In this document: in pieces, positions 1 through 64,000 of the stretch
How the letters are laid out: each line of letters starts with the position of its first letter
Position numbering within the stretch: position 1 is the first letter of the stretch
NCBI GenBank assembly: GCA_049512315.1
Contig: JBEKXF010000001.1
Coordinates: 62,001-126,000, forward strand
From: Candidatus Aminicenantales bacterium
GTDB lineage: Bacteria > Acidobacteriota > Aminicenantia > Aminicenantales > Saccharicenantaceae
Direction: 5' to 3'
Length of the DNA: 64,000 bases
Notes under the pieces: model-generated
Database searches by the model: none
Seen by the model: only the letters and a program-made list of their open reading frames with translations
What the model was told of the DNA's origin: nothing
Program-made: the position numbers and the translations under genes

Positions 1-1111
1 CGAAGATCTTATAGACAAAAACCATCAGGACGAACGTCGCGGCGAGGCCGGCCAGGACGACCTTGATATTGAGGTCCTTTTCGATGCGGCTTGAAACTTC
101 GGCTTGGCCTGCCGCCTTCTTGACGTCCCCCATCGATCTCTTAATGCCGGCGGCCAGGTTCTTGCGCATCTTAAAGAGGGTATAGCCGGCGCCGACCAGC
201 ATGCCGCCGACGGCGATCGGCCGGATGATGAACTTCCAGACGTTCGTCACCATGTCCGGCCAGGAGACGTCGGCCATGGCCATGCCGGGCCCGTAAAATG
301 TGCCGATGAGCTGCGGCCCGAGGAAATACATGAGGAGCGGGGCGAACAGGCCCCAGGCCAGAACGCCGCCCGCGAAGTTGAGGGAGGCCAAGCGGGGCCC
401 GATGATGTAGCCGACGCCGATGTAGGCGGGGTAGATGCCGGGGCCGGACACGGCCACGGTGCCGCCGGCGCCGATCTTCGGGGAGTCACCGGCAGCGCCG
501 AGGCGGACGAAGCTCGCCCCGAGCTTGCCGACCCTGATGATGAAGTCCTTGCTGGCGCTGAAGATCTGAATGGCACCCAGGGCATAGAGGAGTGAGCCGA
601 GTCCCATCGCTTGGAAGAGGAACTTCGACCCCTGGCTGCCCTTCTGGCCGGCCTTGTGGATTTCCGCGGCTGCGACGGATTCGGGAAAGACGAGGTCAGG
701 GTCGGAGACCATGACCCGCCGGAGGAAGGTCACGAACATGATGCCCAGGAGGCCGCCGACGAACATCAGGGCCGAGGATTTGAGGTAGGCCTCGAGGGTG
801 TTGAACTTCGTCCACGCCCCGGAGATGAGGAAGGCCGGGATAGTGAAAATCGCCCCGGCGGCGATGGACTCGCCGATGGACCCCACCGTCCGAGCGATGT
901 TCTCCTCGAGGATCGAGCCCTTCATGATTCGGAGGACGGCCATGCCGATGACAGCCGCGGGATACGTGGCCGCGATCGTCATCCCAGCCCGCAGCCCAAG
1001 GTAGGCGTTGGCGGCGCCGAGAATGACCGTCATGACGAGGCCGATGAGGATGGCCCGGAGTGTGAACTCCCTCTGGTCGGTTTTTTCGGGGACATAGGGT
1101 TGATAGCTCAT
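1..1111 (-). CDS. OPT-family oligopeptide transporter (runs off window start)
   Basis: Manual translation from ATG 1111: MSYQPYVPEKTDQREFTLRAILIGLVMTVILGAANAYLGLRAGMTIAATYPAAVI...LEENIARTVGSIGESIAAG, the typical OPT N-terminus; not in the ORF track because it is truncated. Confidence 0.88.
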   Translation of the reverse strand, partial: MSYQPYVPEKTDQREFTLRAILIGLVMTVILGAANAYLGLRAGMTIAATYPAAVIGMAVLRIMKGSILEENIARTVGSIGESIAAGAIFTIPAFLISGAWTKFNTLEAYLKSSALMFVGGLLGIMFVTFLRRVMVSDPDLVFPESVAAAEIHKAGQKGSQGSKFLFQAMGLGSLLYALGAIQIFSASKDFIIRVGKLGASFVRLGAAGDSPKIGAGGTVAVSGPGIYPAYIGVGYIIGPRLASLNFAGGVLAWGLFAPLLMYFLGPQLIGTFYGPGMAMADVSWPDMVTNVWKFIIRPIAVGGMLVGAGYTLFKMRKNLAAGIKRSMGDVKKAAGQAEVSSRIEKDLNIKVVLAGLAATFVLMVFVYKIF

Positions 1112-1253
1112 CGCGCGCTCCTTTCCGAAGTTTCCTATTGTATATTTGAAGTCCGGAAACAAAGTCAAGGGCCGCCGCCCGGAGAACGCCATTTTGGATT
1201 TGATTCCTCTGGGGAATTGTGCTAAATAAGGACTCGGTTGAAAGAGAGCGAAT

Positions 1254-2285
1254 ATGAACATCATCAGCTGGCTGAAGGAGCGGCTCTTCTGCGACCTCGC
1301 TGTTGACCTGGGGACCGCCAACACGCTGGTCTTTATCAAGGGCAAGGGGATCATCGTCCAGGAGCCCTCGATCTGCGTCATCAACAAGCTGACGGGCAAA
1401 GTGGAGGCCGTGGGTTCACGGGCCAAGGAGATGCTGGGGAAGACCCCGAATACCATCGTCGCCATCAAGCCCATGCGGGACGGGGTCATCGCGGACTTCG
1501 AGGTCGCTGAGAAGATGCTGGATTTCTTCATCAAGAAGGCGATGAACAACCGCGGCTTCCTCCTCCGGCCGCGGATCGTCATCGGCATCCCGACGGGGAT
1601 CACCCAGGTCGAGCGTCGGGCCGTCAAGGACGTCGCCCTGAGGTCCAAAGCGTCGGAGGTTTACCTCATCGAACAGCCGATTTCCGCCGCCATCGGCGCG
1701 GGCCTGCCGATCTCCGACCCCATGGGCAACATGATCGTCGACATCGGCGGCGGTACCACGGACATCGCCGTCATTTCGCTCAACGGCATCGTCTTCAACC
1801 ATTCCATCCGGGTCGCGGGCAACGAGATGGACGAGGCCATCATCCATTACCTCAAGAAGAAGTACAACCTCCTGATCGGGGAGCGGACGGCGGAGGCGGT
1901 GAAGATCCAGATCGGCTCGGCCTACCCGCTCGACGAGCCCATGACCATGGAGATCAAGGGCCGCGACCTCCGGGAGGGGATCCCGCGGACCATTGTCGTC
2001 GACGATCAGGAGATCCGGGAGGCGATCGAAGACACCGTCGCGGCCATCATCAACGCCATCCGGATCGCCCTGGAAAGGACGCCGCCCGAGCTGTCGGCCG
2101 ACATCATCGACCGAGGGATCATCCTGACCGGCGGCGGGGCCCTGCTCAAGAACCTGGACAAACGGATCCGGGAGGAGACACAGCTCCCCGTCTTCATCAC
2201 GGAAGACCCCCTGACGACGGTCGTCCTTGGGGCGGGGAAGATGCTCGACGACCTGGACCTTCTGAAAAAGATATCTCTGGTCTAG
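1254..2285 (+). CDS. mreB: Rod shape-determining actin homolog MreB
   Basis: DLGTANT, DIGGGTT and LTGGGALL motifs; first gene of the mre operon. Confidence 0.97.
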   Translation: MNIISWLKERLFCDLAVDLGTANTLVFIKGKGIIVQEPSICVINKLTGKVEAVGSRAKEMLGKTPNTIVAIKPMRDGVIADFEVAEKMLDFFIKKAMNNRGFLLRPRIVIGIPTGITQVERRAVKDVALRSKASEVYLIEQPISAAIGAGLPISDPMGNMIVDIGGGTTDIAVISLNGIVFNHSIRVAGNEMDEAIIHYLKKKYNLLIGERTAEAVKIQIGSAYPLDEPMTMEIKGRDLREGIPRTIVVDDQEIREAIEDTVAAIINAIRIALERTPPELSADIIDRGIILTGGGALLKNLDKRIREETQLPVFITEDPLTTVVLGAGKMLDDLDLLKKISLV

Positions 2286-2316
2286 CATTCCGGGCCCGGC
2301 GGCTTCGAGAGGCTCC

Positions 2317-3150
2317 ATGCCCATTTGGCAGAAACGGACTCACTTCGTCGTCCTGGCGGGGTTGATCTTCTTTCACCTGATCCTGATCTCCATCCAGGTC
2401 CCGCTCGGCAGCGAAAAGAAGCTCTTCGGGCGGGCCGTGTTCTTCGTTTTCTCACCGCTCCAGAAGGGCGTCGTCTCAGGCTTCCGGGGCGTCCGATCGG
2501 CCTGGACGGGCTATTTCGACCTCCGCCGCATCCGCCAGGAAAACCAGAAGCTGAAGCAGGAGCTGTTCTTCTTCAGCCAGGAGAAGCGCTTCCTCGAAGA
2601 CCGGCTTCTTCTTTTCCGGTCCGAGGCCGAGGTCCGGGCGAGCCTGGACGCGTTCCGGCAGTCCCTGATCACCGCCCGGGTGGTCGGGGCGGACGCCGGC
2701 AATTACTATCGGTCGCTGATCTTGGACAAGGGCAGCCTGGACGGCGTCAAGCCGGACATGGCCGTCTGCGACCGTTTCGGGAACCTGGTCGGCCGGACGA
2801 TCCCCCCCGTGTCCCTGAAAGAGGCCATGGTCCAGCTCATCACGGACCCGGAGAGCAGCGTCAGCGTCATCTCCGTCACCGACAGGGTCGTCGGCATCGT
2901 GTCCGGGAGGCAGGGGGCCCTTTGCGGCCTGAAGTATATCCTGTCCAGCGTCGGGGGGGGACAGGAAGGGGAAGAGTTGATCACGACGGGTTTCGACAAG
3001 ATCTACCCGGCGGGGATCCGGGTCGGCCAGATCCTCTCCATCAAGCCCACGCCCTCCGTTTTCAAGGAGATCGTCGTCAAGCCCTCCTTCAGCTTCTCCG
3101 CGCTCGAGGCTGTGGCCATCCTGCCCAGGGTCTCCGGAGGCGCGGAGTGA
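2317..3150 (+). CDS. mreC: Rod shape-determining protein MreC
   Basis: N-terminal TM, coiled coil, LILDKGSLDGV and TTGFDKIYPAGI motifs; follows mreB. Confidence 0.92.
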   Translation: MPIWQKRTHFVVLAGLIFFHLILISIQVPLGSEKKLFGRAVFFVFSPLQKGVVSGFRGVRSAWTGYFDLRRIRQENQKLKQELFFFSQEKRFLEDRLLLFRSEAEVRASLDAFRQSLITARVVGADAGNYYRSLILDKGSLDGVKPDMAVCDRFGNLVGRTIPPVSLKEAMVQLITDPESSVSVISVTDRVVGIVSGRQGALCGLKYILSSVGGGQEGEELITTGFDKIYPAGIRVGQILSIKPTPSVFKEIVVKPSFSFSALEAVAILPRVSGGAE

Positions 3151-3641
3151 AGGGAAGTGTGCTGAAGGATATCCTGCGGGCCGGGCTGGCCACCGCGGCG
3201 GCCTTTTTCTTTTATTCGCTTCTCGGAGGGTTCGGCCCGTCCACGCTGTTCGTCCTGAACGCCTTCTCCGTGGTCGTGGTGACGTTCTCGGTCGGCCAAG
3301 GGGAGATCTTCGGCGCGGCCCTGGGCGCCGTGTGCGGCCTCATCCAGGACTCTTTTTCGCTCGGCGTTTTCGGCGTCGCGGGCCTGACCAAGACCCTCCT
3401 CGGCTTCTGGACCGGCTATGTTTCCCGGCGTATGGATGTCACCCCATTCTTCAGGAACGTCGCCTTCCTCCTGGTGATGTCCTCCCTCGAGCTCGTCCTG
3501 TGGGTCCTGCTCAACGCTCTCGTCCTCAGGGAGCATGTGGACCTTCGGCACGGACTGATCGTCCTGCAGCCCCTGGTGACGGCCCTGCTGGGGAGCTTCA
3601 TCCTGAACGTCGCGCGGAGGATCCAGGCCCGCCGCGCCTGA
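3147..3641 (+). CDS. mreD: Rod shape-determining protein MreD
   Basis: Hydrophobic C-terminal part of ORF 2325..3641; GTG overlaps the mreC stop; GLIQDSFS..FG motif. Confidence 0.85.
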   Translation: MKGSVLKDILRAGLATAAAFFFYSLLGGFGPSTLFVLNAFSVVVVTFSVGQGEIFGAALGAVCGLIQDSFSLGVFGVAGLTKTLLGFWTGYVSRRMDVTPFFRNVAFLLVMSSLELVLWVLLNALVLREHVDLRHGLIVLQPLVTALLGSFILNVARRIQARRA

Positions 3642-3649
3642 GCTCCATC

Positions 3650-5455
3650 ATGCCCGGGGACAAGATCTACGAGGACCTGACGGTCATCGTCCGGAGGGCC
3701 AACGCCGTTTTCCGCGTCGTGGCCATCCTCGTTCTCCTCTGCCTCTGCTATTACTGGAAGGTCCAGATCCTGGACTACAAGAAATACTGGGGCCTGGCCG
3801 AGGCCAACCGGACCAGGACCCGGGTGGTGAGCGCACCGAGGGGCCTCGTCCGCGACCGTAACGGGGAGCTCCTGGCTGACAACCAGGCTAGCTTCAAGGT
3901 CTCCCTGATCCGGGACAACGTCAAGAACGCCGCCGCGTCCTACCCCGCGATCAGCAAGCTCCTGGGCATCAGCGAAGAAGAGCTCCGGAGCCGGATCGAA
4001 AGATACAAGAACCTGCCGGCCTTCGAGCCCGTGATCATCAAGGACGGCCTGGCCCCGGAGGAGATCGCCCCGATCGAGGGCCGGCGGCTGGAATTCCCCG
4101 AGCTCGAGGTCGCCGCGGAACCGAAGCGGTTCTATCCCAAAAAGACGACGGCCGCCCATATCCTCGGCTATCTACAGGAACGGTCGCCGGAGGAGATCCG
4201 GGACAACCCCGGGCGCGGGGCGGCCCTGGGCGACATGGGCGGGCGGGCGGGGATCGAAAGGCAATACGATGACCGGTTGACAGGGACGGACGGCGCCGTC
4301 CTCGAGATCGTCGATAGCCTGGGCCGGAAGAGAAGCGAACAGGTGACCCAGGACCCGGCGCCCGGCCAGGAGATCCATCTGACCATTGACGCCCGGCTCC
4401 AAGCCAGGGCGGAGGAGCTCCTCGGGGAAAAGGAAGGGGCCATCGTGGCCCTCGACCCCTCGACCGGCGAGATCTTGGCTTTGGCCAGCTCCCCCAGGTT
4501 CGACCCGAACCGGTTCATCACCCGGTTCACGCCGGAAGAATGGGTGCAGTTCGTCAATGACCCGGCGTCGCCGCTCGAGAACAGGGCCGTGCGCGGCCTT
4601 TATTCCCCGGGTTCGATCTTCAAGATCGTCATGGCCCTCACCGGGCTGGACCTCGGCTACGTCACGGACCAGACGACGGTCTATTGCAACGGCTCCATCC
4701 AGATCTACGGAAGCTCGCGCGCCTGCTGGTTCGCGCCCGGCCACGGAAGCATGAACCTGGCCAACGCCATCAAGAACTCCTGCAACATCTACTTCTACAC
4801 CCTCGGCCGCCAGATGGGGATCGATGCAATCGCCAAGGGGGCGGAGGAGCTGGGGCTGGGCCGGAAGACCGGCCTGGACATCCCCGGGGAAAAGGAGGGG
4901 CTCGTCCCGAGCTCCGAATGGAAGATGAAAGCCCTGAAGACCCCCTGGTTTCCCGGAGAGACGATCTCCGTGGCCATCGGGCAGGGCCAGCTTCAAGTGA
5001 CGCCCCTTCAGATCGCCGCCCTGACGGCGATGGTCGCGAACCGGGGGACGAGGACCGTGCCGCACCTCGTCCTGGACCCGGCGAACTCCAAGACAACGTC
5101 CCCCCCGGAAGCCGCCGCCCCTCCTCCCTTCAAGCGCTCGACGTTCGAGAGCCTCATCGAAGGCATGTGGAGGTCGGTCAATGACCATGGGACGGGACAA
5201 GCCGCCCGGGTCGAGGGTTTGGATGCCTGCGGCAAGACGGGGTCGACCCAGGTCGTGAGCCGGGAAAGGGCGGAAATGCTGGCCCGAGCCGGCAAACCCA
5301 TCAAGACCCATTCGTGGTTCACCGGCTTCGCTCCCCGCGTGAATCCCCGTATCGTCGTGACGGTCCTCATCGAGTACGGCGGCGGCGGCGGCGCGGTCGC
5401 CGGCCCCGTGGCCGGCCAGATATTCAGCCTCTGGAAGGACATCTATAAGAAATGA
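3650..5455 (+). CDS. mrdA: Penicillin-binding protein 2
   Basis: SxxK (PGSIFK), SxN (SCN) and KTG motifs; APRGLVRDRNG; start re-called at ATG 3650. Confidence 0.95.
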   Translation: MPGDKIYEDLTVIVRRANAVFRVVAILVLLCLCYYWKVQILDYKKYWGLAEANRTRTRVVSAPRGLVRDRNGELLADNQASFKVSLIRDNVKNAAASYPAISKLLGISEEELRSRIERYKNLPAFEPVIIKDGLAPEEIAPIEGRRLEFPELEVAAEPKRFYPKKTTAAHILGYLQERSPEEIRDNPGRGAALGDMGGRAGIERQYDDRLTGTDGAVLEIVDSLGRKRSEQVTQDPAPGQEIHLTIDARLQARAEELLGEKEGAIVALDPSTGEILALASSPRFDPNRFITRFTPEEWVQFVNDPASPLENRAVRGLYSPGSIFKIVMALTGLDLGYVTDQTTVYCNGSIQIYGSSRACWFAPGHGSMNLANAIKNSCNIYFYTLGRQMGIDAIAKGAEELGLGRKTGLDIPGEKEGLVPSSEWKMKALKTPWFPGETISVAIGQGQLQVTPLQIAALTAMVANRGTRTVPHLVLDPANSKTTSPPEAAAPPPFKRSTFESLIEGMWRSVNDHGTGQAARVEGLDACGKTGSTQVVSRERAEMLARAGKPIKTHSWFTGFAPRVNPRIVVTVLIEYGGGGGAVAGPVAGQIFSLWKDIYKK

Positions 5456-6546
5456 TGTTCGACAGGCGGCTCATCCAAGAGATCGACTGGGTTCTCATCG
5501 GGCTTGTCCTGCTCCTGACCCTCTCGGGCGTCCTGTTCATCTACAGCTCCTCCCACTTCCTGCCGAAAAGCTATTACCTGAGGCAGCTCGTCTGGGTCGG
5601 GATCAGCCTGTTCGCTGTTTTCCTCGTCGTCGCGGTGGACTACAAGTTCCTGGTTTCGTTTTCGTTCTATCTCTATTTCCTGATCGTCGCCGTCCTGGCC
5701 GGAAGTCTGGCTTTCGCCCGGCTCGTCGCCGGGACAAAAAGCTGGGTCAAGTTCGGGCTCTTCCAGGTCCAGCCCTCGGAGCTGGCCAAGGTCGTCATGA
5801 TTCTGGTCCTCGCCCGGCTCTTCGCCGAGTACAAGGGACGCTATCTGAACACTCCATCCGCCGCGCTGGCCCTGTTGCTGGCCGGAGTCCCCCTCTTTCT
5901 GATCGTCATCCAGCCGGACCTGGGGACCGCCCTAACGTTCTTAGCCATCCTGGGCGGGGCCTTCATCCTGGCCGGGCTGAAGAAAAAGGCGATCCTCCTC
6001 TTCCTCGTGGTTTCCCTTGTCGTCGGCGTCGGAGGCTGGAACTTCGCGTTGAAGGACTACCAGAAAAAGCGGCTGACCACCCTCCTCAACCCCGGCCAGG
6101 ACCTGCGGGGGTCGGGATACCAGATCATGCAATCCAAGATCGCCATCGGCTCGGGGGGGCTGACCGGGAAAGGCTTTATGAAGGGGTCCCAGAGCCAGCT
6201 CCGCTTCCTGCCGGCCCGCCACACGGACTTCATCTTCTCCGTGATCGGCGAGGAATTCGGGTTCCTGGGAGTGTTCATCATTCTCCTCATCTATTTCCTG
6301 ATGCTTGCCCGCATGTTCCTGTCGGTGGCGAAGGCCAGGGACAGGGCGGGCGTGTATATCATCTTCATGGCCTCCATGCTCATCGCCTTCCAATTCCTCA
6401 TCAACGTCCTGATGATCATCGGGCTCTTTCCTGTGACGGGCGTCCCGCTCCCGTTCGTGAGCTACGGCGGTTCCTCGCTCATCTCGAACTATATCGCCTG
6501 CGGCCTGATCCTGAACGTGAAGATGAGACGGTTCGCGAATGTTTGA
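5452..6546 (+). CDS. rodA: SEDS glycosyltransferase RodA
   Basis: QPSELAK, QPDLGT, HTDFIF and PLPFVSYGGSS motifs. Confidence 0.95.
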   Translation: MMFDRRLIQEIDWVLIGLVLLLTLSGVLFIYSSSHFLPKSYYLRQLVWVGISLFAVFLVVAVDYKFLVSFSFYLYFLIVAVLAGSLAFARLVAGTKSWVKFGLFQVQPSELAKVVMILVLARLFAEYKGRYLNTPSAALALLLAGVPLFLIVIQPDLGTALTFLAILGGAFILAGLKKKAILLFLVVSLVVGVGGWNFALKDYQKKRLTTLLNPGQDLRGSGYQIMQSKIAIGSGGLTGKGFMKGSQSQLRFLPARHTDFIFSVIGEEFGFLGVFIILLIYFLMLARMFLSVAKARDRAGVYIIFMASMLIAFQFLINVLMIIGLFPVTGVPLPFVSYGGSSLISNYIACGLILNVKMRRFANV

Positions 6547-9100
6547 CGCCTCCCTGAAAAGGATCCTCACCAAGGTCGAGAAGCCCAGCCGCTATGTGGG
6601 AGGGGAGTGGAACGAGATCAAGAAAAGGCCCGGGACCGCGGCCGTCAAGGTCGCCCTGGCCTTTCCCGACGTCTACGAGATCGGGATGTCCTATCTGGGC
6701 CAAAAGATCCTCTATGCCCTCCTGAACAGGGACCCGTCGGTCCTGGCCGAGCGCGTCTTCGCCCCCTGGCCGGACTTCGAGCGGGAGCTGCGGCGGGCGG
6801 GCGTTCCCCTCGCGTCACTCGAGAACGCGATCCCCCTCCGCGATTTCGACATCGTCGGCTTCTCGCTCCTTTACGAGTTGAATTATTCCAACATTCTGAC
6901 CATCCTGGACCTCGGTGGGATCCCCCTTCTCGCGGCCGACCGGGACGGTCGCCATTCGTTGGTCATCGCCGGAGGCCCGGCCGCCTTTAACCCCGAGCCC
7001 GTGGCCGAGATCTTCGACCTGATCGTCCTCGGCGACGGAGAGGAGGCATTCCCCGAGGTCATCGCGGCGTGGCGCTCCCTCCGGAGCCGGGGGCTCGACC
7101 GTCCCGCTCTCCTCAGGGAGATGGCCCGCATCGAGAGCATCTATGTCCCTTCCCTTTATGAGCCGGAGAGACACGGAGCGTCGCCGCTCCTCATTCCCCG
7201 TCCCCGGGACGGAGCCCCGCCGCGGATCGCAAAAAGGGTCCTGAGGGGGTTCGAAAGGTCCTTTTTCCCCGAGAAGATCATCGTCCCCAGCCTGAGGGTG
7301 GTTTTCGATCGGGTGGCCATGGAAGCGGCTCGGGGCTGCCCCCAGAGCTGCCGCTTCTGCCAGGCGGCGAGCCTCTATTTCCCGCCGCGGACGAAGGACC
7401 CCGGCCTCGTCATCAAGACCATGGTCCGCAGCCTCCGCCAAACCGGCTATGAGGACAGCTCCCTTTCCGCTCTCTCGGTCAGCGATTATCCTTATCTCGA
7501 AGAGACCGTCCGGTGCCTCATGGACGAGCTGGCCCGCGAAAAGATATCGCTCTCTCTCTCGTCCCTGCGGCCGCGCGGCCTCTCTCCCGAGCTCGTGAAA
7601 AGCATCCTCAAGGTGCGGAAAACGGGCTTCACTCTCGTCCCGGAGGCGGGCACGGAGCGGCTCCGGGCGGTCATCAACAAGAGGCTCACCGACGAGGAGA
7701 TCCGGGACGCTCTGACGACCGCTTTTTCGGGCGGCTGGAAGCTCGTCAAGCTCTATTTCATGGCCGGCCTGCCGACGGAAACCGACGAGGATCTCAAGGG
7801 GATCGTGGACATGGTCCGGCGCAGCCTGGACCTCGGGCGTTCCATCCTCGGCACTTCCCCCCGGATCCACCTCAGTCTCTCCTCGTTCATTCCCAAGCCC
7901 CACACGCCTTTCCAATGGTTGGGAATGGAGAACGAGAGGTCGCTCGCGGAGAAGCAGCGCTTTGTCCGGTCCGAGCTCGGCCGGGCAAGGTCCGTGGAGT
8001 TCAAAGACCACCCGGTCAAAACCTCTGTCCTCGAGGCCGTTTTTTCTCGAGGAGACAGGCGGCTCAACCGGGTCCTCGTCCGGGCCTGGTCCAAGGGTGC
8101 CCGGTTCGATAGCTGGGGTGACCGGCTCGACTTCACCCTCTGGGAGCAGGCCTTCGCCGAGGAGGCGGTCGACCCCGGCGACTACCTGGGGCCTATCGAC
8201 CCGTCGTCGGCCCTGCCCTGGGACCACATCGACACCGGCATCCGGAAATCCCACCTCCGTCGCGAGCTCGAGCGGGCCCTCCGGGCCGAGCCGTCGCCGA
8301 CCTGCCTGGAGAGGTCGTGCGCGGAGTGCGAAGGCTGTGACGTGCGGTTCTGGAAAAAGAAGCCGGCCCCCTTTCGGAAGCCGGCCCTGACCGCCGCTCG
8401 GCCTCCGCTCGGCGAAAGGTCGGAGGAGACCTTCAGGTACAGGGTCATCTATTCCAAGAAGGGGAAGGCCCGCTACCTCTCCCATATCGACCTCATCCAC
8501 GTCCTCCAGCGGAGCTTTCGGAGAGCCGGAGTCGAGGTTCGTCAGACCCTGGGGTTCCATCCGAAAATGGATTTTTCCTACGGACCCGCCCTTCCGCTCG
8601 GGATGGAGGGGCTGCGGGAAATCCTGGAATTCAAGGCGTCTTTTCGCCTGGACGGCGTCAAGTTCTTGGCCCGGACGAACCGGTCCCTTCCGCCCGGGGT
8701 CCGGTTTCTCCGCCTCGATCGCCTCGGGCCGGGGGAGCCCTCGCTCACCGGCGCGATCTGCGGACTCGTTTATTCCATGGACTGGAAAGGGGAGGAGTTC
8801 CGGACGGCCTGGCGGGATTCCCGGCCGGAGGAGGGAGGCATGGGAACGGCGATTCCTGAGCTCGCCGGGCTCAAAAACCGCCTGGCCGGGTTCCTCGAGA
8901 ACAAGCCCGAAGGGGCCGCCGTTCGGACCGCGCTCAAGGGCCGCCGGCTCCTCCTGCTCCTGCCTCCGGATCCCCGGAGGGGCTTCCGCCCTCAGGACAT
9001 CGTCGCCGAGGCCCTCGGGATCCTGGACCCGGTATTCCTCCTCAGGCGGGACGAGATCATCCTCGGATCCGGACCTCCGTCAATTGACAGGGCCGTCTGA
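6539..9100 (+). CDS. TIGR03960-type B12-binding radical SAM protein fused to a TIGR03936/DUF2344-like C-terminal domain
   Basis: KPSRYVGGE, AFPDVYEIGMS, CxxxCxxC (CPQSCRFC); C-terminal RYLSHIDL...GFHPK...ALPLG. Confidence 0.88.
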   Translation: MFDASLKRILTKVEKPSRYVGGEWNEIKKRPGTAAVKVALAFPDVYEIGMSYLGQKILYALLNRDPSVLAERVFAPWPDFERELRRAGVPLASLENAIPLRDFDIVGFSLLYELNYSNILTILDLGGIPLLAADRDGRHSLVIAGGPAAFNPEPVAEIFDLIVLGDGEEAFPEVIAAWRSLRSRGLDRPALLREMARIESIYVPSLYEPERHGASPLLIPRPRDGAPPRIAKRVLRGFERSFFPEKIIVPSLRVVFDRVAMEAARGCPQSCRFCQAASLYFPPRTKDPGLVIKTMVRSLRQTGYEDSSLSALSVSDYPYLEETVRCLMDELAREKISLSLSSLRPRGLSPELVKSILKVRKTGFTLVPEAGTERLRAVINKRLTDEEIRDALTTAFSGGWKLVKLYFMAGLPTETDEDLKGIVDMVRRSLDLGRSILGTSPRIHLSLSSFIPKPHTPFQWLGMENERSLAEKQRFVRSELGRARSVEFKDHPVKTSVLEAVFSRGDRRLNRVLVRAWSKGARFDSWGDRLDFTLWEQAFAEEAVDPGDYLGPIDPSSALPWDHIDTGIRKSHLRRELERALRAEPSPTCLERSCAECEGCDVRFWKKKPAPFRKPALTAARPPLGERSEETFRYRVIYSKKGKARYLSHIDLIHVLQRSFRRAGVEVRQTLGFHPKMDFSYGPALPLGMEGLREILEFKASFRLDGVKFLARTNRSLPPGVRFLRLDRLGPGEPSLTGAICGLVYSMDWKGEEFRTAWRDSRPEEGGMGTAIPELAGLKNRLAGFLENKPEGAAVRTALKGRRLLLLLPPDPRRGFRPQDIVAEALGILDPVFLLRRDEIILGSGPPSIDRAV

Positions 9101-9112
9101 ATCCGATACACT
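9084..9112 (+). promoter_or_regulatory. Sigma70-like promoter of acyl-CoA dehydrogenase
   Basis: TTGACA (9084-9089), 17 nt spacer, TACACT (9107-9112). Confidence 0.55.
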
Positions 9113-9166
9113 GCGGCTGCTTTTTCGATAAAATCCATAGAATCTCTCAGGGTCCCGGGAGGACGC

Positions 9167-10321
9167 ATGATCGACTTCAACCTGACCGAAGACCAGATCG
9201 CCCTTCAGGAGATGGCCCGCGAGTTCGCGGAAAAGGAGATGAGGCCCAAGGCTGCGAAATACGACCAGGGTCACGAGTTCCCCGAGGACGTCATGAAAAA
9301 GGCCTTCGAGGTCGGATTCCTGACCTGCACGGTCCCCTCCGAATACGGCGGCGGCGGCCTCAGCGACCTCGAGACGGCGATCGTCAGCGAGGAGCTCGCC
9401 CGGGGCTGCCCCGGGATGTACACGACCATGATGGCCAACTCGCTGGCCTTCACGCCCATCGTCCTCTTCGGCACCGACGAGCAGAAAAAGCGGTTCTTCG
9501 GGCCCTTCACGAAGCACATGGCCTTCGCCTCCTACTGTCTCACCGAGCGCGAAGCGGGCTCCGACACGTCGGCCATCCGGACGATGGCCAGGAAGGCTGG
9601 CTGCGAGTACGTCCTCAACGGCTCTAAGTGCTTTATCACCAACGGGGGTGTGGCCAGCCTCTATGTCGTCTTCGCTAACTCCGCGCCGGAGAAGGGCGCC
9701 CGCGGGCTGAGCGTCTTTTGCGTCCCGCGGGAGACGCCCGGGGTCACGGTCGGGAAGGTCGAGGATAAAATGGGCCAGCGGGCTTCCAATACCACTGAGC
9801 TCTTTTTCGAGGACGCCCGGGTCCCGGCGGACCATCTCATCGGCCGGGAGGGCCTCGGCTTCATCGTCGCCATGCGGACGTTCGACAAGACGCGGGCGGC
9901 GGTGGGGGCCGCGGGGGTGGGCATCGCCCGGGCCGCCCTCGAGGGTGCCGTCGACTATTCCAAGACCCGCGTCCAGTTCGGCAAGCCTATCGCCTCCTTC
10001 CAGGCGACGGCCTTCAAGATCGCCCAGATGGCCATGGAGGTCGACGCGGCCCGGCTCCTCGTCTGGCGGGCCGCTTGGCTCATGGACCACGGCAAGCCGT
10101 GCGGGGCGGAATCGGCCATGGCCAAATGCTTCGGTTCGGACGTGGCCATGCGGACGGCGCTCGAGGCGCTCCAGATATTCGGCGGGTATGGCTATATGAG
10201 GGATTACCCCATCGAGAAGCTCGTCCGGGACGCGAAACTCCTCCAGATCTACGAGGGGACGAACGAAATCCAGCGACTGGTGATCTCGAGGGAAGTGATC
10301 GGCCCCTTCAAGGGCCGCTGA
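9167..10321 (+). CDS. Acyl-CoA dehydrogenase
   Basis: LTEREAGSD, LNGSKCFITNG, QIFGGYGY and IYEGTNEIQR motifs. Confidence 0.95.
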   Translation: MIDFNLTEDQIALQEMAREFAEKEMRPKAAKYDQGHEFPEDVMKKAFEVGFLTCTVPSEYGGGGLSDLETAIVSEELARGCPGMYTTMMANSLAFTPIVLFGTDEQKKRFFGPFTKHMAFASYCLTEREAGSDTSAIRTMARKAGCEYVLNGSKCFITNGGVASLYVVFANSAPEKGARGLSVFCVPRETPGVTVGKVEDKMGQRASNTTELFFEDARVPADHLIGREGLGFIVAMRTFDKTRAAVGAAGVGIARAALEGAVDYSKTRVQFGKPIASFQATAFKIAQMAMEVDAARLLVWRAAWLMDHGKPCGAESAMAKCFGSDVAMRTALEALQIFGGYGYMRDYPIEKLVRDAKLLQIYEGTNEIQRLVISREVIGPFKGR

Positions 10322-10332
10322 CCGCGCTCGGC

Positions 10333-10722
10333 CTATTCTTCGATGTACTCCGGAATGAGGGCCAGATTGTCGATGCCCGCACCCTTGGCGATATCGATGA
10401 CTTCCATGACCTTGCTGAAGGGGAGCTTGGCCAGGGCACGGATGAAGATGGTCTTGTCCTGGCGCGTGGAGTACAGGCGCCGAAGCTCTTCGAGCAGGCC
10501 GCGAAGCTCGTAGCCGATGCCGTTGATCTCGACGCGGTCGGCGTTCTTGAGGGTCAGGACGATCAACCCGCTCGGCTGGCCGCCGCCGGACGAATCGGAC
10601 TGGGTTTCGGGCAACTTGACATCTATGCCTTTCTGGACAAGAGGCGTGATGACCATGAAAATGATCAGAAGAACCAGCAGGACGTCACAGAGCGGAACGA
10701 CATTGGGTTCTGCTTTAGCCAT
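10333..10722 (-). CDS. exbD: ExbD/TolR family biopolymer transport protein
   Basis: PNVVPLCDVLLVLLIIFMV TM signature, then a periplasmic domain. Confidence 0.88.
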   Translation of the reverse strand: MAKAEPNVVPLCDVLLVLLIIFMVITPLVQKGIDVKLPETQSDSSGGGQPSGLIVLTLKNADRVEINGIGYELRGLLEELRRLYSTRQDKTIFIRALAKLPFSKVMEVIDIAKGAGIDNLALIPEYIEE

Positions 10723-10755
10723 AGAAGCCTCCTCCGTGCAACTCTAAGGACTTTT

Positions 10756-10784
10756 ATTCTAAAATAATCCGCCCGACTTGTCAA
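10756..10784 (-). promoter_or_regulatory. Sigma70-like promoter of exbD
   Basis: Minus strand TTGACA, 17 nt spacer, TAGAAT. Confidence 0.55.
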
Positions 10785-10803
10785 CGGATTTATCAGCCCC
10801 CGG

Positions 10804-11199
10804 CTACTCCAGCGTCTCGATGGCCTTCCGGTTGTTGCTCGTCTGGAAAACGAGGAAGGTCTTGCCCTCTCCCGAGGCCGACCCGTAGGAATACTGGATG
10901 TCGATCACGGCGTTCCCGAGGAGGGCCCCGATCTCCGCCCCCGCGCCGATCCGGTCGGAGACGAGACAGGTCACGACTTTTTTGGCCTTGACCTTGTATC
11001 CGAGCGTCTTGAGGGAGGTCTCGGCCTTGACCGGGTCCGACGTCACCAGGTGGAAATGGCCCTGGTCCGCCTCCGAATAGACATAGAGCGCCCGGACGTT
11101 CACTCCGGCGTTGGCCAAGGTCCCCAGGACGCGGCCGAAGATGCCCGGTTCGTCGGGGGTGATGACATGGAGCTCGGTTTCCTCGTTGACGGCGTGCAC
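10804..11199 (-). CDS. Tandem ACT domain protein
   Basis: C-terminal part of ORF 10804..11856; GTG after AAGGAGG; DEPGIFGRVLGTLANAGVNV and a second ACT repeat. Confidence 0.8.
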   Translation of the reverse strand: MHAVNEETELHVITPDEPGIFGRVLGTLANAGVNVRALYVYSEADQGHFHLVTSDPVKAETSLKTLGYKVKAKKVVTCLVSDRIGAGAEIGALLGNAVIDIQYSYGSASGEGKTFLVFQTSNNRKAIETLE

Positions 11200-11313
11200 G
11201 GCTCTTCCTCCTTTAGGACGCATTATTATATCAGAGGAAGAGGCGAAAACAAAGGATTTTCTCGTTGTTTTTTGCCCGGGGGGATTATAATGGGGGCTCG
11301 TAAGGAGCACCGC

Positions 11314-12069
11314 ATGACCAGGGACTCCCGCCCGGTCCGGGTGGCCATCATCGACAATTCGGTTTTTCCCGACGTCTATCAACCGGTCGGGCACTGGAGC
11401 CGCTATCTTCCCGCGGAATGGGAGGCCTTCACGGCCCGGCACCATCAGTTCCCCGACCTCCGGGGGTTCAGCCACATGATCCTGACGGGATCCGAAGCTT
11501 CCATCCTGGAGCCCGAGTCCTGGGTCTTCGAAGAGGCCGAAGTGGTCCGGGAAGCCGTCCGGAGCGGGCTTGTGGTCCTCGGCAGTTGCTGGGGCCACCA
11601 GCTCCTGGCGTTCGCCCTGGCCGGGCCCGGACACGTGGCCCGATGTGCCAAGCCGGAGATCGGTTGGATCGCGGTCCGGCTCGCGGCGGAGAGCGACCTC
11701 CTCGGCCCGGCCGGAGAAGAGCCGTTGACGTTCTCCATCCACTTCGACGAGGTCCGCGACATCGGCGGCATATTCGAGGTTCTGGCTTCGTCGGACGCCT
11801 GCGCGGTCCAGGCCATGCGTCTCAAGGACGCCCCGGTCTGGGGCCTCCAGTGCCACCCGGAGGTGGACATCCCGACGGGCCTGAAGTTCCTTCGCGACCT
11901 GGTTGACCGCGGCTTCAAGGGGGAAAAAGCCCTTATCGAGGCCCTGGCCTCGCTCCCTGTCGATTCCGGGCTGATCCGCCGGATCGTTCCCGCCTTCCTC
12001 GCCTTGACGCCACGGACCCCTGTAAACTCAATTTTTTCGCTTGACAAGAAACTTGGAAGTCGTTCATAA
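11314..12069 (+). CDS. Type 1 glutamine amidotransferase-like protein
   Basis: LGSCWGHQ nucleophile elbow and GLQCHPE; ATG after AAGGAG. Confidence 0.85.
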   Translation: MTRDSRPVRVAIIDNSVFPDVYQPVGHWSRYLPAEWEAFTARHHQFPDLRGFSHMILTGSEASILEPESWVFEEAEVVREAVRSGLVVLGSCWGHQLLAFALAGPGHVARCAKPEIGWIAVRLAAESDLLGPAGEEPLTFSIHFDEVRDIGGIFEVLASSDACAVQAMRLKDAPVWGLQCHPEVDIPTGLKFLRDLVDRGFKGEKALIEALASLPVDSGLIRRIVPAFLALTPRTPVNSIFSLDKKLGSRS

Positions 12070-12070
12070 T
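12041..12070 (+). promoter_or_regulatory. Sigma70-like promoter of PKD protein gene
   Basis: TTGACA (12041-12046), 18 nt spacer, CATAAT (12065-12070). Confidence 0.5.
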
Positions 12071-12110
12071 AATTATCCCACGTTATTCGTATCTTCATGA
12101 GGAGGAATGG

Positions 12111-13595
12111 ATGAAGAATAAAAAACTGTTCTTGTTTCTTATTGTCGCGCTGCTCATTTTCGTGACGGCCACATCGTTCGCGGAAACGAAAAAGCTCAAA
12201 AGGATCGGCCTCTACACCTTCGTCCAGGTCAAGGGCCAGGTCCCGACGCCCGAGGTTATGAAAATGCTGTTCGACCGGTACGCCGATGACATCCGGGCCG
12301 GCTTCGAGCAGGCGGGCTATTCGGAACTCTACCAGCCCTTCATGGACCAGCTCAAGACCGCCGAGTTCAAGGAAGAGCAGATCGCCGTCGGCGATAAGCT
12401 GATGTGGATGCTGTTCAAGTCCCAGGGCAAGGTCAAGGTCGCCGAGGACATCGAATGGGCCGGCAAGGACCCGCTCCCGGCTTTCTCCGTCCAGGTCAAG
12501 AAGGACTGGAAGATCTACGACTTCGTCATCCCCAAGCCCTGCGGCAATATCGCCCTCCGGTCGATCACCCAGGCCATCCCCCCGGCGGTCTGCAGCCTGG
12601 TCGTCGTCCCTGAAAGGGCCAACATCAATGACCCGATCACGATCGACATGAGCGGGACTCAGAACGCCAAGAGCATGACTGTCGAAGTCTATGACGCCCA
12701 GGGCCAGAAGATCGCCACCCAGGCCCTGACTCCCGATTCGCCCAAGTGGCAGACGAAGTTCGACAAGCCGGGCGAATACAGCTTCAAGGGTGCCGCGGTC
12801 AACATGGAGGGGATCACGGCCACGAATCCTTGCGCCGGAAAGACCTATATCAACATCCCGCCCATCTGCAAGCTCTGGATGTCCTGCCTCCCCTGCAAGG
12901 ATTATGTGGGTCGTCCGATCACCTTCGACGCCTCCGGCTCGACGGACCCCGACGGCCAGATCACCAAGGTCGTCTTCGAGCTCCTGGACTCGTCCGGAAA
13001 GGTGATCGACACCTGCGTCACGACACGCAAGCCCTTTGTTTGGGAGAAGGTCTTTACCAAGCCCGGGACCTATACGATCAGCGCCACGGCCTATGACAAT
13101 GACGGCGCGAAGTCGGCCTCCACGGACCAGAACCGCCTGACCTTCGAGGTCACCCAAAAGAGATTGTTCTGGCAGGCGGCGGCGGGCCCAATGCTGTCGG
13201 CCGGCTACAAGAATGACCTGTCGGGCAGCACCTACGTCCTGAGTGCGTTCCTGCGCGGCGGCCTCTTCTACTGGCTCGATCCCGACAAGTGGAGCTTCAC
13301 CCTGACGGCCGGCGGCGCGATGCCGTTCAAGGGCAGCCCCTGGAAGTTCGCCTTCCTAGCCGAAGCCCTGGTCAACGGACATTACAAGAAATCCTACGCG
13401 GGCATCGGCCTCGGACTGAGCACGAAGTCCCAGAACGTCACGAAGACCGGCGCGGACATCGTCGCCCAGGTCGGCACGAACGTTTTCCAGACTTGGACCA
13501 AGTTCGGTTCGTTATTCCTGGAATTCCGGGCGCCGGTCGGGCGCTCCTTCAAGTACAACAACAGGTTCGGGCTCGGCTTCCGGATGCTGTTCTAA
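12111..13595 (+). CDS. Exported PKD-domain protein with probable C-terminal outer-membrane beta-barrel
   Basis: Signal peptide; FDASGSTDPDG...PGTYTISATAYDNDG PKD motif; amphipathic strands ending in terminal Phe. Confidence 0.7.
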   Translation: MKNKKLFLFLIVALLIFVTATSFAETKKLKRIGLYTFVQVKGQVPTPEVMKMLFDRYADDIRAGFEQAGYSELYQPFMDQLKTAEFKEEQIAVGDKLMWMLFKSQGKVKVAEDIEWAGKDPLPAFSVQVKKDWKIYDFVIPKPCGNIALRSITQAIPPAVCSLVVVPERANINDPITIDMSGTQNAKSMTVEVYDAQGQKIATQALTPDSPKWQTKFDKPGEYSFKGAAVNMEGITATNPCAGKTYINIPPICKLWMSCLPCKDYVGRPITFDASGSTDPDGQITKVVFELLDSSGKVIDTCVTTRKPFVWEKVFTKPGTYTISATAYDNDGAKSASTDQNRLTFEVTQKRLFWQAAAGPMLSAGYKNDLSGSTYVLSAFLRGGLFYWLDPDKWSFTLTAGGAMPFKGSPWKFAFLAEALVNGHYKKSYAGIGLGLSTKSQNVTKTGADIVAQVGTNVFQTWTKFGSLFLEFRAPVGRSFKYNNRFGLGFRMLF

Positions 13596-13618
13596 GCCCG
13601 GGCATCATCTGAAGAGCC

Positions 13619-13656
13619 AAGGGCCAAAGAGCCGTCTCTTTGGCCCTTTTTATTTT
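13619..13656 (+). terminator. Rho-independent terminator
   Basis: AAGGGCCAAAGAG-ccgt-CTCTTTGGCCCTT perfect stem followed by TTTATTTT. Confidence 0.8.
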
Positions 13657-13793
13657 CAGGGCTTTGTTGGGGGGGCGATCGCCCGCCGGCGCGATCACGG
13701 CCGTTTCCCGGCAAAAGACTGCGGGCTCGGGAGTCGGGAAAGGGATAGGGGAGCCGCCGAAGGGGGACTCAAGGCCAGGTCGCGAAGGCGGGG

Positions 13794-14084
13794 TCAGTCG
13801 TTGAGCTTGCCGAGTTTGGCGAGCTCATCGTTGTAGTATTTCCGGTAGAGGATCTCCCACTCCCGGCTGCCTTCATCGATGGCTTTCTTCTGGGACTGGA
13901 TCTTGTCGATGGCCTTCTTGTCGAGGGCCTCGTAAAGCTTCATCTCGTCCTCGATCGTCCGGACGATGATGAGGCGGATCTCGTTCGGGTCGTCCATGAA
14001 CTCGACCTGGTCGTTCTTCTCGAGCACGTTGAGGACCTGGCGCGAGAGGTAATTGATCTTTTCCCGGGACAGGCGGTTGCTCAC
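13794..14084 (-). CDS. DUF507 family protein
   Basis: RLSREKINYLS...GSREWEILYRKYYNDEL; tandem with paralog. Confidence 0.75.
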   Translation of the reverse strand: MSNRLSREKINYLSRQVLNVLEKNDQVEFMDDPNEIRLIIVRTIEDEMKLYEALDKKAIDKIQSQKKAIDEGSREWEILYRKYYNDELAKLGKLND

Positions 14085-14359
14085 AGGACGATCCCCTTCT
14101 CTTTGGCCAGCTTGGTCTTGATCATCCGGAACATGGTCTGGTATTCGATATTCTCTTTCCGGATCTTCTCCATGTGCTTGTTGAGGATCTCGCGGACCTC
14201 CTGGTCGAGGCGGTCCTCCTTCTGGAACTCGTCGGTCATGAGGAGCGTGACCTCATCGAGCAGATGGGTCCTGTCCTCGGCGATGATCTTGCCTTCCTTA
14301 GTCAGGTTCCGCACGATCACGGACGACAGATGCTCGATTTGACCTTTGTTCAGGCGCAT
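14081..14359 (-). CDS. DUF507 family protein
   Basis: C-terminal part of ORF 14081..14860: MRLNKGQIEHLS...EDRLDQEVREIL...MFRMIKTKLAKEKGIVL. Confidence 0.75.
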   Translation of the reverse strand: MRLNKGQIEHLSSVIVRNLTKEGKIIAEDRTHLLDEVTLLMTDEFQKEDRLDQEVREILNKHMEKIRKENIEYQTMFRMIKTKLAKEKGIVL

Positions 14360-14459
14360 AACCTGAATAACATACAATAGGTCGGCCCAAAATTCAAGGT
14401 TCGATGGCCCTTTTTTTTCGTGGCCGGCGGCGGGCGCGGCGTTCCCCGGGCGGGGGACG

Positions 14460-15368
14460 TCACTTGACGACAAGGAAGGGAAGGAGACGGTCCCGGCCGG
14501 CGGACGGTCTGGCCAGCGCGAGAAGACTCCCCGAGGGGCTAACGACCCTGAAGATGGCGGCGTCGGACCGGGAGAGCGCTTCGCCCGAGGGCGGGACGAA
14601 ATGCTCGGGGAAAAGAGGCGACCCGTGGAGGACTCGGGCCGTGGCCTCGCTCGAGAGGACGAGGGCCGGCGACGCCGGGAGCAGCTGCTCCAGGGGGACC
14701 ACAAGCTCCGTGAGCCGGCCCCCGGCCAGGGCCTCCTCGATCCCGGCGACAGAGACGGCCTCGCTGACGTTATAGGGTCCCACCGACGTTCGCCGCAGGC
14801 TGTGGAGATGAGCGCCGCAGCCGATCTTGAGGCCGAGGTCATGGGCCAGGGAGCGGACATAGGTCCCCGACGAGCAGGCCACTTCGAATTCGACGAGGGG
14901 AGGCGCGTAGTTCCGAAGAACGAAGGAGCGGACGACGACGCGGGCGGGCTCCAGGGTGAATTCTTTACGGGCCCGGGCCAGCTTGTAGGCCCGGCTTCCG
15001 CCGATCTTCTTGGCGGAATAGGGGGGAGGGACCTGAAGGATCTCCCCCTCGAGGCTTCTCATGGCCGCGACAACGGCTTCGACGGGCGGGGAGTCCGCCT
15101 TTTCTTCCGATGCCGGACGGCCGGATGCATCGTACGTGTCCGTGGCGAAACCCAGCCGGATGGCTCCTTCGTAGGTCTTGTCCTGTCCGGAAAGGTAGGG
15201 AAAGAACCTCGTGGCCTGGCCGAGAGCCACGAGGAGGACGCCCGTCGCGTCGGGGTCCAGGGTCCCCCCGTGGCCGACACGCTTGAGCTTGAGGAGGCTC
15301 CGGACTCTCAGGACGACATCGTGTGACGTGCAGCCGCGGGGTTTGTCGACGATGAGGAGTCCGTCCAT
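14460..15368 (-). CDS. truB: tRNA pseudouridine(55) synthase TruB
   Basis: DKPRGCTSHDVV, GHGGTLDPDATG, VPPPYSAKK and CSSGTYVRSLAHDLG motifs. Confidence 0.97.
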   Translation of the reverse strand: MDGLLIVDKPRGCTSHDVVLRVRSLLKLKRVGHGGTLDPDATGVLLVALGQATRFFPYLSGQDKTYEGAIRLGFATDTYDASGRPASEEKADSPPVEAVVAAMRSLEGEILQVPPPYSAKKIGGSRAYKLARARKEFTLEPARVVVRSFVLRNYAPPLVEFEVACSSGTYVRSLAHDLGLKIGCGAHLHSLRRTSVGPYNVSEAVSVAGIEEALAGGRLTELVVPLEQLLPASPALVLSSEATARVLHGSPLFPEHFVPPSGEALSRSDAAIFRVVSPSGSLLALARPSAGRDRLLPFLVVK

Positions 15369-15369
15369 G
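15351..15369. repeat. att core, left copy (GATGAGGAGTCCGTCCATG)
   Basis: Identical to 25782-25800; minus strand encodes truB codons 1-6 (MDGLLI). Confidence 0.93.
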
Positions 15370-15376
15370 CTCTTTT

Positions 15377-16474
15377 TTAATTGATTGATTCGGGAAGAGT
15401 TGCGGGCTCCTCGATGGCTTCCGCGTGGAGTTTTAGGCGACTTCCGAGGAGGTCGGGAAGGTTCTCAACGGCCGCCCGCTTCGTCTTTGCGTCGCTCCGG
15501 CAGTAGCGGTTAAGGGCAACCGTGGGCGTGTCGCCGATCAGCTCCGAGACGGTGCGAATGTCGATGCCGGCCCGCAGCTGCCAGGTCGCGTAGGTATCCC
15601 TCAAGTCATGGATCCGCAGCCGGCCCTTGATCCCGGCCCTGGCCTTCGCCGTCACCCAGGCAATATCCAGGCTGCTGATCGGTTCACCCGTCCTTGGATT
15701 CTCGAAAAAGTACTCCTTGCCCGGCCGGAATCTTAATACCTCGAGCACCTGGGCGTCAAGCGGGATCGTCCGGGCTTTCCCGTTCTTGGCCCGGTCCGCG
15801 GTGATCGTCAGCTCGCCACGTCGAAAGTCCACGTCCCTCCGGGGCAGGTCAAGGAGCTCGCGGCGCCGCATTCCGGTGCCGAGGTAAATGACAATCGCGT
15901 CGCGGAGGTACCCGGGGTCGGCAACCTCGACGAGCCGCCGGGCCTCCTCGAGCTCCAGGATCCTCGGCTTGAACTCCGGCTCCCGCTTCAGGAGTCCCTT
16001 CATCGGCAGGGGATAGGCGGCGAGCTTGCCGTACCGAACGGCCAGGTAGAGGATGGCCCTCAAGCACGCGACCTCCCTATTGATCGTTGCCGTCGACAAG
16101 CCCACCCGGCTGGCTCGGTAGCGGTCAACGCCCTCGGCGCTGATGTCTTTGAGAGCCGAGGTTGAGAAAAACTTCTTCAGCTGGCCGACGCTCCGCTCGT
16201 CCCAGTCGTAGGACCGTTTGTGGCAGGCGTAGAGGCGAAGATAGTCATCGGCGAAAGCTGAAAAGCGCACGACTTCTCCCTCCGGCCTCTTGGCAGGGAG
16301 CCCTTGGGCCGAATCCCGGCCCCAGGCCCTCAGCTTGTCCCGGTAGTCCCTGGCCTTGGTCTCAGTCGGGCCCGCCTTCTCGCGGTAGCGCTGGCCCTTG
16401 ACTTGAATGTCGATCCACCACCAACCGTCACGGAAGAAGAGATTGCGTTTGTCCCTCGAGTGAATTCTCTTCAT
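15377..16474 (-). CDS. Tyrosine recombinase/integrase
   Basis: N-terminal arm-binding WWWIDIQVKGQRYRE; TGMRRRELL, KNGK, HDLRDT, LIGD...NRY; strong RBS. Confidence 0.95.
   Translation of the reverse strand: MKRIHSRDKRNLFFRDGWWWIDIQVKGQRYREKAGPTETKARDYRDKLRAWGRDSAQGLPAKRPEGEVVRFSAFADDYLRLYACHKRSYDWDERSVGQLKKFFSTSALKDISAEGVDRYRASRVGLSTATINREVACLRAILYLAVRYGKLAAYPLPMKGLLKREPEFKPRILELEEARRLVEVADPGYLRDAIVIYLGTGMRRRELLDLPRRDVDFRRGELTITADRAKNGKARTIPLDAQVLEVLRFRPGKEYFFENPRTGEPISSLDIAWVTAKARAGIKGRLRIHDLRDTYATWQLRAGIDIRTVSELIGDTPTVALNRYCRSDAKTKRAAVENLPDLLGSRLKLHAEAIEEPATLPESIN
15378..15390 (-). promoter_or_regulatory. Candidate IHF-binding site next to left att
   Basis: Minus strand AATCAATCAATTA matches WATCARNNNNTTR. 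Confidence 0.5.
15424..15443. repeat. Candidate integrase arm-type site
   Basis: CGTGGAGTTTTAGGCGACTT, 17/20 identical to 25624-25643 at the other element end. Confidence 0.6.
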
Positions 16475-16508
16475 GGTCTCCTCCTCAGGCCCTGGCCCTC
16501 CGAAAAGG

Positions 16509-16742
16509 TCAGACGGGGAACTGCCTCTTCTTGGAAAGGCCGATCTTCAGCATCGTCAATGACATCATCGTGGCAATTCGGTGCGCCTGGTAGGTCACGT
16601 GATACGCGCCATCGTGACCCTTCTTTAGCCCCAACTCTTCGGGTTTCCTGGCCAGCAACTTGGAAATCTTCATGGTATTTTTGATGGCCTCAGCCTCCGC
16701 CTCATCTGCTTTTGCCGTGAGTTTATAGCCCTTCTTCGTCAT
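16509..16742 (-). CDS. Small basic hypothetical protein (77 aa)
   Basis: AAGGAGGAGACC-ATG RBS; directly upstream of integrase. Confidence 0.6.
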   Translation of the reverse strand: MTKKGYKLTAKADEAEAEAIKNTMKISKLLARKPEELGLKKGHDGAYHVTYQAHRIATMMSLTMLKIGLSKKRQFPV

Positions 16743-16757
16743 GGTCTCCTCCTTACT

Positions 16758-16952
16758 TCACCGTCGCCCTTCCTTCTCGTCTTGATGATCCCGGCACCTT
16801 ACGGACCGGCATTCCACCCGTTGAGGCTCCCACCAGCTGCAAAGCCGGCCGGCGCATTCTCCGAGCAGCGGGCAGCGGAGCGGGTTGCCTTTCGAATCGT
16901 GCGGCCAGGCCGCGGCCAAGCGCCGGAAATCCGGCTTAATCCCGGCGTCCAT
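16758..16952 (-). CDS. Small Cys-rich hypothetical protein (64 aa)
   Basis: CPLLGECAGRLCSWW...C motif; co-directional with the integrase unit; start re-called. Confidence 0.45.
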   Translation of the reverse strand: MDAGIKPDFRRLAAAWPHDSKGNPLRCPLLGECAGRLCSWWEPQRVECRSVRCRDHQDEKEGRR

Positions 16953-17285
16953 TTGGCTTTCCCGTCCATTGGTCCTCCCAGCGGCTTGCCGACGACGCCG
17001 CCCGCAGCAGCACCCAAAGAATGAATAGAGCCACAGCCGCAATGAAAAACCCCACGATCCGAAAGATCATATTCCCCCTCCCCCTTTGAGCCCGGAGCGA
17101 AGCCAGCCAAGGACGGGACGTGATGGGGGATTTGCCCGGAATGGGGCAGAGACGCTTGGCTTCGACCCCGGATGTTTTCCATCATGTCGTTTCCGTCCTC
17201 ATCCCAGAGTGTCTCATTGCGTTCCAAGCCGTGTCAAGCTTTATTTTCCCTTCCAATCGGACCGGCTTTCGGCTATGTTTTCCCC

Positions 17286-17456
17286 ATGAACAACCTGATC
17301 AGCGTCCCCGAGCTTTGCGCCATGCTCAAGATCTCCCGATCCACGCTCTACCGGCACCTTCAGGCCGGCGAGCTGCGGGCTGTCAAGCTCGGCCGGAGGC
17401 GCCTCTTCCGCCCCAAGGACATCGACGCGTTCGTCCGAAAGCATCTGGAAAAGTAA
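17286..17456 (+). CDS. Excisionase/AlpA-like HTH protein (56 aa)
   Basis: LISVPELCAMLKISRSTLYRHLQAGELRAVKLGRRRLF is a classic HTH_17 pattern. Confidence 0.85.
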   Translation: MNNLISVPELCAMLKISRSTLYRHLQAGELRAVKLGRRRLFRPKDIDAFVRKHLEK

Positions 17457-17532
17457 GCCCGGGCGGCTCCATATATCGCCAGGGAAGGAGTACCCGGCTT
17501 CCAACTGAGGCCGCCGCCCGAGCTCGTCATTT

Positions 17533-17856
17533 CTAATCCAGTTTGATGAAGGGATTCGTTTCAGGCTCGAGATACTTCTGGCGCTCGGCTTCGGCCTTGG
17601 CGTATCGAACCTTTCTGGCTTCGGACATCAAGGCATCCTGCAGCTCCCGGCCGGCCGTGGACAAGATCTCGCCACAACTCTCCTCCGGCCCTTGGAGGAA
17701 GAACCCCTCGCCGCCCTTGAAGAGCTTCGTCCCGTCGTCGAAGAGGCTCTCCGTGGCCCCGCCCAGGACGTCCTCGGCGGCGCGGATGAGGGTTGCCTCG
17801 TCGGGAGCGGGCAGATTGATCGTCCCGTCATGAGCAAAGATCGGATCGTCGCTCAT
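17533..17856 (-). CDS. Acidic hypothetical protein (107 aa)
   Basis: ATGA overlap with upstream gene; last gene of the packaging-module transcript. Confidence 0.6.
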   Translation of the reverse strand: MSDDPIFAHDGTINLPAPDEATLIRAAEDVLGGATESLFDDGTKLFKGGEGFFLQGPEESCGEILSTAGRELQDALMSEARKVRYAKAEAERQKYLEPETNPFIKLD

Positions 17857-18494
17857 TCGCCGCCTGCCTCTTTGAGTTTCGCCGCCCTGATCTCCAGACT
17901 CTTGTCGAGAAGATCCCGCAGCTGACGCTCACGGTCGGTCTGCGCCTGGAAGTTGGCCTGGTTCTCCGCCCGAAACTGCTCAAGGGTTAAGAGCGGTAGG
18001 CCGGCCTTGGACCGCTCGGCGTTTCTTCTCTCGAGCCACGCGAGTTCGCTCCGCTTCCTCTCGGCTGCGTCCTTGACCGACTTCTCAGCCAAGAAACGCT
18101 CGATCTCCGCCGGGGTGAGAAGCTTCAAATGCCCACCCGACACTCGACGGGCCCAATTGCATTTAGGGCAAGCCGCCCCCGCGTGCTCCGCGCGGAACGG
18201 CGCCGCGACGTCGCAGCCGCGGTTGTCGCACTTCATCCAGGCCGTCTTGACCTTCGCAAGCCGTTTGGCCACGATGGCGGCCAGGCCCGCGATCTCCGCC
18301 GGGGTGGCCTGTTCAACGAGCTCTGCCTCGTGAGAAAGGGTTGTCCCGGACCGCATCCCATGCAGCGGACCCGCCGGGCGTTTCGCGTCCTGGGCGACCC
18401 GGTCGGTCATGTCGCGGCTCTGTAAAAACTTCCGCAGTTTTTCGACGGTCATCGGTGGTGCGCCTGGCTGTTCAACTTTTAATTCTTTCTTCAT
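17853..18494 (-). CDS. Hypothetical protein with Zn-ribbon-like Cys pairs and coiled-coil tail (213 aa)
   Basis: CDNRGC...CPKC; strong AGGAGG RBS. Confidence 0.65.
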   Translation of the reverse strand: MKKELKVEQPGAPPMTVEKLRKFLQSRDMTDRVAQDAKRPAGPLHGMRSGTTLSHEAELVEQATPAEIAGLAAIVAKRLAKVKTAWMKCDNRGCDVAAPFRAEHAGAACPKCNWARRVSGGHLKLLTPAEIERFLAEKSVKDAAERKRSELAWLERRNAERSKAGLPLLTLEQFRAENQANFQAQTDRERQLRDLLDKSLEIRAAKLKEAGGE

Positions 18495-18583
18495 TTAAAC
18501 CTCCTAATTTTTATCTTAAGAATCCGGACAGGCAGTCCGTCCCGCTCAAGCGACGGGTTCGGTTCTTCCCCACCTGCCCGGAT

Positions 18584-20086
18584 TCATCGATGCGCCCGTC
18601 CGGATCCCCACATTGGAAAACTTTGATCCCGGCAGCCCGGGCCGTCCACGGAAACATCTCCAACCAAGCCTAGGAATGCCTCGCCCCGGCTCTCGGACTC
18701 CGAGGCCAGCCAGACGGCACCGGCCAAGCTGTTGATAAGGTCGTCATGGCCGCCGGGAGCATGGTCGATCCGCGTGACCCCGCCGGTCAGGTTCCGCTTC
18801 TCAAGCCCCAACATCTGATCGACCAGACGATCGTCGTCCGGGATCTCGACAAGATCGCCCTGGAGCCTTACGGACAGGAACGCGTAGAGATCCGACTTCG
18901 CGACCGAGCACGGCTCAACGGTGATGTTATTCTTCGCAAAGTCCGAGCGGATCCACCCGATCGAGACGCGGTCCTCGGTAATTCCGCTGACATGGTATTC
19001 CCGGCAGATTGCCGTAAACCGCGCCACAACCTCCTTCGGATCGGCGGGGGGACGGACCTCATCCAACCGGTCAACGATAAGCTTCCCGCCGGCGGCGTGA
19101 CTCACCGCAAGAGTCATGCTGTCGCCCGACTTGACCAACTCGGACGGGTCGCAAAAGACGCGGTAAGTGCAACGCGGATTGTACGGCAAAGCAATGCGGC
19201 CCGGGACCACCGCCCGGGCGATGAGCTCCAGCGAAACGAACGTCTCCAAGTCATCCCGGAACTCGGCATAGTATTCCGTCTTCGCCTTGGAAGAATCCTT
19301 CAGCATGGCCCTGTCGATGATCGACTGCCGATACGTCGGGTTGAGGTCCGTCGTCCCCGACTTCCAGACGAGCACCGCGTCGTCCTCCTTGCCCCAGTAA
19401 TCGCGGAAGAGCTCGAAGGTCGGCCCGCTCCGGATGTAAGGCGTCGTCGGGATCAGCAGCTGCGCCCCTTCCGTCTCGCCCAGCGCAGGCTCGAGCGCGG
19501 TGATGACCTCGCCCGCCGGGTTGCGACTCGTCTCCTGGTCCATCCAAAAAGAAACTTCGTCTGCCGCAGCGCCCAAAATTCGCAGGCCTCTCAAAGTACG
19601 GAAACTCGAGGTATGAATCCCGATCGTTATCCTCCCGAGCTCCACCTCCTCGGCCGTCTCCCGCGTGACCATCCCCCGGAACGCGGGCTGCCGGAGGATG
19701 TCCTTCACGTATCCATGCACCACGGAGGCCTGCAGCTTATCCGCTGCCAAGCAAAGAAGGTACGCCTTGCCGAGAAACGGCGGCCAACGCTTGAACACAG
19801 CCGCGTGGACAAGCTTCAGTGCCGTGAAGAATGACTTCCCCGCGCGCCGCCCGGCCAGGATGAGGACCGTCTGGTAAGGACCCGACGGCCTGACCGTCCG
19901 CCCGGTGAACTTCTTGAATGTCTCAAACTCCGCGTCGGTCAACGACAAGCCGTCCATCGACTTCAAAAGCGTCAGCCAGGTCCCCACCGTGGATAGGTCC
20001 TTGAAGATCTCCAGACCGCCGAACACGCGCCGGTCCTGAATCGCCTGGATGATGTCCAGCGGCGGGAGAACAGCCGGCTTCGTCAT
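18584..20086 (-). CDS. Phage terminase large subunit
   Basis: Walker A AGRRAGKS, Walker B AAADEVSF, motif III PTTPY, RNase H-like VFCDPS...GHDDLINSLAG; start re-called at ATG 20086 (ATGA overlap). Confidence 0.85.
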   Translation of the reverse strand: MTKPAVLPPLDIIQAIQDRRVFGGLEIFKDLSTVGTWLTLLKSMDGLSLTDAEFETFKKFTGRTVRPSGPYQTVLILAGRRAGKSFFTALKLVHAAVFKRWPPFLGKAYLLCLAADKLQASVVHGYVKDILRQPAFRGMVTRETAEEVELGRITIGIHTSSFRTLRGLRILGAAADEVSFWMDQETSRNPAGEVITALEPALGETEGAQLLIPTTPYIRSGPTFELFRDYWGKEDDAVLVWKSGTTDLNPTYRQSIIDRAMLKDSSKAKTEYYAEFRDDLETFVSLELIARAVVPGRIALPYNPRCTYRVFCDPSELVKSGDSMTLAVSHAAGGKLIVDRLDEVRPPADPKEVVARFTAICREYHVSGITEDRVSIGWIRSDFAKNNITVEPCSVAKSDLYAFLSVRLQGDLVEIPDDDRLVDQMLGLEKRNLTGGVTRIDHAPGGHDDLINSLAGAVWLASESESRGEAFLGLVGDVSVDGPGCRDQSFPMWGSGRAHR

Positions 20087-20433
20087 CTGCGACGCCCTAA
20101 ACGGTTCAGCTGCCGACGCAGCCAGCCCTGCTTCGCTTCGGGAGTCGTGTTGGCCGCAATCACCGCCTCGGCATGGGCCGCCTGACTGCCCTCGAGCGGG
20201 ACCGGACCCAAGCCCAAGGCCTGCCGGCGACGTTCCTCGGCCGCAGCTGCGCCCGGGCCGTAGTATTCGACCTCCGACCACTTGGTGCGAGTCATCGTCC
20301 CGGCAATGAACCTGGCGTCGTCCATCTGGACCGACGGGTGACCAGGGAACGGCCCAGCCTCACCCTTCGGCAAAGGCGATCGTTGGCCCGTCGCCGCGGC
20401 CCGTTTGAAGATCCTGCGTTGAATCTCACTCAT
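20083..20433 (-). CDS. Hypothetical protein (116 aa)
   Basis: Overlaps both neighbours in a tightly coupled operon; start re-called at MSEIQRR. Confidence 0.55.
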   Translation of the reverse strand: MSEIQRRIFKRAAATGQRSPLPKGEAGPFPGHPSVQMDDARFIAGTMTRTKWSEVEYYGPGAAAAEERRRQALGLGPVPLEGSQAAHAEAVIAANTTPEAKQGWLRRQLNRLGRRR

Positions 20434-20953
20434 GTTCTTTCCCTCCGAGTTCCCGGATCCTGGTCCGTAGGCCTTCAGCCCGACCCTCGGCCAGGGCCCC
20501 CTCAATTTGCCTGGCCGAACAGGCCAACCGCCGGCAGCTCACGGAGCAAAATCGCTTCCGCTCACCGCGCCTCCCTGGCTTGAGGCCTACCAGGCAGACC
20601 TCGCACTTCCCCGTCCCGATGGCCACGGGGGCCCTATTTGAACCGTGCACGCTTTCCTGTGGCAGGTCCGCCCGGGTTGTAGGCGTCGCCGGGAAGTCCG
20701 CAAACCTCAGGATGACGAGACAGTCCGCAAACCGCTTCCCCTTTTCCTTTAAGACCAAGAGCGGCACCTTCCCTTCCGCTGCGTTCGACTGAGCCTGGCC
20801 GTACGCTCCCTTCAGAAAGGCCGGCAGTTCGAGCCGCGTCTTGACCTCAACCGAATACCGATCATGCCTCACGTCCTCACGCCCCAGGATCCCGACCCGC
20901 TCCCCGCCGAGTTCCCTGGCGATCCGCCGCTCAACCTCCTTCCAGTTCCTCAA
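20426..20953 (-). CDS. PD-(D/E)xK nuclease, Holliday-junction-resolvase-like, with C-terminal Cys cluster
   Basis: WKEVERRIA...REDV...SVEVK pattern; C-terminal CEVC...FCSVSCR. Confidence 0.65.
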   Translation of the reverse strand: MRNWKEVERRIARELGGERVGILGREDVRHDRYSVEVKTRLELPAFLKGAYGQAQSNAAEGKVPLLVLKEKGKRFADCLVILRFADFPATPTTRADLPQESVHGSNRAPVAIGTGKCEVCLVGLKPGRRGERKRFCSVSCRRLACSARQIEGALAEGRAEGLRTRIRELGGKEHE

Positions 20954-21498
20954 GTCGGTTCCCCTTCGCCCCCCTCAGGCTCTCCATGCGGAGTGGCGGG
21001 TGCATCCTGGCCGCTCTCATGGGCCTCCAGTGGCGCTGCAGGCCCCGCCAGACGGCCTCCAGGGGCGTAGTCGGCCAGGATAGCCTCCAGAGGCGTCGCC
21101 TCGGCGGACCGGCGGTCGAGTCCCAAAAGGGCCAGGTTTGCTCTGATCTGACTGAGGAAAGACGAATATGCCCGCTCGAGGATGGGTTGAAAGGTCAGGA
21201 CGCCATACTTGGCCTGGTCTGGACGGACAACCGAGAACCTGCCGGCATAGAGTTCGGCCAGGGCGATCACGCCATAGGCCCGAATGGTTGTCCTGATGAG
21301 GATCTCCCGTTGGGCCGTCAGGTTGGCCTCGCCCCCTGAGTCCTCGACCAGGCGCCGCTCGAGGTCTGCCAGGTATCGTTGGACCTTGCGATATCCCTTG
21401 ATCGACGGATTCACCTTGCCTGTCCGAAGCCAATACTCGATCCCATGCGTGACCAGGGGCCGGGTCGCCGGTGGCATAGGTTTAGGTAATCTGGTCAA
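20950..21498 (-). CDS. Hypothetical protein, candidate terminase small subunit
   Basis: First gene of the operon leading to TerL; helical; QPIL...LALLGLDRR resembles the P27-type TerS C-terminal pattern. Confidence 0.4.
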   Translation of the reverse strand: MTRLPKPMPPATRPLVTHGIEYWLRTGKVNPSIKGYRKVQRYLADLERRLVEDSGGEANLTAQREILIRTTIRAYGVIALAELYAGRFSVVRPDQAKYGVLTFQPILERAYSSFLSQIRANLALLGLDRRSAEATPLEAILADYAPGGRLAGPAAPLEAHESGQDAPATPHGEPEGGEGEPT

Positions 21499-21685
21499 CT
21501 ATGGCCTCCTTGTGGCCCGAATCCGCCCCGATAAGGTACACGCCGAAAGTCGCCCAAAAGTCCACGGAAACGGCGAATCTCCCCGAGAGAACGTGGGACT
21601 TGGGATCCCACCTTGGGAGCAGTCCATTGCATTATGCAAGGAGGCTTCGAGGTGGATTTCTGAGGGCACGTTTTCGGCCATTTCA

Positions 21686-21906
21686 GCGGTTCCAATTGGC
21701 TGGAACTTCTGGATTTTGACAGGTGCTCGGGTGAGGTGGTTTTCGCATCTAGAAGTTCCGTAGAAGTTCCAAGGCCCATATGGGGAAAACCCCCTAGAAG
21801 TTCCAGAAGTTCCACAGAAGTTCCACGGTTCCGGAACCGCTGAGGGAGTGTGCGGTTCCGTTTCCCCCCTTAGGGGGGGAACCGCAGCTCGAACTTCTAG
21901 AACCGC
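21686..21906. repeat. Iteron cluster / putative replication origin
   Basis: AGAAGTTCC at 21751, 21762, 21796, 21805, 21816; inverted copies at 21702 and 21891 (8 bp); palindrome CGGTTCCGGAACCG 21826-21839; inverted repeat 21851-21886. Confidence 0.7.
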
Positions 21907-21914
21907 GGTAGTAT

Positions 21915-22109
21915 TCATCGGGGGTCCGTTTTGCATTGGCCGGTATAGTAGTGCTTTTCCCCGTTGACGATCTTGGTATGCCAGCGGCCCTCCTGTTCGC
22001 CGATGTCGAGAAGGGCAATGATATACGCCTCGTAGAGTTTTTCCTCGTTGGCTGGCATGGCTCGCTCAAGGGCCTGGAGGATCTGCATATCGCGTTCTTC
22101 TTTAGTCAT
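21915..22109 (-). CDS. Small hypothetical protein (64 aa)
   Basis: MTKEERDMQILQAL...; ATGA overlap with helicase stop. Confidence 0.5.
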   Translation of the reverse strand: MTKEERDMQILQALERAMPANEEKLYEAYIIALLDIGEQEGRWHTKIVNGEKHYYTGQCKTDPR

Positions 22110-23497
22110 GTCCTTGATCCTTCGATGGGGTAATACCGTTTTGAGTTCTTGAGGCCGTTTTCGATTTGCCAGTGCTTGCCTGCGCCTTTCTTGAGCCAGT
22201 CCAGAAGCTTCTTGCGGCTTGCCCGTCCGACCTTTTCCTCCAGGCACCAGTCGGCGATACGGTCCTGGATCAACCCATAGCCGGCGCCGGCGATATAGGC
22301 CCGGACCCTCTTGATGTCTTTGGTCTCGGGGTCCTCGGTGAGCTCGAGGCCGTGGCCGGTGAGGATCATGTGGAGGATCTCGGAGGGGGCGAATCTGGTC
22401 TTTTTCCCGGTGCCGAGGCAGAGGGGGGAGCCGAGCGGGATTTCGCCGCCGTCCTCCTCCTCGGAGTCTCGGCCCTTGGACTTGAAGAAGCAGATCGTAT
22501 GATCGGCCAGGTCCGCCCACGCCCCCGAGGCCTTGAGCTCGCGATCGTTGGCCTTGGGCGTATGATGCAGGATGAGGACGGTCATGCCCATGTCCCGCAA
22601 CTCGCGGCAGCGGCCCATGACCAGCGCGGCGACGTCGGAATCGTTCTCCTTCCCGTCGTGGGCGCTCCGGCTCGTGTCAATGATGACCAGGGCGTTCGAG
22701 GGGAGTGTTGTCTTGTAAAGGGCCCAGCCCAGGCTGTCGAATTTCGGAGGCCGGGGTTCCATCGTCGAGTGCCAGATCTTGGCGTTCATGGAACGCATAT
22801 TGAGGGCTTCGGCGCGGTCCTTCATGACCGTGAGGGGATTCTCCATGTCGATATAGACGACCGGCCTCTGCTTTGTCGCCCTGCCGAAGATCGGGAGCCC
22901 GGCCGAGACGGCTTCAGCAATCATGAGACAGGCCCAGGACTTGCCGATCGAAGTCCGGCCGTAGAGGACCGTGACGGAGTTCTCCGGTAGGAGGCCATCG
23001 ATCAGCCATTCTACATGGATGTCCATCGCCCTTAGTTCGGGGAAGCTGATGGAGGGACTGATCTGTTCGGCCGGGTCAAACGCCTGGCGGTTGATTCCAT
23101 CATAGGCCTCGAGATCTCCGCGGATCTCCTCAAGGTCGAGTTCTCCGGTCTTGGCCTGCTGTTCTATCTTCGCCAGGATCCGGGACGTCAACGCCCGGCG
23201 GCGGAGTTCCGAGACTCGGCCGAGAAAATTATTCGGGCTCAACCGGATGTTTCCATCCATGAGGGAGGCGACGAATTCGCCGACGTGGTCGCCCCCGATC
23301 CGGTCGACCAGGATCGCCAGGTCGATCGTCGCCGGTCTCGTTTCTTCCCAAAGCTTGGTTATAGCCGCAAAGACCCGGCGAAAGGGACCGGGTGAGAAGT
23401 CGGAATCGCGGAGGTCCGAGTTTTCCAGTAGCGCGGGCTGGAGGACCAGGGCACCCAAAAGGCCGCGCTCGATCTCCGTGGTCCGGGTCATAATCAT
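22106..23497 (-). CDS. Replicative helicase: DnaB N-terminal domain fused to AAA_25/RepA-type SF4 ATPase
   Basis: EIERGLLGAL...DF...RRVFAAI (DnaB-N); WLIDGLLP..VLYGRTSIGKS (Walker A), LVIIDT, LILHHTPK. Confidence 0.82.
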   Translation of the reverse strand: MIMTRTTEIERGLLGALVLQPALLENSDLRDSDFSPGPFRRVFAAITKLWEETRPATIDLAILVDRIGGDHVGEFVASLMDGNIRLSPNNFLGRVSELRRRALTSRILAKIEQQAKTGELDLEEIRGDLEAYDGINRQAFDPAEQISPSISFPELRAMDIHVEWLIDGLLPENSVTVLYGRTSIGKSWACLMIAEAVSAGLPIFGRATKQRPVVYIDMENPLTVMKDRAEALNMRSMNAKIWHSTMEPRPPKFDSLGWALYKTTLPSNALVIIDTSRSAHDGKENDSDVAALVMGRCRELRDMGMTVLILHHTPKANDRELKASGAWADLADHTICFFKSKGRDSEEEDGGEIPLGSPLCLGTGKKTRFAPSEILHMILTGHGLELTEDPETKDIKRVRAYIAGAGYGLIQDRIADWCLEEKVGRASRKKLLDWLKKGAGKHWQIENGLKNSKRYYPIEGSRT

Positions 23498-23503
23498 CCT
23501 TAA

Positions 23504-23962
23504 TTAGAACGGCACATCATCATCGCTGCCCGGACCCTTGTGATGGACGGCCTCATCGAGCGGATCCGGTCCGTCCTGGGCTGGATCCTCAGCGATTGCG
23601 GCGCCGTCAACCGGCTCGGCCGAGGCGACTAGTCGGCGCTCTTTGCCGTCCTTGGAGGCATACTTGACGATCGTGATCACGAATCTCCGGCCTTCCGGCC
23701 GGGCTGGGGCGTCAACGCCGCCGGCGGCATTTCTCCGGCCGCCGATGGCCAGCAGGGCGTCGGTCCAGGTCTCGGCGTCGGGTTGAAAACTCCAGATGAA
23801 CCTGACGGGCTCGCCTCCGCCCTTGGGGGTCAGCAAAAGCGGGGCCTGATAATATATCTTGTCTTCGTCGAATTTGCTCTGCTTCTCGAGCACGTCACCG
23901 GCGAGTTCGGCATAATAGACGCCGGGTTTCACCATCCGTGGGCTTGCCGATGGCACGTACAT
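23504..23962 (-). CDS. Putative ssDNA-binding protein
   Basis: Beta-rich core, acidic linker, C-terminal DDDVPF tip like SSB DDDIPF; directly upstream of helicase. Confidence 0.55.
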   Translation of the reverse strand: MYVPSASPRMVKPGVYYAELAGDVLEKQSKFDEDKIYYQAPLLLTPKGGGEPVRFIWSFQPDAETWTDALLAIGGRRNAAGGVDAPARPEGRRFVITIVKYASKDGKERRLVASAEPVDGAAIAEDPAQDGPDPLDEAVHHKGPGSDDDVPF

Positions 23963-24010
23963 TTTTCTCTCCTTATTCGAGTTTTGTTTTATCCGGGTCG
24001 CCGAGGTTGG

Positions 24011-24220
24011 TCATCTGGACCTCCGGAGCAGGAACTCGTCGAGCTGCGTCTTGTCGATCCTAATCGTGCAGTGATGGTGGCCGCAGCCGGTGGGGTTCCT
24101 ATGGCGGATCCTGATGCAGGGAATGAGATCTGCGTTGACCCAGCCCCGGACCGTGGCAGGCTTGCAATCCAGGTAGATTGCCGCGCTGCGGACGGTCAGG
24201 AACCTGGCCTCCACAGTCAC
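24011..24220 (-). CDS. Excisionase-like HTH protein
   Basis: FLTVRSAAIYLDCKPATVRGWV...IPCIRI...IRIDKTQLDEFL. Confidence 0.75.
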   Translation of the reverse strand: MTVEARFLTVRSAAIYLDCKPATVRGWVNADLIPCIRIRHRNPTGCGHHHCTIRIDKTQLDEFLLRRSR

Positions 24221-24423
24221 TTCTCCGGCGGCCAGAGGAAGTCCATCGGAAGATCCATGAACTCGCTGATTTTTTGTTTAATTTTGACGATCGAGGGAAT
24301 ATCCCTCACCGCACCGGTCTCGATCTTGGAGATCAGCGACTCTTCCGCGTCGACAGCCTTGCCGAGGTCGGCCTGCCGGAGGCCCTTTAGAAGCCGGGCC
24401 AGCTTGAGAGGTGATTCGTTCAT
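24217..24423 (-). CDS. Cro/Xre-type HTH regulator
   Basis: LKLARLLKGLRQADLGKAV...SLISKIETG HTH_3 pattern; TAGGAG RBS. Confidence 0.85.
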   Translation of the reverse strand: MNESPLKLARLLKGLRQADLGKAVDAEESLISKIETGAVRDIPSIVKIKQKISEFMDLPMDFLWPPEK

Positions 24424-24439
24424 TCATATCTCCTAATGT

Positions 24440-24473
24440 TTCTGTTGACAGAATAAGGCCGGAAGTTCATAAT
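24440..24473 (+). promoter_or_regulatory. Near-consensus promoter with operator-like palindrome over -35
   Basis: TTGACA 24445-24450, 17 nt spacer, CATAAT 24468-24473; TTCTGT-tg-ACAGAA palindrome 24440-24453. Confidence 0.7.
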
Positions 24474-24482
24474 TCCTAGAGC

Positions 24483-25058
24483 GTGTATACACAACTGGAC
24501 TTCTGCCCACGCAGCCCCCGGCATCACAGTCTTCTTGAGCAAGCCGAATTTCTATTGCGCGATCTCGTGGCTGGCCGAGTCCATAAATTTCCCTGTAATT
24601 GCGGTGCCTGTATTGATTGGGCCTACCGTCGGGTCAAGAGGGGCGAGGGTCGCTTATTTTCTGCGAAGACGGTCTTCGTCTACTTCCTGCGGACCGCTTT
24701 CCTCAAAAAGACGCTGGCGAACACTCGATCGGTTACGGTTCGCGAGGTGGAAGAAGAGGCCTGGCGACGAAATGAGATTGCCTGGTATGCCGATCTCAGG
24801 GACCGCCCTCGCATAGTGCCCATAGTCTCCGGTTATTTTGTTTATTGGGACGAGGTTCGAAAGGCCACAAAAAGCCAAACATTGGATGCGATAAAGAAAC
24901 TTGCGAAAGCAAAGCAGCCTCCGGCCGCGAAGATGTTTCTTCGTGGGATCCTGAATAAAAAGTCGTTCTATACCTACTACAACCGGGCTGGCGATGCGGA
25001 GCTCGGCCTGATCGTGCGAGGGATGCGGAAGAAATTGGGGAGCATGGTTGAGCGATAA
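24483..25058 (+). CDS. Basic hypothetical protein (191 aa) with CxCxxC
   Basis: Divergent from Cro; GTG 9 nt after the -10 box. Confidence 0.6.
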   Translation: MYTQLDFCPRSPRHHSLLEQAEFLLRDLVAGRVHKFPCNCGACIDWAYRRVKRGEGRLFSAKTVFVYFLRTAFLKKTLANTRSVTVREVEEEAWRRNEIAWYADLRDRPRIVPIVSGYFVYWDEVRKATKSQTLDAIKKLAKAKQPPAAKMFLRGILNKKSFYTYYNRAGDAELGLIVRGMRKKLGSMVER

Positions 25059-25093
25059 CGCGCGTCATGCTCCCGGACTGAACAGAGGCTTAA

Positions 25094-25600
25094 ATGAACA
25101 GACCAGAGAAAAAGTTTAAGTGTTTGGGCTATTTTTGGCTGGTCAAGAGACAATACAATAGACTGAAGCTAACCCACGACGGAGTTCCATTTACGCCGGG
25201 GCCCATAAATTTCGATTCAGGAGATCTTGAACTCGATTTCTTTGCCTTCTTTTTGTTTTGTTATCATCTTAAGGACTGGATCAAAAAAGATCCCAGCGTG
25301 GATAAAAAGACAAAGACCGGCGTTGAGGATTTTATTAACTCGACACCATGTCTCTTAGATTGCGCGAATCTGGCTAATGGAATTAAGCATCTGAGACTCG
25401 ATAAACCGCCGAGAGGTAATCGGAGGCCGAGATTTAAGTCGGTCCATAGGAAAGCTCACTGGACTCCAGAATCGGTGGTTGTCGTCGATTCTATCACAAT
25501 GGGAACCGATGAGGGCGAGATAGAAGCCTTTGATCTCGCATCGAAATGTCTTGCGGCCTGGCAGGATTATATCGATAAACACATTTTAGGATCGGCTTGA
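25094..25600 (+). CDS. AT-rich cargo protein, HEPN-like
   Basis: FF..CYHLKDW and LANGIKH motifs; GAGG RBS; composition differs from host. Confidence 0.5.
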   Translation: MNRPEKKFKCLGYFWLVKRQYNRLKLTHDGVPFTPGPINFDSGDLELDFFAFFLFCYHLKDWIKKDPSVDKKTKTGVEDFINSTPCLLDCANLANGIKHLRLDKPPRGNRRPRFKSVHRKAHWTPESVVVVDSITMGTDEGEIEAFDLASKCLAAWQDYIDKHILGSA

Positions 25601-25623
25601 GGGCACGGCTGACCCTCAAAGCC

Positions 25624-25643
25624 CGTGGACTTTATGGCGACTT
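25624..25643. repeat. Candidate integrase arm-type site
   Basis: CGTGGACTTTATGGCGACTT, 17/20 identical to 15424-15443. Confidence 0.6.
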
Positions 25644-25717
25644 TTGAATCAAAAAAGGCTCAAAAACAGTGCAAAACAGCATTGGCCGAGAAGTGAGCTG
25701 AATTCTCCACGCTTTTA

Positions 25718-25730
25718 TAAGTTGCTGATT
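25718..25730 (-). promoter_or_regulatory. Candidate IHF-binding site near right att
   Basis: Minus strand AATCAGCAACTTA matches WATCARNNNNTTR. Confidence 0.55.
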
Positions 25731-25781
25731 TAATAGGTGATACAAGAGAAAAACGGGAGAACGAGGTCCTCACCCCCCACG

Positions 25782-25800
25782 GATGAGGAGTCCGTCCATG
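25782..25800. repeat. att core, right copy; truB stub MDGLLIRGG*
   Basis: Identical to 15351-15369; 24 nt downstream of the DHH gene stop, where truB originally began. Confidence 0.93.
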
Positions 25801-25824
25801 GGAATCCGGGGGCGGCCGGGCCCG

Positions 25825-26817
25825 CTATTCGGAGGCTGTCGAAGCCCCGGCCGGATCCGCGTCGAGCAGGTCCTGCACGGTCTTCGGGACCTCACGGATC
25901 AGGCGCTCGTAAGGCCCATAGACGGTGAAACCCGAGGCGTGGACGTGCCCGCCGCCACCGAAATGCTCGGCCACGCGGGCTGCGTTCGCCCGGCCTTTCG
26001 ATCTCAGGCTGATGCGGAACGTGTCCTTGCCCATTTCCTTGAAGAACATGACCATTTCCGTGCCCTTGATGGACCGGGCCAGGGTCGTGATGTCCTCGGT
26101 GTCGATCTCTTTGAGGCCGAGGGCCTCGAGGTCCCGCTGGAACATGCTGATGATGGCGATGTTGCCCTTCGTGTTCATGGTCAGCGTCGAGAGGACCTGC
26201 CCCAGGAGCTTGATCTTCTCGGGCGGGTTGTTGTTCAGCAGCCGCTCCGAGACACGGATGGGGCTCGCCCCGAGCCGGGTCAGGCTCGTGCACGTTTCAA
26301 GGGCCTTGGCCGTCGTGTTGGAGAACTGGAAAGAGCCCGTGTCCGAGAAGATGGCGCAGTAGAGGTGGTCGGCGATCTCCGGGGTTAGGGTGATGTCCAG
26401 GCAACGGCTGAGGTCGAAGACCATCTCGCCGACGGCCGAGGCGCCGGGATCGATCCAGTTGATGTCGGCATAGGGGGTGTTCGAATAATGATGGTCGATA
26501 TTGATCTTGAACGCGCCGCCCAGGTGCTCCTGACCGGAGCGGGAGACGTCCGCGCACTCGAGGAGAATGACGGTGTCAAACCCGGACGGGTCGATCTGCC
26601 CGATCCGGATCCTCCCGGCGTCGGGAAAATGGCAGAACGGGAAAGGGGTGTTGTCCTTGTTGACGACCGAGACCTCTTTCCCCAGGAGGTCGCCCATCCG
26701 GCTCAGGGCGAGGCCGGTACAGAGGGAATCGCCGTCCGGACGGAGGTGGGAGGTCACGGCAATCCGCCGGGACTTCCGGATCCGGGAAGCGATCTCGAGT
26801 CGGGGATCAGGTGTCAT
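25825..26817 (-). CDS. nrnA: DHH/DHHA1 phosphoesterase (NrnA-like)
   Basis: HLRPDGD, IDHH, DTGSF and GGGGHVHASG motifs. Confidence 0.88.
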   Translation of the reverse strand: MTPDPRLEIASRIRKSRRIAVTSHLRPDGDSLCTGLALSRMGDLLGKEVSVVNKDNTPFPFCHFPDAGRIRIGQIDPSGFDTVILLECADVSRSGQEHLGGAFKINIDHHYSNTPYADINWIDPGASAVGEMVFDLSRCLDITLTPEIADHLYCAIFSDTGSFQFSNTTAKALETCTSLTRLGASPIRVSERLLNNNPPEKIKLLGQVLSTLTMNTKGNIAIISMFQRDLEALGLKEIDTEDITTLARSIKGTEMVMFFKEMGKDTFRISLRSKGRANAARVAEHFGGGGHVHASGFTVYGPYERLIREVPKTVQDLLDADPAGASTASE

Positions 26818-27160
26818 GTTTCTTCGTCCGTTCGATCAGCCGGTCGATCTTGTCCGCATACTCTGGACCCTCGTCCAGGGCAAAAAATAGTCCCGGATTA
26901 TACTTCAATTTGACCCGGGAGGCAAGGGTTTTGCGGATGTATCCCTTGCTCTTCTCCAACCGGTCGAGGAAGCCCTGCGGGTCGGCCGCCCCGAAGACGC
27001 TCAGGGAGACGTGGGCGTTGAGGAGGTCGGGAGTCACCTCGACCCGGGTCACGGTCACGAGCCCCGACGAGGGGTCCTGGAATTCGCGGATCATCAGGCG
27101 GCCGAGCTCTTCCTGGATGAGCTCGGCGACACGGCGGGCCCTCAGCCCCGGTTTCGTCAT
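26807..27160 (-). CDS. rbfA: Ribosome-binding factor A
   Basis: RARRVAELI...DP...VTVTRVEVTPDL...GYIRK..LKYNP. Confidence 0.93.
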   Translation of the reverse strand: MTKPGLRARRVAELIQEELGRLMIREFQDPSSGLVTVTRVEVTPDLLNAHVSLSVFGAADPQGFLDRLEKSKGYIRKTLASRVKLKYNPGLFFALDEGPEYADKIDRLIERTKKHDT

Positions 27161-27201
27161 CGCTCCTCTCCTTCTCCTTCGGCGGACGCGCGCTAGAGAT
27201 A

Positions 27202-27483
27202 CTAGAGATACCGGATCTCGTGATGGACGATTTCCCCTTCTTCGAGCCCCCGGGCGTCCGAGAGGATCCTGTTGAGGAGGTCCCCGACGACGGTGGCCCG
27301 GCTATTGAGCGTCACGACCCCCAGGAGGGCCCTCTGCCACTTGTCCTGGTAATCGAGCTCGGCCACGGCCACGTTGTAGCGGCCCTTGAGCCGCTCCTTG
27401 AAACCGTGGAGGATCCGCCTCTTGTCCTTGAGGGATCGGGCGTAGGGGAAAAATATCTCGAGGGTCAAGACACCGACGATCAT
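27202..27483 (-). CDS. DUF503 (YlxP-like) protein
   Basis: SLKDKRR...NVAVAELDYQDKWQRA; lies between infB and rbfA. Confidence 0.88.
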   Translation of the reverse strand: MIVGVLTLEIFFPYARSLKDKRRILHGFKERLKGRYNVAVAELDYQDKWQRALLGVVTLNSRATVVGDLLNRILSDARGLEEGEIVHHEIRYL

Positions 27484-27501
27484 CGGACTCCCGCGAAGCG
27501 T

Positions 27502-29307
27502 CTAGGTCGCTTTGACCTTCTCCCGGATGAAGGCCTCGATCGTGTCGCCCACCTGGATATCGCTGAACTTATCGAGGCCGATGCCGCATTCGTAATCCTT
27601 CTTGACTTCCGTGACGTTCTCCTTGACGTGCCTGAGCGAGGAGATCCGCCCCTGGTGGATGACCTCTTTGCCGCGGATGACGCGGACCTCGGAGCTCCGG
27701 GTGATCTTGCCGTCCTGGACATAGCAGCCGGCGATCGTCCCGACCTTCGGGATCTGGAAGACGCGGCGAACTTCGGCTCGGCCCTGGTAGGTTTCCTTGA
27801 TGACCGGCTCGAGCAGTCCGATGACTGCCTTTTTGATGTCGTCCGTGACCTGGTAGATGATGTCGTACACCCGGATCTCGACCGCTTCCTTCTTGGCCAG
27901 GTCGAGGACCTTCGGGCTCGGCTTGACGTTGTAGCCGATGATGATCGCGTTCGAAGCCGATGCCAGGAGCACGTCGGCCTCGGTGATGGCGCCCGTGGCC
28001 TGGTGGACGATCTTGATGTTCACCTTCTCCGTGCCGAGGGGCGGGATGATCTCGGTGAGGACTTCGACCGAACCCTGAACATCGGCCTTGATGATCAGGG
28101 CCAGTTCTTTGGCCCGGCCCCCTTCGATCCGCTTGAAGAGGTCGTCGAGAGTGAAGTGCTCCGGCCGCACCTGTTCCTGCTTTTTCACCCTGGATCGCCG
28201 GAACTCGACGATCTTCTTGGCCGAGACGATGTCGCCGGTGACCTGGAAGAAATCCCCGGCCTCCGGGACCTCGGAAAAGCCCATGACTTCGACGGGGATC
28301 GAGGGGCCGGCGCTCTTCAGGGTTTTCCCCCGGTCGTCGAACATCGCCCGCACTTTGCCGGAGGCCGTTCCCGAGACGAAGGCCTGGCCGACGACGAGCG
28401 TCCCGTTCTGGACGATCACGGTCGCCAGGGGGCCCTTTTGGCTGTCCAGCCGGGCCTCGAGGACGACTCCCTGGGCGGGGACCTTGGGGTTCCCTTTGAG
28501 CTCCAGGATGTCGCTTAGGAGCAGGATCATTTCGAGAAGGTCATCGATGTTCGTTTTGTCGCGCGCGGAGACGGCCACGCTGATCGTCTTGCCTCCCCAG
28601 TCCTCGACGAGAAGGCCTTCCTTGGACAGCTGCTGCTTGACCCGGTCCTGGTGGGCCTCGGGCTTGTCGATCTTGTTGATGGCCACGATGATGGGGACGC
28701 CGGCCGCCTTGGCGTGGTCGATGGCTTCCTTGGTCTGTGGCATGACCCCGTCGTCGGCGGCGACGACGAGGACGACGATGTCGGTGACCTTGGCCCCGCG
28801 GGCCCGGAGCTGGGTGAACGCTTCGTGGCCCGGGGTGTCGACGAAGGTGATCGAGCGGTTCTTGATGGGGACGCGATAGGCCCCGATGTGCTGAGTGATG
28901 CCGCCCGATTCCTTGCCCACGAGGTTCGAGGACCGGATGGCGTCGAGGAGCGTCGTCTTGCCGTGGTCGACGTGTCCCATGATCGTGACGACCGGGGAAC
29001 GGGGGACGAGGTCCGCCGTCCGGGCCTCGGCCTGCCGGCGCATGGCCTGCTCGAACGTCGTGAACTCGGCGTCGAAATCCGTGGCCTTGGTGATGGCCGC
29101 GGCCATGGCTTCATCGGCGAAATCGTCGAGGTCGGCGGCGACGCCCTTGGCCGCGAGCTTGTCCATCAGGTCTTTGGGCTTGAGCTTCATCCGCTCGGCC
29201 ACGTTGCGGAGGGCGAGGCCCTCCCAGATGGTCAGTTTGTGCCGGGGTTTGGGAGCGGCCTCTTTGGCCGCTTTCTTGACGGTTGGTTTTTTGGCTTGAT
29301 CACTCAT
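27502..29307 (-). CDS. infB: Translation initiation factor IF-2
   Basis: GHVDHGKTTLLD, DTPGHEAF, NKID, KADVQGS and ECGI motifs. Confidence 0.97.
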   Translation of the reverse strand: MSDQAKKPTVKKAAKEAAPKPRHKLTIWEGLALRNVAERMKLKPKDLMDKLAAKGVAADLDDFADEAMAAAITKATDFDAEFTTFEQAMRRQAEARTADLVPRSPVVTIMGHVDHGKTTLLDAIRSSNLVGKESGGITQHIGAYRVPIKNRSITFVDTPGHEAFTQLRARGAKVTDIVVLVVAADDGVMPQTKEAIDHAKAAGVPIIVAINKIDKPEAHQDRVKQQLSKEGLLVEDWGGKTISVAVSARDKTNIDDLLEMILLLSDILELKGNPKVPAQGVVLEARLDSQKGPLATVIVQNGTLVVGQAFVSGTASGKVRAMFDDRGKTLKSAGPSIPVEVMGFSEVPEAGDFFQVTGDIVSAKKIVEFRRSRVKKQEQVRPEHFTLDDLFKRIEGGRAKELALIIKADVQGSVEVLTEIIPPLGTEKVNIKIVHQATGAITEADVLLASASNAIIIGYNVKPSPKVLDLAKKEAVEIRVYDIIYQVTDDIKKAVIGLLEPVIKETYQGRAEVRRVFQIPKVGTIAGCYVQDGKITRSSEVRVIRGKEVIHQGRISSLRHVKENVTEVKKDYECGIGLDKFSDIQVGDTIEAFIREKVKAT

Positions 29308-30337
29308 GCGTTTGTTCTTGCGTGATGGAAATTTTCCAGCCCACGAGTCTGGAAGCCAGCTTGACGTTGATCCCCTTCTTGCCGATGGCCAGGGACAGCT
29401 GGTCTTTGTCCACGACGGCCTCCATGGTTTTTTCGTTCGGGTTGACGACGGAGAGCTTTTCGACCTTGGCCGGGCTCAGCGCGGCCTTGGCGTACGCGGC
29501 GGCGTTCGACGACCACTGGATGATGTCGACCTTTTCGCCGCCGAGCTCCTTGGAGATGGCCAGGATCCTTCCCCCCTTGACGCCGATGCAGGCCCCGATG
29601 GGGTCGATGTCCCGCTCCCGGCTGGCGACAGAGACCTTGGCCCTTTCACCGGCTTGGCGGACGATGTCCTTGATCTCGATCGTCCCGTTGGCGATCTCCG
29701 GGATCTCGTTCTCGAGGAGCTTGGCCAGGAAGCGGGGGCTCGTCCGGGAGATGATGATCTGCGGGCCCTTGGGTCCCCGGATGACCTGGCTGATTACGGC
29801 CTTGACCATGTCCCCCCGCTGAAACTCCTCTGTGGGGAGCTTTTCCCGCAGCGGGAAGGTGACTTCGGTCCGGTTGATCTCGAGGATGAGCGCGCCGTCC
29901 TCGACGCGGCGGACGATGCCGGTGACGATCTCCCCGAGCCGCGGAGCGTAATCCTCATAGATCTTCTCCTGCTCAGCGTCCCGGACCTTCTGGAAGATGA
30001 CCTGTTTCGCGGCCTGGGCGGCGATCCGGCCCAAGGTGTCGGCGGGGAGGTCGATCTCGACTTCGTCGCCCTCCTTCGCCCCCTTCCGGAGCATCCGGGC
30101 TTCCTCGAGCGGGATCTCCGCGGCCGGGTTCCCGGGCTTCTCGGCGGCGCGCTTGACCGCGTACACCCGCAGCTCGCCCTTCTCGGGCTTGAACAGGATC
30201 CGGACGTCCTCGTTCCGGGAGAAGAATTTCCCGGCCGCGACCTTCAGGGACTCCTCGATCGCCTGGATGATCACGCGCGGCTCGACATCGCGCTCCTTGC
30301 TGAGCTGCAGGATCGTATTCCAGACATTGACTTTCAT
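29300..30337 (-). CDS. nusA: Transcription factor NusA
   Basis: GRIAAQAAKQV, EIPEI, DPIGACIG, SLAIGKKGINV; start re-called at ATG 30337. Confidence 0.96.
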   Translation of the reverse strand: MKVNVWNTILQLSKERDVEPRVIIQAIEESLKVAAGKFFSRNEDVRILFKPEKGELRVYAVKRAAEKPGNPAAEIPLEEARMLRKGAKEGDEVEIDLPADTLGRIAAQAAKQVIFQKVRDAEQEKIYEDYAPRLGEIVTGIVRRVEDGALILEINRTEVTFPLREKLPTEEFQRGDMVKAVISQVIRGPKGPQIIISRTSPRFLAKLLENEIPEIANGTIEIKDIVRQAGERAKVSVASRERDIDPIGACIGVKGGRILAISKELGGEKVDIIQWSSNAAAYAKAALSPAKVEKLSVVNPNEKTMEAVVDKDQLSLAIGKKGINVKLASRLVGWKISITQEQTHE

Positions 30338-30415
30338 CCGTTGTTCTCTTTTTCCTCCGGAGGACTTCCAGGGACGAGAGATTATATCGGAAAATCCGCC
30401 AAAGTGCAACGAAGC

Positions 30416-31717
30416 CTATCCAGCGAGCTGGCCGTGGAGGCTGTAGGGGCCGTAGCCGGTAATGCGGACGGTGACGAATTGCCCGATGACGTCGCGAGGG
30501 GAATCGAAGTTGACTACGAGATTGCCCTCGGTCCGCCCGGTCAGGCGGCCCCCGCCCTTCGGGCTCTGGCCAAGGCAGAGGACCTTGAGCTCCCGACCGA
30601 CAAACGTATTGTTGACCTCGAGCTGAATCGTCTTCTGGAGGTTCTGGAGGGCGAGGAGCCTCCGTCTTTTGACCTCGAGGGGGACGTCGTCGGTCATCCG
30701 TGCGGCCGCCGTTAGGGGGCGGGGCGAATAGCGGAAGGAAAATATGCCGGCGAACCGGAGCTCGCGGAGGGCGTCGCATGTCTCCTCGAAATCGGCTTCC
30801 GTCTCCCCGGGGAAGCCGACGATGATGTCGGTCATCAGGAGGATGCCGGGAAGAGCCTTTTTGAGGTGCGTCACCAGGGCCAGGTAATCTCCGCGGGTAT
30901 AGCCGCGGTTCATCCTCTCCAGGACGGCCGTCGAGCCCGACTGGAGAGGAAGATGGAGCCCGCGGCAGACTTTCGGGTTCCTCGCCATGGCCGCGATGAT
31001 GTCGTCGCCGAAATTCCTGGGGTGGGAGGTGATGAAGCGGACCCAGGCGATGCCCGCAACGGCCGAGGCTTCATCGAGAAGGTCGGCGAAGCCGCGCCCG
31101 GATCCGGGGTCCCGATAGGAATTGACATTCTGACCCAAGAACTGGATTTCCTTGTAGCCGTCGGCGGCCAGGTCCCTGACCTCTCGGACGATGTCCCCGC
31201 AGGGCCGGAATTTCTCGCGGCCCCGGCTGAAGGGGACGACGCAGTAAGCGCAGAACTTGTCGCACCCCTCCATGACCGTGACGAACGCGCTCGTCACGCT
31301 TTCCCGGACGGTCTCAGGATGGCCGAACTCCCGCCAGCCGCGCCCCCGGCCCGTTTCGAGGCACGGCCCGACCGCCGCTTTTTCCAGGATCGCAGGGATC
31401 TCGAGATAGTTGTCCGGGCCGACGACAAAATCGATGAACGGCCTCTTCTTGAAGAGCGTTTCCCGATAAACCTGGGCGACGCAGCCGGCGACGCCGATGA
31501 GGACGGCCCGTTTTTTCTTGAGCGATGAGAGTCGGCCGAGGTAGGAATAAAGCTTCTCCTCGGACTTCTCGCGGACGGCGCAGGTGTTGACGATGATGAC
31601 GTCGGCTTCCTCGATGCTAGCGGCCCGGGCCGCGCCCGACCGCGCCAGGATCCCGGAGATGTGCTCGGAATCGTTCTCGTTCATCTGGCACCCGAACGTC
31701 CGGACAAAATACTTCAT
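30416..31717 (-). CDS. miaB: tRNA methylthiotransferase MiaB
   Basis: TFGCQMNENDSE, NTCAVRE, GCDKFCAYCVVP, C-terminal TRAM domain. Confidence 0.95.
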   Translation of the reverse strand: MKYFVRTFGCQMNENDSEHISGILARSGAARAASIEEADVIIVNTCAVREKSEEKLYSYLGRLSSLKKKRAVLIGVAGCVAQVYRETLFKKRPFIDFVVGPDNYLEIPAILEKAAVGPCLETGRGRGWREFGHPETVRESVTSAFVTVMEGCDKFCAYCVVPFSRGREKFRPCGDIVREVRDLAADGYKEIQFLGQNVNSYRDPGSGRGFADLLDEASAVAGIAWVRFITSHPRNFGDDIIAAMARNPKVCRGLHLPLQSGSTAVLERMNRGYTRGDYLALVTHLKKALPGILLMTDIIVGFPGETEADFEETCDALRELRFAGIFSFRYSPRPLTAAARMTDDVPLEVKRRRLLALQNLQKTIQLEVNNTFVGRELKVLCLGQSPKGGGRLTGRTEGNLVVNFDSPRDVIGQFVTVRITGYGPYSLHGQLAG

Positions 31718-31872
31718 GAGCCCTATTATACACGACGGGGAGCCTCGGGCCGTGAAGGTGAGGGATGACCTTGACACGGATCCCGGCCGAGGGATATGTA
31801 TGGGATGTGATCAAGGAGAGAGAAGTTGGGAGATCGATCGCAGGTGAATCCTGGAGAGGAGGAGCGCCGAGC

Positions 31873-33114
31873 ATGACCGGAGAGCCCATCACCCTGGAAC
31901 AGGCGTCCGTCCTGGATGTCGTCGCGGGAGAGCTGCGGCCCCATCATCGCGTCGTCATCCGGGGAGGGATCATCGAGCGCGTGGAACCCGTCGGAGCCAA
32001 AGCTCCGCCGGCCGCGCCGGGCCCGGTCATCGACGTCAAGGGCAGGACCGTCATGCCCGGCCTGTGCGATGCCCACGTCCATGTGTCGGCCTGGACGGCC
32101 GATCTTTCCGAGCTGATGCGCAGCTCGCCCTTCTACACGGCCGCGCGGGCCGCCGGCATTCTCGGCGAGATGCTGAACCGGGGTTTCACCACTGTTCGGG
32201 ATGCCGGCGGGGCGGATTTCGGGTTGGCCCAAGCCGTGGATGAGGGCCGCGTCGTCGGGCCCAGGATCCTATTCTGCGGGCAGGGGCTGTCGCAGACAGG
32301 CGGGCATGCGGATATCCGCAGGCGGGGCGAGCGCGTTGTGAAAGGGGTGAGCGCCGCGGTTAATCTCGGCCGGCTCTGCGACGGTGTCACCGATGTCCGC
32401 CGCGCCTGCCGGGAGGAAATCCGCAAAGGCGCCAGCCACATCAAGCTCATGCTGTCCGGGGGAATCGTCTCGCCGACCGACCGGATCACCAATGCCCAAT
32501 TCTCGGAGGAAGAGATCCGGGCCGCGGTGGATGAGGCGGAGATGGCCGGGATCTATTGCATGGGGCACGTGTACACGGCCCGGGCAGCGAACCGGGCCCT
32601 TCGATGCGGAGTCAAGTCGCTCGAGCACTGCAATCTCATTGACGAGACGAGCGTCGAGTTGTTCGTGACGTACCAAGCCACCATGGTCCCCACCCTGACC
32701 ACGTATGACGTCCTGGGCGAAGAGGGCCTGCAGGCCGGGCTCTCGGAGGCGCAGATCGCCAAGCTTCACGAGGTCAAGGGCCACGGATTACGGGCCCTCG
32801 AAATGGCCTCCAGGGGCGGCGTGAAGCTGGCCTACGGCACGGATCTGCTGGGACCGATGCACCAGCATCAGCTCCGGGAATTTATGCTCCGGGCCGCCGT
32901 TCAGCCGCCTCTGGACGTCATCCGGTCGGCGACATGCAACGCCGCGGAGCTGTTCAGGGAACACGGCCGGACAGGGATCGTGGCCGAAGGCGCGCGCGCC
33001 GACCTCTTGATCGTGGAAGGCAATCCCTTGCGTGATCTCGGGTGCCTCCAGGACCCCGATCGGTGCCTCGCGGCCATTATCAAAGGCGGAGTCTTCTATA
33101 AGAATAAGCTCTGA
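31873..33114 (+). CDS. Metal-dependent amidohydrolase (Xaa-Pro dipeptidase-like)
   Basis: MPGLCDAHVH, GFTTVRDAGG, SLEHC, YGTD, ADLLIV. Confidence 0.88.
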   Translation: MTGEPITLEQASVLDVVAGELRPHHRVVIRGGIIERVEPVGAKAPPAAPGPVIDVKGRTVMPGLCDAHVHVSAWTADLSELMRSSPFYTAARAAGILGEMLNRGFTTVRDAGGADFGLAQAVDEGRVVGPRILFCGQGLSQTGGHADIRRRGERVVKGVSAAVNLGRLCDGVTDVRRACREEIRKGASHIKLMLSGGIVSPTDRITNAQFSEEEIRAAVDEAEMAGIYCMGHVYTARAANRALRCGVKSLEHCNLIDETSVELFVTYQATMVPTLTTYDVLGEEGLQAGLSEAQIAKLHEVKGHGLRALEMASRGGVKLAYGTDLLGPMHQHQLREFMLRAAVQPPLDVIRSATCNAAELFREHGRTGIVAEGARADLLIVEGNPLRDLGCLQDPDRCLAAIIKGGVFYKNKL

Positions 33115-33250
33115 AGCGTCCGGTCCGCGGCAGCCGGACCTCCGGAGCCCGCGGGGTCTTGCTTCTTCTTTCCCGCGGGAATATCATCACACGGAAAAGA
33201 CGCCCGGAAGTGACGGGCGTTTGAGTGTTACGCTTGAAGAGGAGCATTCC

Positions 33251-35290
33251 ATGCGCGGAATTTCCCAACGTCCCGAGCCGGGAACGAGTCGCAGGGGAGC
33301 GGGGTCGGGCCGCTCGAAGAGGCGAAAAACGTCGGGTTGCTCTTTTCTGTCTCTGAGGGGCCGGCGGCTTGGCCGTTTCTTCCCCCTGGCTCTGGCTTTC
33401 ATCCTCGTGGTGTGGCCGGGGTCCGGCGTCTTCGCTCAAGACCGTGACCGGAATGAGGCGGCCCGCCAGCAGCTCGAGTATACGCGGGCCCACTATACCA
33501 AGCACGACTACCACATTCCCATGCGGGATGGAATCCGGCTTTTTACCACGGTCTACGTGCCCAAGGACTCCAGCCGGCCCTATCCCATCCTGATGGAGCG
33601 CACGCCGTACTCCGTATCTCCATACGGCCCCGACAGCTACAGGTCCGTGCTCGGCCCCTCGCGGGGTTGCGAAGAGGAGGGTTTCATTTTTGCCTACCAG
33701 GATGTCCGCGGACGCTATCTCTCGGAAGGCGAATTCGTCGATATTCCCTTTCACAAAACCCGCTTCTCGAGTTCCATGGACACCGATGAGAGCACGGATA
33801 CGTACGACACGATCGACTGGCTCGTCAAGCACCTCCCCGGCAACAACGGGAAGGTCGGGATCTGGGGAATTTCGTACCCGGGGTTCTACGCCGCATTCAG
33901 TCTGATCGACGCCCATCCCGCGCTCAAAGCGGTCTCCCCTCAAGCCCCGATGGCGGATGTCGGCAACGGTGACGACGCCTACCACAACGGCGCGTTCTTC
34001 CTGGCTGCCAACTTCGGCTTCTACGCGTCGTTCAAGCCGCGGCGGGGAGGGCCGGCCGTCCCAGAGAGGTTCGGGGGTTTCAGTTTCGGCACGCCCGACC
34101 AGTATGACTTCTATTTGCGCATGGGGACCCTGGCGGAGGGGACGAAGAAGTATTTCCAGGACCCGAACCCATACTGGGATGACATGCTGGCTCATGATGC
34201 CTACGATGACTTCTGGCAGCGCCGCGCGCTAGCCCCCCACATGAAGAATGTTAGGCCGGCCGTGCTTCTCGTCGGGGGCTGGTTTGACGCCGAGGACCTC
34301 GGCGGCACGCCGAAATTGTTCCGGGCGCTCGTCGCCCGCCAAACGCGGGCTCCCGTCACTTTTGTCATGGGCCCATGGCCCCACGGGGGTTGGGCCGGCC
34401 TGGAGGGCGACCGGCTCGGCCGACTGAGCTTCGGATCCAAGACCGGGGCGTTCTTCCGCGAACAGATCGAGCTGCCGTTTTTCCTCTATCACCTGAAAGG
34501 CCAGGGCCAGGGCCTCGTGTCACCGGAAGAAAACCGCCCCCCGGCGGCCTGGCTGTTCGAAACGGGAAAGAACCAGTGGCGTCGTTTCGACGTCTGGCCT
34601 CCGAAGGAGGCCCGCGAAAAAGCCCTCTATCTAGGCCAGGGCGGCAAGCTCTCCTTTGATCCGGCAGCGGGGACGGGCGCCGATTTCGATGAATATCTCA
34701 GCGACCCGGACAAGCCCGTGCCCGTGATTGGTCACATCGGACGGGGCATGCCGTATGATTACATGGCCGAGGATCAGCGGTTCGCCGCAGAGCGTCCGGA
34801 CGTCCTGGTCTATGAAACAGAGCCGCTCGATCATGACGTTACGGCGTTAGGTCCCCTGACGCCGCGGCTGACGGTTTCCACTTCCGGCACGGATTCGGAC
34901 TTCGTCGTGAAGCTCATCGATGTCTATCCGAACGATGCCCAGGACTTGGACGGGAACCCGGCGGGGGTTCCCCTGGCAGGCTATCAGGAGCTCGTGCGGG
35001 GGGAGCCGTTCCGGGGGAAATTCCGTCATGATATGGTGAAGCCAGAGCCTTTCACGCCAGGCCTGCCTGAGAAGATCGAGTTCGCGATGCCGGACGTCTG
35101 TCATACGTTCCTCGCGGGACATCGGATTATGGTCCAGATCCAGAGCTCCTGGTTTCCTTTGATTGACCGGAATCCGCAGAAATTCCTCGACATTCCTAAA
35201 GCCCTGGCCTCGGACTTCGAGAAAGCGATCGAGCGGGTGTTCCGGGGCGGTAAAGACGGCTCTCAGATCCGCATTTGGGTGCTTGAATGA
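33251..35290 (+). CDS. CocE/NonD family hydrolase (peptidase S15-like)
   Basis: IPMRDGIRL, RTPY, QDVRGR, WGISYPG nucleophile, GPWPH; start uncertain. Confidence 0.88.
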   Translation: MRGISQRPEPGTSRRGAGSGRSKRRKTSGCSFLSLRGRRLGRFFPLALAFILVVWPGSGVFAQDRDRNEAARQQLEYTRAHYTKHDYHIPMRDGIRLFTTVYVPKDSSRPYPILMERTPYSVSPYGPDSYRSVLGPSRGCEEEGFIFAYQDVRGRYLSEGEFVDIPFHKTRFSSSMDTDESTDTYDTIDWLVKHLPGNNGKVGIWGISYPGFYAAFSLIDAHPALKAVSPQAPMADVGNGDDAYHNGAFFLAANFGFYASFKPRRGGPAVPERFGGFSFGTPDQYDFYLRMGTLAEGTKKYFQDPNPYWDDMLAHDAYDDFWQRRALAPHMKNVRPAVLLVGGWFDAEDLGGTPKLFRALVARQTRAPVTFVMGPWPHGGWAGLEGDRLGRLSFGSKTGAFFREQIELPFFLYHLKGQGQGLVSPEENRPPAAWLFETGKNQWRRFDVWPPKEAREKALYLGQGGKLSFDPAAGTGADFDEYLSDPDKPVPVIGHIGRGMPYDYMAEDQRFAAERPDVLVYETEPLDHDVTALGPLTPRLTVSTSGTDSDFVVKLIDVYPNDAQDLDGNPAGVPLAGYQELVRGEPFRGKFRHDMVKPEPFTPGLPEKIEFAMPDVCHTFLAGHRIMVQIQSSWFPLIDRNPQKFLDIPKALASDFEKAIERVFRGGKDGSQIRIWVLE

Positions 35291-35377
35291 CGGTATCGGA
35301 AAACGCCCGGGATGTCCCGGGCCCGGCTTGAGGGAGATTCCTCTATGGAGGAAATCCTCCGGAGGGTCCCTCACGTC

Positions 35378-35812
35378 TCAGAGGATGTCGTCCAGGATGG
35401 CCACGGCGTCCCGGATGAGCGGCTCGCAGCGGGTCTCGTGGAGCCTCTTTTCTGCGATCGTCTTTTGCCCCTCGGGACTCCCGATGTCGCAGCCGAGGAG
35501 GTCGTTGCAGCGGGCCGTGCCGTGTTTGACCTTGAACCTCCTAACGAATTCCCGGACGAGGGCGTAGGTGCGGTCCTTTGCCGCCGCGTCGTCGGCCCTG
35601 ACCCTGCCGTATTTCAGGCCGATGACCAGGAACGCGCCGGTCACGGCGCCGCAGCAGTCCCCCGATTTGGCGATGCCGCCGCCAAAGGGCTGGGAGATCC
35701 GGAGGGCCGTTTCCCGGGCCAGTCCGAAGTCCTCCGCGTAGGCCGCGAGGACGGCCTGGGAACAGCTGAAGCCTTGCTTGAATAGAGAGATCGCCTGTTC
35801 GGGCTTCGTCAT
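35378..35812 (-). CDS. C_GCAxxG_C_C family putative redox protein
   Basis: CSQAV, FGGG..CCGAVTGA, conserved downstream Cys. Confidence 0.85.
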   Translation of the reverse strand: MTKPEQAISLFKQGFSCSQAVLAAYAEDFGLARETALRISQPFGGGIAKSGDCCGAVTGAFLVIGLKYGRVRADDAAAKDRTYALVREFVRRFKVKHGTARCNDLLGCDIGSPEGQKTIAEKRLHETRCEPLIRDAVAILDDIL

Positions 35813-37503
35813 GAGCGCAACCTTTCGCCGCCGGCGTTGTGGTCGAGCATCTCCCGCGCAATCTTGAGGGACGCGTCCGTCAGGCGGCTGCCCGCGATGA
35901 GCCGGGCGATCTCCGTCACCCGGCCTTCCCGTCCCAGGCTTTGGACAAAAGTGAAGGTCCGTTCTTTTTCGACCTTCTTCTCGACCCGGAAATGATGGCT
36001 GGCCGTGGAGGCGATCTGAGGGAGATGGGTGATGCAGATGACCTGGTGGCGGGCGGCCAGCTTGCGGAGCTTCTGGGCGATGAAGTCGGCCGTCTTACCG
36101 CCGATCCCGGAATCGATCTCGTCGAAGATCAGGGTCTTCTGGGTCTCGGAGTCCTTGCCCACGGACTTGAGGGCGAGCATGACCCGGGACAGCTCCCCGC
36201 CCGAGGCGATCCGCCGGAGCGGCCGCAGCTCTTCGCCGGGGTTCGGCGAAATGAGGAACTCCGCGTCATCGCCCCCCTGGTCCCGGATCGTAGCCGCGTC
36301 CGAGAGTGATGGGACGGTCGGGTCGATGCGGATCGCAAACCTGGCCTTCTTCATCCCGAGGAGCGCGATCTCCTTCTCCATGAGCCGCTCGAGCTCCCGG
36401 GCGGCCCCGGATCTCATGGCCCCCAGCTTCTGACAAAGGCCGCCGTATTCCCCGAACCTCGACCGGATCTCGGTCTCCATCTCCGCCAGGCGCTCCTTGC
36501 TCGTGGTGAGCGCGGCCTGCTCTTTCCGGAGCCCTTCCAGGCGTTCGATGACGGCCTCGATGGTGCCGCCGTATTTCCGCTTGAGCTTCTCGATGATGCT
36601 CAGGCGCTCCTCGACGGCCTCCGGGTCCTCCGGGTCCTCCGACCTCCTGTCCTTGAAGCGGACGAGAGAGTCGGCGACGTCCTGGAGGAGGATGGCGGCC
36701 TCCCCGAGGCCCGTCCGGAAGGCCTCGAAGGAGGCCTCGTATGCCGTGAGCTCGCCCAGGACCGACTGGAGCCGGGAGAGCAGGGGGATGAGGGAGTCCT
36801 CGCGGAGATAGGCGATGTCGAGGGCGCGGTCGACGAGGGAGGCGATCTTTTCGGCGTTCTTGAGGATCTCCCGCTCCCGGAGGAGCTCGGCGTCCTCGCC
36901 TGGCCTCAGCCGGGCGGACTCGATCTCGCGGGCCTGGAAAGCGACGAAATCGAGCCGTTGCTCCCTCTCCTTTTCCCGGGCCTCGAGCTCGCTTTTTTCC
37001 TGGAGCAGGCGCCTGAGCCCCTGGGCGGCCAGGGCGGTCTCGCGCAAGACGCCGGGCTCGTCCAGGGAGCTGTCCAGGTAGCGGAGGTGGTTCTCGAGGT
37101 GGAGAAGAAAGACATGGTCGTTCTGCCCGTAAATGTCGACGAGCCGCGGACCGAGCTCCTTGAGTTTCCGGACCGGGACGAGGACCCCATTGATATAGAC
37201 CTTGCCCGCCCCCTGGTCCGTGATCTGGCGCTGGATGAGAAGCTCGCCGTCTTCGGCCGCGGGGAGACCGCCAAGGTCGACGGGGGCTTTGGTCACGTCG
37301 AACACGGCCTCGACAAAGGCTTCCTTCTTTCCCGTGCGGACAAGGTCGGGCGCGCCCTTGTCGCCGAGGACGAGCCGGATGGCATCGATGATGATGGACT
37401 TGCCAGAGCCCGTCTCACCGGTCAGGATGGAAAACCCGGCGTCCAGCCGGATCTCGAGGTCCTCGATAGTTGCCAGATTCCTGACCCGGAGGAACTTGAT
37501 CAT
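35809..37503 (-). CDS. recN: DNA repair protein RecN
   Basis: TGETGSGKS, ASGGELSR, FDEIDSGIGG, CITHLPQIA. Confidence 0.96.
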   Translation of the reverse strand: MIKFLRVRNLATIEDLEIRLDAGFSILTGETGSGKSIIIDAIRLVLGDKGAPDLVRTGKKEAFVEAVFDVTKAPVDLGGLPAAEDGELLIQRQITDQGAGKVYINGVLVPVRKLKELGPRLVDIYGQNDHVFLLHLENHLRYLDSSLDEPGVLRETALAAQGLRRLLQEKSELEAREKEREQRLDFVAFQAREIESARLRPGEDAELLREREILKNAEKIASLVDRALDIAYLREDSLIPLLSRLQSVLGELTAYEASFEAFRTGLGEAAILLQDVADSLVRFKDRRSEDPEDPEAVEERLSIIEKLKRKYGGTIEAVIERLEGLRKEQAALTTSKERLAEMETEIRSRFGEYGGLCQKLGAMRSGAARELERLMEKEIALLGMKKARFAIRIDPTVPSLSDAATIRDQGGDDAEFLISPNPGEELRPLRRIASGGELSRVMLALKSVGKDSETQKTLIFDEIDSGIGGKTADFIAQKLRKLAARHQVICITHLPQIASTASHHFRVEKKVEKERTFTFVQSLGREGRVTEIARLIAGSRLTDASLKIAREMLDHNAGGERLRS

Positions 37504-37517
37504 GGCCTTGCCGGGTC

Positions 37518-38891
37518 TTATCGGGTGAGCTTATAGGCGACGAGGGCCCGACCCATGTTGATCCGGCCGTAGCCGAGATGATCGTCCTTGCCTGGATATT
37601 GAGCCTTGTTCACGTCGTCGGCGGTATACCGGATGATGTTCATGACCTGGTTCGGGGTCAGCCAGGGCTTATGGCTGATGAGGAGGGCCGCCAGCCCGGC
37701 CACCTGGGGAGAGGACCCGGACGTCCCCGACCCGAAAACGTAGGGCAGGTTATCGGGGCCCACGTACCACTGGGGCGCGGGGCCAAGGATCCAGACCCCG
37801 GGAGCGGCCACGTCCACCTGAGATCCGGGGCTGGAGAAGGACGCCCACGCGTCATTGTAGTCCGTGGCAGCGACGGCGAGAACGTAATCGTCGTAGGCCG
37901 CCGGATAGGAAACTGAGGTGCCGTCATTTCCGGCCGCGGCCACGACGACGACGTTCTTATCGTAGGCGTACTTGCAGGCCTCCTTCAGGGCCGGGTCGTC
38001 GGCGTCGCCGCCGGCGCTGATGTTGATGACCTTGGCCCCGTTGTCGGCCGCCCAGATGATGCCCTCGATCAGCTGGTCATAATAGCCGTTGCCGTCGGCG
38101 TCCATGACCTTGACGGGGAGGATCTTGCAGTTCCAGGCGACGCCGGCGATCCCCTCATTGTTGTTTGTTTCGGCCGCCGCGATGCCGGCGACCCAGGTAC
38201 CGTGGGAGTTGTCGTCGGTGGCGTCTGAGTCTCCGTTGATGAAATCGTAGCCGGTCGAGACGACCTTGTTCTTGAGCTCGGCATGGCTCATGTCCACGCC
38301 CGTGTCGACGACGGCGATGATGGTCCCCGCGTCACCCTTGGTCACATCCCAGGCCGGGGTCGCCTTGATGTCGGCGCCGGCCGTCATCTGAGGTTGGGTA
38401 TCCGGGCTGATGTTGAGAATGCCTCCCCGGTTGGAGAGGTTATACTGATACGCGGAGAAATAGGTATCGTTCGGGACCGTGAACAGGCGCGTCCGGTAGT
38501 CCGGCCCGGCGTATTCCACCTCCGGGTTCTGGCGGAGGACGGTGAGCATCTCGCGGACGGTCACGTTCGGGGGAATCTGGACCCGGTAAACGCCGGTTCC
38601 GGCGATCCGCCGGATCTTGCCGAGCGCGTGGTATTGGAGGATCCCCTCGGCGCTACCCGCGCTGACCCCCGGCCGGAACTTGACGAGGATCCGGTCGGTG
38701 GCAAGCCTGGACTTCGCGGACCGTCCGGGCCGTTCGACCCTGAGGACCCGGTCCGCCCGGAAGCCGGACCGGTCGTTGCGCTTCCCGGCTTTTTGCAGGC
38801 TGGAATTGGCGGAACCCAGCCCGAGCAGCAGGAGGACACAAAGGACCAGGACCGGACGGAAGGCTTTCTTGCCGAAGAAGTTCATGATCAC
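37518..38891 (-). CDS. Secreted S8 subtilisin-like serine protease
   Basis: Signal peptide, prodomain, VDTGVD / HGTWVAG / GTSGSSP triad. Confidence 0.9.
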   Translation of the reverse strand: MIMNFFGKKAFRPVLVLCVLLLLGLGSANSSLQKAGKRNDRSGFRADRVLRVERPGRSAKSRLATDRILVKFRPGVSAGSAEGILQYHALGKIRRIAGTGVYRVQIPPNVTVREMLTVLRQNPEVEYAGPDYRTRLFTVPNDTYFSAYQYNLSNRGGILNISPDTQPQMTAGADIKATPAWDVTKGDAGTIIAVVDTGVDMSHAELKNKVVSTGYDFINGDSDATDDNSHGTWVAGIAAAETNNNEGIAGVAWNCKILPVKVMDADGNGYYDQLIEGIIWAADNGAKVINISAGGDADDPALKEACKYAYDKNVVVVAAAGNDGTSVSYPAAYDDYVLAVAATDYNDAWASFSSPGSQVDVAAPGVWILGPAPQWYVGPDNLPYVFGSGTSGSSPQVAGLAALLISHKPWLTPNQVMNIIRYTADDVNKAQYPGKDDHLGYGRINMGRALVAYKLTR

Positions 38892-38900
38892 CTCCTGAGC

Positions 38901-39671
38901 CTAGAAGAAAAATAGGCACCCGGCCGAAACCGTCCCGTCGATACCTCCGGCGTAGGGAAGGAATCCCGCTTCCGCCCTGAGGCTGATGCGGTCGGAGACC
39001 TTATAATCGGCCCCCAGGGAGATCTCCACCAGACTCTTCCCCCTGATCTTCTTGGTTTCCTGACCGTAGAGGTCGCTCAGCGTCTCGTCCAGCTTGAAAT
39101 TTCCCCAGAACCAGCTCCCCAAAATGCTGAGGAAGGGGACGAACTTGCCGGGAAAGATGTACGAGATCCTGGGACCGACGGAAGCCCGCATCCAGGTCGG
39201 CCCGCCCCTGGAAGTTCCGGGCACACTGAACCCTTCGAGCGTCCACGTCTTGGTGCTCCCAGGAGAATAGACGAACCGTCCGACCCCTTCGATATCAAAG
39301 TCGCCGAGGCGAAGGAGGCCGGCCCGGACCCCGGCCCCGATAAGAAGGCCCGTCACCGCTCCGGCTTCATAGTCGATCGAGATGGGGAGGTGAACGAAGT
39401 GGAGGCCGTTGAAATTGGAGAGCGAAAAGCCGGCTTCAAGGTCGAAGACAAGGCCCGGCCGGGGCTCGATCTCCGCCCGGGCCATGATGAGATCGGCCGA
39501 GGATTTGGACAGCCGGACCTTATCCTCGACCGTCCGCGAGAAATGCTCGAAACTGATCCCGGCCCTGAAGGAGGCCTTGTTCTCCGAGGCGCCCGACGGG
39601 ACGGCCGTAAAAAGAACCAAGAGGGTCAAGGACAGGAAGACAGGGGGCAAGCTTCGGGGTGGCTTTTTCAT
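38901..39671 (-). CDS. Exported beta-barrel-like outer membrane protein
   Basis: Signal peptide, amphipathic strands, terminal Phe; start re-called at MKKPP. Confidence 0.55.
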   Translation of the reverse strand: MKKPPRSLPPVFLSLTLLVLFTAVPSGASENKASFRAGISFEHFSRTVEDKVRLSKSSADLIMARAEIEPRPGLVFDLEAGFSLSNFNGLHFVHLPISIDYEAGAVTGLLIGAGVRAGLLRLGDFDIEGVGRFVYSPGSTKTWTLEGFSVPGTSRGGPTWMRASVGPRISYIFPGKFVPFLSILGSWFWGNFKLDETLSDLYGQETKKIRGKSLVEISLGADYKVSDRISLRAEAGFLPYAGGIDGTVSAGCLFFF

Positions 39672-39700
39672 GGGTACACCTCCTCCGGAGTCGTTCGGGG

Positions 39701-40516
39701 TCACTTGACCTTGTTCGGGACGGCTTTTTTGTTGGCATCGATCTGTTTCAGGCGTGCCGTGGCTTTCTTGACCAGCTTGCTCTTCGGGTAATCGGAGACG
39801 AGCTTGGTGAAATAGGGGACGGCCTGATCGGGCGCCTTGCTCTGGAAGTAGGACTCGCCAAGGTAGAAATAGACGACGTCCATGTGCGAATAATTGGGGT
39901 AGGTCGTCATGACTTCACTCAGCCGGCTGATGGCCGCTCGGTTCACCTGCATCTTGGAGTATTGCGTTCCGATGCCGGTTTCGTGCTCGGCCAGCCGCTC
40001 CTCGCAGTCCTTGATCTTTTCCTGGGTTTCCTTCGCCTGGTCGCTGGCGGGATAGTCCGTGATGAGCTTTTTGAACTCCGCAAGCGCCTGGACCGTCTTG
40101 GCCTGATCGCGGCCGGGCTTCAGGGCCTTCTTGTAGGAGGCCATGGCGATCTGGTACTGGCAGTAGGAGGCCGACGGACTGAAGGGGTAGGACTTGATGA
40201 ACTCCCGGTACTCGGCCGCGGCCAGGATCATGCTGCCGTCGTCCCCTTTCTTGAAATACGTGTCGGCGATGAGGAGCTTGGCCCTCTGGGCATAGAAGCT
40301 CTTGGGGAAGGAATCGATGACCTGGCGGAGGTACAGGAGGGCCTTCTCCGAGTCTTTCTTCATCTCGGCCTCGCCGAGCTTGAACAGGGCCTCGTCGGAA
40401 GCGGCGATGTCCGGGGAGATCTGGACAGGCTTCTTCCTGCAGCCGGTGGCGAAGGTGAGGGCCGCGGCGAGCGCGAGCGTCAGGGCGAGGGTCTTCCGTA
40501 CGGGGTGTGATGTCAT
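39701..40516 (-). CDS. bamD: Outer membrane assembly lipoprotein BamD
   Basis: Lipobox ATGC, TPRs, FP.S, RDQ..T..A, LAEHE. Confidence 0.85.
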   Translation of the reverse strand: MTSHPVRKTLALTLALAAALTFATGCRKKPVQISPDIAASDEALFKLGEAEMKKDSEKALLYLRQVIDSFPKSFYAQRAKLLIADTYFKKGDDGSMILAAAEYREFIKSYPFSPSASYCQYQIAMASYKKALKPGRDQAKTVQALAEFKKLITDYPASDQAKETQEKIKDCEERLAEHETGIGTQYSKMQVNRAAISRLSEVMTTYPNYSHMDVVYFYLGESYFQSKAPDQAVPYFTKLVSDYPKSKLVKKATARLKQIDANKKAVPNKVK

Positions 40517-40517
40517 G

Positions 40518-41198
40518 TCATCCGTCCTTGTGACCGGCCACTCGGGCCGCGATCCGTTTCATCTCCCGGATGACCCCTGCGGGGTCCGGGGCTTCGAAAA
40601 TGGCCGAACCGGCGACGACAACGTCCATGCCAGCCCGGAGGATGTCCTCCAGGTTGTCGAGTTTGATCCCGCCGTCGACCTCGACCGGGGCCTCGAGCTT
40701 TTCTTCCCGCAGCCAGGCCTGGAGGTTGCGGATCTTGTCCAGGCAGGAGGGGATGAAGGACTGTCCCCCCCAACCCGGGTTGACCGACATCAAGAGGATG
40801 AAATCCACGTCCCTGAGGATCTCGCGGAGGGACTCAAGCGGCGTCGCCGGATTGAGGGCGACCCCGGCCTTCCGGCCGAGCTCCTTGATCATCGTGACGT
40901 CCTTGTGGAGGTGGGCGGTGGCCTCGACGTGGAGGGAGATCCAGTCCGCCCCGGCTTCGTGGAAAAGGGGGACGAAGGCGCGCGGGTTCTCGACCATCAG
41001 GTGGACGTCGATCGGCAGGCGGGTCCTCTTCCGGACGGATTCGACGAGCCGGGGCCCGAGGGTCAGGTTGGGGACGAAATGGCCGTCCATGATGTCGACG
41101 TGGATGAGGTCCGCGCCCGCGCTTTCGGCCAGCTCGACGGCCTCTCCGATCCGCGAGAAATCGGCCGAAAGGATGGAGGCGGCGATCCGGGCCTTCAC
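40518..41198 (-). CDS. rpe: Ribulose-phosphate 3-epimerase
   Basis: HVDIMDGHFVPN, DVHLM, MSVNPG, EVDGG. Confidence 0.96.
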   Translation of the reverse strand: MKARIAASILSADFSRIGEAVELAESAGADLIHVDIMDGHFVPNLTLGPRLVESVRKRTRLPIDVHLMVENPRAFVPLFHEAGADWISLHVEATAHLHKDVTMIKELGRKAGVALNPATPLESLREILRDVDFILLMSVNPGWGGQSFIPSCLDKIRNLQAWLREEKLEAPVEVDGGIKLDNLEDILRAGMDVVVAGSAIFEAPDPAGVIREMKRIAARVAGHKDG

Positions 41199-41914
41199 CG
41201 GCTGACCTCCAGCGTGATCAGGTTCCTTTTCTGGATCTTGTAGCCGGCCGGCGGGAACTGCCCGACGATGAAGCCCGAGGACCGGCCGGGATAATAACGG
41301 TATTGAATGTCGGCGACCTTGAAATTCAGGGCTTTCAGCCAGGCGACGACGCGGTCGGCCCGGAGGCCGACGAGGAAGTCGGGCATGATGTAGCGGTCCT
41401 CCCGGTCGCCCTGGCTGAGGAGAAGGCCCACTTGCGTGTTCCGTTCCACGACCTCGTCGGAGGCGGGCTTCTGGGCAATGACCCGGCCGGCGGGGTAGCG
41501 CGACGTGTGGATCTGGCTCAATTTCCCCTTATAGAGGCCTCCACCTTGGAGCAGAGTCAGCCCGGTGTCGAGGCTCTTGTTGATGAGGTTGGGGACCTTG
41601 ACGCTCTGGCTCCCGGCGCTGGTGACGACCTGGACGACGGTGGTCACGCGGATCCTGGAGTCCGGGGCCGGGTCCTGCCTGATGACGAGGCCGCGCTCCA
41701 GACTGTCATTGAACTCCGAGCCTCGCTGGGCCACGGACAGGTCCTTCTTCGCGAGCTCCATCCTGGCCTGGGCCACGGTCTTTCCCGTAAGGTCGGGGAC
41801 CGTGACGGTCTCGCCCTTCAGAATGACCTGGGAGAAGACAATGGCGGCCAGGAAAAAGAGGATGAAAAACAGGAGGGAATAAAGGGCCAGATTAAAGAGG
41901 ATTCGCTTCGGCAT
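41195..41914 (-). CDS. Membrane-anchored PASTA domain protein
   Basis: N-terminal TM followed by three VPDL/VPNL/MPDF...Q.P repeats. Confidence 0.85.
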   Translation of the reverse strand: MPKRILFNLALYSLLFFILFFLAAIVFSQVILKGETVTVPDLTGKTVAQARMELAKKDLSVAQRGSEFNDSLERGLVIRQDPAPDSRIRVTTVVQVVTSAGSQSVKVPNLINKSLDTGLTLLQGGGLYKGKLSQIHTSRYPAGRVIAQKPASDEVVERNTQVGLLLSQGDREDRYIMPDFLVGLRADRVVAWLKALNFKVADIQYRYYPGRSSGFIVGQFPPAGYKIQKRNLITLEVSR

Positions 41915-41996
41915 GCGCGATGTTCACGTCCTGATTATCGGGGATATTATTATCATAGAATCGGAACCAAGTAAACCCGCAAACCGTTGCCGCGAA

Positions 41997-42025
41997 TTGA
42001 CCCGTTGCCACCTTCCTCTTATAAT
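41997..42025 (+). promoter_or_regulatory. Sigma70-like promoter of ltaE
   Basis: TTGACC, 17 nt spacer, TATAAT (42020-42025). Confidence 0.55.
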
Positions 42026-42052
42026 GAGGCCTCTCGAACGAGGAGCGCGAAC

Positions 42053-43087
42053 ATGATGACTTATTCGGATTTCCGCAGCGACACCGTGACCCGGCCGACC
42101 GAGAAAATGCGGAAGGCCATGGCTGACGCCGTCGTCGGTGACGACGTTCTGGGGGACGACCCGACCGTCCAGAAGCTCGAGGCCATGGCGGCCGAGGTGA
42201 TGGGCAAGGAAGCCGGCCTTTTCTGTCCCTCGGGCACGATGGGCAACTCCATCGCGGTCAAGATGTGGACGAACGTCCTGGAGGAGGTCATCGTCGAAGA
42301 GAGATCGCACATTTATAACATGGAATCCACCCACATGACCTTCGTCTCCGGCGTTACGCCAAGGCCCGTGAGGTCGGAGGGGGGGGCCATGGACCCGAAG
42401 GACGTCACCGCGAATATCCGGACGCCGAACGTGCATACGCCCCGGACTTCGCTCATCTGTTTGGAGAACACCCACAACAACTGGGGCGGGGCCGTTCTGC
42501 CCCTCGAGAATTTCAAGGCCATCCGGAAGATCGCCGACGAGAACGGGCTGAAGGTCCACCTGGACGGGGCCCGAATCTTCAACGCCAGCCACGCCTCGGG
42601 CGTCCCCGTCAAGGAATACGCCAGGTGCGTCGATTCCGTGATGTTCTGCCTGTCCAAGGGTCTTTCGGCGCCGGTCGGATCGATGCTCGTTGCGGACAAG
42701 GAGCGCATCGAATTCGGCCGCCGCTTGAGGAAGGCGTTGGGCGGCGGCATGCGGCAGGTCGGCGTCCTGGCCGCGCCCGGAATGATCGCCCTGACCGAGA
42801 TGGTCGGCCGGCTGAAAGATGATCATGCGCGGGCAAAGAACCTCGCCCAGGGCATCCACGGCCTTCCGGGGGTCAAAATCAACCCCGAGTCCGTCCAGAC
42901 GAACATCATCATCTTCGGCTTTGACCACCCGGTGATCGCCGTTCCTGCGATGCTCGACAAGATGAAAGAAAAGGGCATCCTCGCTCTGGCCGTAAGCGGC
43001 GGCATCCGCATGGTCACCCACAAGGACGTGGGTGATGATGACGTCGACCGGGCCATTAGGGCGTTTAAAGAGATACTGGTCAGGTGA
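42053..43087 (+). CDS. ltaE: Low-specificity L-threonine aldolase
   Basis: DFRSDTVTRPT, LENTHN, HLDGARIFNA, CLSKGLSAP. Confidence 0.92.
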   Translation: MMTYSDFRSDTVTRPTEKMRKAMADAVVGDDVLGDDPTVQKLEAMAAEVMGKEAGLFCPSGTMGNSIAVKMWTNVLEEVIVEERSHIYNMESTHMTFVSGVTPRPVRSEGGAMDPKDVTANIRTPNVHTPRTSLICLENTHNNWGGAVLPLENFKAIRKIADENGLKVHLDGARIFNASHASGVPVKEYARCVDSVMFCLSKGLSAPVGSMLVADKERIEFGRRLRKALGGGMRQVGVLAAPGMIALTEMVGRLKDDHARAKNLAQGIHGLPGVKINPESVQTNIIIFGFDHPVIAVPAMLDKMKEKGILALAVSGGIRMVTHKDVGDDDVDRAIRAFKEILVR

Positions 43088-43093
43088 TAAAGA

Positions 43094-43855
43094 TTGCCCG
43101 GGCCAATCGTCCGCGAGGTTGAAGCCAAATCCATCCTCAACGCCTCGAAGATCTATGACTACTGCGTCAACCCTTTTACCGGGTGCGAAGTCGGCTGCAT
43201 CTATTGCTACGCGGCGCTGTTCATGAGGCGATACAGCGGCCACAGCGAGCCGTGGGGTGAGTTCGTCGACGTCAAGGTCAACGCGCCCGCGCTGTTGGCC
43301 AAGCAGATCGTCAAGGCCAAGCGGGGGACGATCTGGTTCGCCTCGGTCTGCGACCCCTATCAACCGCAGGAGGAGCGTTATGGGCTGACTCGTCGCTGCC
43401 TTGAAGTGCTCGTTGGCCACGACTTCCCGGTCGAGATCCAGACGAAGTCGTCACGGGTGCGCCGCGATCTCGACGTCATCCGGCGCATCCCGGATGTGGA
43501 GGTCGGCTTCACCATTGCCACCGACGACGAGACGATCGCCGGGATGTTCGAACCGCGGGCCTCGCCCGTTCGGGAGCGGATCGAGGTTCTGAAGGAGTTC
43601 AAGGCCGCCGGCGTCAGTACGTTCGCCTTCGCCGGCCCGCTCCTGCCGGGGAACCCCGAGCGGCTGGCCACGCTCCTTTCCGGCGCCGCCGACCGCGTCC
43701 TTATCGACCGGATGAATTATATTCCTGCGGTGAAGGCCTTCTACGCCCGCCACGGCTTGTTGGACGCCCTGTCGGATTCCTTCTTCCGGAGGCAGTCTGC
43801 GCGATTGGCAAAGGCCCTGCGCGCCCGCGGCATCCGCGTCGAAACGGTATTTTAG
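43094..43855 (+). CDS. Radical SAM protein, spore-photoproduct-lyase-like family
   Basis: NPFTGCEVGCIYCYA, DPYQPQE..Y.LTR. Confidence 0.82.
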   Translation: MPGPIVREVEAKSILNASKIYDYCVNPFTGCEVGCIYCYAALFMRRYSGHSEPWGEFVDVKVNAPALLAKQIVKAKRGTIWFASVCDPYQPQEERYGLTRRCLEVLVGHDFPVEIQTKSSRVRRDLDVIRRIPDVEVGFTIATDDETIAGMFEPRASPVRERIEVLKEFKAAGVSTFAFAGPLLPGNPERLATLLSGAADRVLIDRMNYIPAVKAFYARHGLLDALSDSFFRRQSARLAKALRARGIRVETVF

Positions 43856-43969
43856 CCCGCGTTCAGCCGCCGTCCATGGCCGAAGCCAGAACCGCCCTCG
43901 GTTTTTTTGCGGAACCCCCGCTCGGGCTTTGCCCTCATGAATCGTAGCCGAATCATGAGGACTGCGAAG

Positions 43970-44180
43970 CGCGGCCCGCATCCGGTGGCCGGACTGCCAT
44001 GCGGAACACCTCTTCCTGACATTCTCCTGCATGGTCCTCGGCTTCTGCCCTTCCTGCCATGCCAAGTGGCTTGCGGAGCGGTGTGATCGGGTGCGCGAGA
44101 TGCTCCTTGTCGATGTCTCTCTCATCGCCTGGTGAGCTTCGTCATCCCTAAGACGCTGCCGATTTTCATCAAAATAAGGC
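43970..44180 (+). pseudogene. IS91-family (Y2) transposase zinc-binding domain remnant
   Basis: Manual translation ARIRWPDCHAEHLFLTFSCMVLGFCPSCHAKW..., stop/frameshift, then FVIPKTL; degenerate copy of the IS91 CxxC...SC..RGFCPSC motif. Confidence 0.7.
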
Positions 44181-44370
44181 GCCGTCTCCTAGGCGAACTC
44201 TTGGCGCCGAAACCTCACGGACGGGGCCTTTTAAGGCCGGATGGGTCAAAAACGTTACATTGGCAGATAATGTCGCATTATTTCGCATCCTAGCGTTCCT
44301 GCTCCCTTGACAAACGGGCCTCCGATTTATTATATAAAGTATATATTTTGGTATAGTTGGGGTGAGTTTG

Positions 44371-44793
44371 ATGAAGCAAGCTAATTTCGAAAAATCCCAA
44401 AATCCGGATTCCGGGACTTTGAAGGCCGGACCTCCAGAAACTGAAAGCACCGCGCGGACGATTCCGGTCGCAGATCACGCTACCGATTACGACAAGTTTT
44501 CTGCCGAGCTTTTCGACCTCATCGTGCGGCATTTCTGCCTGGATCGTGCAGTGTGCCTGAAGGCCTTGATGGAGCAGTTCGAAAAGGAGCTCATCGTCCA
44601 CGTCCTAGACGAGACGCACTGGAACCAGCGCCGGACGGCCAGGATCCTCGGGGTCAAGTACACGACGCTGAACTATAAGATCCTCAAGCTGGGGCTTAAT
44701 TCGCCCGGGATCGACCATGAGCCTTGGAGTCTTCATGCTATCTTATCGGAAGACCAGGGCAGCCAGCAAAAGGGCCAACGCTCTGGGGTTTGA
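44371..44793 (+). CDS. Stand-alone Fis-type HTH protein
   Basis: FEKELIVHVLDETHWNQRRTARILGVKYTTLNYKI is an HTH_8 pattern. Confidence 0.75.
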   Translation: MKQANFEKSQNPDSGTLKAGPPETESTARTIPVADHATDYDKFSAELFDLIVRHFCLDRAVCLKALMEQFEKELIVHVLDETHWNQRRTARILGVKYTTLNYKILKLGLNSPGIDHEPWSLHAILSEDQGSQQKGQRSGV

Positions 44794-44852
44794 GCGGAGC
44801 GGGACTCCTTTTTTAACTCCAGCCCGCGTCAGCACGGCCGGGGGGTAGGATT

Positions 44853-46601
44853 TTGTCGAAAAGAGAGACCCTCGAATCCTGGAAGGAGATCTCTGCTTAT
44901 CTCCTTCGTAAACCCAGGACCTGCCAGCGATGGGAGATCGAATTCTGCCTTCCCGTCCACAGACTGGACGGGTCGCCCCGGGCCCGCGTCTACGCTTTCA
45001 AGGACGAGCTGGACAGCTGGCTAGACAAAAGGCTCCACGAAACGGATGCCGCCGAGCTGGCCTCGGACGCTCTTGGCTCTTCTCCTGCAGGCCTCATGGG
45101 ATGGCAGATGCTCCGACGAAAGGCCCGCCGGACCGCAGGCTTCGGGAAACCGTGCGTGGCGATCATCTATTTCGTGAATAAAACGGGAGACGGGCGTCTC
45201 GACTATTTGAGCGAAAGCCTTCCCGCACACCTGATCCATGACCTCCAGCGTGCCTCCGACCAGGTCACCTTCGTGAGTCTCGGCCGGATTCTCGATGTCG
45301 CGAATCAACTCGGCCTGGTGCCGACCGGAAGCCCGTCTCCGGCGGATTTCCAAGCCGTCTTCGCCAGAACCCGGGCCAGCCATATTCTTCAGGGCGATTT
45401 TAGCTCCGTCAGGGATGGCCTGACCGTCCAATGCAGGCTCGAGGACGGCCGGACCCGAAAAACCATCCCCATTGGCCCTGTCGCCGGATCCTTGAACGAG
45501 ATCGTCAGCCTCCGGGATCGGCTGACCGAAAAAATCCTGGCGGTGTTTAACGTCCATCCCCCCGAATCGACCGGGCCCAAGGCCCAAGGGTTGCCCCAAG
45601 CCGTCCGGTTTTGTGAGATGGGGAGAATCGCCGAACGAAAATATTTCGTCGGCCGGTCAGCCCGCGACCTGGCTGTGGCCATTAAAATGTTCATGAAGGC
45701 CAGGAATGAGGACCCCGGCTGCGTGGTGGCTTACCTGGGCTTGGGGGATGCTTACCGTTGGCAGCGCACCTTCGAAAGGACAACGAAGGCCGATCTTGAC
45801 TCGATCGCCGAGAATTATCAGAAGGCCTATGATATCAATCCCGACTTGCCGGAAACGAACATCGGACTCGGCTGGAACCGATATTTTCAGCGGGACCTTG
45901 TCGGGGCTTATCACCATTTCAAACGGGCCATGGACATCGACCCGGCCAACCTCCAGATAAACTTTGATATCGGCTGCTTCATGATGTGTGCCGGCCAGCA
46001 CTTGAAGGCCATTCAATACTTCTCGAAAACCATTCTCATGGCGGAGGTCTCATCCCGTGTTTATCGAATGCGGGCGCGCTGTTCGGAGCTTGTCGGGGAC
46101 TATGCCTCCGCCCTCGACGATTCAGATACGATCATGGAGTTGGAACCGATGGATTGCGCCCTGCGCTGCCAACGGGTCAGGCTGCTTATCCTGATGAAGC
46201 GGCCGTCCGAGGCGGCGACGGATTTCGGCATTGCCGAAGCCCTTTCGCCCAGCAGCCCGGCGGTGCGGGTGACCAGGGTCCTGTGGTGGGCCGCGCAAGG
46301 CAAAAAAGATAAGGCCCTAGGCGCTCTGGCGGCCGATAGTGGAAAATTGATGATCGACACCTACACCGAATCCAGGGTCTATGCTGTTTTCGGGCTCCAG
46401 GCTCAGGCGCTGGCCGCCATCGAGGGGGCCATCGATACGGAGTTCGGCGAATTTCCCTTCTGTCGTTACAGCTACCTCTATCTCGACAACCCGAAGGACT
46501 TTTTCTACGACGGGCTCCGTGATCACCCCCGCTTCAAGAGGATTCTCGAAGCACGCAAGCGTTCTTATGAAGAACAGGTCGCGCTCTTCAGTGGATTGTG
46601 A
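44853..46601 (+). CDS. N-terminal HTH, TolB-N-like domain and TPR protein
   Basis: LESWKEISAYL.RKPRTCQRWE...LPVHR..VYA..DELD.W; VAIIYFVNKTGD..LDYL; multiple TPRs; LRDHPRF end. Confidence 0.75.
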   Translation: MSKRETLESWKEISAYLLRKPRTCQRWEIEFCLPVHRLDGSPRARVYAFKDELDSWLDKRLHETDAAELASDALGSSPAGLMGWQMLRRKARRTAGFGKPCVAIIYFVNKTGDGRLDYLSESLPAHLIHDLQRASDQVTFVSLGRILDVANQLGLVPTGSPSPADFQAVFARTRASHILQGDFSSVRDGLTVQCRLEDGRTRKTIPIGPVAGSLNEIVSLRDRLTEKILAVFNVHPPESTGPKAQGLPQAVRFCEMGRIAERKYFVGRSARDLAVAIKMFMKARNEDPGCVVAYLGLGDAYRWQRTFERTTKADLDSIAENYQKAYDINPDLPETNIGLGWNRYFQRDLVGAYHHFKRAMDIDPANLQINFDIGCFMMCAGQHLKAIQYFSKTILMAEVSSRVYRMRARCSELVGDYASALDDSDTIMELEPMDCALRCQRVRLLILMKRPSEAATDFGIAEALSPSSPAVRVTRVLWWAAQGKKDKALGALAADSGKLMIDTYTESRVYAVFGLQAQALAAIEGAIDTEFGEFPFCRYSYLYLDNPKDFFYDGLRDHPRFKRILEARKRSYEEQVALFSGL

Positions 46602-46909
46602 GGCCGCTGGACGGCGGGCTTCCCCGCGCGCATCGGGACTTTCGGGATATCCAACATTCTGGCAATCGCCGCCTTTTTCCGAATAGCCCGGGCCTCTCCG
46701 CATTTCCCGTTTTTTGTATAGGCTGACTCTTCCTCAAGCTCGGCAGAGCCTTGGTCCGGTCGTTTTTTTTGGCCATAAAACGACGAAAAGCGATATCGTA
46801 TGCCATAAAGTGACAAACCGGTCCGCCCTCTTGCCTATCGTTCCTGCCCCGCCGATAGTTAAATCGAGCGTGTCGATCCGACAGAAGCGCCTATTTGGCG
46901 AGGGGGAGA

Positions 46910-48058
46910 ATGGGAGTTTTGAGCAAGCGTCGTGGAGGAAGGCGGATCTTCCGCATGCGGGCCAGAGTTTCAGTGCTGCGCCTGGCGTTCTTTCTGATGC
47001 TCTTGCCAATGTTGTTCGTCCCCCCGGGTTTGATTCCGACTCTCGACCTCATCGGCGGGCCCAAGACCGGGAACGGACTAGCGACGGAGTCATCCTTTAT
47101 CGGTCGCGCTTTCGAAAAAGAACCGGCTGCGGAGGGTTGGAACCTGACCTATACGTGGCGGGATATTGAAGGCCGTCCCTTCAGGGTTTCTTTCTCCATC
47201 CCGCGCCCGGCGCTTGAGGACTCTGAGCGGAGCTTCGGCTATGTGCGGTCGGAGCTCGAAGAGGACATCGCCCGGCTCGAGTCCGAGCTCAGGCAGACCC
47301 GGGAGCTCTCGCCCAAGGTCAAGGCCCTGGAACTCGCTTCCCGAAGCCCTTACGCGGAATTCTTCGAAGTCCGGGAAGAGCCTTCGGGAGAGGTCAGGTT
47401 CATCGGTGCCCCGGGAAAAACCCTTCCGCCGGAGGCCGCCGTCGAAATCAACAAATTGCAGGTGCGCCTGGATGCGGAGTGGATGCCCTGCCATGAAAAT
47501 ATCAAGAAACAGTTATGGAAGCGGACCGATGCCTATCTTAAAGAACGAGGCCTGGTCAGATCAAAAAATGTCATCGGGGTCCGTTACGACGAGCTCATCC
47601 GCCGTTATCAGTCCTGCCTCAGGCCGCTCGCCGAGGAAATCAGAAAAGGCCGCGAATCCCAGGGCGGGGGAAATGACCTCGAGGCCGTTCTTTCCTTTGT
47701 CCAGGCCATCCCATCAAGGGAAATCCCGATGGAAAAGGACGGCCGCTACATCGCCGGACTCGCTGTCCCCCTGAGCGTCCTCGTTGAGGACACCGGCAAC
47801 TGCGGTTCAAAGGCCGTGCTGTTCGCCGCGATCTGGAGGAATTTGCACGGGAACCCCCTGGCCCTCATCAAAGTCCCCAACCACATGCTCGTCGGGGTCG
47901 CCGCGCCGTTCACCGCGGGGACGTCCATCGTCCTAAACTCCGCCAGGTATCTCCTTTGCGAGATGTGCCCCAGCGAACCTGCCCCTGCGGGCGTCATATC
48001 GGACTATTCCGCGTCATGCCTCCGGAAGGGGCAAGTCAAGTACGTCCTGATCCGGTGA
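46910..48058 (+). CDS. Membrane-anchored transglutaminase-like (Cys-His) protein
   Basis: TM segment; LSFVQAIP...GNCGSKAVLF...HMLVGV. Confidence 0.55.
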   Translation: MGVLSKRRGGRRIFRMRARVSVLRLAFFLMLLPMLFVPPGLIPTLDLIGGPKTGNGLATESSFIGRAFEKEPAAEGWNLTYTWRDIEGRPFRVSFSIPRPALEDSERSFGYVRSELEEDIARLESELRQTRELSPKVKALELASRSPYAEFFEVREEPSGEVRFIGAPGKTLPPEAAVEINKLQVRLDAEWMPCHENIKKQLWKRTDAYLKERGLVRSKNVIGVRYDELIRRYQSCLRPLAEEIRKGRESQGGGNDLEAVLSFVQAIPSREIPMEKDGRYIAGLAVPLSVLVEDTGNCGSKAVLFAAIWRNLHGNPLALIKVPNHMLVGVAAPFTAGTSIVLNSARYLLCEMCPSEPAPAGVISDYSASCLRKGQVKYVLIR

Positions 48059-48179
48059 GCGCGCCGGCGGGAGCATCCGTCAAGTTTCTCGTCGTCCCCA
48101 TCCAATCCGGCGGTCGATGAGGCCAGTCCTTTTTCCAGCAGCTGAAGCGGGCGAATCTCGAATCTATCCTCGTGTCAGC

Positions 48180-50198
48180 CTATTCCGATAATCTCTCCGC
48201 GACGATCTGGGCGATGTCCTTGACCTTGATGTCTTCGCGGCCCTTGTCCTTGAGCCCGTCCCGGAGCATGGTCAGGCAGAAGGGGCAGGCCGCCGCCGCT
48301 AAGCCCGCTCCTGACTTGATGACCTCATCGACGCGCAGGTGATTGATCCGCTGGCCGAGGGATTCCTCGGTCCACATCAGCCCGCCGCCCGCGCCGCAGC
48401 AGAAGCTCGCGTCGCCGTGCCTGGCAAGCTCCTTCTTTTTTCCGCCCAAGGCCGAGGCGAGGACCGCTCTCGGTTCCTTCGTCAAGCCGTTGTGCCGGCC
48501 GAGGTAGCAGGGGTCGTGATAGGTGTAAAGGCCGGCGCTCTGGCAATTCAGCGGCAGCTTCCCCGATGCGATGAGCCTATGGATGAGCTCGACGTGGGTT
48601 ACGACCTCGATCGCCCGCAGCCGCTCCTTGTCTTCCGGCGTCAGGCCGGGCAAGAAATCCAGGAGCTTCGGATACTCGTGCTTGAAGGTGTTGTAGCCGT
48701 GCGGGCAGATGATCACGATCTTCTTGACATTGCGCGCCTTGAAGAGGGCGATATTCTCCTGGGCCAGGCTCTGGAAGAGGTATTCGTTGCCGAGCCGCCT
48801 GGCTGAATCGCCGCAGCATTTTTCCTCCGCGCCCAAGGTCCCGAATTTGATCCCGGCCTTATTGAGGATGGTGACCAGGGCCCGGGCCGTCTTTTTGCCT
48901 TCCTCGTCGTAGGCGCCCATGCAGCCGACCCAAAACAGGCATTCGGCGTCCGGCGCATCAGCGAGGAGCCTCACTCCCAGGCCTTCCGCCCAGTCGGCCC
49001 GTTTGGTGAAGCCGATGCCCCAGGGGTTGGAGTTCGTTTCGATGTTCCGGAAAAAGGCGTTGAGCTCCTGGGGGAACTTGCTGTGCATGAGGACCTGACT
49101 TCTGCGCGCTCCCACGATTTTGGCGATGTGTTCGATCTCGACCGGACATTCCTTCATGCAGGCCCCGCAGGTCGTGCAGGTCCAGATCTCGCCCTCCGTG
49201 AAGGTCCCCGGAACGAGTTCCTTGAGGCTATCGCGCTTTTTGGCTAACACGGCCCTGTTATTGGCCAGCAGGGCTTTCTCCATGTTGAACATGATCATCT
49301 TGGGGGAGAGGGGCTTGCCGCTGGCGAAGGCCGGGCAGGCGTCCTGGCAGCGGCCGCATTCCATGCAGGCGAAGGCGTCGAGGTTGTCCTTCCAGGTGAA
49401 GTCCGGGAGCTTCTCGACGCCGAAGACCTCGGACTTTTCGAGGTCGAGGGCCTTGAGCTCGCCGCTCATTGTGTCGCGCCGAAAGAAAACATTGACCGGG
49501 CCGGCGATCATGTGGAGATATTTGGAGTGCGGGACATAGCCGATGAACGCGTAGACGGCGACAATATGGGCCCACCAAGAGATCTTAAAGTGGGAGGCGA
49601 TGACATCGGCGCCAAGACCGGCGTTCTTGATCGCACCGGCCAGGCAGCTTCCCAGGAAGGAAAGCCGCGCCGTGTCCGGGTGGTGGGCGATGGCAAAGCC
49701 TTCGAAATAGAGATAGGTGAAGGTGGCCAGCGTGATCAGCGTGTAAATCAGCGCCGAGTCGCCCTTCGTCGTTTCGTAAGCCTTGGGTCGGATGATGAAA
49801 CGCCGGAAGGCGAGGAACAGGACGCCGATCATGACGGCGATGGCGGCGACGTCGATGAGGAGGGAGAAGAAGAGCCCGAACTTCGTGTCGCCGAAAAGGT
49901 AGAAGCCGCTGAAAAAGCCCTCCAGGGTGTGGTTGACGGTCATGGTGTCAAAGGACAGGGCGCTATAAAAGATGAAGACGTGCATGAGGCCGGTGAAGAG
50001 GCGCTCGTCGCGCAACGTGCAGCGTTGGAAAAGGACCTTGACCAAGGCATGACGGAATCTTTTCCAGAGATCCTTGAACCGGGCCTCCGGCTGGCCCGCG
50101 CGGATGATCCTGTAGCGCCTGATGAGCGGCAGGAAAAACGCCGCCGCCGTAGCCAGGATCATGAGACACAAGATGGCCTTTTCCAAACTCGTCAGCAT
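48180..50198 (-). CDS. Membrane-bound Fe-S oxidoreductase (FadF/HdrD-like, CCG domains)
   Basis: TM helices; CMECGRCQDACP and CTTCGACMKECP; CCG, HDPCYLGRHN, CCGAGGG. Confidence 0.88.
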   Translation of the reverse strand: MLTSLEKAILCLMILATAAAFFLPLIRRYRIIRAGQPEARFKDLWKRFRHALVKVLFQRCTLRDERLFTGLMHVFIFYSALSFDTMTVNHTLEGFFSGFYLFGDTKFGLFFSLLIDVAAIAVMIGVLFLAFRRFIIRPKAYETTKGDSALIYTLITLATFTYLYFEGFAIAHHPDTARLSFLGSCLAGAIKNAGLGADVIASHFKISWWAHIVAVYAFIGYVPHSKYLHMIAGPVNVFFRRDTMSGELKALDLEKSEVFGVEKLPDFTWKDNLDAFACMECGRCQDACPAFASGKPLSPKMIMFNMEKALLANNRAVLAKKRDSLKELVPGTFTEGEIWTCTTCGACMKECPVEIEHIAKIVGARRSQVLMHSKFPQELNAFFRNIETNSNPWGIGFTKRADWAEGLGVRLLADAPDAECLFWVGCMGAYDEEGKKTARALVTILNKAGIKFGTLGAEEKCCGDSARRLGNEYLFQSLAQENIALFKARNVKKIVIICPHGYNTFKHEYPKLLDFLPGLTPEDKERLRAIEVVTHVELIHRLIASGKLPLNCQSAGLYTYHDPCYLGRHNGLTKEPRAVLASALGGKKKELARHGDASFCCGAGGGLMWTEESLGQRINHLRVDEVIKSGAGLAAAACPFCLTMLRDGLKDKGREDIKVKDIAQIVAERLSE

Positions 50199-50473
50199 GA
50201 CGGGTCTCCTGTTCTGCTTTGGCGCCCCTTTTTTACAGGTTTGCGGGTCGGGTGTCAAGGAATGAGGGATAGTCCCCTCCCAGGGGGGACGTCCTCGCTT
50301 AGCCCAGTTGTTGGAGAGGGCTGAAGGGTCATGGCCGGAAAGTCATGTGCGGTTTTACGCAAACCGCACTCTGGAGTGAAGGCCATCCCCGAGGCCCTCT
50401 GCATCTTCTCCTCTTAACACCCGGAAGAGAAACGCTTATAATGAGGCTCCCTTGGCAGGTTGAAAGGAAACCC

Positions 50474-51877
50474 ATGGTCGAGAAAAGAAACATCGTCATC
50501 ATCGGAGGAGGCCCCGGGGGTTACCTGGCCGCCTTGCGGGGCGCCCAGCTCAAGAAAAAGATCACACTCATCGAGGAAGACAGGGTGGGCGGAACCTGCA
50601 TCAATTACGGCTGCATCCCGACGAAATACCTCCTCCACCAGACCAAGATCTTCAATGAAATCAGTGGGTTGAAGACTCTCCAGGGCCCCGTTGACCGAAT
50701 CTCGATGGACTGGAAAAGGGTCCAGGAGGGCCGGGTGTCGGTCGTCGACCGGCTCGTCAACGGGATCGTCTTTCTTCTCGAAAAAGGCAAAGTCGAGATC
50801 GTTAAGGGAACGGCCCGGCTCCGGGCGGACAAGACCATAACGGTCCGGAGGGCGGAAGGGGAGAAGGCCTACGAAGCGGAAAAGGTCATCGTGGCCACGG
50901 GAAGCCGGGCCGCGAGCCTGCCTTTTCTCAAGCCGGACGGCCGGAACGTCGTGACCAGCACCGAGGCCCTGGAGTTCGTAGAGGTCCCGAAGAGCCTGCT
51001 CGTCATCGGTGCCGGCGCCATCGGCCTTGAGATCGGCTCGATTTACCAGAGGCTGGGGTCGGATGTGACCGTCATCGAAATCCTGCCCACAATTCTGCCG
51101 GGTTCGGACAAGGAAACGGCTGCCCGCCTCGACCGGGTGTTCAAGAAGCAAGGGCCCAAAGTCCTCACCCAGATGCGGATCGAGGCAGCGAAGGTCGAAG
51201 AAAGCAACGTGATGCTCAAGGGCACCTGCCTGAGGACGAACGCGCCCTTCGAATATGCGGCGGAAAAGGTCCTGCTCGCCGCGGGCCGGAGGCCGGCGAC
51301 CGAGAATCTTTTCGAGGGGCCGCCCTTCCTCGAGTTGGACCGGGCCGGGTTCATCAAGGTGAGCGCGAAGCTTGAAACGAGCGTGCCCGGGATCTACGCG
51401 ATCGGCGACGTCATCGGCGGCAAGCTCCTGGCCCACAAGGCCTACCATGATGCCGTCGTCGCCGTCGAAAACGCCTCCGGCTTCGAGAGAACGGTGGATG
51501 ACACTGCCGTGCCCATGGCCGTCTTCACGGAGCCGGAGTTCGCCTCGGTCGGGTTGACGACGGAAGAGGCCGCCGAACGGGGGATCAAGATCCAGACGGG
51601 GGTTTTCCCTCTTCAGGCGAGCGGCCGGGCCATGACCATGGACGCCACGGACGGCATGGTCAAGATCATCGCCGACGAATCGGACCGGGTGATCGGCGCT
51701 CACATCCTCGCGCCGGGCGCCTCCGACCTGATCCCCGAGCTGACCATGGCCGTCTCTAAGGGCCTGAAGCTTGCCGATGTCGCTTCCTTGATCTACATCC
51801 ACCCCTCGTTGTCAGAGACAATCGGCGAAGCGGCCCTGAAGGCCAAGGGCGAAGCCCTGCATATTCTCAATACATAA
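50474..51877 (+). CDS. lpdA: Dihydrolipoyl dehydrogenase
   Basis: GGGPGGY, GGTCINYGCIP, GAGAIGLE, HPSLSE. Confidence 0.93.
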   Translation: MVEKRNIVIIGGGPGGYLAALRGAQLKKKITLIEEDRVGGTCINYGCIPTKYLLHQTKIFNEISGLKTLQGPVDRISMDWKRVQEGRVSVVDRLVNGIVFLLEKGKVEIVKGTARLRADKTITVRRAEGEKAYEAEKVIVATGSRAASLPFLKPDGRNVVTSTEALEFVEVPKSLLVIGAGAIGLEIGSIYQRLGSDVTVIEILPTILPGSDKETAARLDRVFKKQGPKVLTQMRIEAAKVEESNVMLKGTCLRTNAPFEYAAEKVLLAAGRRPATENLFEGPPFLELDRAGFIKVSAKLETSVPGIYAIGDVIGGKLLAHKAYHDAVVAVENASGFERTVDDTAVPMAVFTEPEFASVGLTTEEAAERGIKIQTGVFPLQASGRAMTMDATDGMVKIIADESDRVIGAHILAPGASDLIPELTMAVSKGLKLADVASLIYIHPSLSETIGEAALKAKGEALHILNT

Positions 51878-51938
51878 ATATTGAGCCGTTGAAAAATCTA
51901 GGCCGTTTCTATACAATCGATGCGGTTTTGAAGGCCCG

Positions 51939-52283
51939 ATGCTGGAGCTAGCCCTATCCTTCCTCGTTTTCGGACTGCTCGCCCTCGTCATGCTCTTCAT
52001 GAACTCCCTTCTCGGGCCGAAGAAGCCCAACCCGGCCCGCGAAAAGCCCTTCGAGTGCGGGAGCCCCTACCTCCAAAAGGACATCCATCCGGTCCGCATC
52101 CCGTTCTTTCTTGTCGCGCTCCTCTTCCTCCTTCTCGATGTCGAGGCCGTTTTCCTCTTTCCCCTGGCCCTCGCGTTCCGCGGTCACGGGCTCGCCGGAT
52201 TCGCCGCCGTCGCGAGCTACGTCCTCATCCTCGCCCTGGGATTCGTCTACGCCTGGAAGAAAGGGATCTTCGACTGGTCATGA
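51939..52283 (+). CDS. nuoA: Complex I subunit A
   Basis: PFECG, FLLLDVE, YAWKKG..DW. Confidence 0.92.
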
Positions 52284-52756
52284 GCGGCACCGATTTCCTG
52301 ACGACGCGCTTCGACACCGCCGTCGGCTGGGCCAGAAAATTTTCGCTGTTCCACTATCCGTTCATCACGGCTTGCTGCGGCATGGAATACATGTCGACGG
52401 CCTGCGCCCATTTCGACATCGACCGTTTCGGGGCGGGTCTGACCCGGTTTTCGCCCCGGCAGGCCGACCTGCTTCTCGTCGTCGGCACGGTCAGCCACAA
52501 GCTCGCCCCGGTGCTCAAGACCGTTTACGAGCAGATGGTGGAACCCAAGTGGGTCATTGCCTTCGGGGCCTGCGCCGTGAGCGGCGGAATCTATCAGAAT
52601 TACGCCGCCGTCCAGGGCATCGACAGGATCATCCCGGTGGACGTTTACATCCCAGGCTGCCCGCCACGGCCCGAGATGGTCCTCGACGGCCTCCTGAAGC
52701 TCCAGGAGAAAATCCAAAAACAGCCACAGGACTGGAGATGGAGAAGGAAAACCTGA
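52280..52756 (+). CDS. nuoB: Complex I subunit B
   Basis: [25 protein letters not shown]. Confidence 0.94.
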
Positions 52757-53217
52757 TCGAAGAGATCCGGAAACGTTTCCCGGCCGAGATCGAATCCGAT
52801 ATAGAAACGCTCGGCGACCAGATCCTTGTCGTCCGGAGAGAAGGCCTGATCGCCGTGATGTCCGGCCTCCGGGCCGCGCCCTTCGATTACGCCGTTCTTC
52901 TCGACCTGACCTGCGTCGATTTCCTGGCTACAGAAAACCGCTTCGAAATGGTCTATCACCTGTTTTCTCTGAGCCGCAACCGGCGCCTCAGGATCAAGGC
53001 GTCCCTGCCCGCCGAGGCCCCCGTCGTGGATTCGCTCGTCGGGCTCTGGAAAAATGCCGATTGGCTCGAGCGTGAGGTCTTTGACATGTTCGGCGTCGGG
53101 TTCATGGGGCACCCCGACCTCCGGCGGATCCTGATGTATGAGGGGTTCGAGGGCCACCCGCTCCGCAAGAGTTATCCTTGGCGGAAAGAGCAGCCTTTGA
53201 TTCCGATGAAGGACTGA
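52738..53217 (+). CDS. nuoC: Complex I subunit C
   Basis: [23 protein letters not shown]...GHPLRK. Confidence 0.92.
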
Positions 53218-53218
53218 G

Positions 53219-54544
53219 ATGGAGTCGAGAATCCAGAAGGAGGCCCGGCCGGACACGATGCTCCTCAACATGGGCCCGTCGCACCCCGCCATGCACGGGA
53301 CCTTCCGGATCATGCTCGAGCTCGAGGGCGAGAAAATTCTCAACGCCGAGGTCGAGATCGGATACCTCCACCGCGGCTTCGAGAAAACCTGCGAGAACAA
53401 GACCTATTTCAACCTGCTGCCCTACACGGACCGGCTGAATTACGTTTCGCCGCAGATCAACAACCTGGGCTACGCTATGACCATGGAGAAAATGCTGGGG
53501 ATCGCGGTCCCGGAACGGGCCCAGCAGATCCGGGTCTTGATGAGCGAGCTCTCCCGCGTCTCGGACCATCTGACCTGCCTGGCCGCCATGGCCATGGAGA
53601 ACGGCGCCTTCACCGTTTTCCTCTATATGATGAAGGCCAGGGAATTCCTCTGGGACGTCATCGAGTTCACCTCGGGGTCCCGGATGACGACCTCCTACAT
53701 CCGGATCGGCGGGGTGAGGGCCGACCTCAGCGAAGGATGGCGGGATTCGGTCAGGACAGCCGTCGTCGAAACGCGCCGCGTCCTCAAGGACGTCCACGGG
53801 CTCCTCGACAAGAACCAGATCTTCCTCAACCGGACCCGGGGCATCGGTGCGATCTCGAAAGAGGACGCGCTTTCTTACGGCTGGACCGGCCCCTGCCTTC
53901 GCTCGACCGGCACCCTCTACGACGTGCGCAAAGCTCAGCCCTACTTGATCTACGACCGGTTGGATTTCGACGTCCCGCTCGGCGAGCACGGCGACAACTA
54001 CGACCGATACATGGTCCGGATGCGGGAGATGGAGCAGAGCCTGTGGCTCATCGAGCAGGTCGCGGGCCTTATCGAGGACAAGAAGCCAAGGGCCAAGGCC
54101 GAGGAAATCGAGCCGACCGAGGCCGTCCGGATCGGGCGGCTGCAAAAGCCGCTCCAGAAAATCCGGCTCTCGCCAAACCTCGAAGGATCGGAGAAGGAGC
54201 GCTATCCGGAGATCTTGACCGGCGACGCGCCCGTCGCGGTCCCGCCGAAGGAAGACACCTACACGACCATGGAAGGCCTCATCAGCCATTTTCTTTTCTT
54301 CATGAAGGGCTACGGCATCCGGCCGCCCAAGGGCGACGTCTATTTCTCGGTCGAAGGCGGGAACGGCGAGGTCGGGTTCTACATCGTTTCCGATGGGACG
54401 GACCGCCCTTATCGCCTTCATCTCCGGGCGCCGTGCTTTCACATCATCTCGGCCATCGAGCAGCTCATCAGGGGCCGGTTCGTCGCAGACATTGTCCCGA
54501 CCTTCGGGTCGATGAACATGATCGGGGGGGAGCTCGACCGATGA
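53219..54544 (+). CDS. nuoD: Complex I subunit D
   Basis: NMGPSHPAMHG, GYLHRG.EK, C-terminal GELDR; no NiFe CxxC motifs. Confidence 0.94.
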   Translation: MESRIQKEARPDTMLLNMGPSHPAMHGTFRIMLELEGEKILNAEVEIGYLHRGFEKTCENKTYFNLLPYTDRLNYVSPQINNLGYAMTMEKMLGIAVPERAQQIRVLMSELSRVSDHLTCLAAMAMENGAFTVFLYMMKAREFLWDVIEFTSGSRMTTSYIRIGGVRADLSEGWRDSVRTAVVETRRVLKDVHGLLDKNQIFLNRTRGIGAISKEDALSYGWTGPCLRSTGTLYDVRKAQPYLIYDRLDFDVPLGEHGDNYDRYMVRMREMEQSLWLIEQVAGLIEDKKPRAKAEEIEPTEAVRIGRLQKPLQKIRLSPNLEGSEKERYPEILTGDAPVAVPPKEDTYTTMEGLISHFLFFMKGYGIRPPKGDVYFSVEGGNGEVGFYIVSDGTDRPYRLHLRAPCFHIISAIEQLIRGRFVADIVPTFGSMNMIGGELDR

Positions 54545-55014
54545 AATTTTCCCTGTCCGCCGAGAGCGCGCGAAAGGTCGAGGAGCTCGTCCGCCGCTAC
54601 CCGAGGAAAGAGGCCGCCCTCCTTCCGGTCCTCCACGTTGTCCAAAGGGAAAAGGGTTTCATCTCCCCGGAGGCGGAAGAGTGGATCGCGGCGACGCTCG
54701 GCATTCCGGCCCTCCAGGTCCGGGAAGTGCTCTCTTTCTACACTCTCCTCCGCCGTAAGACTGCGGGGAAATATGTCATCCAGGTCTGCCGGAATATCAG
54801 CTGCTACCTTGCCGGGGCCGAGGACATCCTCAAGTATCTCGAGATAAAGCTCGGCGTCCGGGCGGGTGCGACCACGCCGGACGGGAGATACACTCTGCTG
54901 GCCGTCGAATGCCTCGGCAACTGCGACCACGCTCCCTGCCTGATGGTCAACGATGAAGATTATGGGCCCGTCAGTAAGGACGCTGTCGACGGAATTTTTA
55001 TGGGGCTTAGCTAA
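54541..55014 (+). CDS. nuoE: Complex I subunit E
   Basis: VCRNISC...ECLGNCDHAP. Confidence 0.92.
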   Translation: MKFSLSAESARKVEELVRRYPRKEAALLPVLHVVQREKGFISPEAEEWIAATLGIPALQVREVLSFYTLLRRKTAGKYVIQVCRNISCYLAGAEDILKYLEIKLGVRAGATTPDGRYTLLAVECLGNCDHAPCLMVNDEDYGPVSKDAVDGIFMGLS

Positions 55015-55015
55015 T

Positions 55016-56263
55016 ATGTCCGATGTGACAGCGACGCTCATCCCCGCCGGGGAAAATTCCTTCCGGCTCGGGGCCTACGTCGGCCGCGGCGGTTACGAGG
55101 CCGCGCGCAAGACAATCCTGACCATGAAGCCCCGGGAGGTCCTGGAAGAAGTCAAGAAAGCCAACCTCCGGGGAAGGGGAGGGGCTGGCTTCCCCGCCGG
55201 CTCGAAATGGGCCTTCGTGCCCCAGGCGGACGGGCGGCCGAAATACCTCTGCGTCAACGCCGACGAAGGCGAGCCGGGGACGTTCAAGGACCGGGCCATC
55301 ATGACCCAGGACCCCCACCTCCTCCTCGAAGGGATCCTGCTGACGTGTTACGCCGTCGGCATCCATACCGCCTTTATTTATATCCGCGCGGAGTACGAAG
55401 CGATCGCCCAGAGGCTCGAGGCCGCGATCGAGGAGGCCCGGCAGAAAGGATTCCTCGGCCCGGACATCTTCGGCTCCGGGTTCGGCCTCGACGTCTTGGT
55501 CCACAGGGGCGCCGGCGCCTACATCTGCGGAGAGGAAACCGCCCTCCTCGAATCCATCGAAGGAAAGCGAGGGATGCCCAGGCTGAAGCCGCCGTTCCCG
55601 GCGTCCGTCGGGCTTTTCCGCTCGCCGACGGTCATCAACAACGTCGAGACGATCGCCAACGTGCCTCTGATATTCCGATACGGCGCGGACTGGTTCGTCG
55701 CCCGGGGCTTGCCCAGGGACGGGGGGACGCGCATCTTCGGGGTGAGCGGCGCCGTCAGAAAACCCGGCCTTTACGAGCTGCCCGTGGGAACTCCTCTCGG
55801 CAAGATCATCTATGAGTGGGCGGGCGGGCCGGCCGAGGGACAATCGATCAAGGCCGTCGTCCCGGGTGGCCTTTCGGCGCCGTTCCTTACGCCCGAAGAG
55901 ATCGACGTTCCGATGGACTATGAATCGCTGGCCCGTGCCAAGTCGATGCTGGGCTCGGCCGGTGTCATCGTCATCGGCGACCGGACGCCGATCATCGACG
56001 TCCTCCGGATCGTGGCCCGGTTCTACGCCCACGAATCCTGCGGTCAGTGCACGCCCTGCCGGATCGGCACGACCTGGATCAGCAAGATCGCGGACCGGAT
56101 CGGGGCCGGAGCCGGGACGTCGGGCGACCTCGATCTCATCCGCCACCTCGCGGAAGGAATGAAAGCCAAGACCCTGTGCCCGATGGGGGACGCGGCGGCC
56201 TTTCCCGTCCTGTCCATCGTCGAAAAATTCGGCCAGGAACTCGGGGAGGCGATTTCCCGGTGA
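55016..56263 (+). CDS. nuoF: Complex I subunit F
   Basis: LRGRGGAGF, NADEGEPGTFKDR, GAYICGEET, SCGQCTPCR. Confidence 0.95.
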   Translation: MSDVTATLIPAGENSFRLGAYVGRGGYEAARKTILTMKPREVLEEVKKANLRGRGGAGFPAGSKWAFVPQADGRPKYLCVNADEGEPGTFKDRAIMTQDPHLLLEGILLTCYAVGIHTAFIYIRAEYEAIAQRLEAAIEEARQKGFLGPDIFGSGFGLDVLVHRGAGAYICGEETALLESIEGKRGMPRLKPPFPASVGLFRSPTVINNVETIANVPLIFRYGADWFVARGLPRDGGTRIFGVSGAVRKPGLYELPVGTPLGKIIYEWAGGPAEGQSIKAVVPGGLSAPFLTPEEIDVPMDYESLARAKSMLGSAGVIVIGDRTPIIDVLRIVARFYAHESCGQCTPCRIGTTWISKIADRIGAGAGTSGDLDLIRHLAEGMKAKTLCPMGDAAAFPVLSIVEKFGQELGEAISR

Positions 56264-56274
56264 ACGGAAAAGGA

Positions 56275-57759
56275 ATGGTCACCATCCAGATCGACGGCAG
56301 GACCATGCAGGTCCCGACCGGGACGACCGTCCTCAAGGTTGCGGATCAGGCGGGCATCGTCATCCCCCGCTTCTGCTATCACCCGGCCTTCGAGCCAGAG
56401 GGCAGCTGCCGGATGTGCCTGGTCGAGATTGAAGACCTTCCCAAACTCGATCTGGCCTGCTCGACGGTCGTCCGGGAGGGGATGAACGTCTGGACCTCGA
56501 CGCCGAAGGTCCTCCAGGCCCGCAAGAACGTCCTCGAATTCCTCCTGGCCGACCATCCCCTCGACTGCCCGATCTGCGACAAGGCGGGCGAGTGCTTCCT
56601 CCAGGATTACTACGACAAGCACGGCCGCTACGCCAGCCGGTTCCTGGAGGCGAAAGAAAAGAAAGAAAAGAAGATTCCGATCGGGAAGAGGCTCCTCCTG
56701 GACCGGGAGCGGTGCGTCCTCTGTACCCGCTGTGTCCGGTTCCTCCGGCGCGTGACCGGGACCGGGGAGTTGGGTGTCTTCGAGCGTTCAGTCAAGGCCG
56801 AGATCGGGATCGATGAAGGAACAGAGATCGTGAACAATTACTCCGGGAACCTGGTCGACATCTGCCCGGTCGGCGCCATCACGGATGGCGACTTTCGGTT
56901 CAAGACCAGGGTCTGGTTCCTGGAGAAGGGGAGAACGGTCTGTCCGCGCTGCAGCCGGGGCTGCAACATCGTCGTCCAGTCCGTCCGCAATTATCCGCTT
57001 TCCGGCAGGCAGAGGAGGATCTACCGTATCGTCCCCGCCGAGAACCAGGATGTGAATGGCTACTGGATCTGTGATTTTGGCCGCTTCGGGTATCACGATA
57101 TCGAGGACAACCGGTTGACGGCCATCGCCGTGAACAGGGGAGGCCCCGCGGAGGGGCGGCCCCACAGCTGGGAGGATATCGTGAAAGGGTTGGCCGCCGA
57201 GATCCGCGCTCTGGTCGACGCCGGCCGGGCCTCGAGCCTGGCCGTGATTTTGACGAGCTCCCTGACCAATGAGGAGCTGGCGGCCTGCCGGAAGCTTTTC
57301 GCGGACGCTCTGGGCGTCCGGAGCATCTTCTTCGCCGACCCGAAGCCCGGCAAGGCCGACGGCTATCTCCTCACCGCGGACAGGACCCCGAACGGAAGCG
57401 GCGCGGCGGCGCTCGGGTTTTCGCCTGGGCTTCCGGAGCTGGAGAAGCTGGCCGGGGCCCCTGACCTTCTGATCATCTTCGGCCCTCACCTGCTGGAACA
57501 TTACCCCGCCGAGAGACTCGCCGATTCCTTGAAGGGAATAAGGAGAAAATACCTGCTCGCGGCCCACAGGAGCGGGCTGGACGCTCTGGCCGATATCGTC
57601 CTGCCGACCGCCCACCCGGCGGAAAAAAAAGGGTCCTTCACCAACGTCAAGGGAACCGCCCAGTCTTTCGAGTGCGCCGTAAAGCCCCCCCGCGGCTGCC
57701 TCCCGGAAGGCGAGATCCTGAGCCGCCTGGCCGCCGAGCTCGGGGTGGAGCTGGAATAG
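56275..57759 (+). CDS. nuoG: Complex I subunit G (short form, ~494 aa)
   Basis: FCYH..SCRMC, HPLDCPICD, CVLCTRC, CPRCSRGC. Confidence 0.88.
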   Translation: MVTIQIDGRTMQVPTGTTVLKVADQAGIVIPRFCYHPAFEPEGSCRMCLVEIEDLPKLDLACSTVVREGMNVWTSTPKVLQARKNVLEFLLADHPLDCPICDKAGECFLQDYYDKHGRYASRFLEAKEKKEKKIPIGKRLLLDRERCVLCTRCVRFLRRVTGTGELGVFERSVKAEIGIDEGTEIVNNYSGNLVDICPVGAITDGDFRFKTRVWFLEKGRTVCPRCSRGCNIVVQSVRNYPLSGRQRRIYRIVPAENQDVNGYWICDFGRFGYHDIEDNRLTAIAVNRGGPAEGRPHSWEDIVKGLAAEIRALVDAGRASSLAVILTSSLTNEELAACRKLFADALGVRSIFFADPKPGKADGYLLTADRTPNGSGAAALGFSPGLPELEKLAGAPDLLIIFGPHLLEHYPAERLADSLKGIRRKYLLAAHRSGLDALADIVLPTAHPAEKKGSFTNVKGTAQSFECAVKPPRGCLPEGEILSRLAAELGVELE

Positions 57760-57763
57760 CGGC

Positions 57764-58840
57764 ATGACCGACGATCTCATCGTCCTCATCAAGGTCGTCC
57801 TGGCCCTGACCTGGACGATGCTCCTCGCTCTCATCCTGACCTGGGTCGAGAGAAAGGAAAGCGCGGTCATGCAGGACCGCATCGGCGCGAACCGGGCCTC
57901 GATCTTCGGCCTGCGCGCCTTCGGCCTCTTCCAGCCGTTCGCCGACGCCATCAAGATGATCTTCAAGGAAGATTTCGTGCCCTCGTTCTCGGAGCGGACC
58001 CTCCACACGCTCGCGCCCTTCCTGTCCTTTTTCTTCGTGGCCGTGACCGTCGTGGCCGTTCCTTTCGGGGACGCGATCACGCTGGGCGGCCGGCGGATCA
58101 TGCTCCAGGTCGCCGACTTCAACGCGGCCCTCCTCTTCGTCCTGGCCATGCTCGGCCTCGGGATCTACGGCATCCTGGTCGGCGGCTGGGCTTCAAACAA
58201 CCGGTTCGCCCTCCTGGGGAGCCTCCGGGGGGCCGCCCAGCTCATTTCCTACGAGGTGGCCCTGGGGCTCTCGCTTGTCGGCCTGATCATGGTCTTCCCG
58301 TCCCTTCGGCTCTCGGAGATCGTCCGGTTCCAGGGAGGACTCCTGTTCGGTTTCCTCCCGAAGTGGGGGATCTTCATCCAGCCGCTGGGCTTCGCGGCCT
58401 TCTTCCTTGCGGCCCTGGCCGAGACCAAGCGGGTGCCCTTCGACCTTCCGGAAGGCGAGTCTGAGATCATCGGCTTTTTCGCCGAATACAGCGGCCTCAA
58501 ATGGGGCCTTTTCATGATGACGGATTTCCTCGAGGTTATCGTCGTCTCCTGCCTGGCGACGACGCTGTTCTTCGGGGGCTGGCAGGTCCCTTGGCTCGGG
58601 GCCGGCGGATTCCAGTTCCCCTGGGGCGGAGCCTGGCGGCTGCCCTCCTGGTTCGTCACGGCGCTCCAGGTCGGGGCCTTCAACCTCAAGGTCTTATTCT
58701 TCTGCTGGCTCCAGGTCCTCATCCGCTGGACCTATCCCCGATTCCGTTATGACCAGGTCATGGATTTCGGCTGGAAATTCCTGGTCCCGCTGGGCGCGGT
58801 CAATATCCTCGTGACGGGGCTCATCCTGGTTTTGAAGTAG
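57764..58840 (+). CDS. nuoH: Complex I subunit H
   Basis: ERK..A.MQDRIG, QPFADAIK, PFDLPEGESE, PRFRYDQ. Confidence 0.95.
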   Translation: MTDDLIVLIKVVLALTWTMLLALILTWVERKESAVMQDRIGANRASIFGLRAFGLFQPFADAIKMIFKEDFVPSFSERTLHTLAPFLSFFFVAVTVVAVPFGDAITLGGRRIMLQVADFNAALLFVLAMLGLGIYGILVGGWASNNRFALLGSLRGAAQLISYEVALGLSLVGLIMVFPSLRLSEIVRFQGGLLFGFLPKWGIFIQPLGFAAFFLAALAETKRVPFDLPEGESEIIGFFAEYSGLKWGLFMMTDFLEVIVVSCLATTLFFGGWQVPWLGAGGFQFPWGGAWRLPSWFVTALQVGAFNLKVLFFCWLQVLIRWTYPRFRYDQVMDFGWKFLVPLGAVNILVTGLILVLK

Positions 58841-58847
58841 GCTGAGC

Positions 58848-59315
58848 ATGAAAAAAGGCTGGGTCGTCTTCAAGGAGCTCCTGAGGGGGAGCTGGATCAC
58901 CGCCCGGCATTTCATGGTCAACATGGGATTCCACACCCTAAAGCTCTTCGGTATCAAGACCCGGAGGAAGGGGGCCGTGACTATCCAATACCCGGACGAG
59001 GTCAAGCCCCTCTCGCCCCGCCATAAGAGCCTCCACCGGATCCTGCGGCGGGAGAACGGCCTGCCCCAGTGCGTGGCCTGCATGATGTGCGCCACGGTCT
59101 GCCCTTCCGAATGCATCTTCATCGAGGCGGGGGAGACCGACGACCCCGAGATCCAGAAATACCCGACGAGCTTCGTCATCGACCTCAACCGCTGCTGTTT
59201 TTGCGGATTCTGCGTCGAGGCCTGTCCCGTGGACGCCATCCGGATGGACACGGGAGAGATCCGCTTGGCGTCGACGAGCCGGGCCGGCCTCGAATACCCG
59301 CTGGACAAGTTATGA
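58848..59315 (+). CDS. nuoI: Complex I subunit I
   Basis: CVACMMCATVCP and CCFCGFCVEACP. Confidence 0.92.
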   Translation: MKKGWVVFKELLRGSWITARHFMVNMGFHTLKLFGIKTRRKGAVTIQYPDEVKPLSPRHKSLHRILRRENGLPQCVACMMCATVCPSECIFIEAGETDDPEIQKYPTSFVIDLNRCCFCGFCVEACPVDAIRMDTGEIRLASTSRAGLEYPLDKL

Positions 59316-60172
59316 TCCCTTCCGGCGAGAACGTCAAAATCGGCGAATTCGAGATCATCCGCCTTGTGGACGGGACTTTCCTCGTCGACGGCGGGGCCAT
59401 GTTCGGGGTCGTTCCCAGGACCCTATGGGAGAAGCGGGCGGTCCCGGACCGAGAGAATCGGATCGCCCTGGCCCTCAGCTGTTACCTGATCAAGGGGCCG
59501 GGCTCGACGGTTCTGGTGGAGACGGGCGTCGGTCCGGACGTCGAGAGGCGACACGTCGATTTCTATTCTTTCCGGCGCGAGCCCGGGCTTTTCGGGCTTC
59601 TCCAAAAGATCGGGATCCGGCCGCAGGACGTGGACGTCGTCGTCAACTCCCACCTTCACTTCGACCACTGCGGGGGGAACACGGTCCGGGCCGGAGAGAA
59701 GGAATGGCAGGCGGCCTTCCCGAGGGCCCGCTATGCCGTCCAGCGGGGTGAGTGGGAGCAGGCCCTTCACCCGGACGAACGGGACAGGCCGAGCTATATC
59801 CCGGCGCGTCTCAAGTCCCTAGAAAAAAGCGGCGCCCTGGATCTCCTCGAAGGCGACGCCGTCATCCGGGACGGTGTTGAGGCTGTCCTCATCCCCGGCC
59901 ACACGGCCTTCCATCAGGGTCTGAAAGTCACGTCCCGCGGCCGGACGTTCTTTTATTTCGGCGACACGGTGCCCACCTCGGCGCACATCGACCTTCCCTA
60001 TATCATGAGCTACGATCTCTTTCCGGTCGAGACCTTCAACAACAAGAAGAAGCTCTATGAACAGGCCGTGGCGGAGGACTGGGTCGTTGCCTTCAGCCAC
60101 GACGTCCGCCAGGCCTTCGGGACGATGCGCAAGGCCGGACGCGGGTACGAATTCATCCCCCTCTCCCGATAG
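59312..60172 (+). CDS. MBL-fold metallo-hydrolase (YtnP-like)
   Basis: DGGAMFGVVP, SHLHFDHCGG, PGHT; ATGA overlap with nuoI. Confidence 0.85.
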   Translation: MIPSGENVKIGEFEIIRLVDGTFLVDGGAMFGVVPRTLWEKRAVPDRENRIALALSCYLIKGPGSTVLVETGVGPDVERRHVDFYSFRREPGLFGLLQKIGIRPQDVDVVVNSHLHFDHCGGNTVRAGEKEWQAAFPRARYAVQRGEWEQALHPDERDRPSYIPARLKSLEKSGALDLLEGDAVIRDGVEAVLIPGHTAFHQGLKVTSRGRTFFYFGDTVPTSAHIDLPYIMSYDLFPVETFNNKKKLYEQAVAEDWVVAFSHDVRQAFGTMRKAGRGYEFIPLSR

Positions 60173-60198
60173 GCCGGGTCGGGCCGGGGCGAAAAAGG

Positions 60199-60227
60199 TT
60201 GACATTTCGACCGCGGCTTCTTATGAT
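60199..60227 (+). promoter_or_regulatory. Sigma70-like promoter of malic enzyme
   Basis: TTGACA 60199-60204, 17 nt spacer, TATGAT 60222-60227. Confidence 0.6.
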
Positions 60228-60276
60228 GGCTCTCCCATCTTTTGATGGCCTGTCCATATCATCAGGAGGTTCGTTC

Positions 60277-61629
60277 ATGAAGAAAGTCACCGTTGAAGAG
60301 CTGTTGGCCAAAGCCCAGCAGCCTTCCCTGGACGCCCCGAGGCTCCACAAGTTCTACAAGGGCAAGATGGGCGTCGCTCTGAAGTGCCGTGTCCGCGATT
60401 TCAACGATTTCGCGATCTGGTACACGCCCGGCGTCGCCGCGGTCTGTAAAGAGATCGCCGCCGACAAACAGAAAGTCTACGAGTACACGAACAAATGGAA
60501 CTCCGTGGCCGTGATCAGCGACGGCACGCGCGTGCTCGGTCTGGGGGACATCGGCCCTGAGGCGGGCCTGCCCGTTATGGAAGGGAAGGGGATTCTTTAT
60601 AAGTATCTCGGCGGCGTCGACGCCTTCCCCATCTGTCTCGATGAGAAGGACCCCGACAAGCTCATTGACATCTGCCGGGCCCTCCAGCCGTCCTTCGGCG
60701 GCTTCAACCTCGAGGACATCGCCCAGCCCAAGTGTTTCAGGATCCTCGACACCCTCCGCGAGCAGTGCGAGATCCCGGTCTGGCACGACGACCAGCAAGG
60801 CACGGCCTGCGTCACTGTGGCCGGACTGATCAATGCCCTCAAGATCGTCAAGAAGGATATCGCCGAGGCCAAATGCACCGTCGTCGGGTCCGGCGCCTCG
60901 GGCATCAACATCGCCAAAATGATCATGGTCGCCGGGGCCAACCCCGCCAACATGCTCTCGGTCGACTCCAAGGGCATCCTGTCCCGCAACCGGGCCGACA
61001 AGGAAACCCTCCAGGCGAAGTTTAAGGAGAAATGGGACCTCTGCCTGCGGACCAACCCGCTCGGCAAACAGGGCACCATGGCCGACGCCATCAAAGGCGC
61101 CGACGTGCTCATCTGCTGTTCGACACCCGGCCCCGGGACCGTCAAACCCGAGTGGGTCAAGACCATGGCCCCCAACGCCATCGTCTTCGCCGAGGCCAAC
61201 CCGGTGCCCGAGATCTGGCCTTGGGAGGCCAAGGAGGCCGGCGCCCGTATCGTCGCCACCGGCCGGTCCGACTTCCCCAACCAGGTCAACAACTCCTTGG
61301 GCTTCCCCGGCATCTTCCGCGGCGCACTCGACGTCCGGGCCAAGACGATCACGGACGAGATGTGCATCGCCGCGGCCCGCGAGCTGGCCAAGGTCGCCGA
61401 GGACAAGGGCATCCACGAAGACTACATCATCCCCAATATGGACGAGTGGGAGGTCTTCCCCCGCGAGGCCGTGGCCGTCGGCAGCAAGGCTATCGAGCAG
61501 GGCGTCGCCCGCTTCAATTTCCCGGCCGAAGAGCGATTCAAGATGGCTGACGAGTCCATCCGGGCCGCCCGCGACGAGGTCCAGCGGAAGATGAAGGAAG
61601 GTATCATCATCGACCCGGACAAGAAGTGA
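60277..61629 (+). CDS. NAD(P)-dependent malic enzyme
   Basis: [42 protein letters not shown]. Confidence 0.93.
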
Positions 61630-61726
61630 CGGCGGCCTGATCCCGCCGGGTCCGGGGTCCGCCGAAGCGGAATGGAGAGAGCCGAAGCGGGGGACGAGGG
61701 TTCCCCTTCTTCTTTTTTCAAGGCGA

Positions 61727-61755
61727 TTGACAAGCGGAAAATCTTGTGATATAAA
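61727..61755 (+). promoter_or_regulatory. Strong sigma70-like promoter
   Basis: TTGACA 61727-61732, 17 nt spacer, TGaTATAAA extended -10. Confidence 0.6.
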
Positions 61756-62023
61756 ACTCGCAAGTTTGAATTGCATATACGCTAGGTCGTATCGAAAAAC
61801 CAGTGATACCGAGATGAGAGAGAATACGGAAGCTTCATTCTTAGAAGACCTCCATCCTCCGTAATCTGTTTTTCAAGCCATCGTCGATAAAACGCTCCCG
61901 AAGAGGGTATTCCTCGAGGGGGGAAGAAAGGATGGAGAGGAGGTGGGAATCGTCGGGGATCCGGACAAGCAAGGTCATCAGATGAAGGAATCCATTCAAA
62001 TAATCCTAAAAGGAGGACACGTT

Positions 62024-62620
62024 ATGAAAAGCACGATGAGAATCCTGGCGCTGGCCGTGGTCGTCATGTTCGCGTTCACGAGCTGCGCCAAACAACCCAC
62101 TCAGCAGATGGATGCGGCCAAGGCCGCGATCCAGGCCATTGAGGGCATGAAGGGCAATGTCTACGCCAAGGACGAGCTGAGCAAGCTCAAGACCGATCTC
62201 CAGGCCGCTTTGGACGAAGTGACCGCCCAGTCGAAGAAGTTCTTCAAGAAGTACGGCCCGGCCAATGAGATGCTGGCCAAGGTCATCGCGGACGCCGACG
62301 CCGTGAAAGCCCAAATCCCGGGACGGATCGAGGAAGCGAAAAAGGCCGCCGAAGCCGCGATGAACGAAGCCAAGGCCGCCTATGACGGCGCCAAGGCCCT
62401 CCTCGAGAAGGCCCCCAAGGGCAAGGGCACCAAGGCCGACATCGAAGCCATGAAGGCCGACCTTGGCGGGCTCGAGCCCCAGATGACCGAGATCCAGAAC
62501 GCCATCGCGGCCGAGGATTATTTCGGCGCCAAGGATAAGGCCATGGCCGTCAAGGACAAGGCCGCCGCCATCGCCGATCAGGTCCAGAAGGCCATCGACA
62601 AGGTCAAGGGCAAGAGATAA
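62024..62620 (+). CDS. Alpha-helical Ala/Lys-rich lipoprotein (DUF4398-like)
   Basis: AAAGGAGG RBS; lipobox FTSC; coiled-coil composition. Confidence 0.75.
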   Translation: MKSTMRILALAVVVMFAFTSCAKQPTQQMDAAKAAIQAIEGMKGNVYAKDELSKLKTDLQAALDEVTAQSKKFFKKYGPANEMLAKVIADADAVKAQIPGRIEEAKKAAEAAMNEAKAAYDGAKALLEKAPKGKGTKADIEAMKADLGGLEPQMTEIQNAIAAEDYFGAKDKAMAVKDKAAAIADQVQKAIDKVKGKR

Positions 62621-62641
62621 GAAGAAGATTCTTCCGCGAAG

Positions 62642-63730
62642 TTGAAGGTTCTTCAAACAGCCCTGCTTTTCCTGGCTGTTTTTCTTGCCAGCTGTCAACT
62701 TCCACCGGCTCCTCCGGAGGTCCGGCGCTCCGATGTCCAGGAGCAAGACCTCTGGAGAGCCGGTGCTTCTGTTTTCGCCAGCCAGGATTACTCTGCTTAC
62801 CTCGACACGTTGAGGGCGGCCCGCCGGAGGTTCGATCAGGAGAACCTCAAGCTGGGTTGGGCCAGGGATTACGGACCCGTCCGACGGGATTTCCAGACCG
62901 TCCTCGAATCCGGAGAAGCCCTCCTGGCCAAGGTCCAGGCGCTGAAGGCCGAGAAGCAGTCTTCCCTTGCCGAAGGCGCCCGGAACGTCCGGGCCAAGAT
63001 GATGATGCTCAAGGATATCACTCTCTCTTTGACCGAGCGCGGGAGGGCACGGGAAGAGCTGGCCCAGGCGGAGGTCTACCTCCATGAGGCGGATTCCCTG
63101 ATGGGCCAGGCGAAATTTGATGAGGCCTCTCGTCGGCTTTCCCAGGCCGGCGATTGCGTCAAGGAAGCGGAGACTGCGGTGGTCGCCTTCATCGGGCGCT
63201 ACCTCGACAAAAAGCAGGTTGATATCTGGAAAAAATGGACCGAAGAAACGATCGCCGAGTCCCGGGCCAGGGGGACCATCGCTCTCATCGTCAGCAAGCT
63301 GGAGAGGCGCTTGACCGTCTACAAGGGCGGCCAGGCCTACCGGAGTTATCCCGCGGGCTTCGGGTTCAACGGACTTTCGAACAAGCTGCACGCCGGGGAT
63401 AACGCCACGCCGGAAGGCCGCTATCATATCATCCAGAAAATCGCGTCGAGCCAGTATTACAAGGCCCTCCTCATCGATTACCCCAACGAGGAGGACAGGC
63501 GGAGGTTCGCCAGAGAGAAGAACCGAGGAGCGATCCCGACAACGATCGGCATCGGCGGGGATATCGAGATCCACGGCGGCGGCCCGGACAGCCTGACCCG
63601 GGGCTGTATCTCCATGGACAACGACAAGATCGACGAGCTCTTCGGTCTGGTGTCCGTCGGGACGGCGGTCACGATCGTCGGGACCAACGAGATGGAAAAC
63701 TACGTCATCCGGGCCCTCAGGAAGAACTGA
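62642..63730 (+). CDS. L,D-transpeptidase (YkuD) lipoprotein with helical N-terminal stalk
   Basis: Lipobox LASC; GD.ATPEG.Y; IEIHGG...TRGCI catalytic His/Cys. Confidence 0.88.
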   Translation: MKVLQTALLFLAVFLASCQLPPAPPEVRRSDVQEQDLWRAGASVFASQDYSAYLDTLRAARRRFDQENLKLGWARDYGPVRRDFQTVLESGEALLAKVQALKAEKQSSLAEGARNVRAKMMMLKDITLSLTERGRAREELAQAEVYLHEADSLMGQAKFDEASRRLSQAGDCVKEAETAVVAFIGRYLDKKQVDIWKKWTEETIAESRARGTIALIVSKLERRLTVYKGGQAYRSYPAGFGFNGLSNKLHAGDNATPEGRYHIIQKIASSQYYKALLIDYPNEEDRRRFAREKNRGAIPTTIGIGGDIEIHGGGPDSLTRGCISMDNDKIDELFGLVSVGTAVTIVGTNEMENYVIRALRKN

Positions 63731-63731
63731 G

Positions 63732-64000
63732 ATGTGGTGGAAAAGACTGCTCATCGCCATCCTGGCCATGGCCTACCTCGAGGTCCTGGTCGTGGTCGGC
63801 GTATCGTACTATTCCGGGCTGAGGCAGGCCTCGGCCTGGCCGCCGCAAAACGCCGCGGCGGCCGTCGCGGACAGGGACATCCCGAGAGTTCAGAGAAACG
63901 TCCAGGCCCTTGAGAAAAAAATCGTGGCCCTCCAGGCGAAAGGACTCTACATCGTCGTCGACACCGGGGAAAACGAACTTTATGTCAAGAAGGGGTCCGA
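63732..64000 (+). CDS. Probable second L,D-transpeptidase-family protein (runs off window end)
   Basis: Manual translation MWWKRLL, TM, coiled coil, LYIVVDTGENELYVKKG (YkuD-like first strands). Confidence 0.5.
   Translation, partial: MWWKRLLIAILAMAYLEVLVVVGVSYYSGLRQASAWPPQNAAAAVADRDIPRVQRNVQALEKKIVALQAKGLYIVVDTGENELYVKKGS

Follow-up and report, generated by a model that had tools for sequence, protein, structure and literature searches.

An integrative element of 10,431 bp, inserted at the start codon of truB, carries a complete large terminase (TerL) gene and matches no capsid or portal family. Its boundaries and the family searches uphold a preliminary description of this DNA as an intact and discrete integrative element that has TerL but neither capsid nor portal. 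With moderate confidence, we interpret it as a helper-dependent phage satellite that integrates, replicates itself, has a complete terminase, and lacks virion genes. Coordinates refer to the window, the whole 64-kb stretch of DNA that was analyzed.

Element boundaries and integration site

15351-15369, unstranded: attL, copy of a 19-bp direct repeat, corresponding to the first 19 nt of truB (a minus-strand gene)
25782-25800, unstranded: attR, second copy of the 19-bp direct repeat

The direct repeat GATGAGGAGTCCGTCCATG (19 nt) is exact at both positions, with a spacing of 10,431; by arithmetic, an exact 19-mer pair would occur by chance in 15.5 kb with a probability of ~4e-4. Its reverse complement corresponds to truB nucleotides 1 to 19, which include the start codon. 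A contig from metagenome run X4 (30,484 nt; depth, 38.8) jumps from 15350 to 25782 and so lacks exactly 10,431 nt; 19 nt are shared. This contig represents an empty-site strain that is ~92 to 95% identical and comes from a different peat metagenome; with its break exactly at the repeat, it is independent proof of the element boundaries, and the repeat-bounded element of 10,431 bp first proposed from the letters is therefore confirmed. Unitig ends of attB type were present in runs X1 to X3. The tyrosine integrase inserts the element at the truB 5' end, and the element's own end rebuilds the truB start.

No attP or circular junction was found in the contigs of the four runs (X1 to X4, total-community metagenome data); because metagenome contigs lose rare variants, a missing attP junction is weak evidence. 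In X1, the element unitig passes through both repeat edges without a break, and in X2 and X3 the pieces have the same kind of ends. Element depth was at or below that of the flanks (14.3 versus 15 to 16, 38 versus 56 to 70, and 9 to 10 versus 12 to 13).

Integration, regulation, and replication genes

15377-16474, minus strand: tyrosine integrase, 365 aa (PF00589, 3.1e-19; phrog_1, 8e-51)
16509-16742, minus strand: orf77, no family match, one homologue (island L025, 59% identity)
17286-17456, plus strand: HTH_17 (AlpA/excisionase-type) DNA-binding protein (PF12728, 6.7e-16; phrog_66, 3.9e-9); start codon uncertain, ORF 17172-17456
21702-21824, unstranded: iteron cluster, six copies of GGAACTTCT in both orientations, within a 416-bp gap (21499-21914)
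21915-22109, minus strand: orf64, small ORF with an ATGA overlap at the stop codon of the helicase gene, no family
22106-23497, minus strand: replicative helicase (AAA_25, PF13481, 1.1e-25; DnaB_N, PF00772, 1.6e-5; phrog_906 and phrog_19)
23504-23962, minus strand: orf152, acidic C-terminal tip DDDVPF
24011-24220, minus strand: second HTH_17 protein (PF12728, 3.5e-7)
24217-24423, minus strand: Cro/XRE-type HTH_3 regulator (PF01381, 3.4e-5; phrog_3, 2.2e-5)
24445-24473, plus strand: promoter-like site in the divergent switch region (11/12 consensus positions, by consensus match alone)
24483-25058, plus strand: orf191, divergently transcribed, kept in elements L037 and L028
25094-25600, plus strand: orf168, low-GC accessory gene, no match in Pfam, PHROGs, NCBIfam, or PADLOC

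Family searches (PF00589, HTH_17, HTH_3, and AAA_25 with DnaB_N) confirmed the integrase, Xis-like, Cro, and helicase genes named in the preliminary description. The integrase is 77% identical to that of the sister element L037 (dN/dS, 0.18). The helicase combines a DnaB N-terminal domain with an AAA_25/RepA-type ATPase, and no primase domain was found in the element. All six exact matches to GGAACTTCT in the 64-kb window fall inside 21702-21824 (0.62 expected); this cluster beside the helicase gene is a candidate replication origin, in line with the origin noted earlier, and known satellites likewise have an iteron origin adjoining a replication gene. The protein encoded by orf191 is 71% identical to its L037 counterpart over 162 aa (BLAST; 56% in full-length alignment) and 30% identical to that of L028, and it is possibly a master regulator. 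The SSB-like assignment of orf152 was not borne out, with no family or PDB match; what is left is the DDDVPF tip, which we take to resemble an SSB tail.

Packaging block

17533-17856, minus strand: orf107, conserved small protein, coupled to orf213 in translation; C-terminal P..NP.I motif invariant
17853-18494, minus strand: orf213, zinc-ribbon and coiled-coil protein
18584-20086, minus strand: TerL, 500 aa, intact (phrog_2, 6.1e-23)
20083-20433, minus strand: orf80/116, small protein, overlaps TerL by ATGA, start either 20433 or 20325
20426-20953, minus strand: orf175, putative nuclease, C-terminal FCS-type zinc finger
20950-21498, minus strand: orf182, candidate small terminase (TerS), by synteny with TerL and fold leads

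The block runs from the TerS-like orf182 through the putative nuclease orf175, orf80, and TerL to the coupled orf213 and orf107. The gene overlaps in the element, described earlier as many of ATGA type, comprise three ATGA, one TTGA, one GTGA, and one of 8 nt.

TerL has the predicted layout of tailed-phage enzymes, an N-terminal Walker A/B ATPase followed by a C-terminal RNase H-like nuclease with acidic residues. Among PDB entries, its profile matches 6z6d in the ATPase region and, at 4e-6 to 6e-6, the TerL nuclease domains of 5tge and 5m1f; the columns invariant among 27 sequences are Walker A GRRAGKS at 79, DE at 176-177, D313, D372, H442, and D449. Compared with L037, whose TerL is 91% identical, dN/dS was 0.10 at a dS of 0.67. 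With the phrog_2 match, these data support the earlier impression of an intact TerL; judged by its sequence, it is a real terminase under purifying selection.

For orf182, no Pfam, PHROG, or PDB sequence match was found, and its 63 listed homologues are nameless or annotated "hypothetical protein." Fold leads, all sub-threshold, were a Terminase_4 cluster in the Atlas (0.93), 9 small terminases among the 15 best BFVD rows (E, 0.09 to 0.6), and a Z score of 7.5 for its model against HK97 TerS. Of 16 relatives' loci, 15 have a member of the family adjoining TerL, and the two genes often overlap by 4 bp. A predicted orf182-TerL complex scored 0.45, against 0.00 for the best control, and was classed as weak support. 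Of 157 solved complexes, 116 attained this mark, as did 2 of 215 mismatches, but just 18 of the 157, and both mismatches, did so with a score of 0.60 or less. Agreement between runs was 33% of contacts or more, and partner pLDDT was at least 64. The synteny, together with fold leads that are weak but concordant for P27/HK97-type small terminases, makes orf182 a TerS candidate.

The nuclease assignment of orf175 found no family match; a D..ExK-like motif was noted by eye, and matches to 2w0t (E, 0.029) and zf-FCS (E, 0.092) were weak. In relatives L024 and L028, a RusA resolvase gene separates TerL from the orf182-like gene; L044 and L048 have no orf182-like gene, and their RusA is directly upstream of TerL or two ORFs before it. 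The orf80 product is 92.5% identical to that of L037 over 80 aa (dN/dS, 0.10) and the orf107 product 83% identical (dN/dS, 0.107); orf107 had 13 homologues in 1.84 billion representatives, and its model (pLDDT, 78) gave no informative fold match. Besides the window's own protein, orf213 had one homologue, the L037 copy (45%), and its Atlas scores (≤0.81) were at chance level. In protein P0129, an N-terminal zinc-ribbon-like segment that precedes the orf107 domain looks similar to orf213 (alignment, by eye).

Virion genes in the element and host genome

None of the 17 element proteins matched a head, portal, tail, or lysis family in PHROGs, nor were such families found in the Pfam, NCBIfam, and PADLOC scans, in agreement with the original reading that no structural or lysis gene is present. 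A check of the ORFs for an HK97 capsid or portal found none big enough and none matching either family, the largest ORF without assignment being 213 aa. Connector and adaptor families gave no PHROG or Pfam match, in searches that may miss small adaptor folds. The host genome (96.6% complete) had 0 matches to PF05065, PF04860, and phrog_10, and thus no detectable HK97 capsid or portal, so a helper would need an outside origin. It contains seven TerL islands in all, six besides the truB element.

Related elements

Sister element L037 (~11.2 kb) is inserted elsewhere, at the 3' end of a gpsA-like gene (by eye), and has a 28-bp repeat. TerL homologues were found in 15 of 41 related genomes and in 13 of 301 phylum-wide. 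Eleven bounded elements (7.7 to 16.4 kb), flanked by 30- to 60-bp tRNA-derived repeats, come from Acidobacteriota, mostly Aminicenantes, and share the order integrase, replication, TerS-like, TerL. Of the 16 relatives' loci, 13 have an integrase, as do 10 of the 12 phylum loci. PHROG searches of 24 loci gave no portal, one capsid (L023), and two strong tape-measure matches; tape measure and neck proteins occur among L027, L031, and L026. Relatives of 30 to 50 kb, which would have suggested a deleted prophage, were absent from the genome loci fetched, the close relatives being bounded islands of the same layout. The element is a member of a recurrent family, not a one-off deletion.

Genuine phages belong to the wider TerL clade: in IMG/VR, a named portal family lies downstream of TerL in 22 of 54 loci tested, so the enzyme is one that tailed phages use for packaging. 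The TerL branches made up of islands alone are deep. Among 50,697 GenBank phage records, the sole TerL match was Synechococcus phage S-CBS4 (two accession records), at 24% identity; no cultured system is at hand to guide inference.

Comparison with known satellites

P4 depends on the terminase of its helper and a cos site, and it carries sid/psu/delta and the P4 alpha primase. Like P4-like satellites, the element is integrative, has its own replication, lacks capsid genes, and would use helper capsids; unlike them, it has a terminase, and neither sid/psu/delta nor the alpha primase found a match (PHROGs, Pfam, and NCBIfam; general profiles). P4 is described as being without capsid, tail, and lysis functions (available text of PMC4936722).

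With PICIs (SaPIs and the Gram-negative AlpA type), the element shares its ~10-kb size, an integrase at one end, AlpA/HTH_17 and Cro-type regulators, its own replication protein by an iteron-type origin, a small-terminase-like gene, and the lack of capsid, tail, and lysis genes. Set against the PICI definition in the available text of PMC10085698, it has the integrase (the PF00589 and phrog_1 matches above) and, for alpA, merR, or stl homologues, two HTH_17 proteins and one HTH_3 protein by Pfam profiles; for the primase-replicase it has the DnaB_N and AAA_25 helicase with iterons and no primase domain, and for the small terminase, the syntenic orf182 with no family match. The same text describes PICIs without TerL and uses terL to separate cfPICIs from them, whereas the element has a full-length TerL, a packaging gene beyond terS. 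It also differs in its insertion at the truB 5' end, which is not a classical PICI site, and in its uncultured Aminicenantes host; no capsid-morphogenesis gene was recognized in it.

Like cfPICIs, the element has its own TerL (and TerS candidate), which would make packaging independent of the helper terminase, but cfPICIs in addition have genes for the capsid, head-tail adaptor, and connector (PMC10085698, available text), and no such family, major capsid included, was matched in the element. VEIMEs, PICMIs, and EPIPs, likewise small and integrative, have been detected in phage particles or are inferred to use these. As far as the accessible descriptions go, some VEIMEs carry small terminases (PMC9618062), PICMIs are minimal and reliant on a DNA motif (PMC11389934), and EPIPs have TerS, a tape-measure gene, a capsid gene, and a serine integrase (PMC12822802); the tape-measure gene recurs in some relatives of the truB element, while the capsid gene and serine integrase set EPIPs apart. 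A large terminase without capsid genes does not appear in these portions of the three descriptions. The layout is neither PICI, cfPICI, nor P4-like by published definitions and, as the preliminary description held, corresponds to no SatelliteFinder family as defined in the available text of PMC10085698. We found no published description of a capsid-less satellite with its own large terminase in the literature.

Interpretation

Phage satellites are defined by packaging in helper-made particles (PMC11389934, available text). When a tailed helper phage infects the cell or is induced, the element would excise and replicate from its iterons into concatemers, and its own TerS/TerL pair would recognize and cut element DNA. 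TerL would then dock on the helper portal and fill helper procapsids, with helper tails added afterward. The nuclease (RusA at the corresponding position in relatives) would clear branches from replication intermediates ahead of packaging, and orf213 and orf107 may act on helper head assembly or the portal.

TerL and its partners could instead form mainly an anti-phage interference or defense module, with island transfer incidental or absent; the island terminase would cut or mis-package infecting phage DNA, or titrate the portal, and so protect the host population. We consider this unlikely. Seven TerL islands in a host with no detectable capsid or portal, the low-GC accessory genes at one element end, the lack of an observed attP junction, and the disturbance of helper packaging by known satellites, as far as the sources describe it, all fit such a role. 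However, PADLOC gave no convincing match among 12 element proteins scanned, and a full integration, excision, and replication kit is kept together with a TerS-like gene while sister elements sit at new att sites, which argues for selection for mobility; nor are interference and transfer exclusive in known satellites. Mobility without phage particles, as a plasmid-like integrative element whose TerL-like ATPase-nuclease and orf182 process replication products (e.g., concatemer resolution) or serve another transfer route, seems less probable still. The autonomous replication module with iterons, the resolvase-type nuclease or RusA adjoining TerL in several relatives, and the deep island-only TerL branches would suit it, but the portal genes following TerL within the same clade in IMG/VR do not, and the virion parts in L027, L031, L026, and L023 make sense only with phage particles; moreover, no relaxase or other transfer gene was matched in the element or its relatives' loci (Pfam and PHROGs).

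Decay of a full prophage through deletion of its structural genes is very improbable. TerL and the TerS-like gene are phage genes, and the integrase gene of L028 and the capsid gene of L023 are split, as a remnant might show. Against this, dN/dS values relative to L037 are 0.10 to 0.18 for TerL, orf107, orf80, and the integrase, the genes are tightly packed with overlaps, the repeats are exact, the compact layout recurs in the 11 bounded elements and the 15 related genomes, and the closest relative, L037, is itself of similar compactness.

We see a roughly even case for extending the satellite interpretation to a whole lineage, in which Acidobacteriota, and Aminicenantes above all, would harbor old and diverse satellites of 8 to 16 kb whose constant tool is their own TerS-like protein and TerL, rather than capsid remodeling or TerS alone. 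Members would add single virion parts (tape measure, neck protein, or capsid), and several islands would co-reside in one genome without a detectable capsid or portal. A satellite motor would then have to dock on foreign portals, with TerL-portal compatibility setting the helper range. Among known strategies, PICIs redirect the helper terminase with their own small subunit, P4 relies on the helper terminase fully, and cfPICIs bring a whole head; an island bringing the motor alone would be a fourth satellite strategy, and the sharp question would be how a foreign TerL engages the helper portal. Lone terminase genes in metagenome-assembled genomes would then be neither simply prophage debris nor reliable prophage markers, and the range of phage satellites would extend to a soil and peat lineage that is abundant and uncultured.

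Insertion site and host context

The host genome is 3.55 Mb long (77 contigs; 96.6% complete), and DNA of the window is present in peat metagenomes. The element lies between two exact copies of a 19-nt direct repeat (15351-15369 and 25782-25800; spacing, 10,431 nt), which matches the start of truB (first 19 nt) in reverse complement. The element's neighbors are as follows.

14460-15368, minus strand: truB (TruB_N, 6.3e-48)
Other side of the element from truB: DHH/DHHA1 phosphoesterase gene, read as NrnA-like
Beyond the phosphoesterase gene: rbfA, a DUF503 gene, and infB, identified by eye from translations

Because the repeat is the 5' end of truB, and from the genes on either side, the insertion breaks a conserved operon immediately upstream of truB, and the element's own end restores the truB start. 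The insertion severs truB from its operon; a terminator-like hairpin lies just inside the right end of the element (25756-25778), and a weak promoter-like site was seen upstream of truB, in the 3' portion of the integrase gene (15730-15759). No Rfam family was detected within 15000-26200 and no tRNA gene in the window; the element therefore has no tRNA attachment site, unlike most relatives.

The insertion was checked by placing contigs of four public peat metagenome runs (X1 to X4) on window positions 13800-27400. One X4 contig (30,484 nt; depth, 38.8) connects 15350 to 25782, with exactly 10,431 nt absent and the 19 nt fitting either side; it differs from the window by 132 and 85 letters on its two flanks and shows the site cleanly unoccupied in a related strain. 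The exact repeat and an empty site cut precisely there bear out the preliminary description of a bounded 10,431-bp element with 19-bp repeats. In X1, X2, and X3, the element was found at 99 to 100% of sampled words, and short loose ends match the opposite flank (GGTTTGTCGAC before 25782; GGAATCCGGGG behind 15369), so empty-site k-mers coexist with the element in these runs. Excision was set aside as their source, since a related strain could supply them; it was likewise rejected for the symmetric flanks (104 nt) of contig L036 and the unitig breaks, both of which are explained by co-occurring empty-site strains. No circular junction (attP) was seen in contigs of the four runs and no unitig break marks one, but contigs drop rare variants, which leaves this negative little weight. 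Element depth did not exceed flank depth. A depth-7 contig variant in X3, with 25 other letters for 58 nt at 20973-21032 and 441 nt skipped within 21105-21547 (the orf182 region), suggests that this sample contains another version of the element as well.

Gene content

Element genes are listed below (orf numbers are lengths in amino acids; orf80/116 has two possible starts).

Minus strand, in order of transcription: Cro-like HTH_3 gene, second HTH_17 gene, orf152, helicase gene, orf64, 416-bp gap, orf182, orf175, orf80/116, terL, orf213, orf107
Minus strand, before orf64: the helicase gene (DnaB_N and AAA_25)
Plus strand, after orf107 in gene order: HTH_17 AlpA/Xis-type gene
End of the gene order, past the AlpA/Xis-type gene: orf77, then the integrase gene
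Plus strand, far end of the element: orf191 and low-GC orf168, behind a strong promoter-like site

The 416-bp gap between orf64 and orf182 holds all six copies of GGAACTTCT in the window (0.62 expected), in agreement with the origin proposed earlier. Head, portal, tail, and lysis families had no match among element proteins (PHROGs and Pfam), and the longest unassigned ORF is 213 aa, less than an HK97-type capsid or a portal would need; the absence of a recognizable structural or lysis gene thus stands. NCBIfam gave no match for element ORFs of unassigned function, and PADLOC gave no convincing match for 12 element proteins. Two assignments of the preliminary description were not borne out: orf152 as SSB-like (no family or PDB support and no OB-fold family match detected) and orf175 as a nuclease (no family or PDB support). 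The product of orf152 (23504-23962) ends in DDDVPF, which resembles the acidic tip of bacterial SSB.

Besides the window's own protein, orf213 has a single homologue, and its Atlas scores were at chance level. The orf107 model (pLDDT, 78) had no BFVD match at an E value of ≤0.001, and its best PDB match (Z, 5.0) was under the noise bar. One orf107 homologue, P0129 (303 aa; compared with window 17533-18494), carries the orf107 domain at residues 194 to 302 and, by eye, a zinc-ribbon-like segment resembling orf213 in its N-terminal part. This layout would suggest that the products of the overlapping orf213 and orf107 genes work together.

Terminase genes

The element TerL matches phrog_2 (6.1e-23) and, by profile, solved TerL nuclease and ATPase domains. 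Its Walker A motif, DE pair, and nuclease aspartates are invariant in 27 homologues, and dN/dS against the sister element L037 is 0.10 at a dS of 0.67. By every available test (invariant residues, profile matches, and dN/dS), TerL is predicted from its sequence to be functional, as its intact appearance had indicated. L037, a metagenome contig, is identical to the element at 91% in TerL, 77% in integrase, 83% in orf107, 92.5% in orf80, 71% in orf175, 72% in Cro, and 71% over 162 aa in orf191 (56% when aligned over full length). L037 has a different replication module (a primase-like 201-aa protein and a 453-aa protein) and an orf182-type gene closer to the copies of other islands. Its 28-bp repeats place it elsewhere, in the 3' end of a gene that looks gpsA-like by eye. 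The two elements differ by modular exchange and a change of attachment site, as in a living mobile-element lineage.

orf182, constant in its position before TerL, probably encodes the small terminase (TerS). It had no family match and no PDB sequence match, and its 63 listed homologues are all unnamed or "hypothetical protein." An Atlas neighbor cluster with Terminase_4 scored 0.93 (191 of 256 features; TM, 0.41), and of the 15 best BFVD rows, nine were annotated as small terminase (E, 0.09 to 0.6). Foldseek against PDB gave nothing at an E value of ≤0.001; a VIA search ranked the HK97 small terminase fourth, with a Z of 7.5 (rmsd, 4.2 over 89 residues) that is within the noise range common for helical bundles. 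The predicted orf182-TerL complex scored 0.45, and its best control scored 0.00, which the tool grades as "weak support." Of 157 solved complexes, 116 reach this mark, as do 2 of 215 mismatches, but just 18 of the 157, along with both mismatches, do so at ≤0.60. Contacts agreed between runs by at least 33%, and partner pLDDT was at least 64. The stretch 21499-21700, or one inside orf182, is a candidate pac/cos site.

Six further TerL genes in the host genome, about 33% identical to the element TerL and 85 to 88% to each other (DNA), mark a second type of island (loci L002-L008 and L131).

C2:21618-22952, second island type
C5:150599-151939, second island type
C43:11232-12569, second island type
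C50:4694-6019, second island type
C59:1917-3254, second island type
C72:1015-2354, second island type

Here TerL has a Cys-rich N-terminal extension and is preceded by two paralogous proteins (174 and 195 aa) of unassigned function and, in three of the six copies, also by a 203-aa catalytic-domain-only tyrosine recombinase. The copies are 85 to 88% identical over 1.5 to 3 kb, and some carry Ser/Thr-kinase/TPR genes of about 1000 aa. The host genome had no match to PF05065, PF04860, or phrog_10.

Related islands

TerL homologues (36 to 44% identity) occurred in 15 of 41 related genomes including the host (9 of the 24 that share its family) and, at an E value of ≤1e-20, in 13 of 301 genomes of an even phylum sample; the loci examined were 16 from relatives, 11 from the phylum, and 3 named ones. 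A scan of genome contigs with the close TerL alignment (A4) returned three loci only. TerL has an orf182-type gene as its neighbor in 15 of the 16 loci from relatives and 5 of 13 further loci, and an integrase is present in 13 of the same 16 and in 10 of 12 phylum loci. Most loci are flanked by tRNA genes; eleven elements (7,720 to 16,375 bp) are bounded by tRNA-derived repeats of 30 to 60 bp. In L024 and L028, a RusA resolvase gene separates the orf182-type gene from TerL; in two loci without an orf182-type gene, it is directly upstream of TerL (L044) or two ORFs before it (L048).

Two PHROG scans within chosen element ranges covered 150 proteins (≥60 aa) from 12 loci and 67 (≥100 aa) from another 12, the second without TerL, integrase, and orf182-type rows already labeled. 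No portal was found in these 24 loci; an HK97 capsid was found in one (L023, split in two ORFs), tape-measure matches were strong in L027 and L031 and weak in L025 and L026, and neck proteins occurred in two. L023 is an 8.9-kb tRNA-Leu island with TerL, a TerS-like gene, and a replication initiator, in which a portal was not found; its capsid ORFs (151 and 228 aa) lie at L023:12259-13397 on the minus strand. Some sister islands carry tape-measure and tail-completion/Neck1 genes by TerL, without capsid or portal (L027:7102-9420, L031:5878-8343, L026:7475-7933, and L031:4893-5363).

Viral relatives and TerL phylogeny

Scans of viral contigs with the element TerL alone and with A4 found no relative, and GenBank phages gave a single distant one, Synechococcus phage S-CBS4 (two accession records; 24% identity). 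The wider clade alignment (A6) retrieved 79 IMG/VR loci, and the 54 with a same-strand ORF of ≥250 aa among the five genes after TerL were tested for virion genes. A named portal family followed TerL in 22 of the 54 and DUF4055, which we take to be portal associated, in 4 more; five had an HK97 capsid but no portal match (L069, L075, L085, L093, and L100), three of which also carry an integrase.

A quick maximum-likelihood tree was built from 98 TerLs. In it, the element and L037 share a long branch, grouped with the host's six paralogues and with four Aminicenantes islands (12 rows, none portal linked; support of 90 to 94, under the tool's star). Ten Aminicenantes islands and two capsid-only IMG/VR loci fall together in a second clade (99, starred), and further acidobacterial islands branch as sisters to phages with a portal (100, starred). 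No fewer than four changes on starred branches are needed for the island state. TerL was therefore acquired from, or exchanged with, phages repeatedly, and some of the island lineages are old.

Comparison with known satellites

The layout differs from that of P4, as first proposed. It also differs from PICIs, in that the element has terL and no recognized capsid morphogenesis gene, and from cfPICIs, in that no capsid, adaptor, or connector was found (both as described in the accessible text of PMC10085698). Small terminases, tape-measure genes, or terminases generally come up in the accessible portions of a VEIME paper (PMC9618062), an EPIP paper (PMC12822802), and a review (PMC11389934), with no TerL-only design. 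Two candidate precedents were rejected: the available text of PMC4936722 says that satellite AH14b is without structural genes and discusses TerL for the helper, and that of a haloarchaeal preprint (10.1101/2025.02.15.638363) mentions TerL for viruses only. In the literature as far as its text was accessible, no published description of a TerL-only island was found, though supplements could list such elements. The steps from induction to packaging are ones that we infer for this element, and the facts presented here fit the life cycle of a satellite that supplies its own terminase.

Follow-up and report, generated by a model that had tools for sequence, protein, structure and literature searches.

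In the 64,000-nucleotide window, meaning the whole stretch of DNA that was analyzed, a 10.4-kb integrase-bearing, satellite-like island has very probably undergone site-specific integration into a 19-bp attachment site (attB) at the start of truB, leaving truB whole and placed behind the integrase gene (int). The empty allele, the integration with the exact borders of the island, and the intactness of truB were all observed, and the element is real and recently mobile; the original prediction of site-specific integration at the truB start was borne out by the 19-bp repeat, the intact truB behind int, and the empty allele, with all of its coordinates correct on re-reading. In the proposed mechanism, a tyrosine recombinase would have recombined the island, in an uncultured peat bacterium whose nearest truB and DUF507 relatives carry the source name “Candidatus Aminicenantales”, into an attB made up of truB codons 1–6 and the leader base just before them; because the crossover would fall inside sequence common to island and chromosome, the truB frame is kept letter for letter.

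The island proper (15370..25781, no strand) comprises 10,412 bp and has a GC content of 0.597, versus 0.626–0.633 in its flanks. It is bounded by a 19-bp exact direct repeat, GATGAGGAGTCCGTCCATG, of which the window holds two copies, an int-side att core (15351..15369, no strand) and a DHH-side att core (25782..25800, no strand) that carries the native truB leader; 100 shuffles yielded 0 matches to the repeat, also when as many as 2 mismatches were tolerated. Its minus-strand reading is C + ATG GAC GGA CTC CTC ATC, one leader base followed by truB codons 1–6, which puts the insertion among the initial codons of a gene for a conserved protein. Either copy is compatible with the joint of the empty-site contigs (“both = 19”), and because the two copies are identical, the repeat alone does not reveal whether it is an att core or a target duplication. 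Among the genomes of the genus, the core is present twice in G000 only, and 6 of the 7 other species carry it as a single copy, at the truB start, with at most 1 mismatch. An element bounded by a direct repeat beside int, with a single copy at the empty site, has the architecture of a tyrosine-recombinase element; in a search for arm-type repeats, no common word of at least 9 nt was found between 15370–15650 and 25560–25781 on either strand.

Past the island, the host genes resume with truB (14460..15368, minus strand), the tRNA pseudouridine-55 synthase gene, which is the genome’s sole truB match and encodes an intact protein of 302 aa with full-length Pfam matches to TruB_N (6.3e-48) and TruB_C_2 (2.4e-14). 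Its product carries the GHGGTLDP motif and is aligned with PDB TruB chains from residue 3 at 2.5e-54; the frame is complete after the insertion and has 0 differences from the empty-site contig over 14812–15350. Beyond the other border lies the DHH/DHHA1 phosphoesterase gene (25825..26817, minus strand; PF01368, PF02272), which precedes truB in the empty site, with rbfA (26807–27160) and infB (27502–29307) upstream of it. A stub open reading frame (ORF) of 9 codons (25770..25799, minus strand), read directly as ATG GAC GGA CTC CTC ATC CGT GGG GGG TGA, starts 25 nt past the DHH stop and joins truB codons 1–6 to 3 island codons and TGA; the native truB leader and its link to rbfA-DHH are displaced by 10.4 kb and end in this stub.

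Reconstruction of the empty site had been put forward as a check on the insertion, and the search of related genomes and metagenomes recovered an empty DHH-truB allele both in the loci of relatives and in a near-identical strain from other metagenomes. DHH adjoins truB in 19 of 19 relatives’ loci, with no integrase match in any of these DHH-truB loci, and in a junction alignment, genomes G002 and G003 follow the DHH side as far as the core and, past it, the truB side. In run X4, a peat metagenome, a 2,583-nt contig runs directly from 15350 into 25782, its two sides differing by 0 and 1 letters, and a 30,484-nt contig of run X5, another peat metagenome, has the same 15350–25782 joint; from both joint contigs, the island is missing as a block (“skips 10431”). 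Since the X4 contig differs by 0–1 mismatches over ~2 kb, it represents an island-free form of the same strain. In run X1, the island is a single 10,472-nt contig (15340–25811), and the flank contigs break at the cores with an 11-letter overhang that equals the opposite flank, as in the empty form; similarly, run X3 contains both the occupied junction and the overhang of the empty form. The attB junction is contained in contigs of X4 and X5, and X1 and X3 show it as 11-letter overhangs; the island is polymorphic in nature, with a near-identical strain carrying a precise empty site.

These observations bear directly on the alternative that the element is a remnant, fixed and dead, or else a transposon flanked by a 19-bp target duplication, instead of an active site-specific element. 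Such an origin would agree with the identical repeat copies and with the finding that no circular attP joint is present in the four runs (X1, X3, X4, X5), all of them represented by contigs, which drop rare forms. It is nevertheless extremely unlikely in view of the precise empty site in a strain with 0–1 mismatches over ~2 kb of flank, the island pieces at 100% identity and low depth in X4 and X5, and the intact integrase that abuts the repeat. Moreover, in a relative (G021), the island brings along a diverged tRNA end of 61 nt, as is characteristic of an att core.

The integrase of the island (15377..16474, minus strand) is a tyrosine integrase of 365 aa that reads out of the island toward truB; it matches PF00589 over residues 173–329 with 69.8 bits versus a cut-off of 27.1, and phrog_1 at 8e-51. 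Tyrosine recombinases are recognized by the motif R, K, H-x-x-R, H/W, and Y, and an alignment of 33 homologues shows no variation at R203, K230, H289, R292, and Y324, so that the integrase retains the catalytic residues. The second-histidine position, known to vary among tyrosine recombinases, is Asp (D315) in both the integrase and the clade consensus. The best NCBIfam matches are generic Xer/IntI models that score far below their cut-offs, and cultured-phage integrases share at most 28% identity with the island integrase.

A truB-specific integrase family had also been proposed, with an integrase tree and a table of neighboring genes as the means to recognize it. The quick tree did place the integrase in a well-supported group of 9 proteins (59–77% identity; SH-aLRT 100), apart from the tRNA-Leu and intergenic users, but both relatives with a readable context (48–49% identity) sit outside truB, one in tRNA-Leu and one at an intergenic site, and among the homologues placed on DNA, recurrence at the truB start was not found. 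Among the matches listed, 0 of 240 loci of distant relatives (160 + 80) carry truB, DHH, rbfA, or DUF507; the matches listed in integrase-alignment scans of genome, metagenome, and viral contigs all have at most 35% identity, and a single-protein integrase scan of the viral contigs gave no match. In the G021 relative, a gap of 11 nt separates int from a repeat of the tRNA-Leu 3′ end that is 61 nt long; the position of int right beside the att core is therefore shared by the clade and no special adaptation to truB. For the G073 element, the att site is tentative, as the sole shared word is 13 nt long and ~0.2 such words are expected by chance.

A narrower version of the proposal, in which an integrase subclade is specific for the truB start in the manner of the dusA-associated integrases and truB is a recurrent landing site, is possible, with the balance tilted against it. 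The separate 9-protein group and the conservation of the core at the truB start across the genus are in its favor, whereas the two readable relatives at other sites, the 240 listed loci, and the result that no second truB-linked integrase was found in 86 other family genomes, 339 class genomes, or a sample of 401 phylum genomes count against it. A further lead, and a lead only, comes from pairing integrases with truB or DUF507 by contigs of the same size, for which the best 120 of 460 truB matches and the best 120 of 1,657 DUF507 matches were used: P0160, an integrase of the 9-protein group, and P0097, a truB, each come from a 4,796-bp Logan contig. However, P0097 begins with MPIDGLLV and not MDGLLI, and contigs of the same size also arise by chance; the same-size pairs at 1,859 and 1,409 bp were rejected as such, being too short for both genes, and the 1,409-bp pair came from different sources.

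Regarding the consequences for truB, the int TAA (15379–15377) and the truB ATG (15368–15366) are separated by a gap of 8 nt, the spacer AAAAGAGC (15369..15376, minus strand; read directly), into which neither a terminator nor a promoter would fit. Because 8 nt is too short for a terminator, transcription probably reads from int into truB, the translation of which may then proceed by re-initiation after int. A Shine-Dalgarno match is absent from both the native and the new truB leader, and int and several island genes have one of the GGAGG type. As the insertion point touches the start codon, it follows from the sequence that any truB mRNA of the occupied state would have to arise in, or run through, island DNA. 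The expectation that truB is tied to the element while integrated is thereby supported at the level of gene layout, since all native upstream DNA lies 10.4 kb away and transcription, if any, would come from or through the element. Inside int, one weak promoter-like site was found (15759–15730; 9/12), where 0.4 are expected.

At the opposite border, a possible end point of the truncated host operon is a hairpin of att-core and island bases that is followed, after 5 nt, by U5 (25749..25797, minus strand), a weak candidate terminator whose minimum free energy of −22.4 kcal/mol (z = −0.76) is not more stable than that of shuffles. A terminator-like site is located at 25778–25756, in a region with 6 such sites versus 2.9 ± 1.6 expected, and the counts of terminator-like and promoter-like sites in the examined regions are near chance. 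These signals are relevant to the possibility that truB is fed by the host operon, with transcription from the nusA-infB-rbfA-DHH promoters crossing the whole island. This possibility is in line with the 16 of 18 annotated island ORFs that share their strand with the operon and truB; however, it would require a 10.4-kb transcript, which would meet the terminator-like hairpin right after the stub and face convergent transcription that starts at a strong promoter-like site (24445–24473), and it is therefore highly unlikely.

Alternatively, truB may be silent or strongly reduced while the island is integrated, cut from its operon promoter and restored only on excision, with int low at rest and its read-out correspondingly small. 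This reading is less likely than not. truB is dispensable in E. coli, and silencing would be tolerable if the same held here; the terminator-like hairpin after the stub and the occurrence of occupied and empty forms in the same samples are also consistent with it. On the other hand, no attP circle was seen in the contigs of the 4 runs, int is only 8 nt away with nothing to stop read-through, and the two forms could be two co-existing strains. The layout is that of SpyCI, the phage-like chromosomal islands at the mutL 5′ end in Streptococcus pyogenes (PMC3430984). SpyCI and the truB island are both small phage-like islands at the 5′ end of an inner or last housekeeping gene of an operon; each separates its target from the operon promoter and has int immediately ahead of that target, and in the SpyCI of strain Manfredo, mutL is expressed from a promoter located within int (PMC3430984, PMC4129442). 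The truB island differs in host phylum, target gene, and integrase lineage, its insertion covers the start codon itself and duplicates 18 coding bases exactly, and it carries a TerL-like gene; growth-phase excision and silencing would be hypothetical for it.

A more far-reaching reading can be formulated, in which the island would act as a reversible switch on tRNA pseudouridine-55 synthesis. While integrated, truB would be uncoupled from the nusA-infB-rbfA operon and tied to the state of the island, either through int read-out or through silence, and on excision, operon control would return; the core hairpin would be the int terminator in the circle and the host-operon terminator after insertion, and the co-occurring alleles in the same peat samples would reflect ongoing switching and not two lineages. 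Such a combination is speculative and rather improbable. A conceptual precedent is the int-sib retroregulation of lambda, in which a 3′ RNA element beyond att is joined to int only in the free form, and integration alters the fate of the int transcript. By analogy, the core hairpin and U-run of the truB island might follow int only in the excised circle; the hairpin is statistically ordinary, and any RNase III site or function in it would be hypothetical.

Integration at a 5′ end that keeps the gene whole is already known (dusA, prfC, and mutL/SpyCI), and the use of truB as a target appears to be new. The SXT/R391 elements at the prfC 5′ end are conjugative elements of roughly 100 kb with an unrelated integrase, and SXT reportedly gives prfC a new 5′ end and promoter, as is said to have been found by Hochhut and Waldor in 1999. 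A further parallel is given by the dusA-associated integrases of islands and prophages, a family defined over >200 genomes, the elements of which restore the site on excision (Farrugia et al. 2015, PMC4482086). The dusA islands and the truB island share a tyrosine integrase, the 5′ end of a tRNA-modification gene, and element sequence that keeps the gene functional; the dusA islands swap the 5′ coding end for new sequence, whereas the truB island leaves the residues unchanged, and a family of >200 genomes stands against one truB case. A search of the full-text literature that required the term truB, a scope outside which the TIGER target-gene tables fall (Mageeney et al. 2020), returned no report of a truB 5′-end landing site.

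With this case, the short list of housekeeping genes that serve as unbroken 5′-end landing sites gains truB, the last gene of the nusA-infB operon and a universal gene for tRNA modification, in an uncultured lineage (Aminicenantales by source names) in which mobile elements are barely described. The case is unusually well documented for a metagenomic one, given that one and the same strain is represented by an occupied and an empty allele. The int/attP pair and the 19-bp attB, conserved across the genus, might be developed into a tool for site-specific integration in such organisms. Should truB output prove to depend on the island state, this would be the second satellite-like island gating a host maintenance gene, after SpyCI at mutL.

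The gene content of the island looks like that of a phage satellite, a likeness drawn from a few modules in an element where 11 of 18 ORFs have no family match in Pfam, PHROGs, NCBIfam, or PADLOC. Size and layout (~10–15 kb, a terminal int, regulators, an excisionase, and a replication module) agree with such an element, the regulator and excisionase matches being weak. The replication module is a predicted DnaB-N + AAA_25 helicase (22106..23497, minus strand; PF13481 1.1e-25, PF00772 1.6e-5, and PHROG helicase/primase families). An excisionase-like small DNA-binding protein (24011..24220, minus strand) matches phrog_66 at 4e-4 and TIGR01764 at 2.4e-4, the latter below its cut-off, and has 61% identity to an ORF of the G073 element; the adjacent gene (24217..24423, minus strand; phrog_3 2.2e-5, a weak match) may encode a helix-turn-helix regulator of the repressor or Cro-like type. 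The only virion-related match in the island is the TerL-like protein of 565 aa, a putative terminase large subunit (18584..20281, minus strand; phrog_2 6.1e-23), with no Pfam match at E ≤ 0.001. Its homologues include the G073 element (34%), L202 (42%), L166, and L048, and among cultured phages, one cyanophage only (two records) at 24.5%. A 107-aa ORF without an assigned function (17533..17856, minus strand) is shared, by tblastn at 58% identity, with the G021 tRNA-Leu island. Near the DHH-side border, a sigma-70-like promoter candidate, TTGACA-17-CATAAT (24445..24473, plus strand), matching the consensus at 11 of 12 positions and known by that match only, precedes two low-GC cargo ORFs of 191 and 168 aa (24483..25600, plus strand; GC 0.488 over 24430–25781). 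Neither has a match in Pfam, PHROGs, NCBIfam, or PADLOC, the Atlas matches of the cargo ORFs are unnamed clusters only, and the 168-aa protein is a member of a widespread unnamed family.

The island is bounded by a 19-bp core at 15351–15369 that is repeated exactly at 25782–25800 and nowhere else in the window; with up to two mismatches allowed, the 19-mer found no match in 100 dinucleotide-preserving shuffles. The 10,412 bp between the repeats have a GC content of 0.597, as compared with 0.626–0.633 in the flanks. On the minus strand, the core reads C ATG GAC GGA CTC CTC ATC, and the ATG of its left copy opens truB, a 302-aa ORF (14460–15368, minus strand). In the right copy, the ATG opens nine codons followed by TGA (25799–25770), a stub that begins 25 nt past the stop of the DHH/DHHA1 gene (25825–26817), which is itself preceded by rbfA and infB. 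The gene for a tyrosine integrase of 365 aa (int; 15377–16474, minus strand) ends in a TAA 8 nt upstream of the truB ATG. When the core, the stub and the int–truB spacing were re-read in the sequence, all coordinates of the original prediction proved correct, as did its structural reading of a site-specific insertion at the truB start that leaves truB whole behind int. The truB product is matched end to end by TruB_N (6.3e-48) and TruB_C_2, carries the GHGGTLDP motif, aligns with solved TruB structures from residue 3 (2.5e-54), and is the single match in the whole genome. The nearest relatives of truB (87% identity) and of the downstream DUF507 gene (91%) are both labelled 'Candidatus Aminicenantales bacterium' by source.

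The empty DHH–truB site is found in related genomes as well as in peat metagenomes. Detection of truB succeeded in all 41 genomes searched (this genome and 40 relatives), and in 19 of the 19 relatives with locus DNA, DHH stands directly upstream of truB with no integrase at the locus. In a junction alignment, G002 and G003, which are the nearest species (truB 87–88% identical), track the DHH side of the window to the core and then the truB side. Among the species of the genus compared, two copies of the core occur in this genome only, and six of the seven other species hold a single copy (at most one mismatch) at the truB start. Logan contigs of four peat-metagenome runs (X1, X3, X4 and X5) were then placed on window positions 13800–27200. 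In X4, a contig of 2,583 nt at depth 26 joins 14812–15350 straight to 25782–27200, with 0 and 1 differing letters on its two sides and none within truB 14812–15350; the joint skips 10,431 letters, 19 letters being compatible with either side, and is identical in a 30,484-nt contig of X5 from a relative about 8% diverged. The island itself is present in X4 and X5 as low-depth pieces only (0–3.6), which are mismatch-free. In X1, possibly the source sample, a single contig of 10,472 nt (15340–25811, depth 14.3) holds the island; the flank contigs end exactly at the cores, and one that begins at 25782 has an overhang of 11 letters matching 15340–15350. One X3 contig spans the int-side junction, and an empty-form overhang is also present at 15369. 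Judging from these four runs, alleles with and without the island exist side by side in nature in what is essentially one strain, and the island is real, precisely bounded and recently mobile. No circular junction was found in the contigs of the four runs, which drop rare forms.

Among the 18 annotated ORFs of the island, 16 share their orientation with truB and the host operon, and 11 match no family. The remainder include a TerL-like protein (phrog_2, 6.1e-23), a DnaB-N/AAA_25 helicase, and weak matches to an excisionase and an HTH regulator; from its gene content, the island is best described as a small element resembling a phage satellite. The two plus-strand ORFs (24445–25600, including a promoter-like site) have a GC content of about 0.49, versus 0.62 for the genome, and are preceded by a strong, near-consensus TTGACA-17-CATAAT. 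They match no named family in four libraries and only unnamed clusters in the Atlas, where the 168-aa protein has a confident model and is part of an unnamed family that is widespread; they are probably the cargo of the island. Another X4 contig (2,392 nt, depth 51.5) contains the 77-aa ORF region (16470–16952) at about 90–96% identity and diverges into unlike sequence at the position expected for int, which suggests that island modules circulate in other, more abundant elements.

The crossover lies inside the 19 bp common to element and chromosome, by which truB keeps its sequence. As the native DHH–truB spacer is only 25 nt, and the insertion point touches the start codon, all native upstream signals now lie 10.4 kb away; it follows from the sequence that, with the island in place, any transcript of truB begins in island DNA or crosses it. 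Read-through of the host operon across the whole island is a very improbable source of truB transcripts. On the DHH side, core and island bases pair into a hairpin of −22.4 kcal/mol, followed by 5 nt and then five U, which could terminate the shortened host operon and, in a free circle, would stand directly after int; because the hairpin is no more stable than its shuffles (z = −0.76), it is a candidate terminator only. Transcripts of int, in turn, would continue into truB, since 8 nt are too short for a terminator, and int contains a single weak promoter-like site (15759–15730, 9/12). Unlike int and several island genes, which have GGAGG-type sites, truB lacks a Shine–Dalgarno match in both its native and its inserted position, suggesting that it may be translated in either state by re-initiation after the upstream ORF. 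In the truB–DUF507 spacer (14360–14459), TTGAAT-17-TATGTT ends 9 nt ahead of the first DUF507 ATG and, although under the scan threshold, is a possible promoter of the DUF507 gene pair itself, in which case any polar effect of the island would be confined to truB.

The truB island belongs with the known 5'-end integrators. Its closest analogue is SpyCI, which is phage-like, interrupts an operon at the 5' end of mutL and has int adjoining the target, a promoter within int rescuing mutL in one strain (PMC3430984). SpyCI-like silencing of truB during integration is a rival to expression by read-out from int, and is judged rather unlikely. The islands associated with dusA likewise insert at a 5' end and keep a tRNA-modification gene working but, unlike the truB island, swap its first residues (PMC4482086), and SXT/R391 targets the 5' end of prfC (PMC4344509). 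No report of truB as a target of an integrase, prophage or integrative element was found in the full-text papers searched; a prior listing in the TIGER catalogue is possible.

The integrase scores above the cut-off of its family (PF00589 at 69.8 bits against 27.1) and matches phrog_1 at 8e-51, and its R203, K230, H289, R292 and Y324 are invariant across 33 homologues. Residue 315, a His/Trp position in many tyrosine recombinases, is Asp here and in the 33-homologue consensus (ELIGD). A collection of 5.8 billion proteins yielded 36 homologues, all on metagenome contigs. Matches were found in 5 of 87 species-representative genomes of the family (E <= 1e-60; G000, which holds the window, G021, G073, G006 and G055), 3 of 246 of the order (E <= 1e-80) and 3 of 339 of the class (E <= 1e-70; in both, G000, G021 and G073), and 1 of 401 in a phylum sample (E <= 1e-70; G000 only). 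In a quick maximum-likelihood tree of 40 rows, from which P0033, P0035 and P0036 were excluded as fragments or distant homologues, the integrase falls in a nine-member group (SH-aLRT 100), apart from the G021/G073 group. The proposal of a truB-specific integrase family found no support, as the G021 integrase sits at tRNA-Leu(CAA) and that of G073 faces the end of an oxidoreductase gene; within the tree, only the group of nine could be truB-specific. From these two contexts, an int that abuts the core and reads outward is a habit of the clade, not an adaptation to truB.

The G021 integrase (48% identity) lies 11 nt from a 61-nt repeat of the tRNA-Leu(CAA) 3' end, 82% identical, which bounds a 6.1-kb island (locus L193, G021:C4, 7582–13759) with a homologue of the 107-aa ORF of the window as well as HNH-endonuclease and TIR-domain genes, the latter two a defence-like cargo. 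The G073 integrase (49% identity), facing the end of the oxidoreductase gene, belongs to an element of about 12 kb (L194/L195, G073:C6, about 3713–16040) that is syntenic with the island (int, three shared unknown ORFs, TerL-like, Xis-like) and has a tentative 13-nt core, with a second copy after an outer-membrane-protein gene; a second integrase (39% identity) follows at 16868–17848, and the two may form a tandem array. In this genome, contigs C24, C75 and C37 (L002–L004) hold at least three more integrases, 36–40% identical to that of the window, one of which adjoins tRNA-Ser(TGA). Homologues of the TerL-like protein (38–42% identity) stand beside unrelated integrases (25–33%) in L048, L166 and L202, loci that come from the chromosome of an Aminicenantes MAG, from a metagenome contig and from a contig of IMG/VR, and L048 also has a helicase homologue (37% identity); these loci point to a wider family of small int–TerL–helicase elements.
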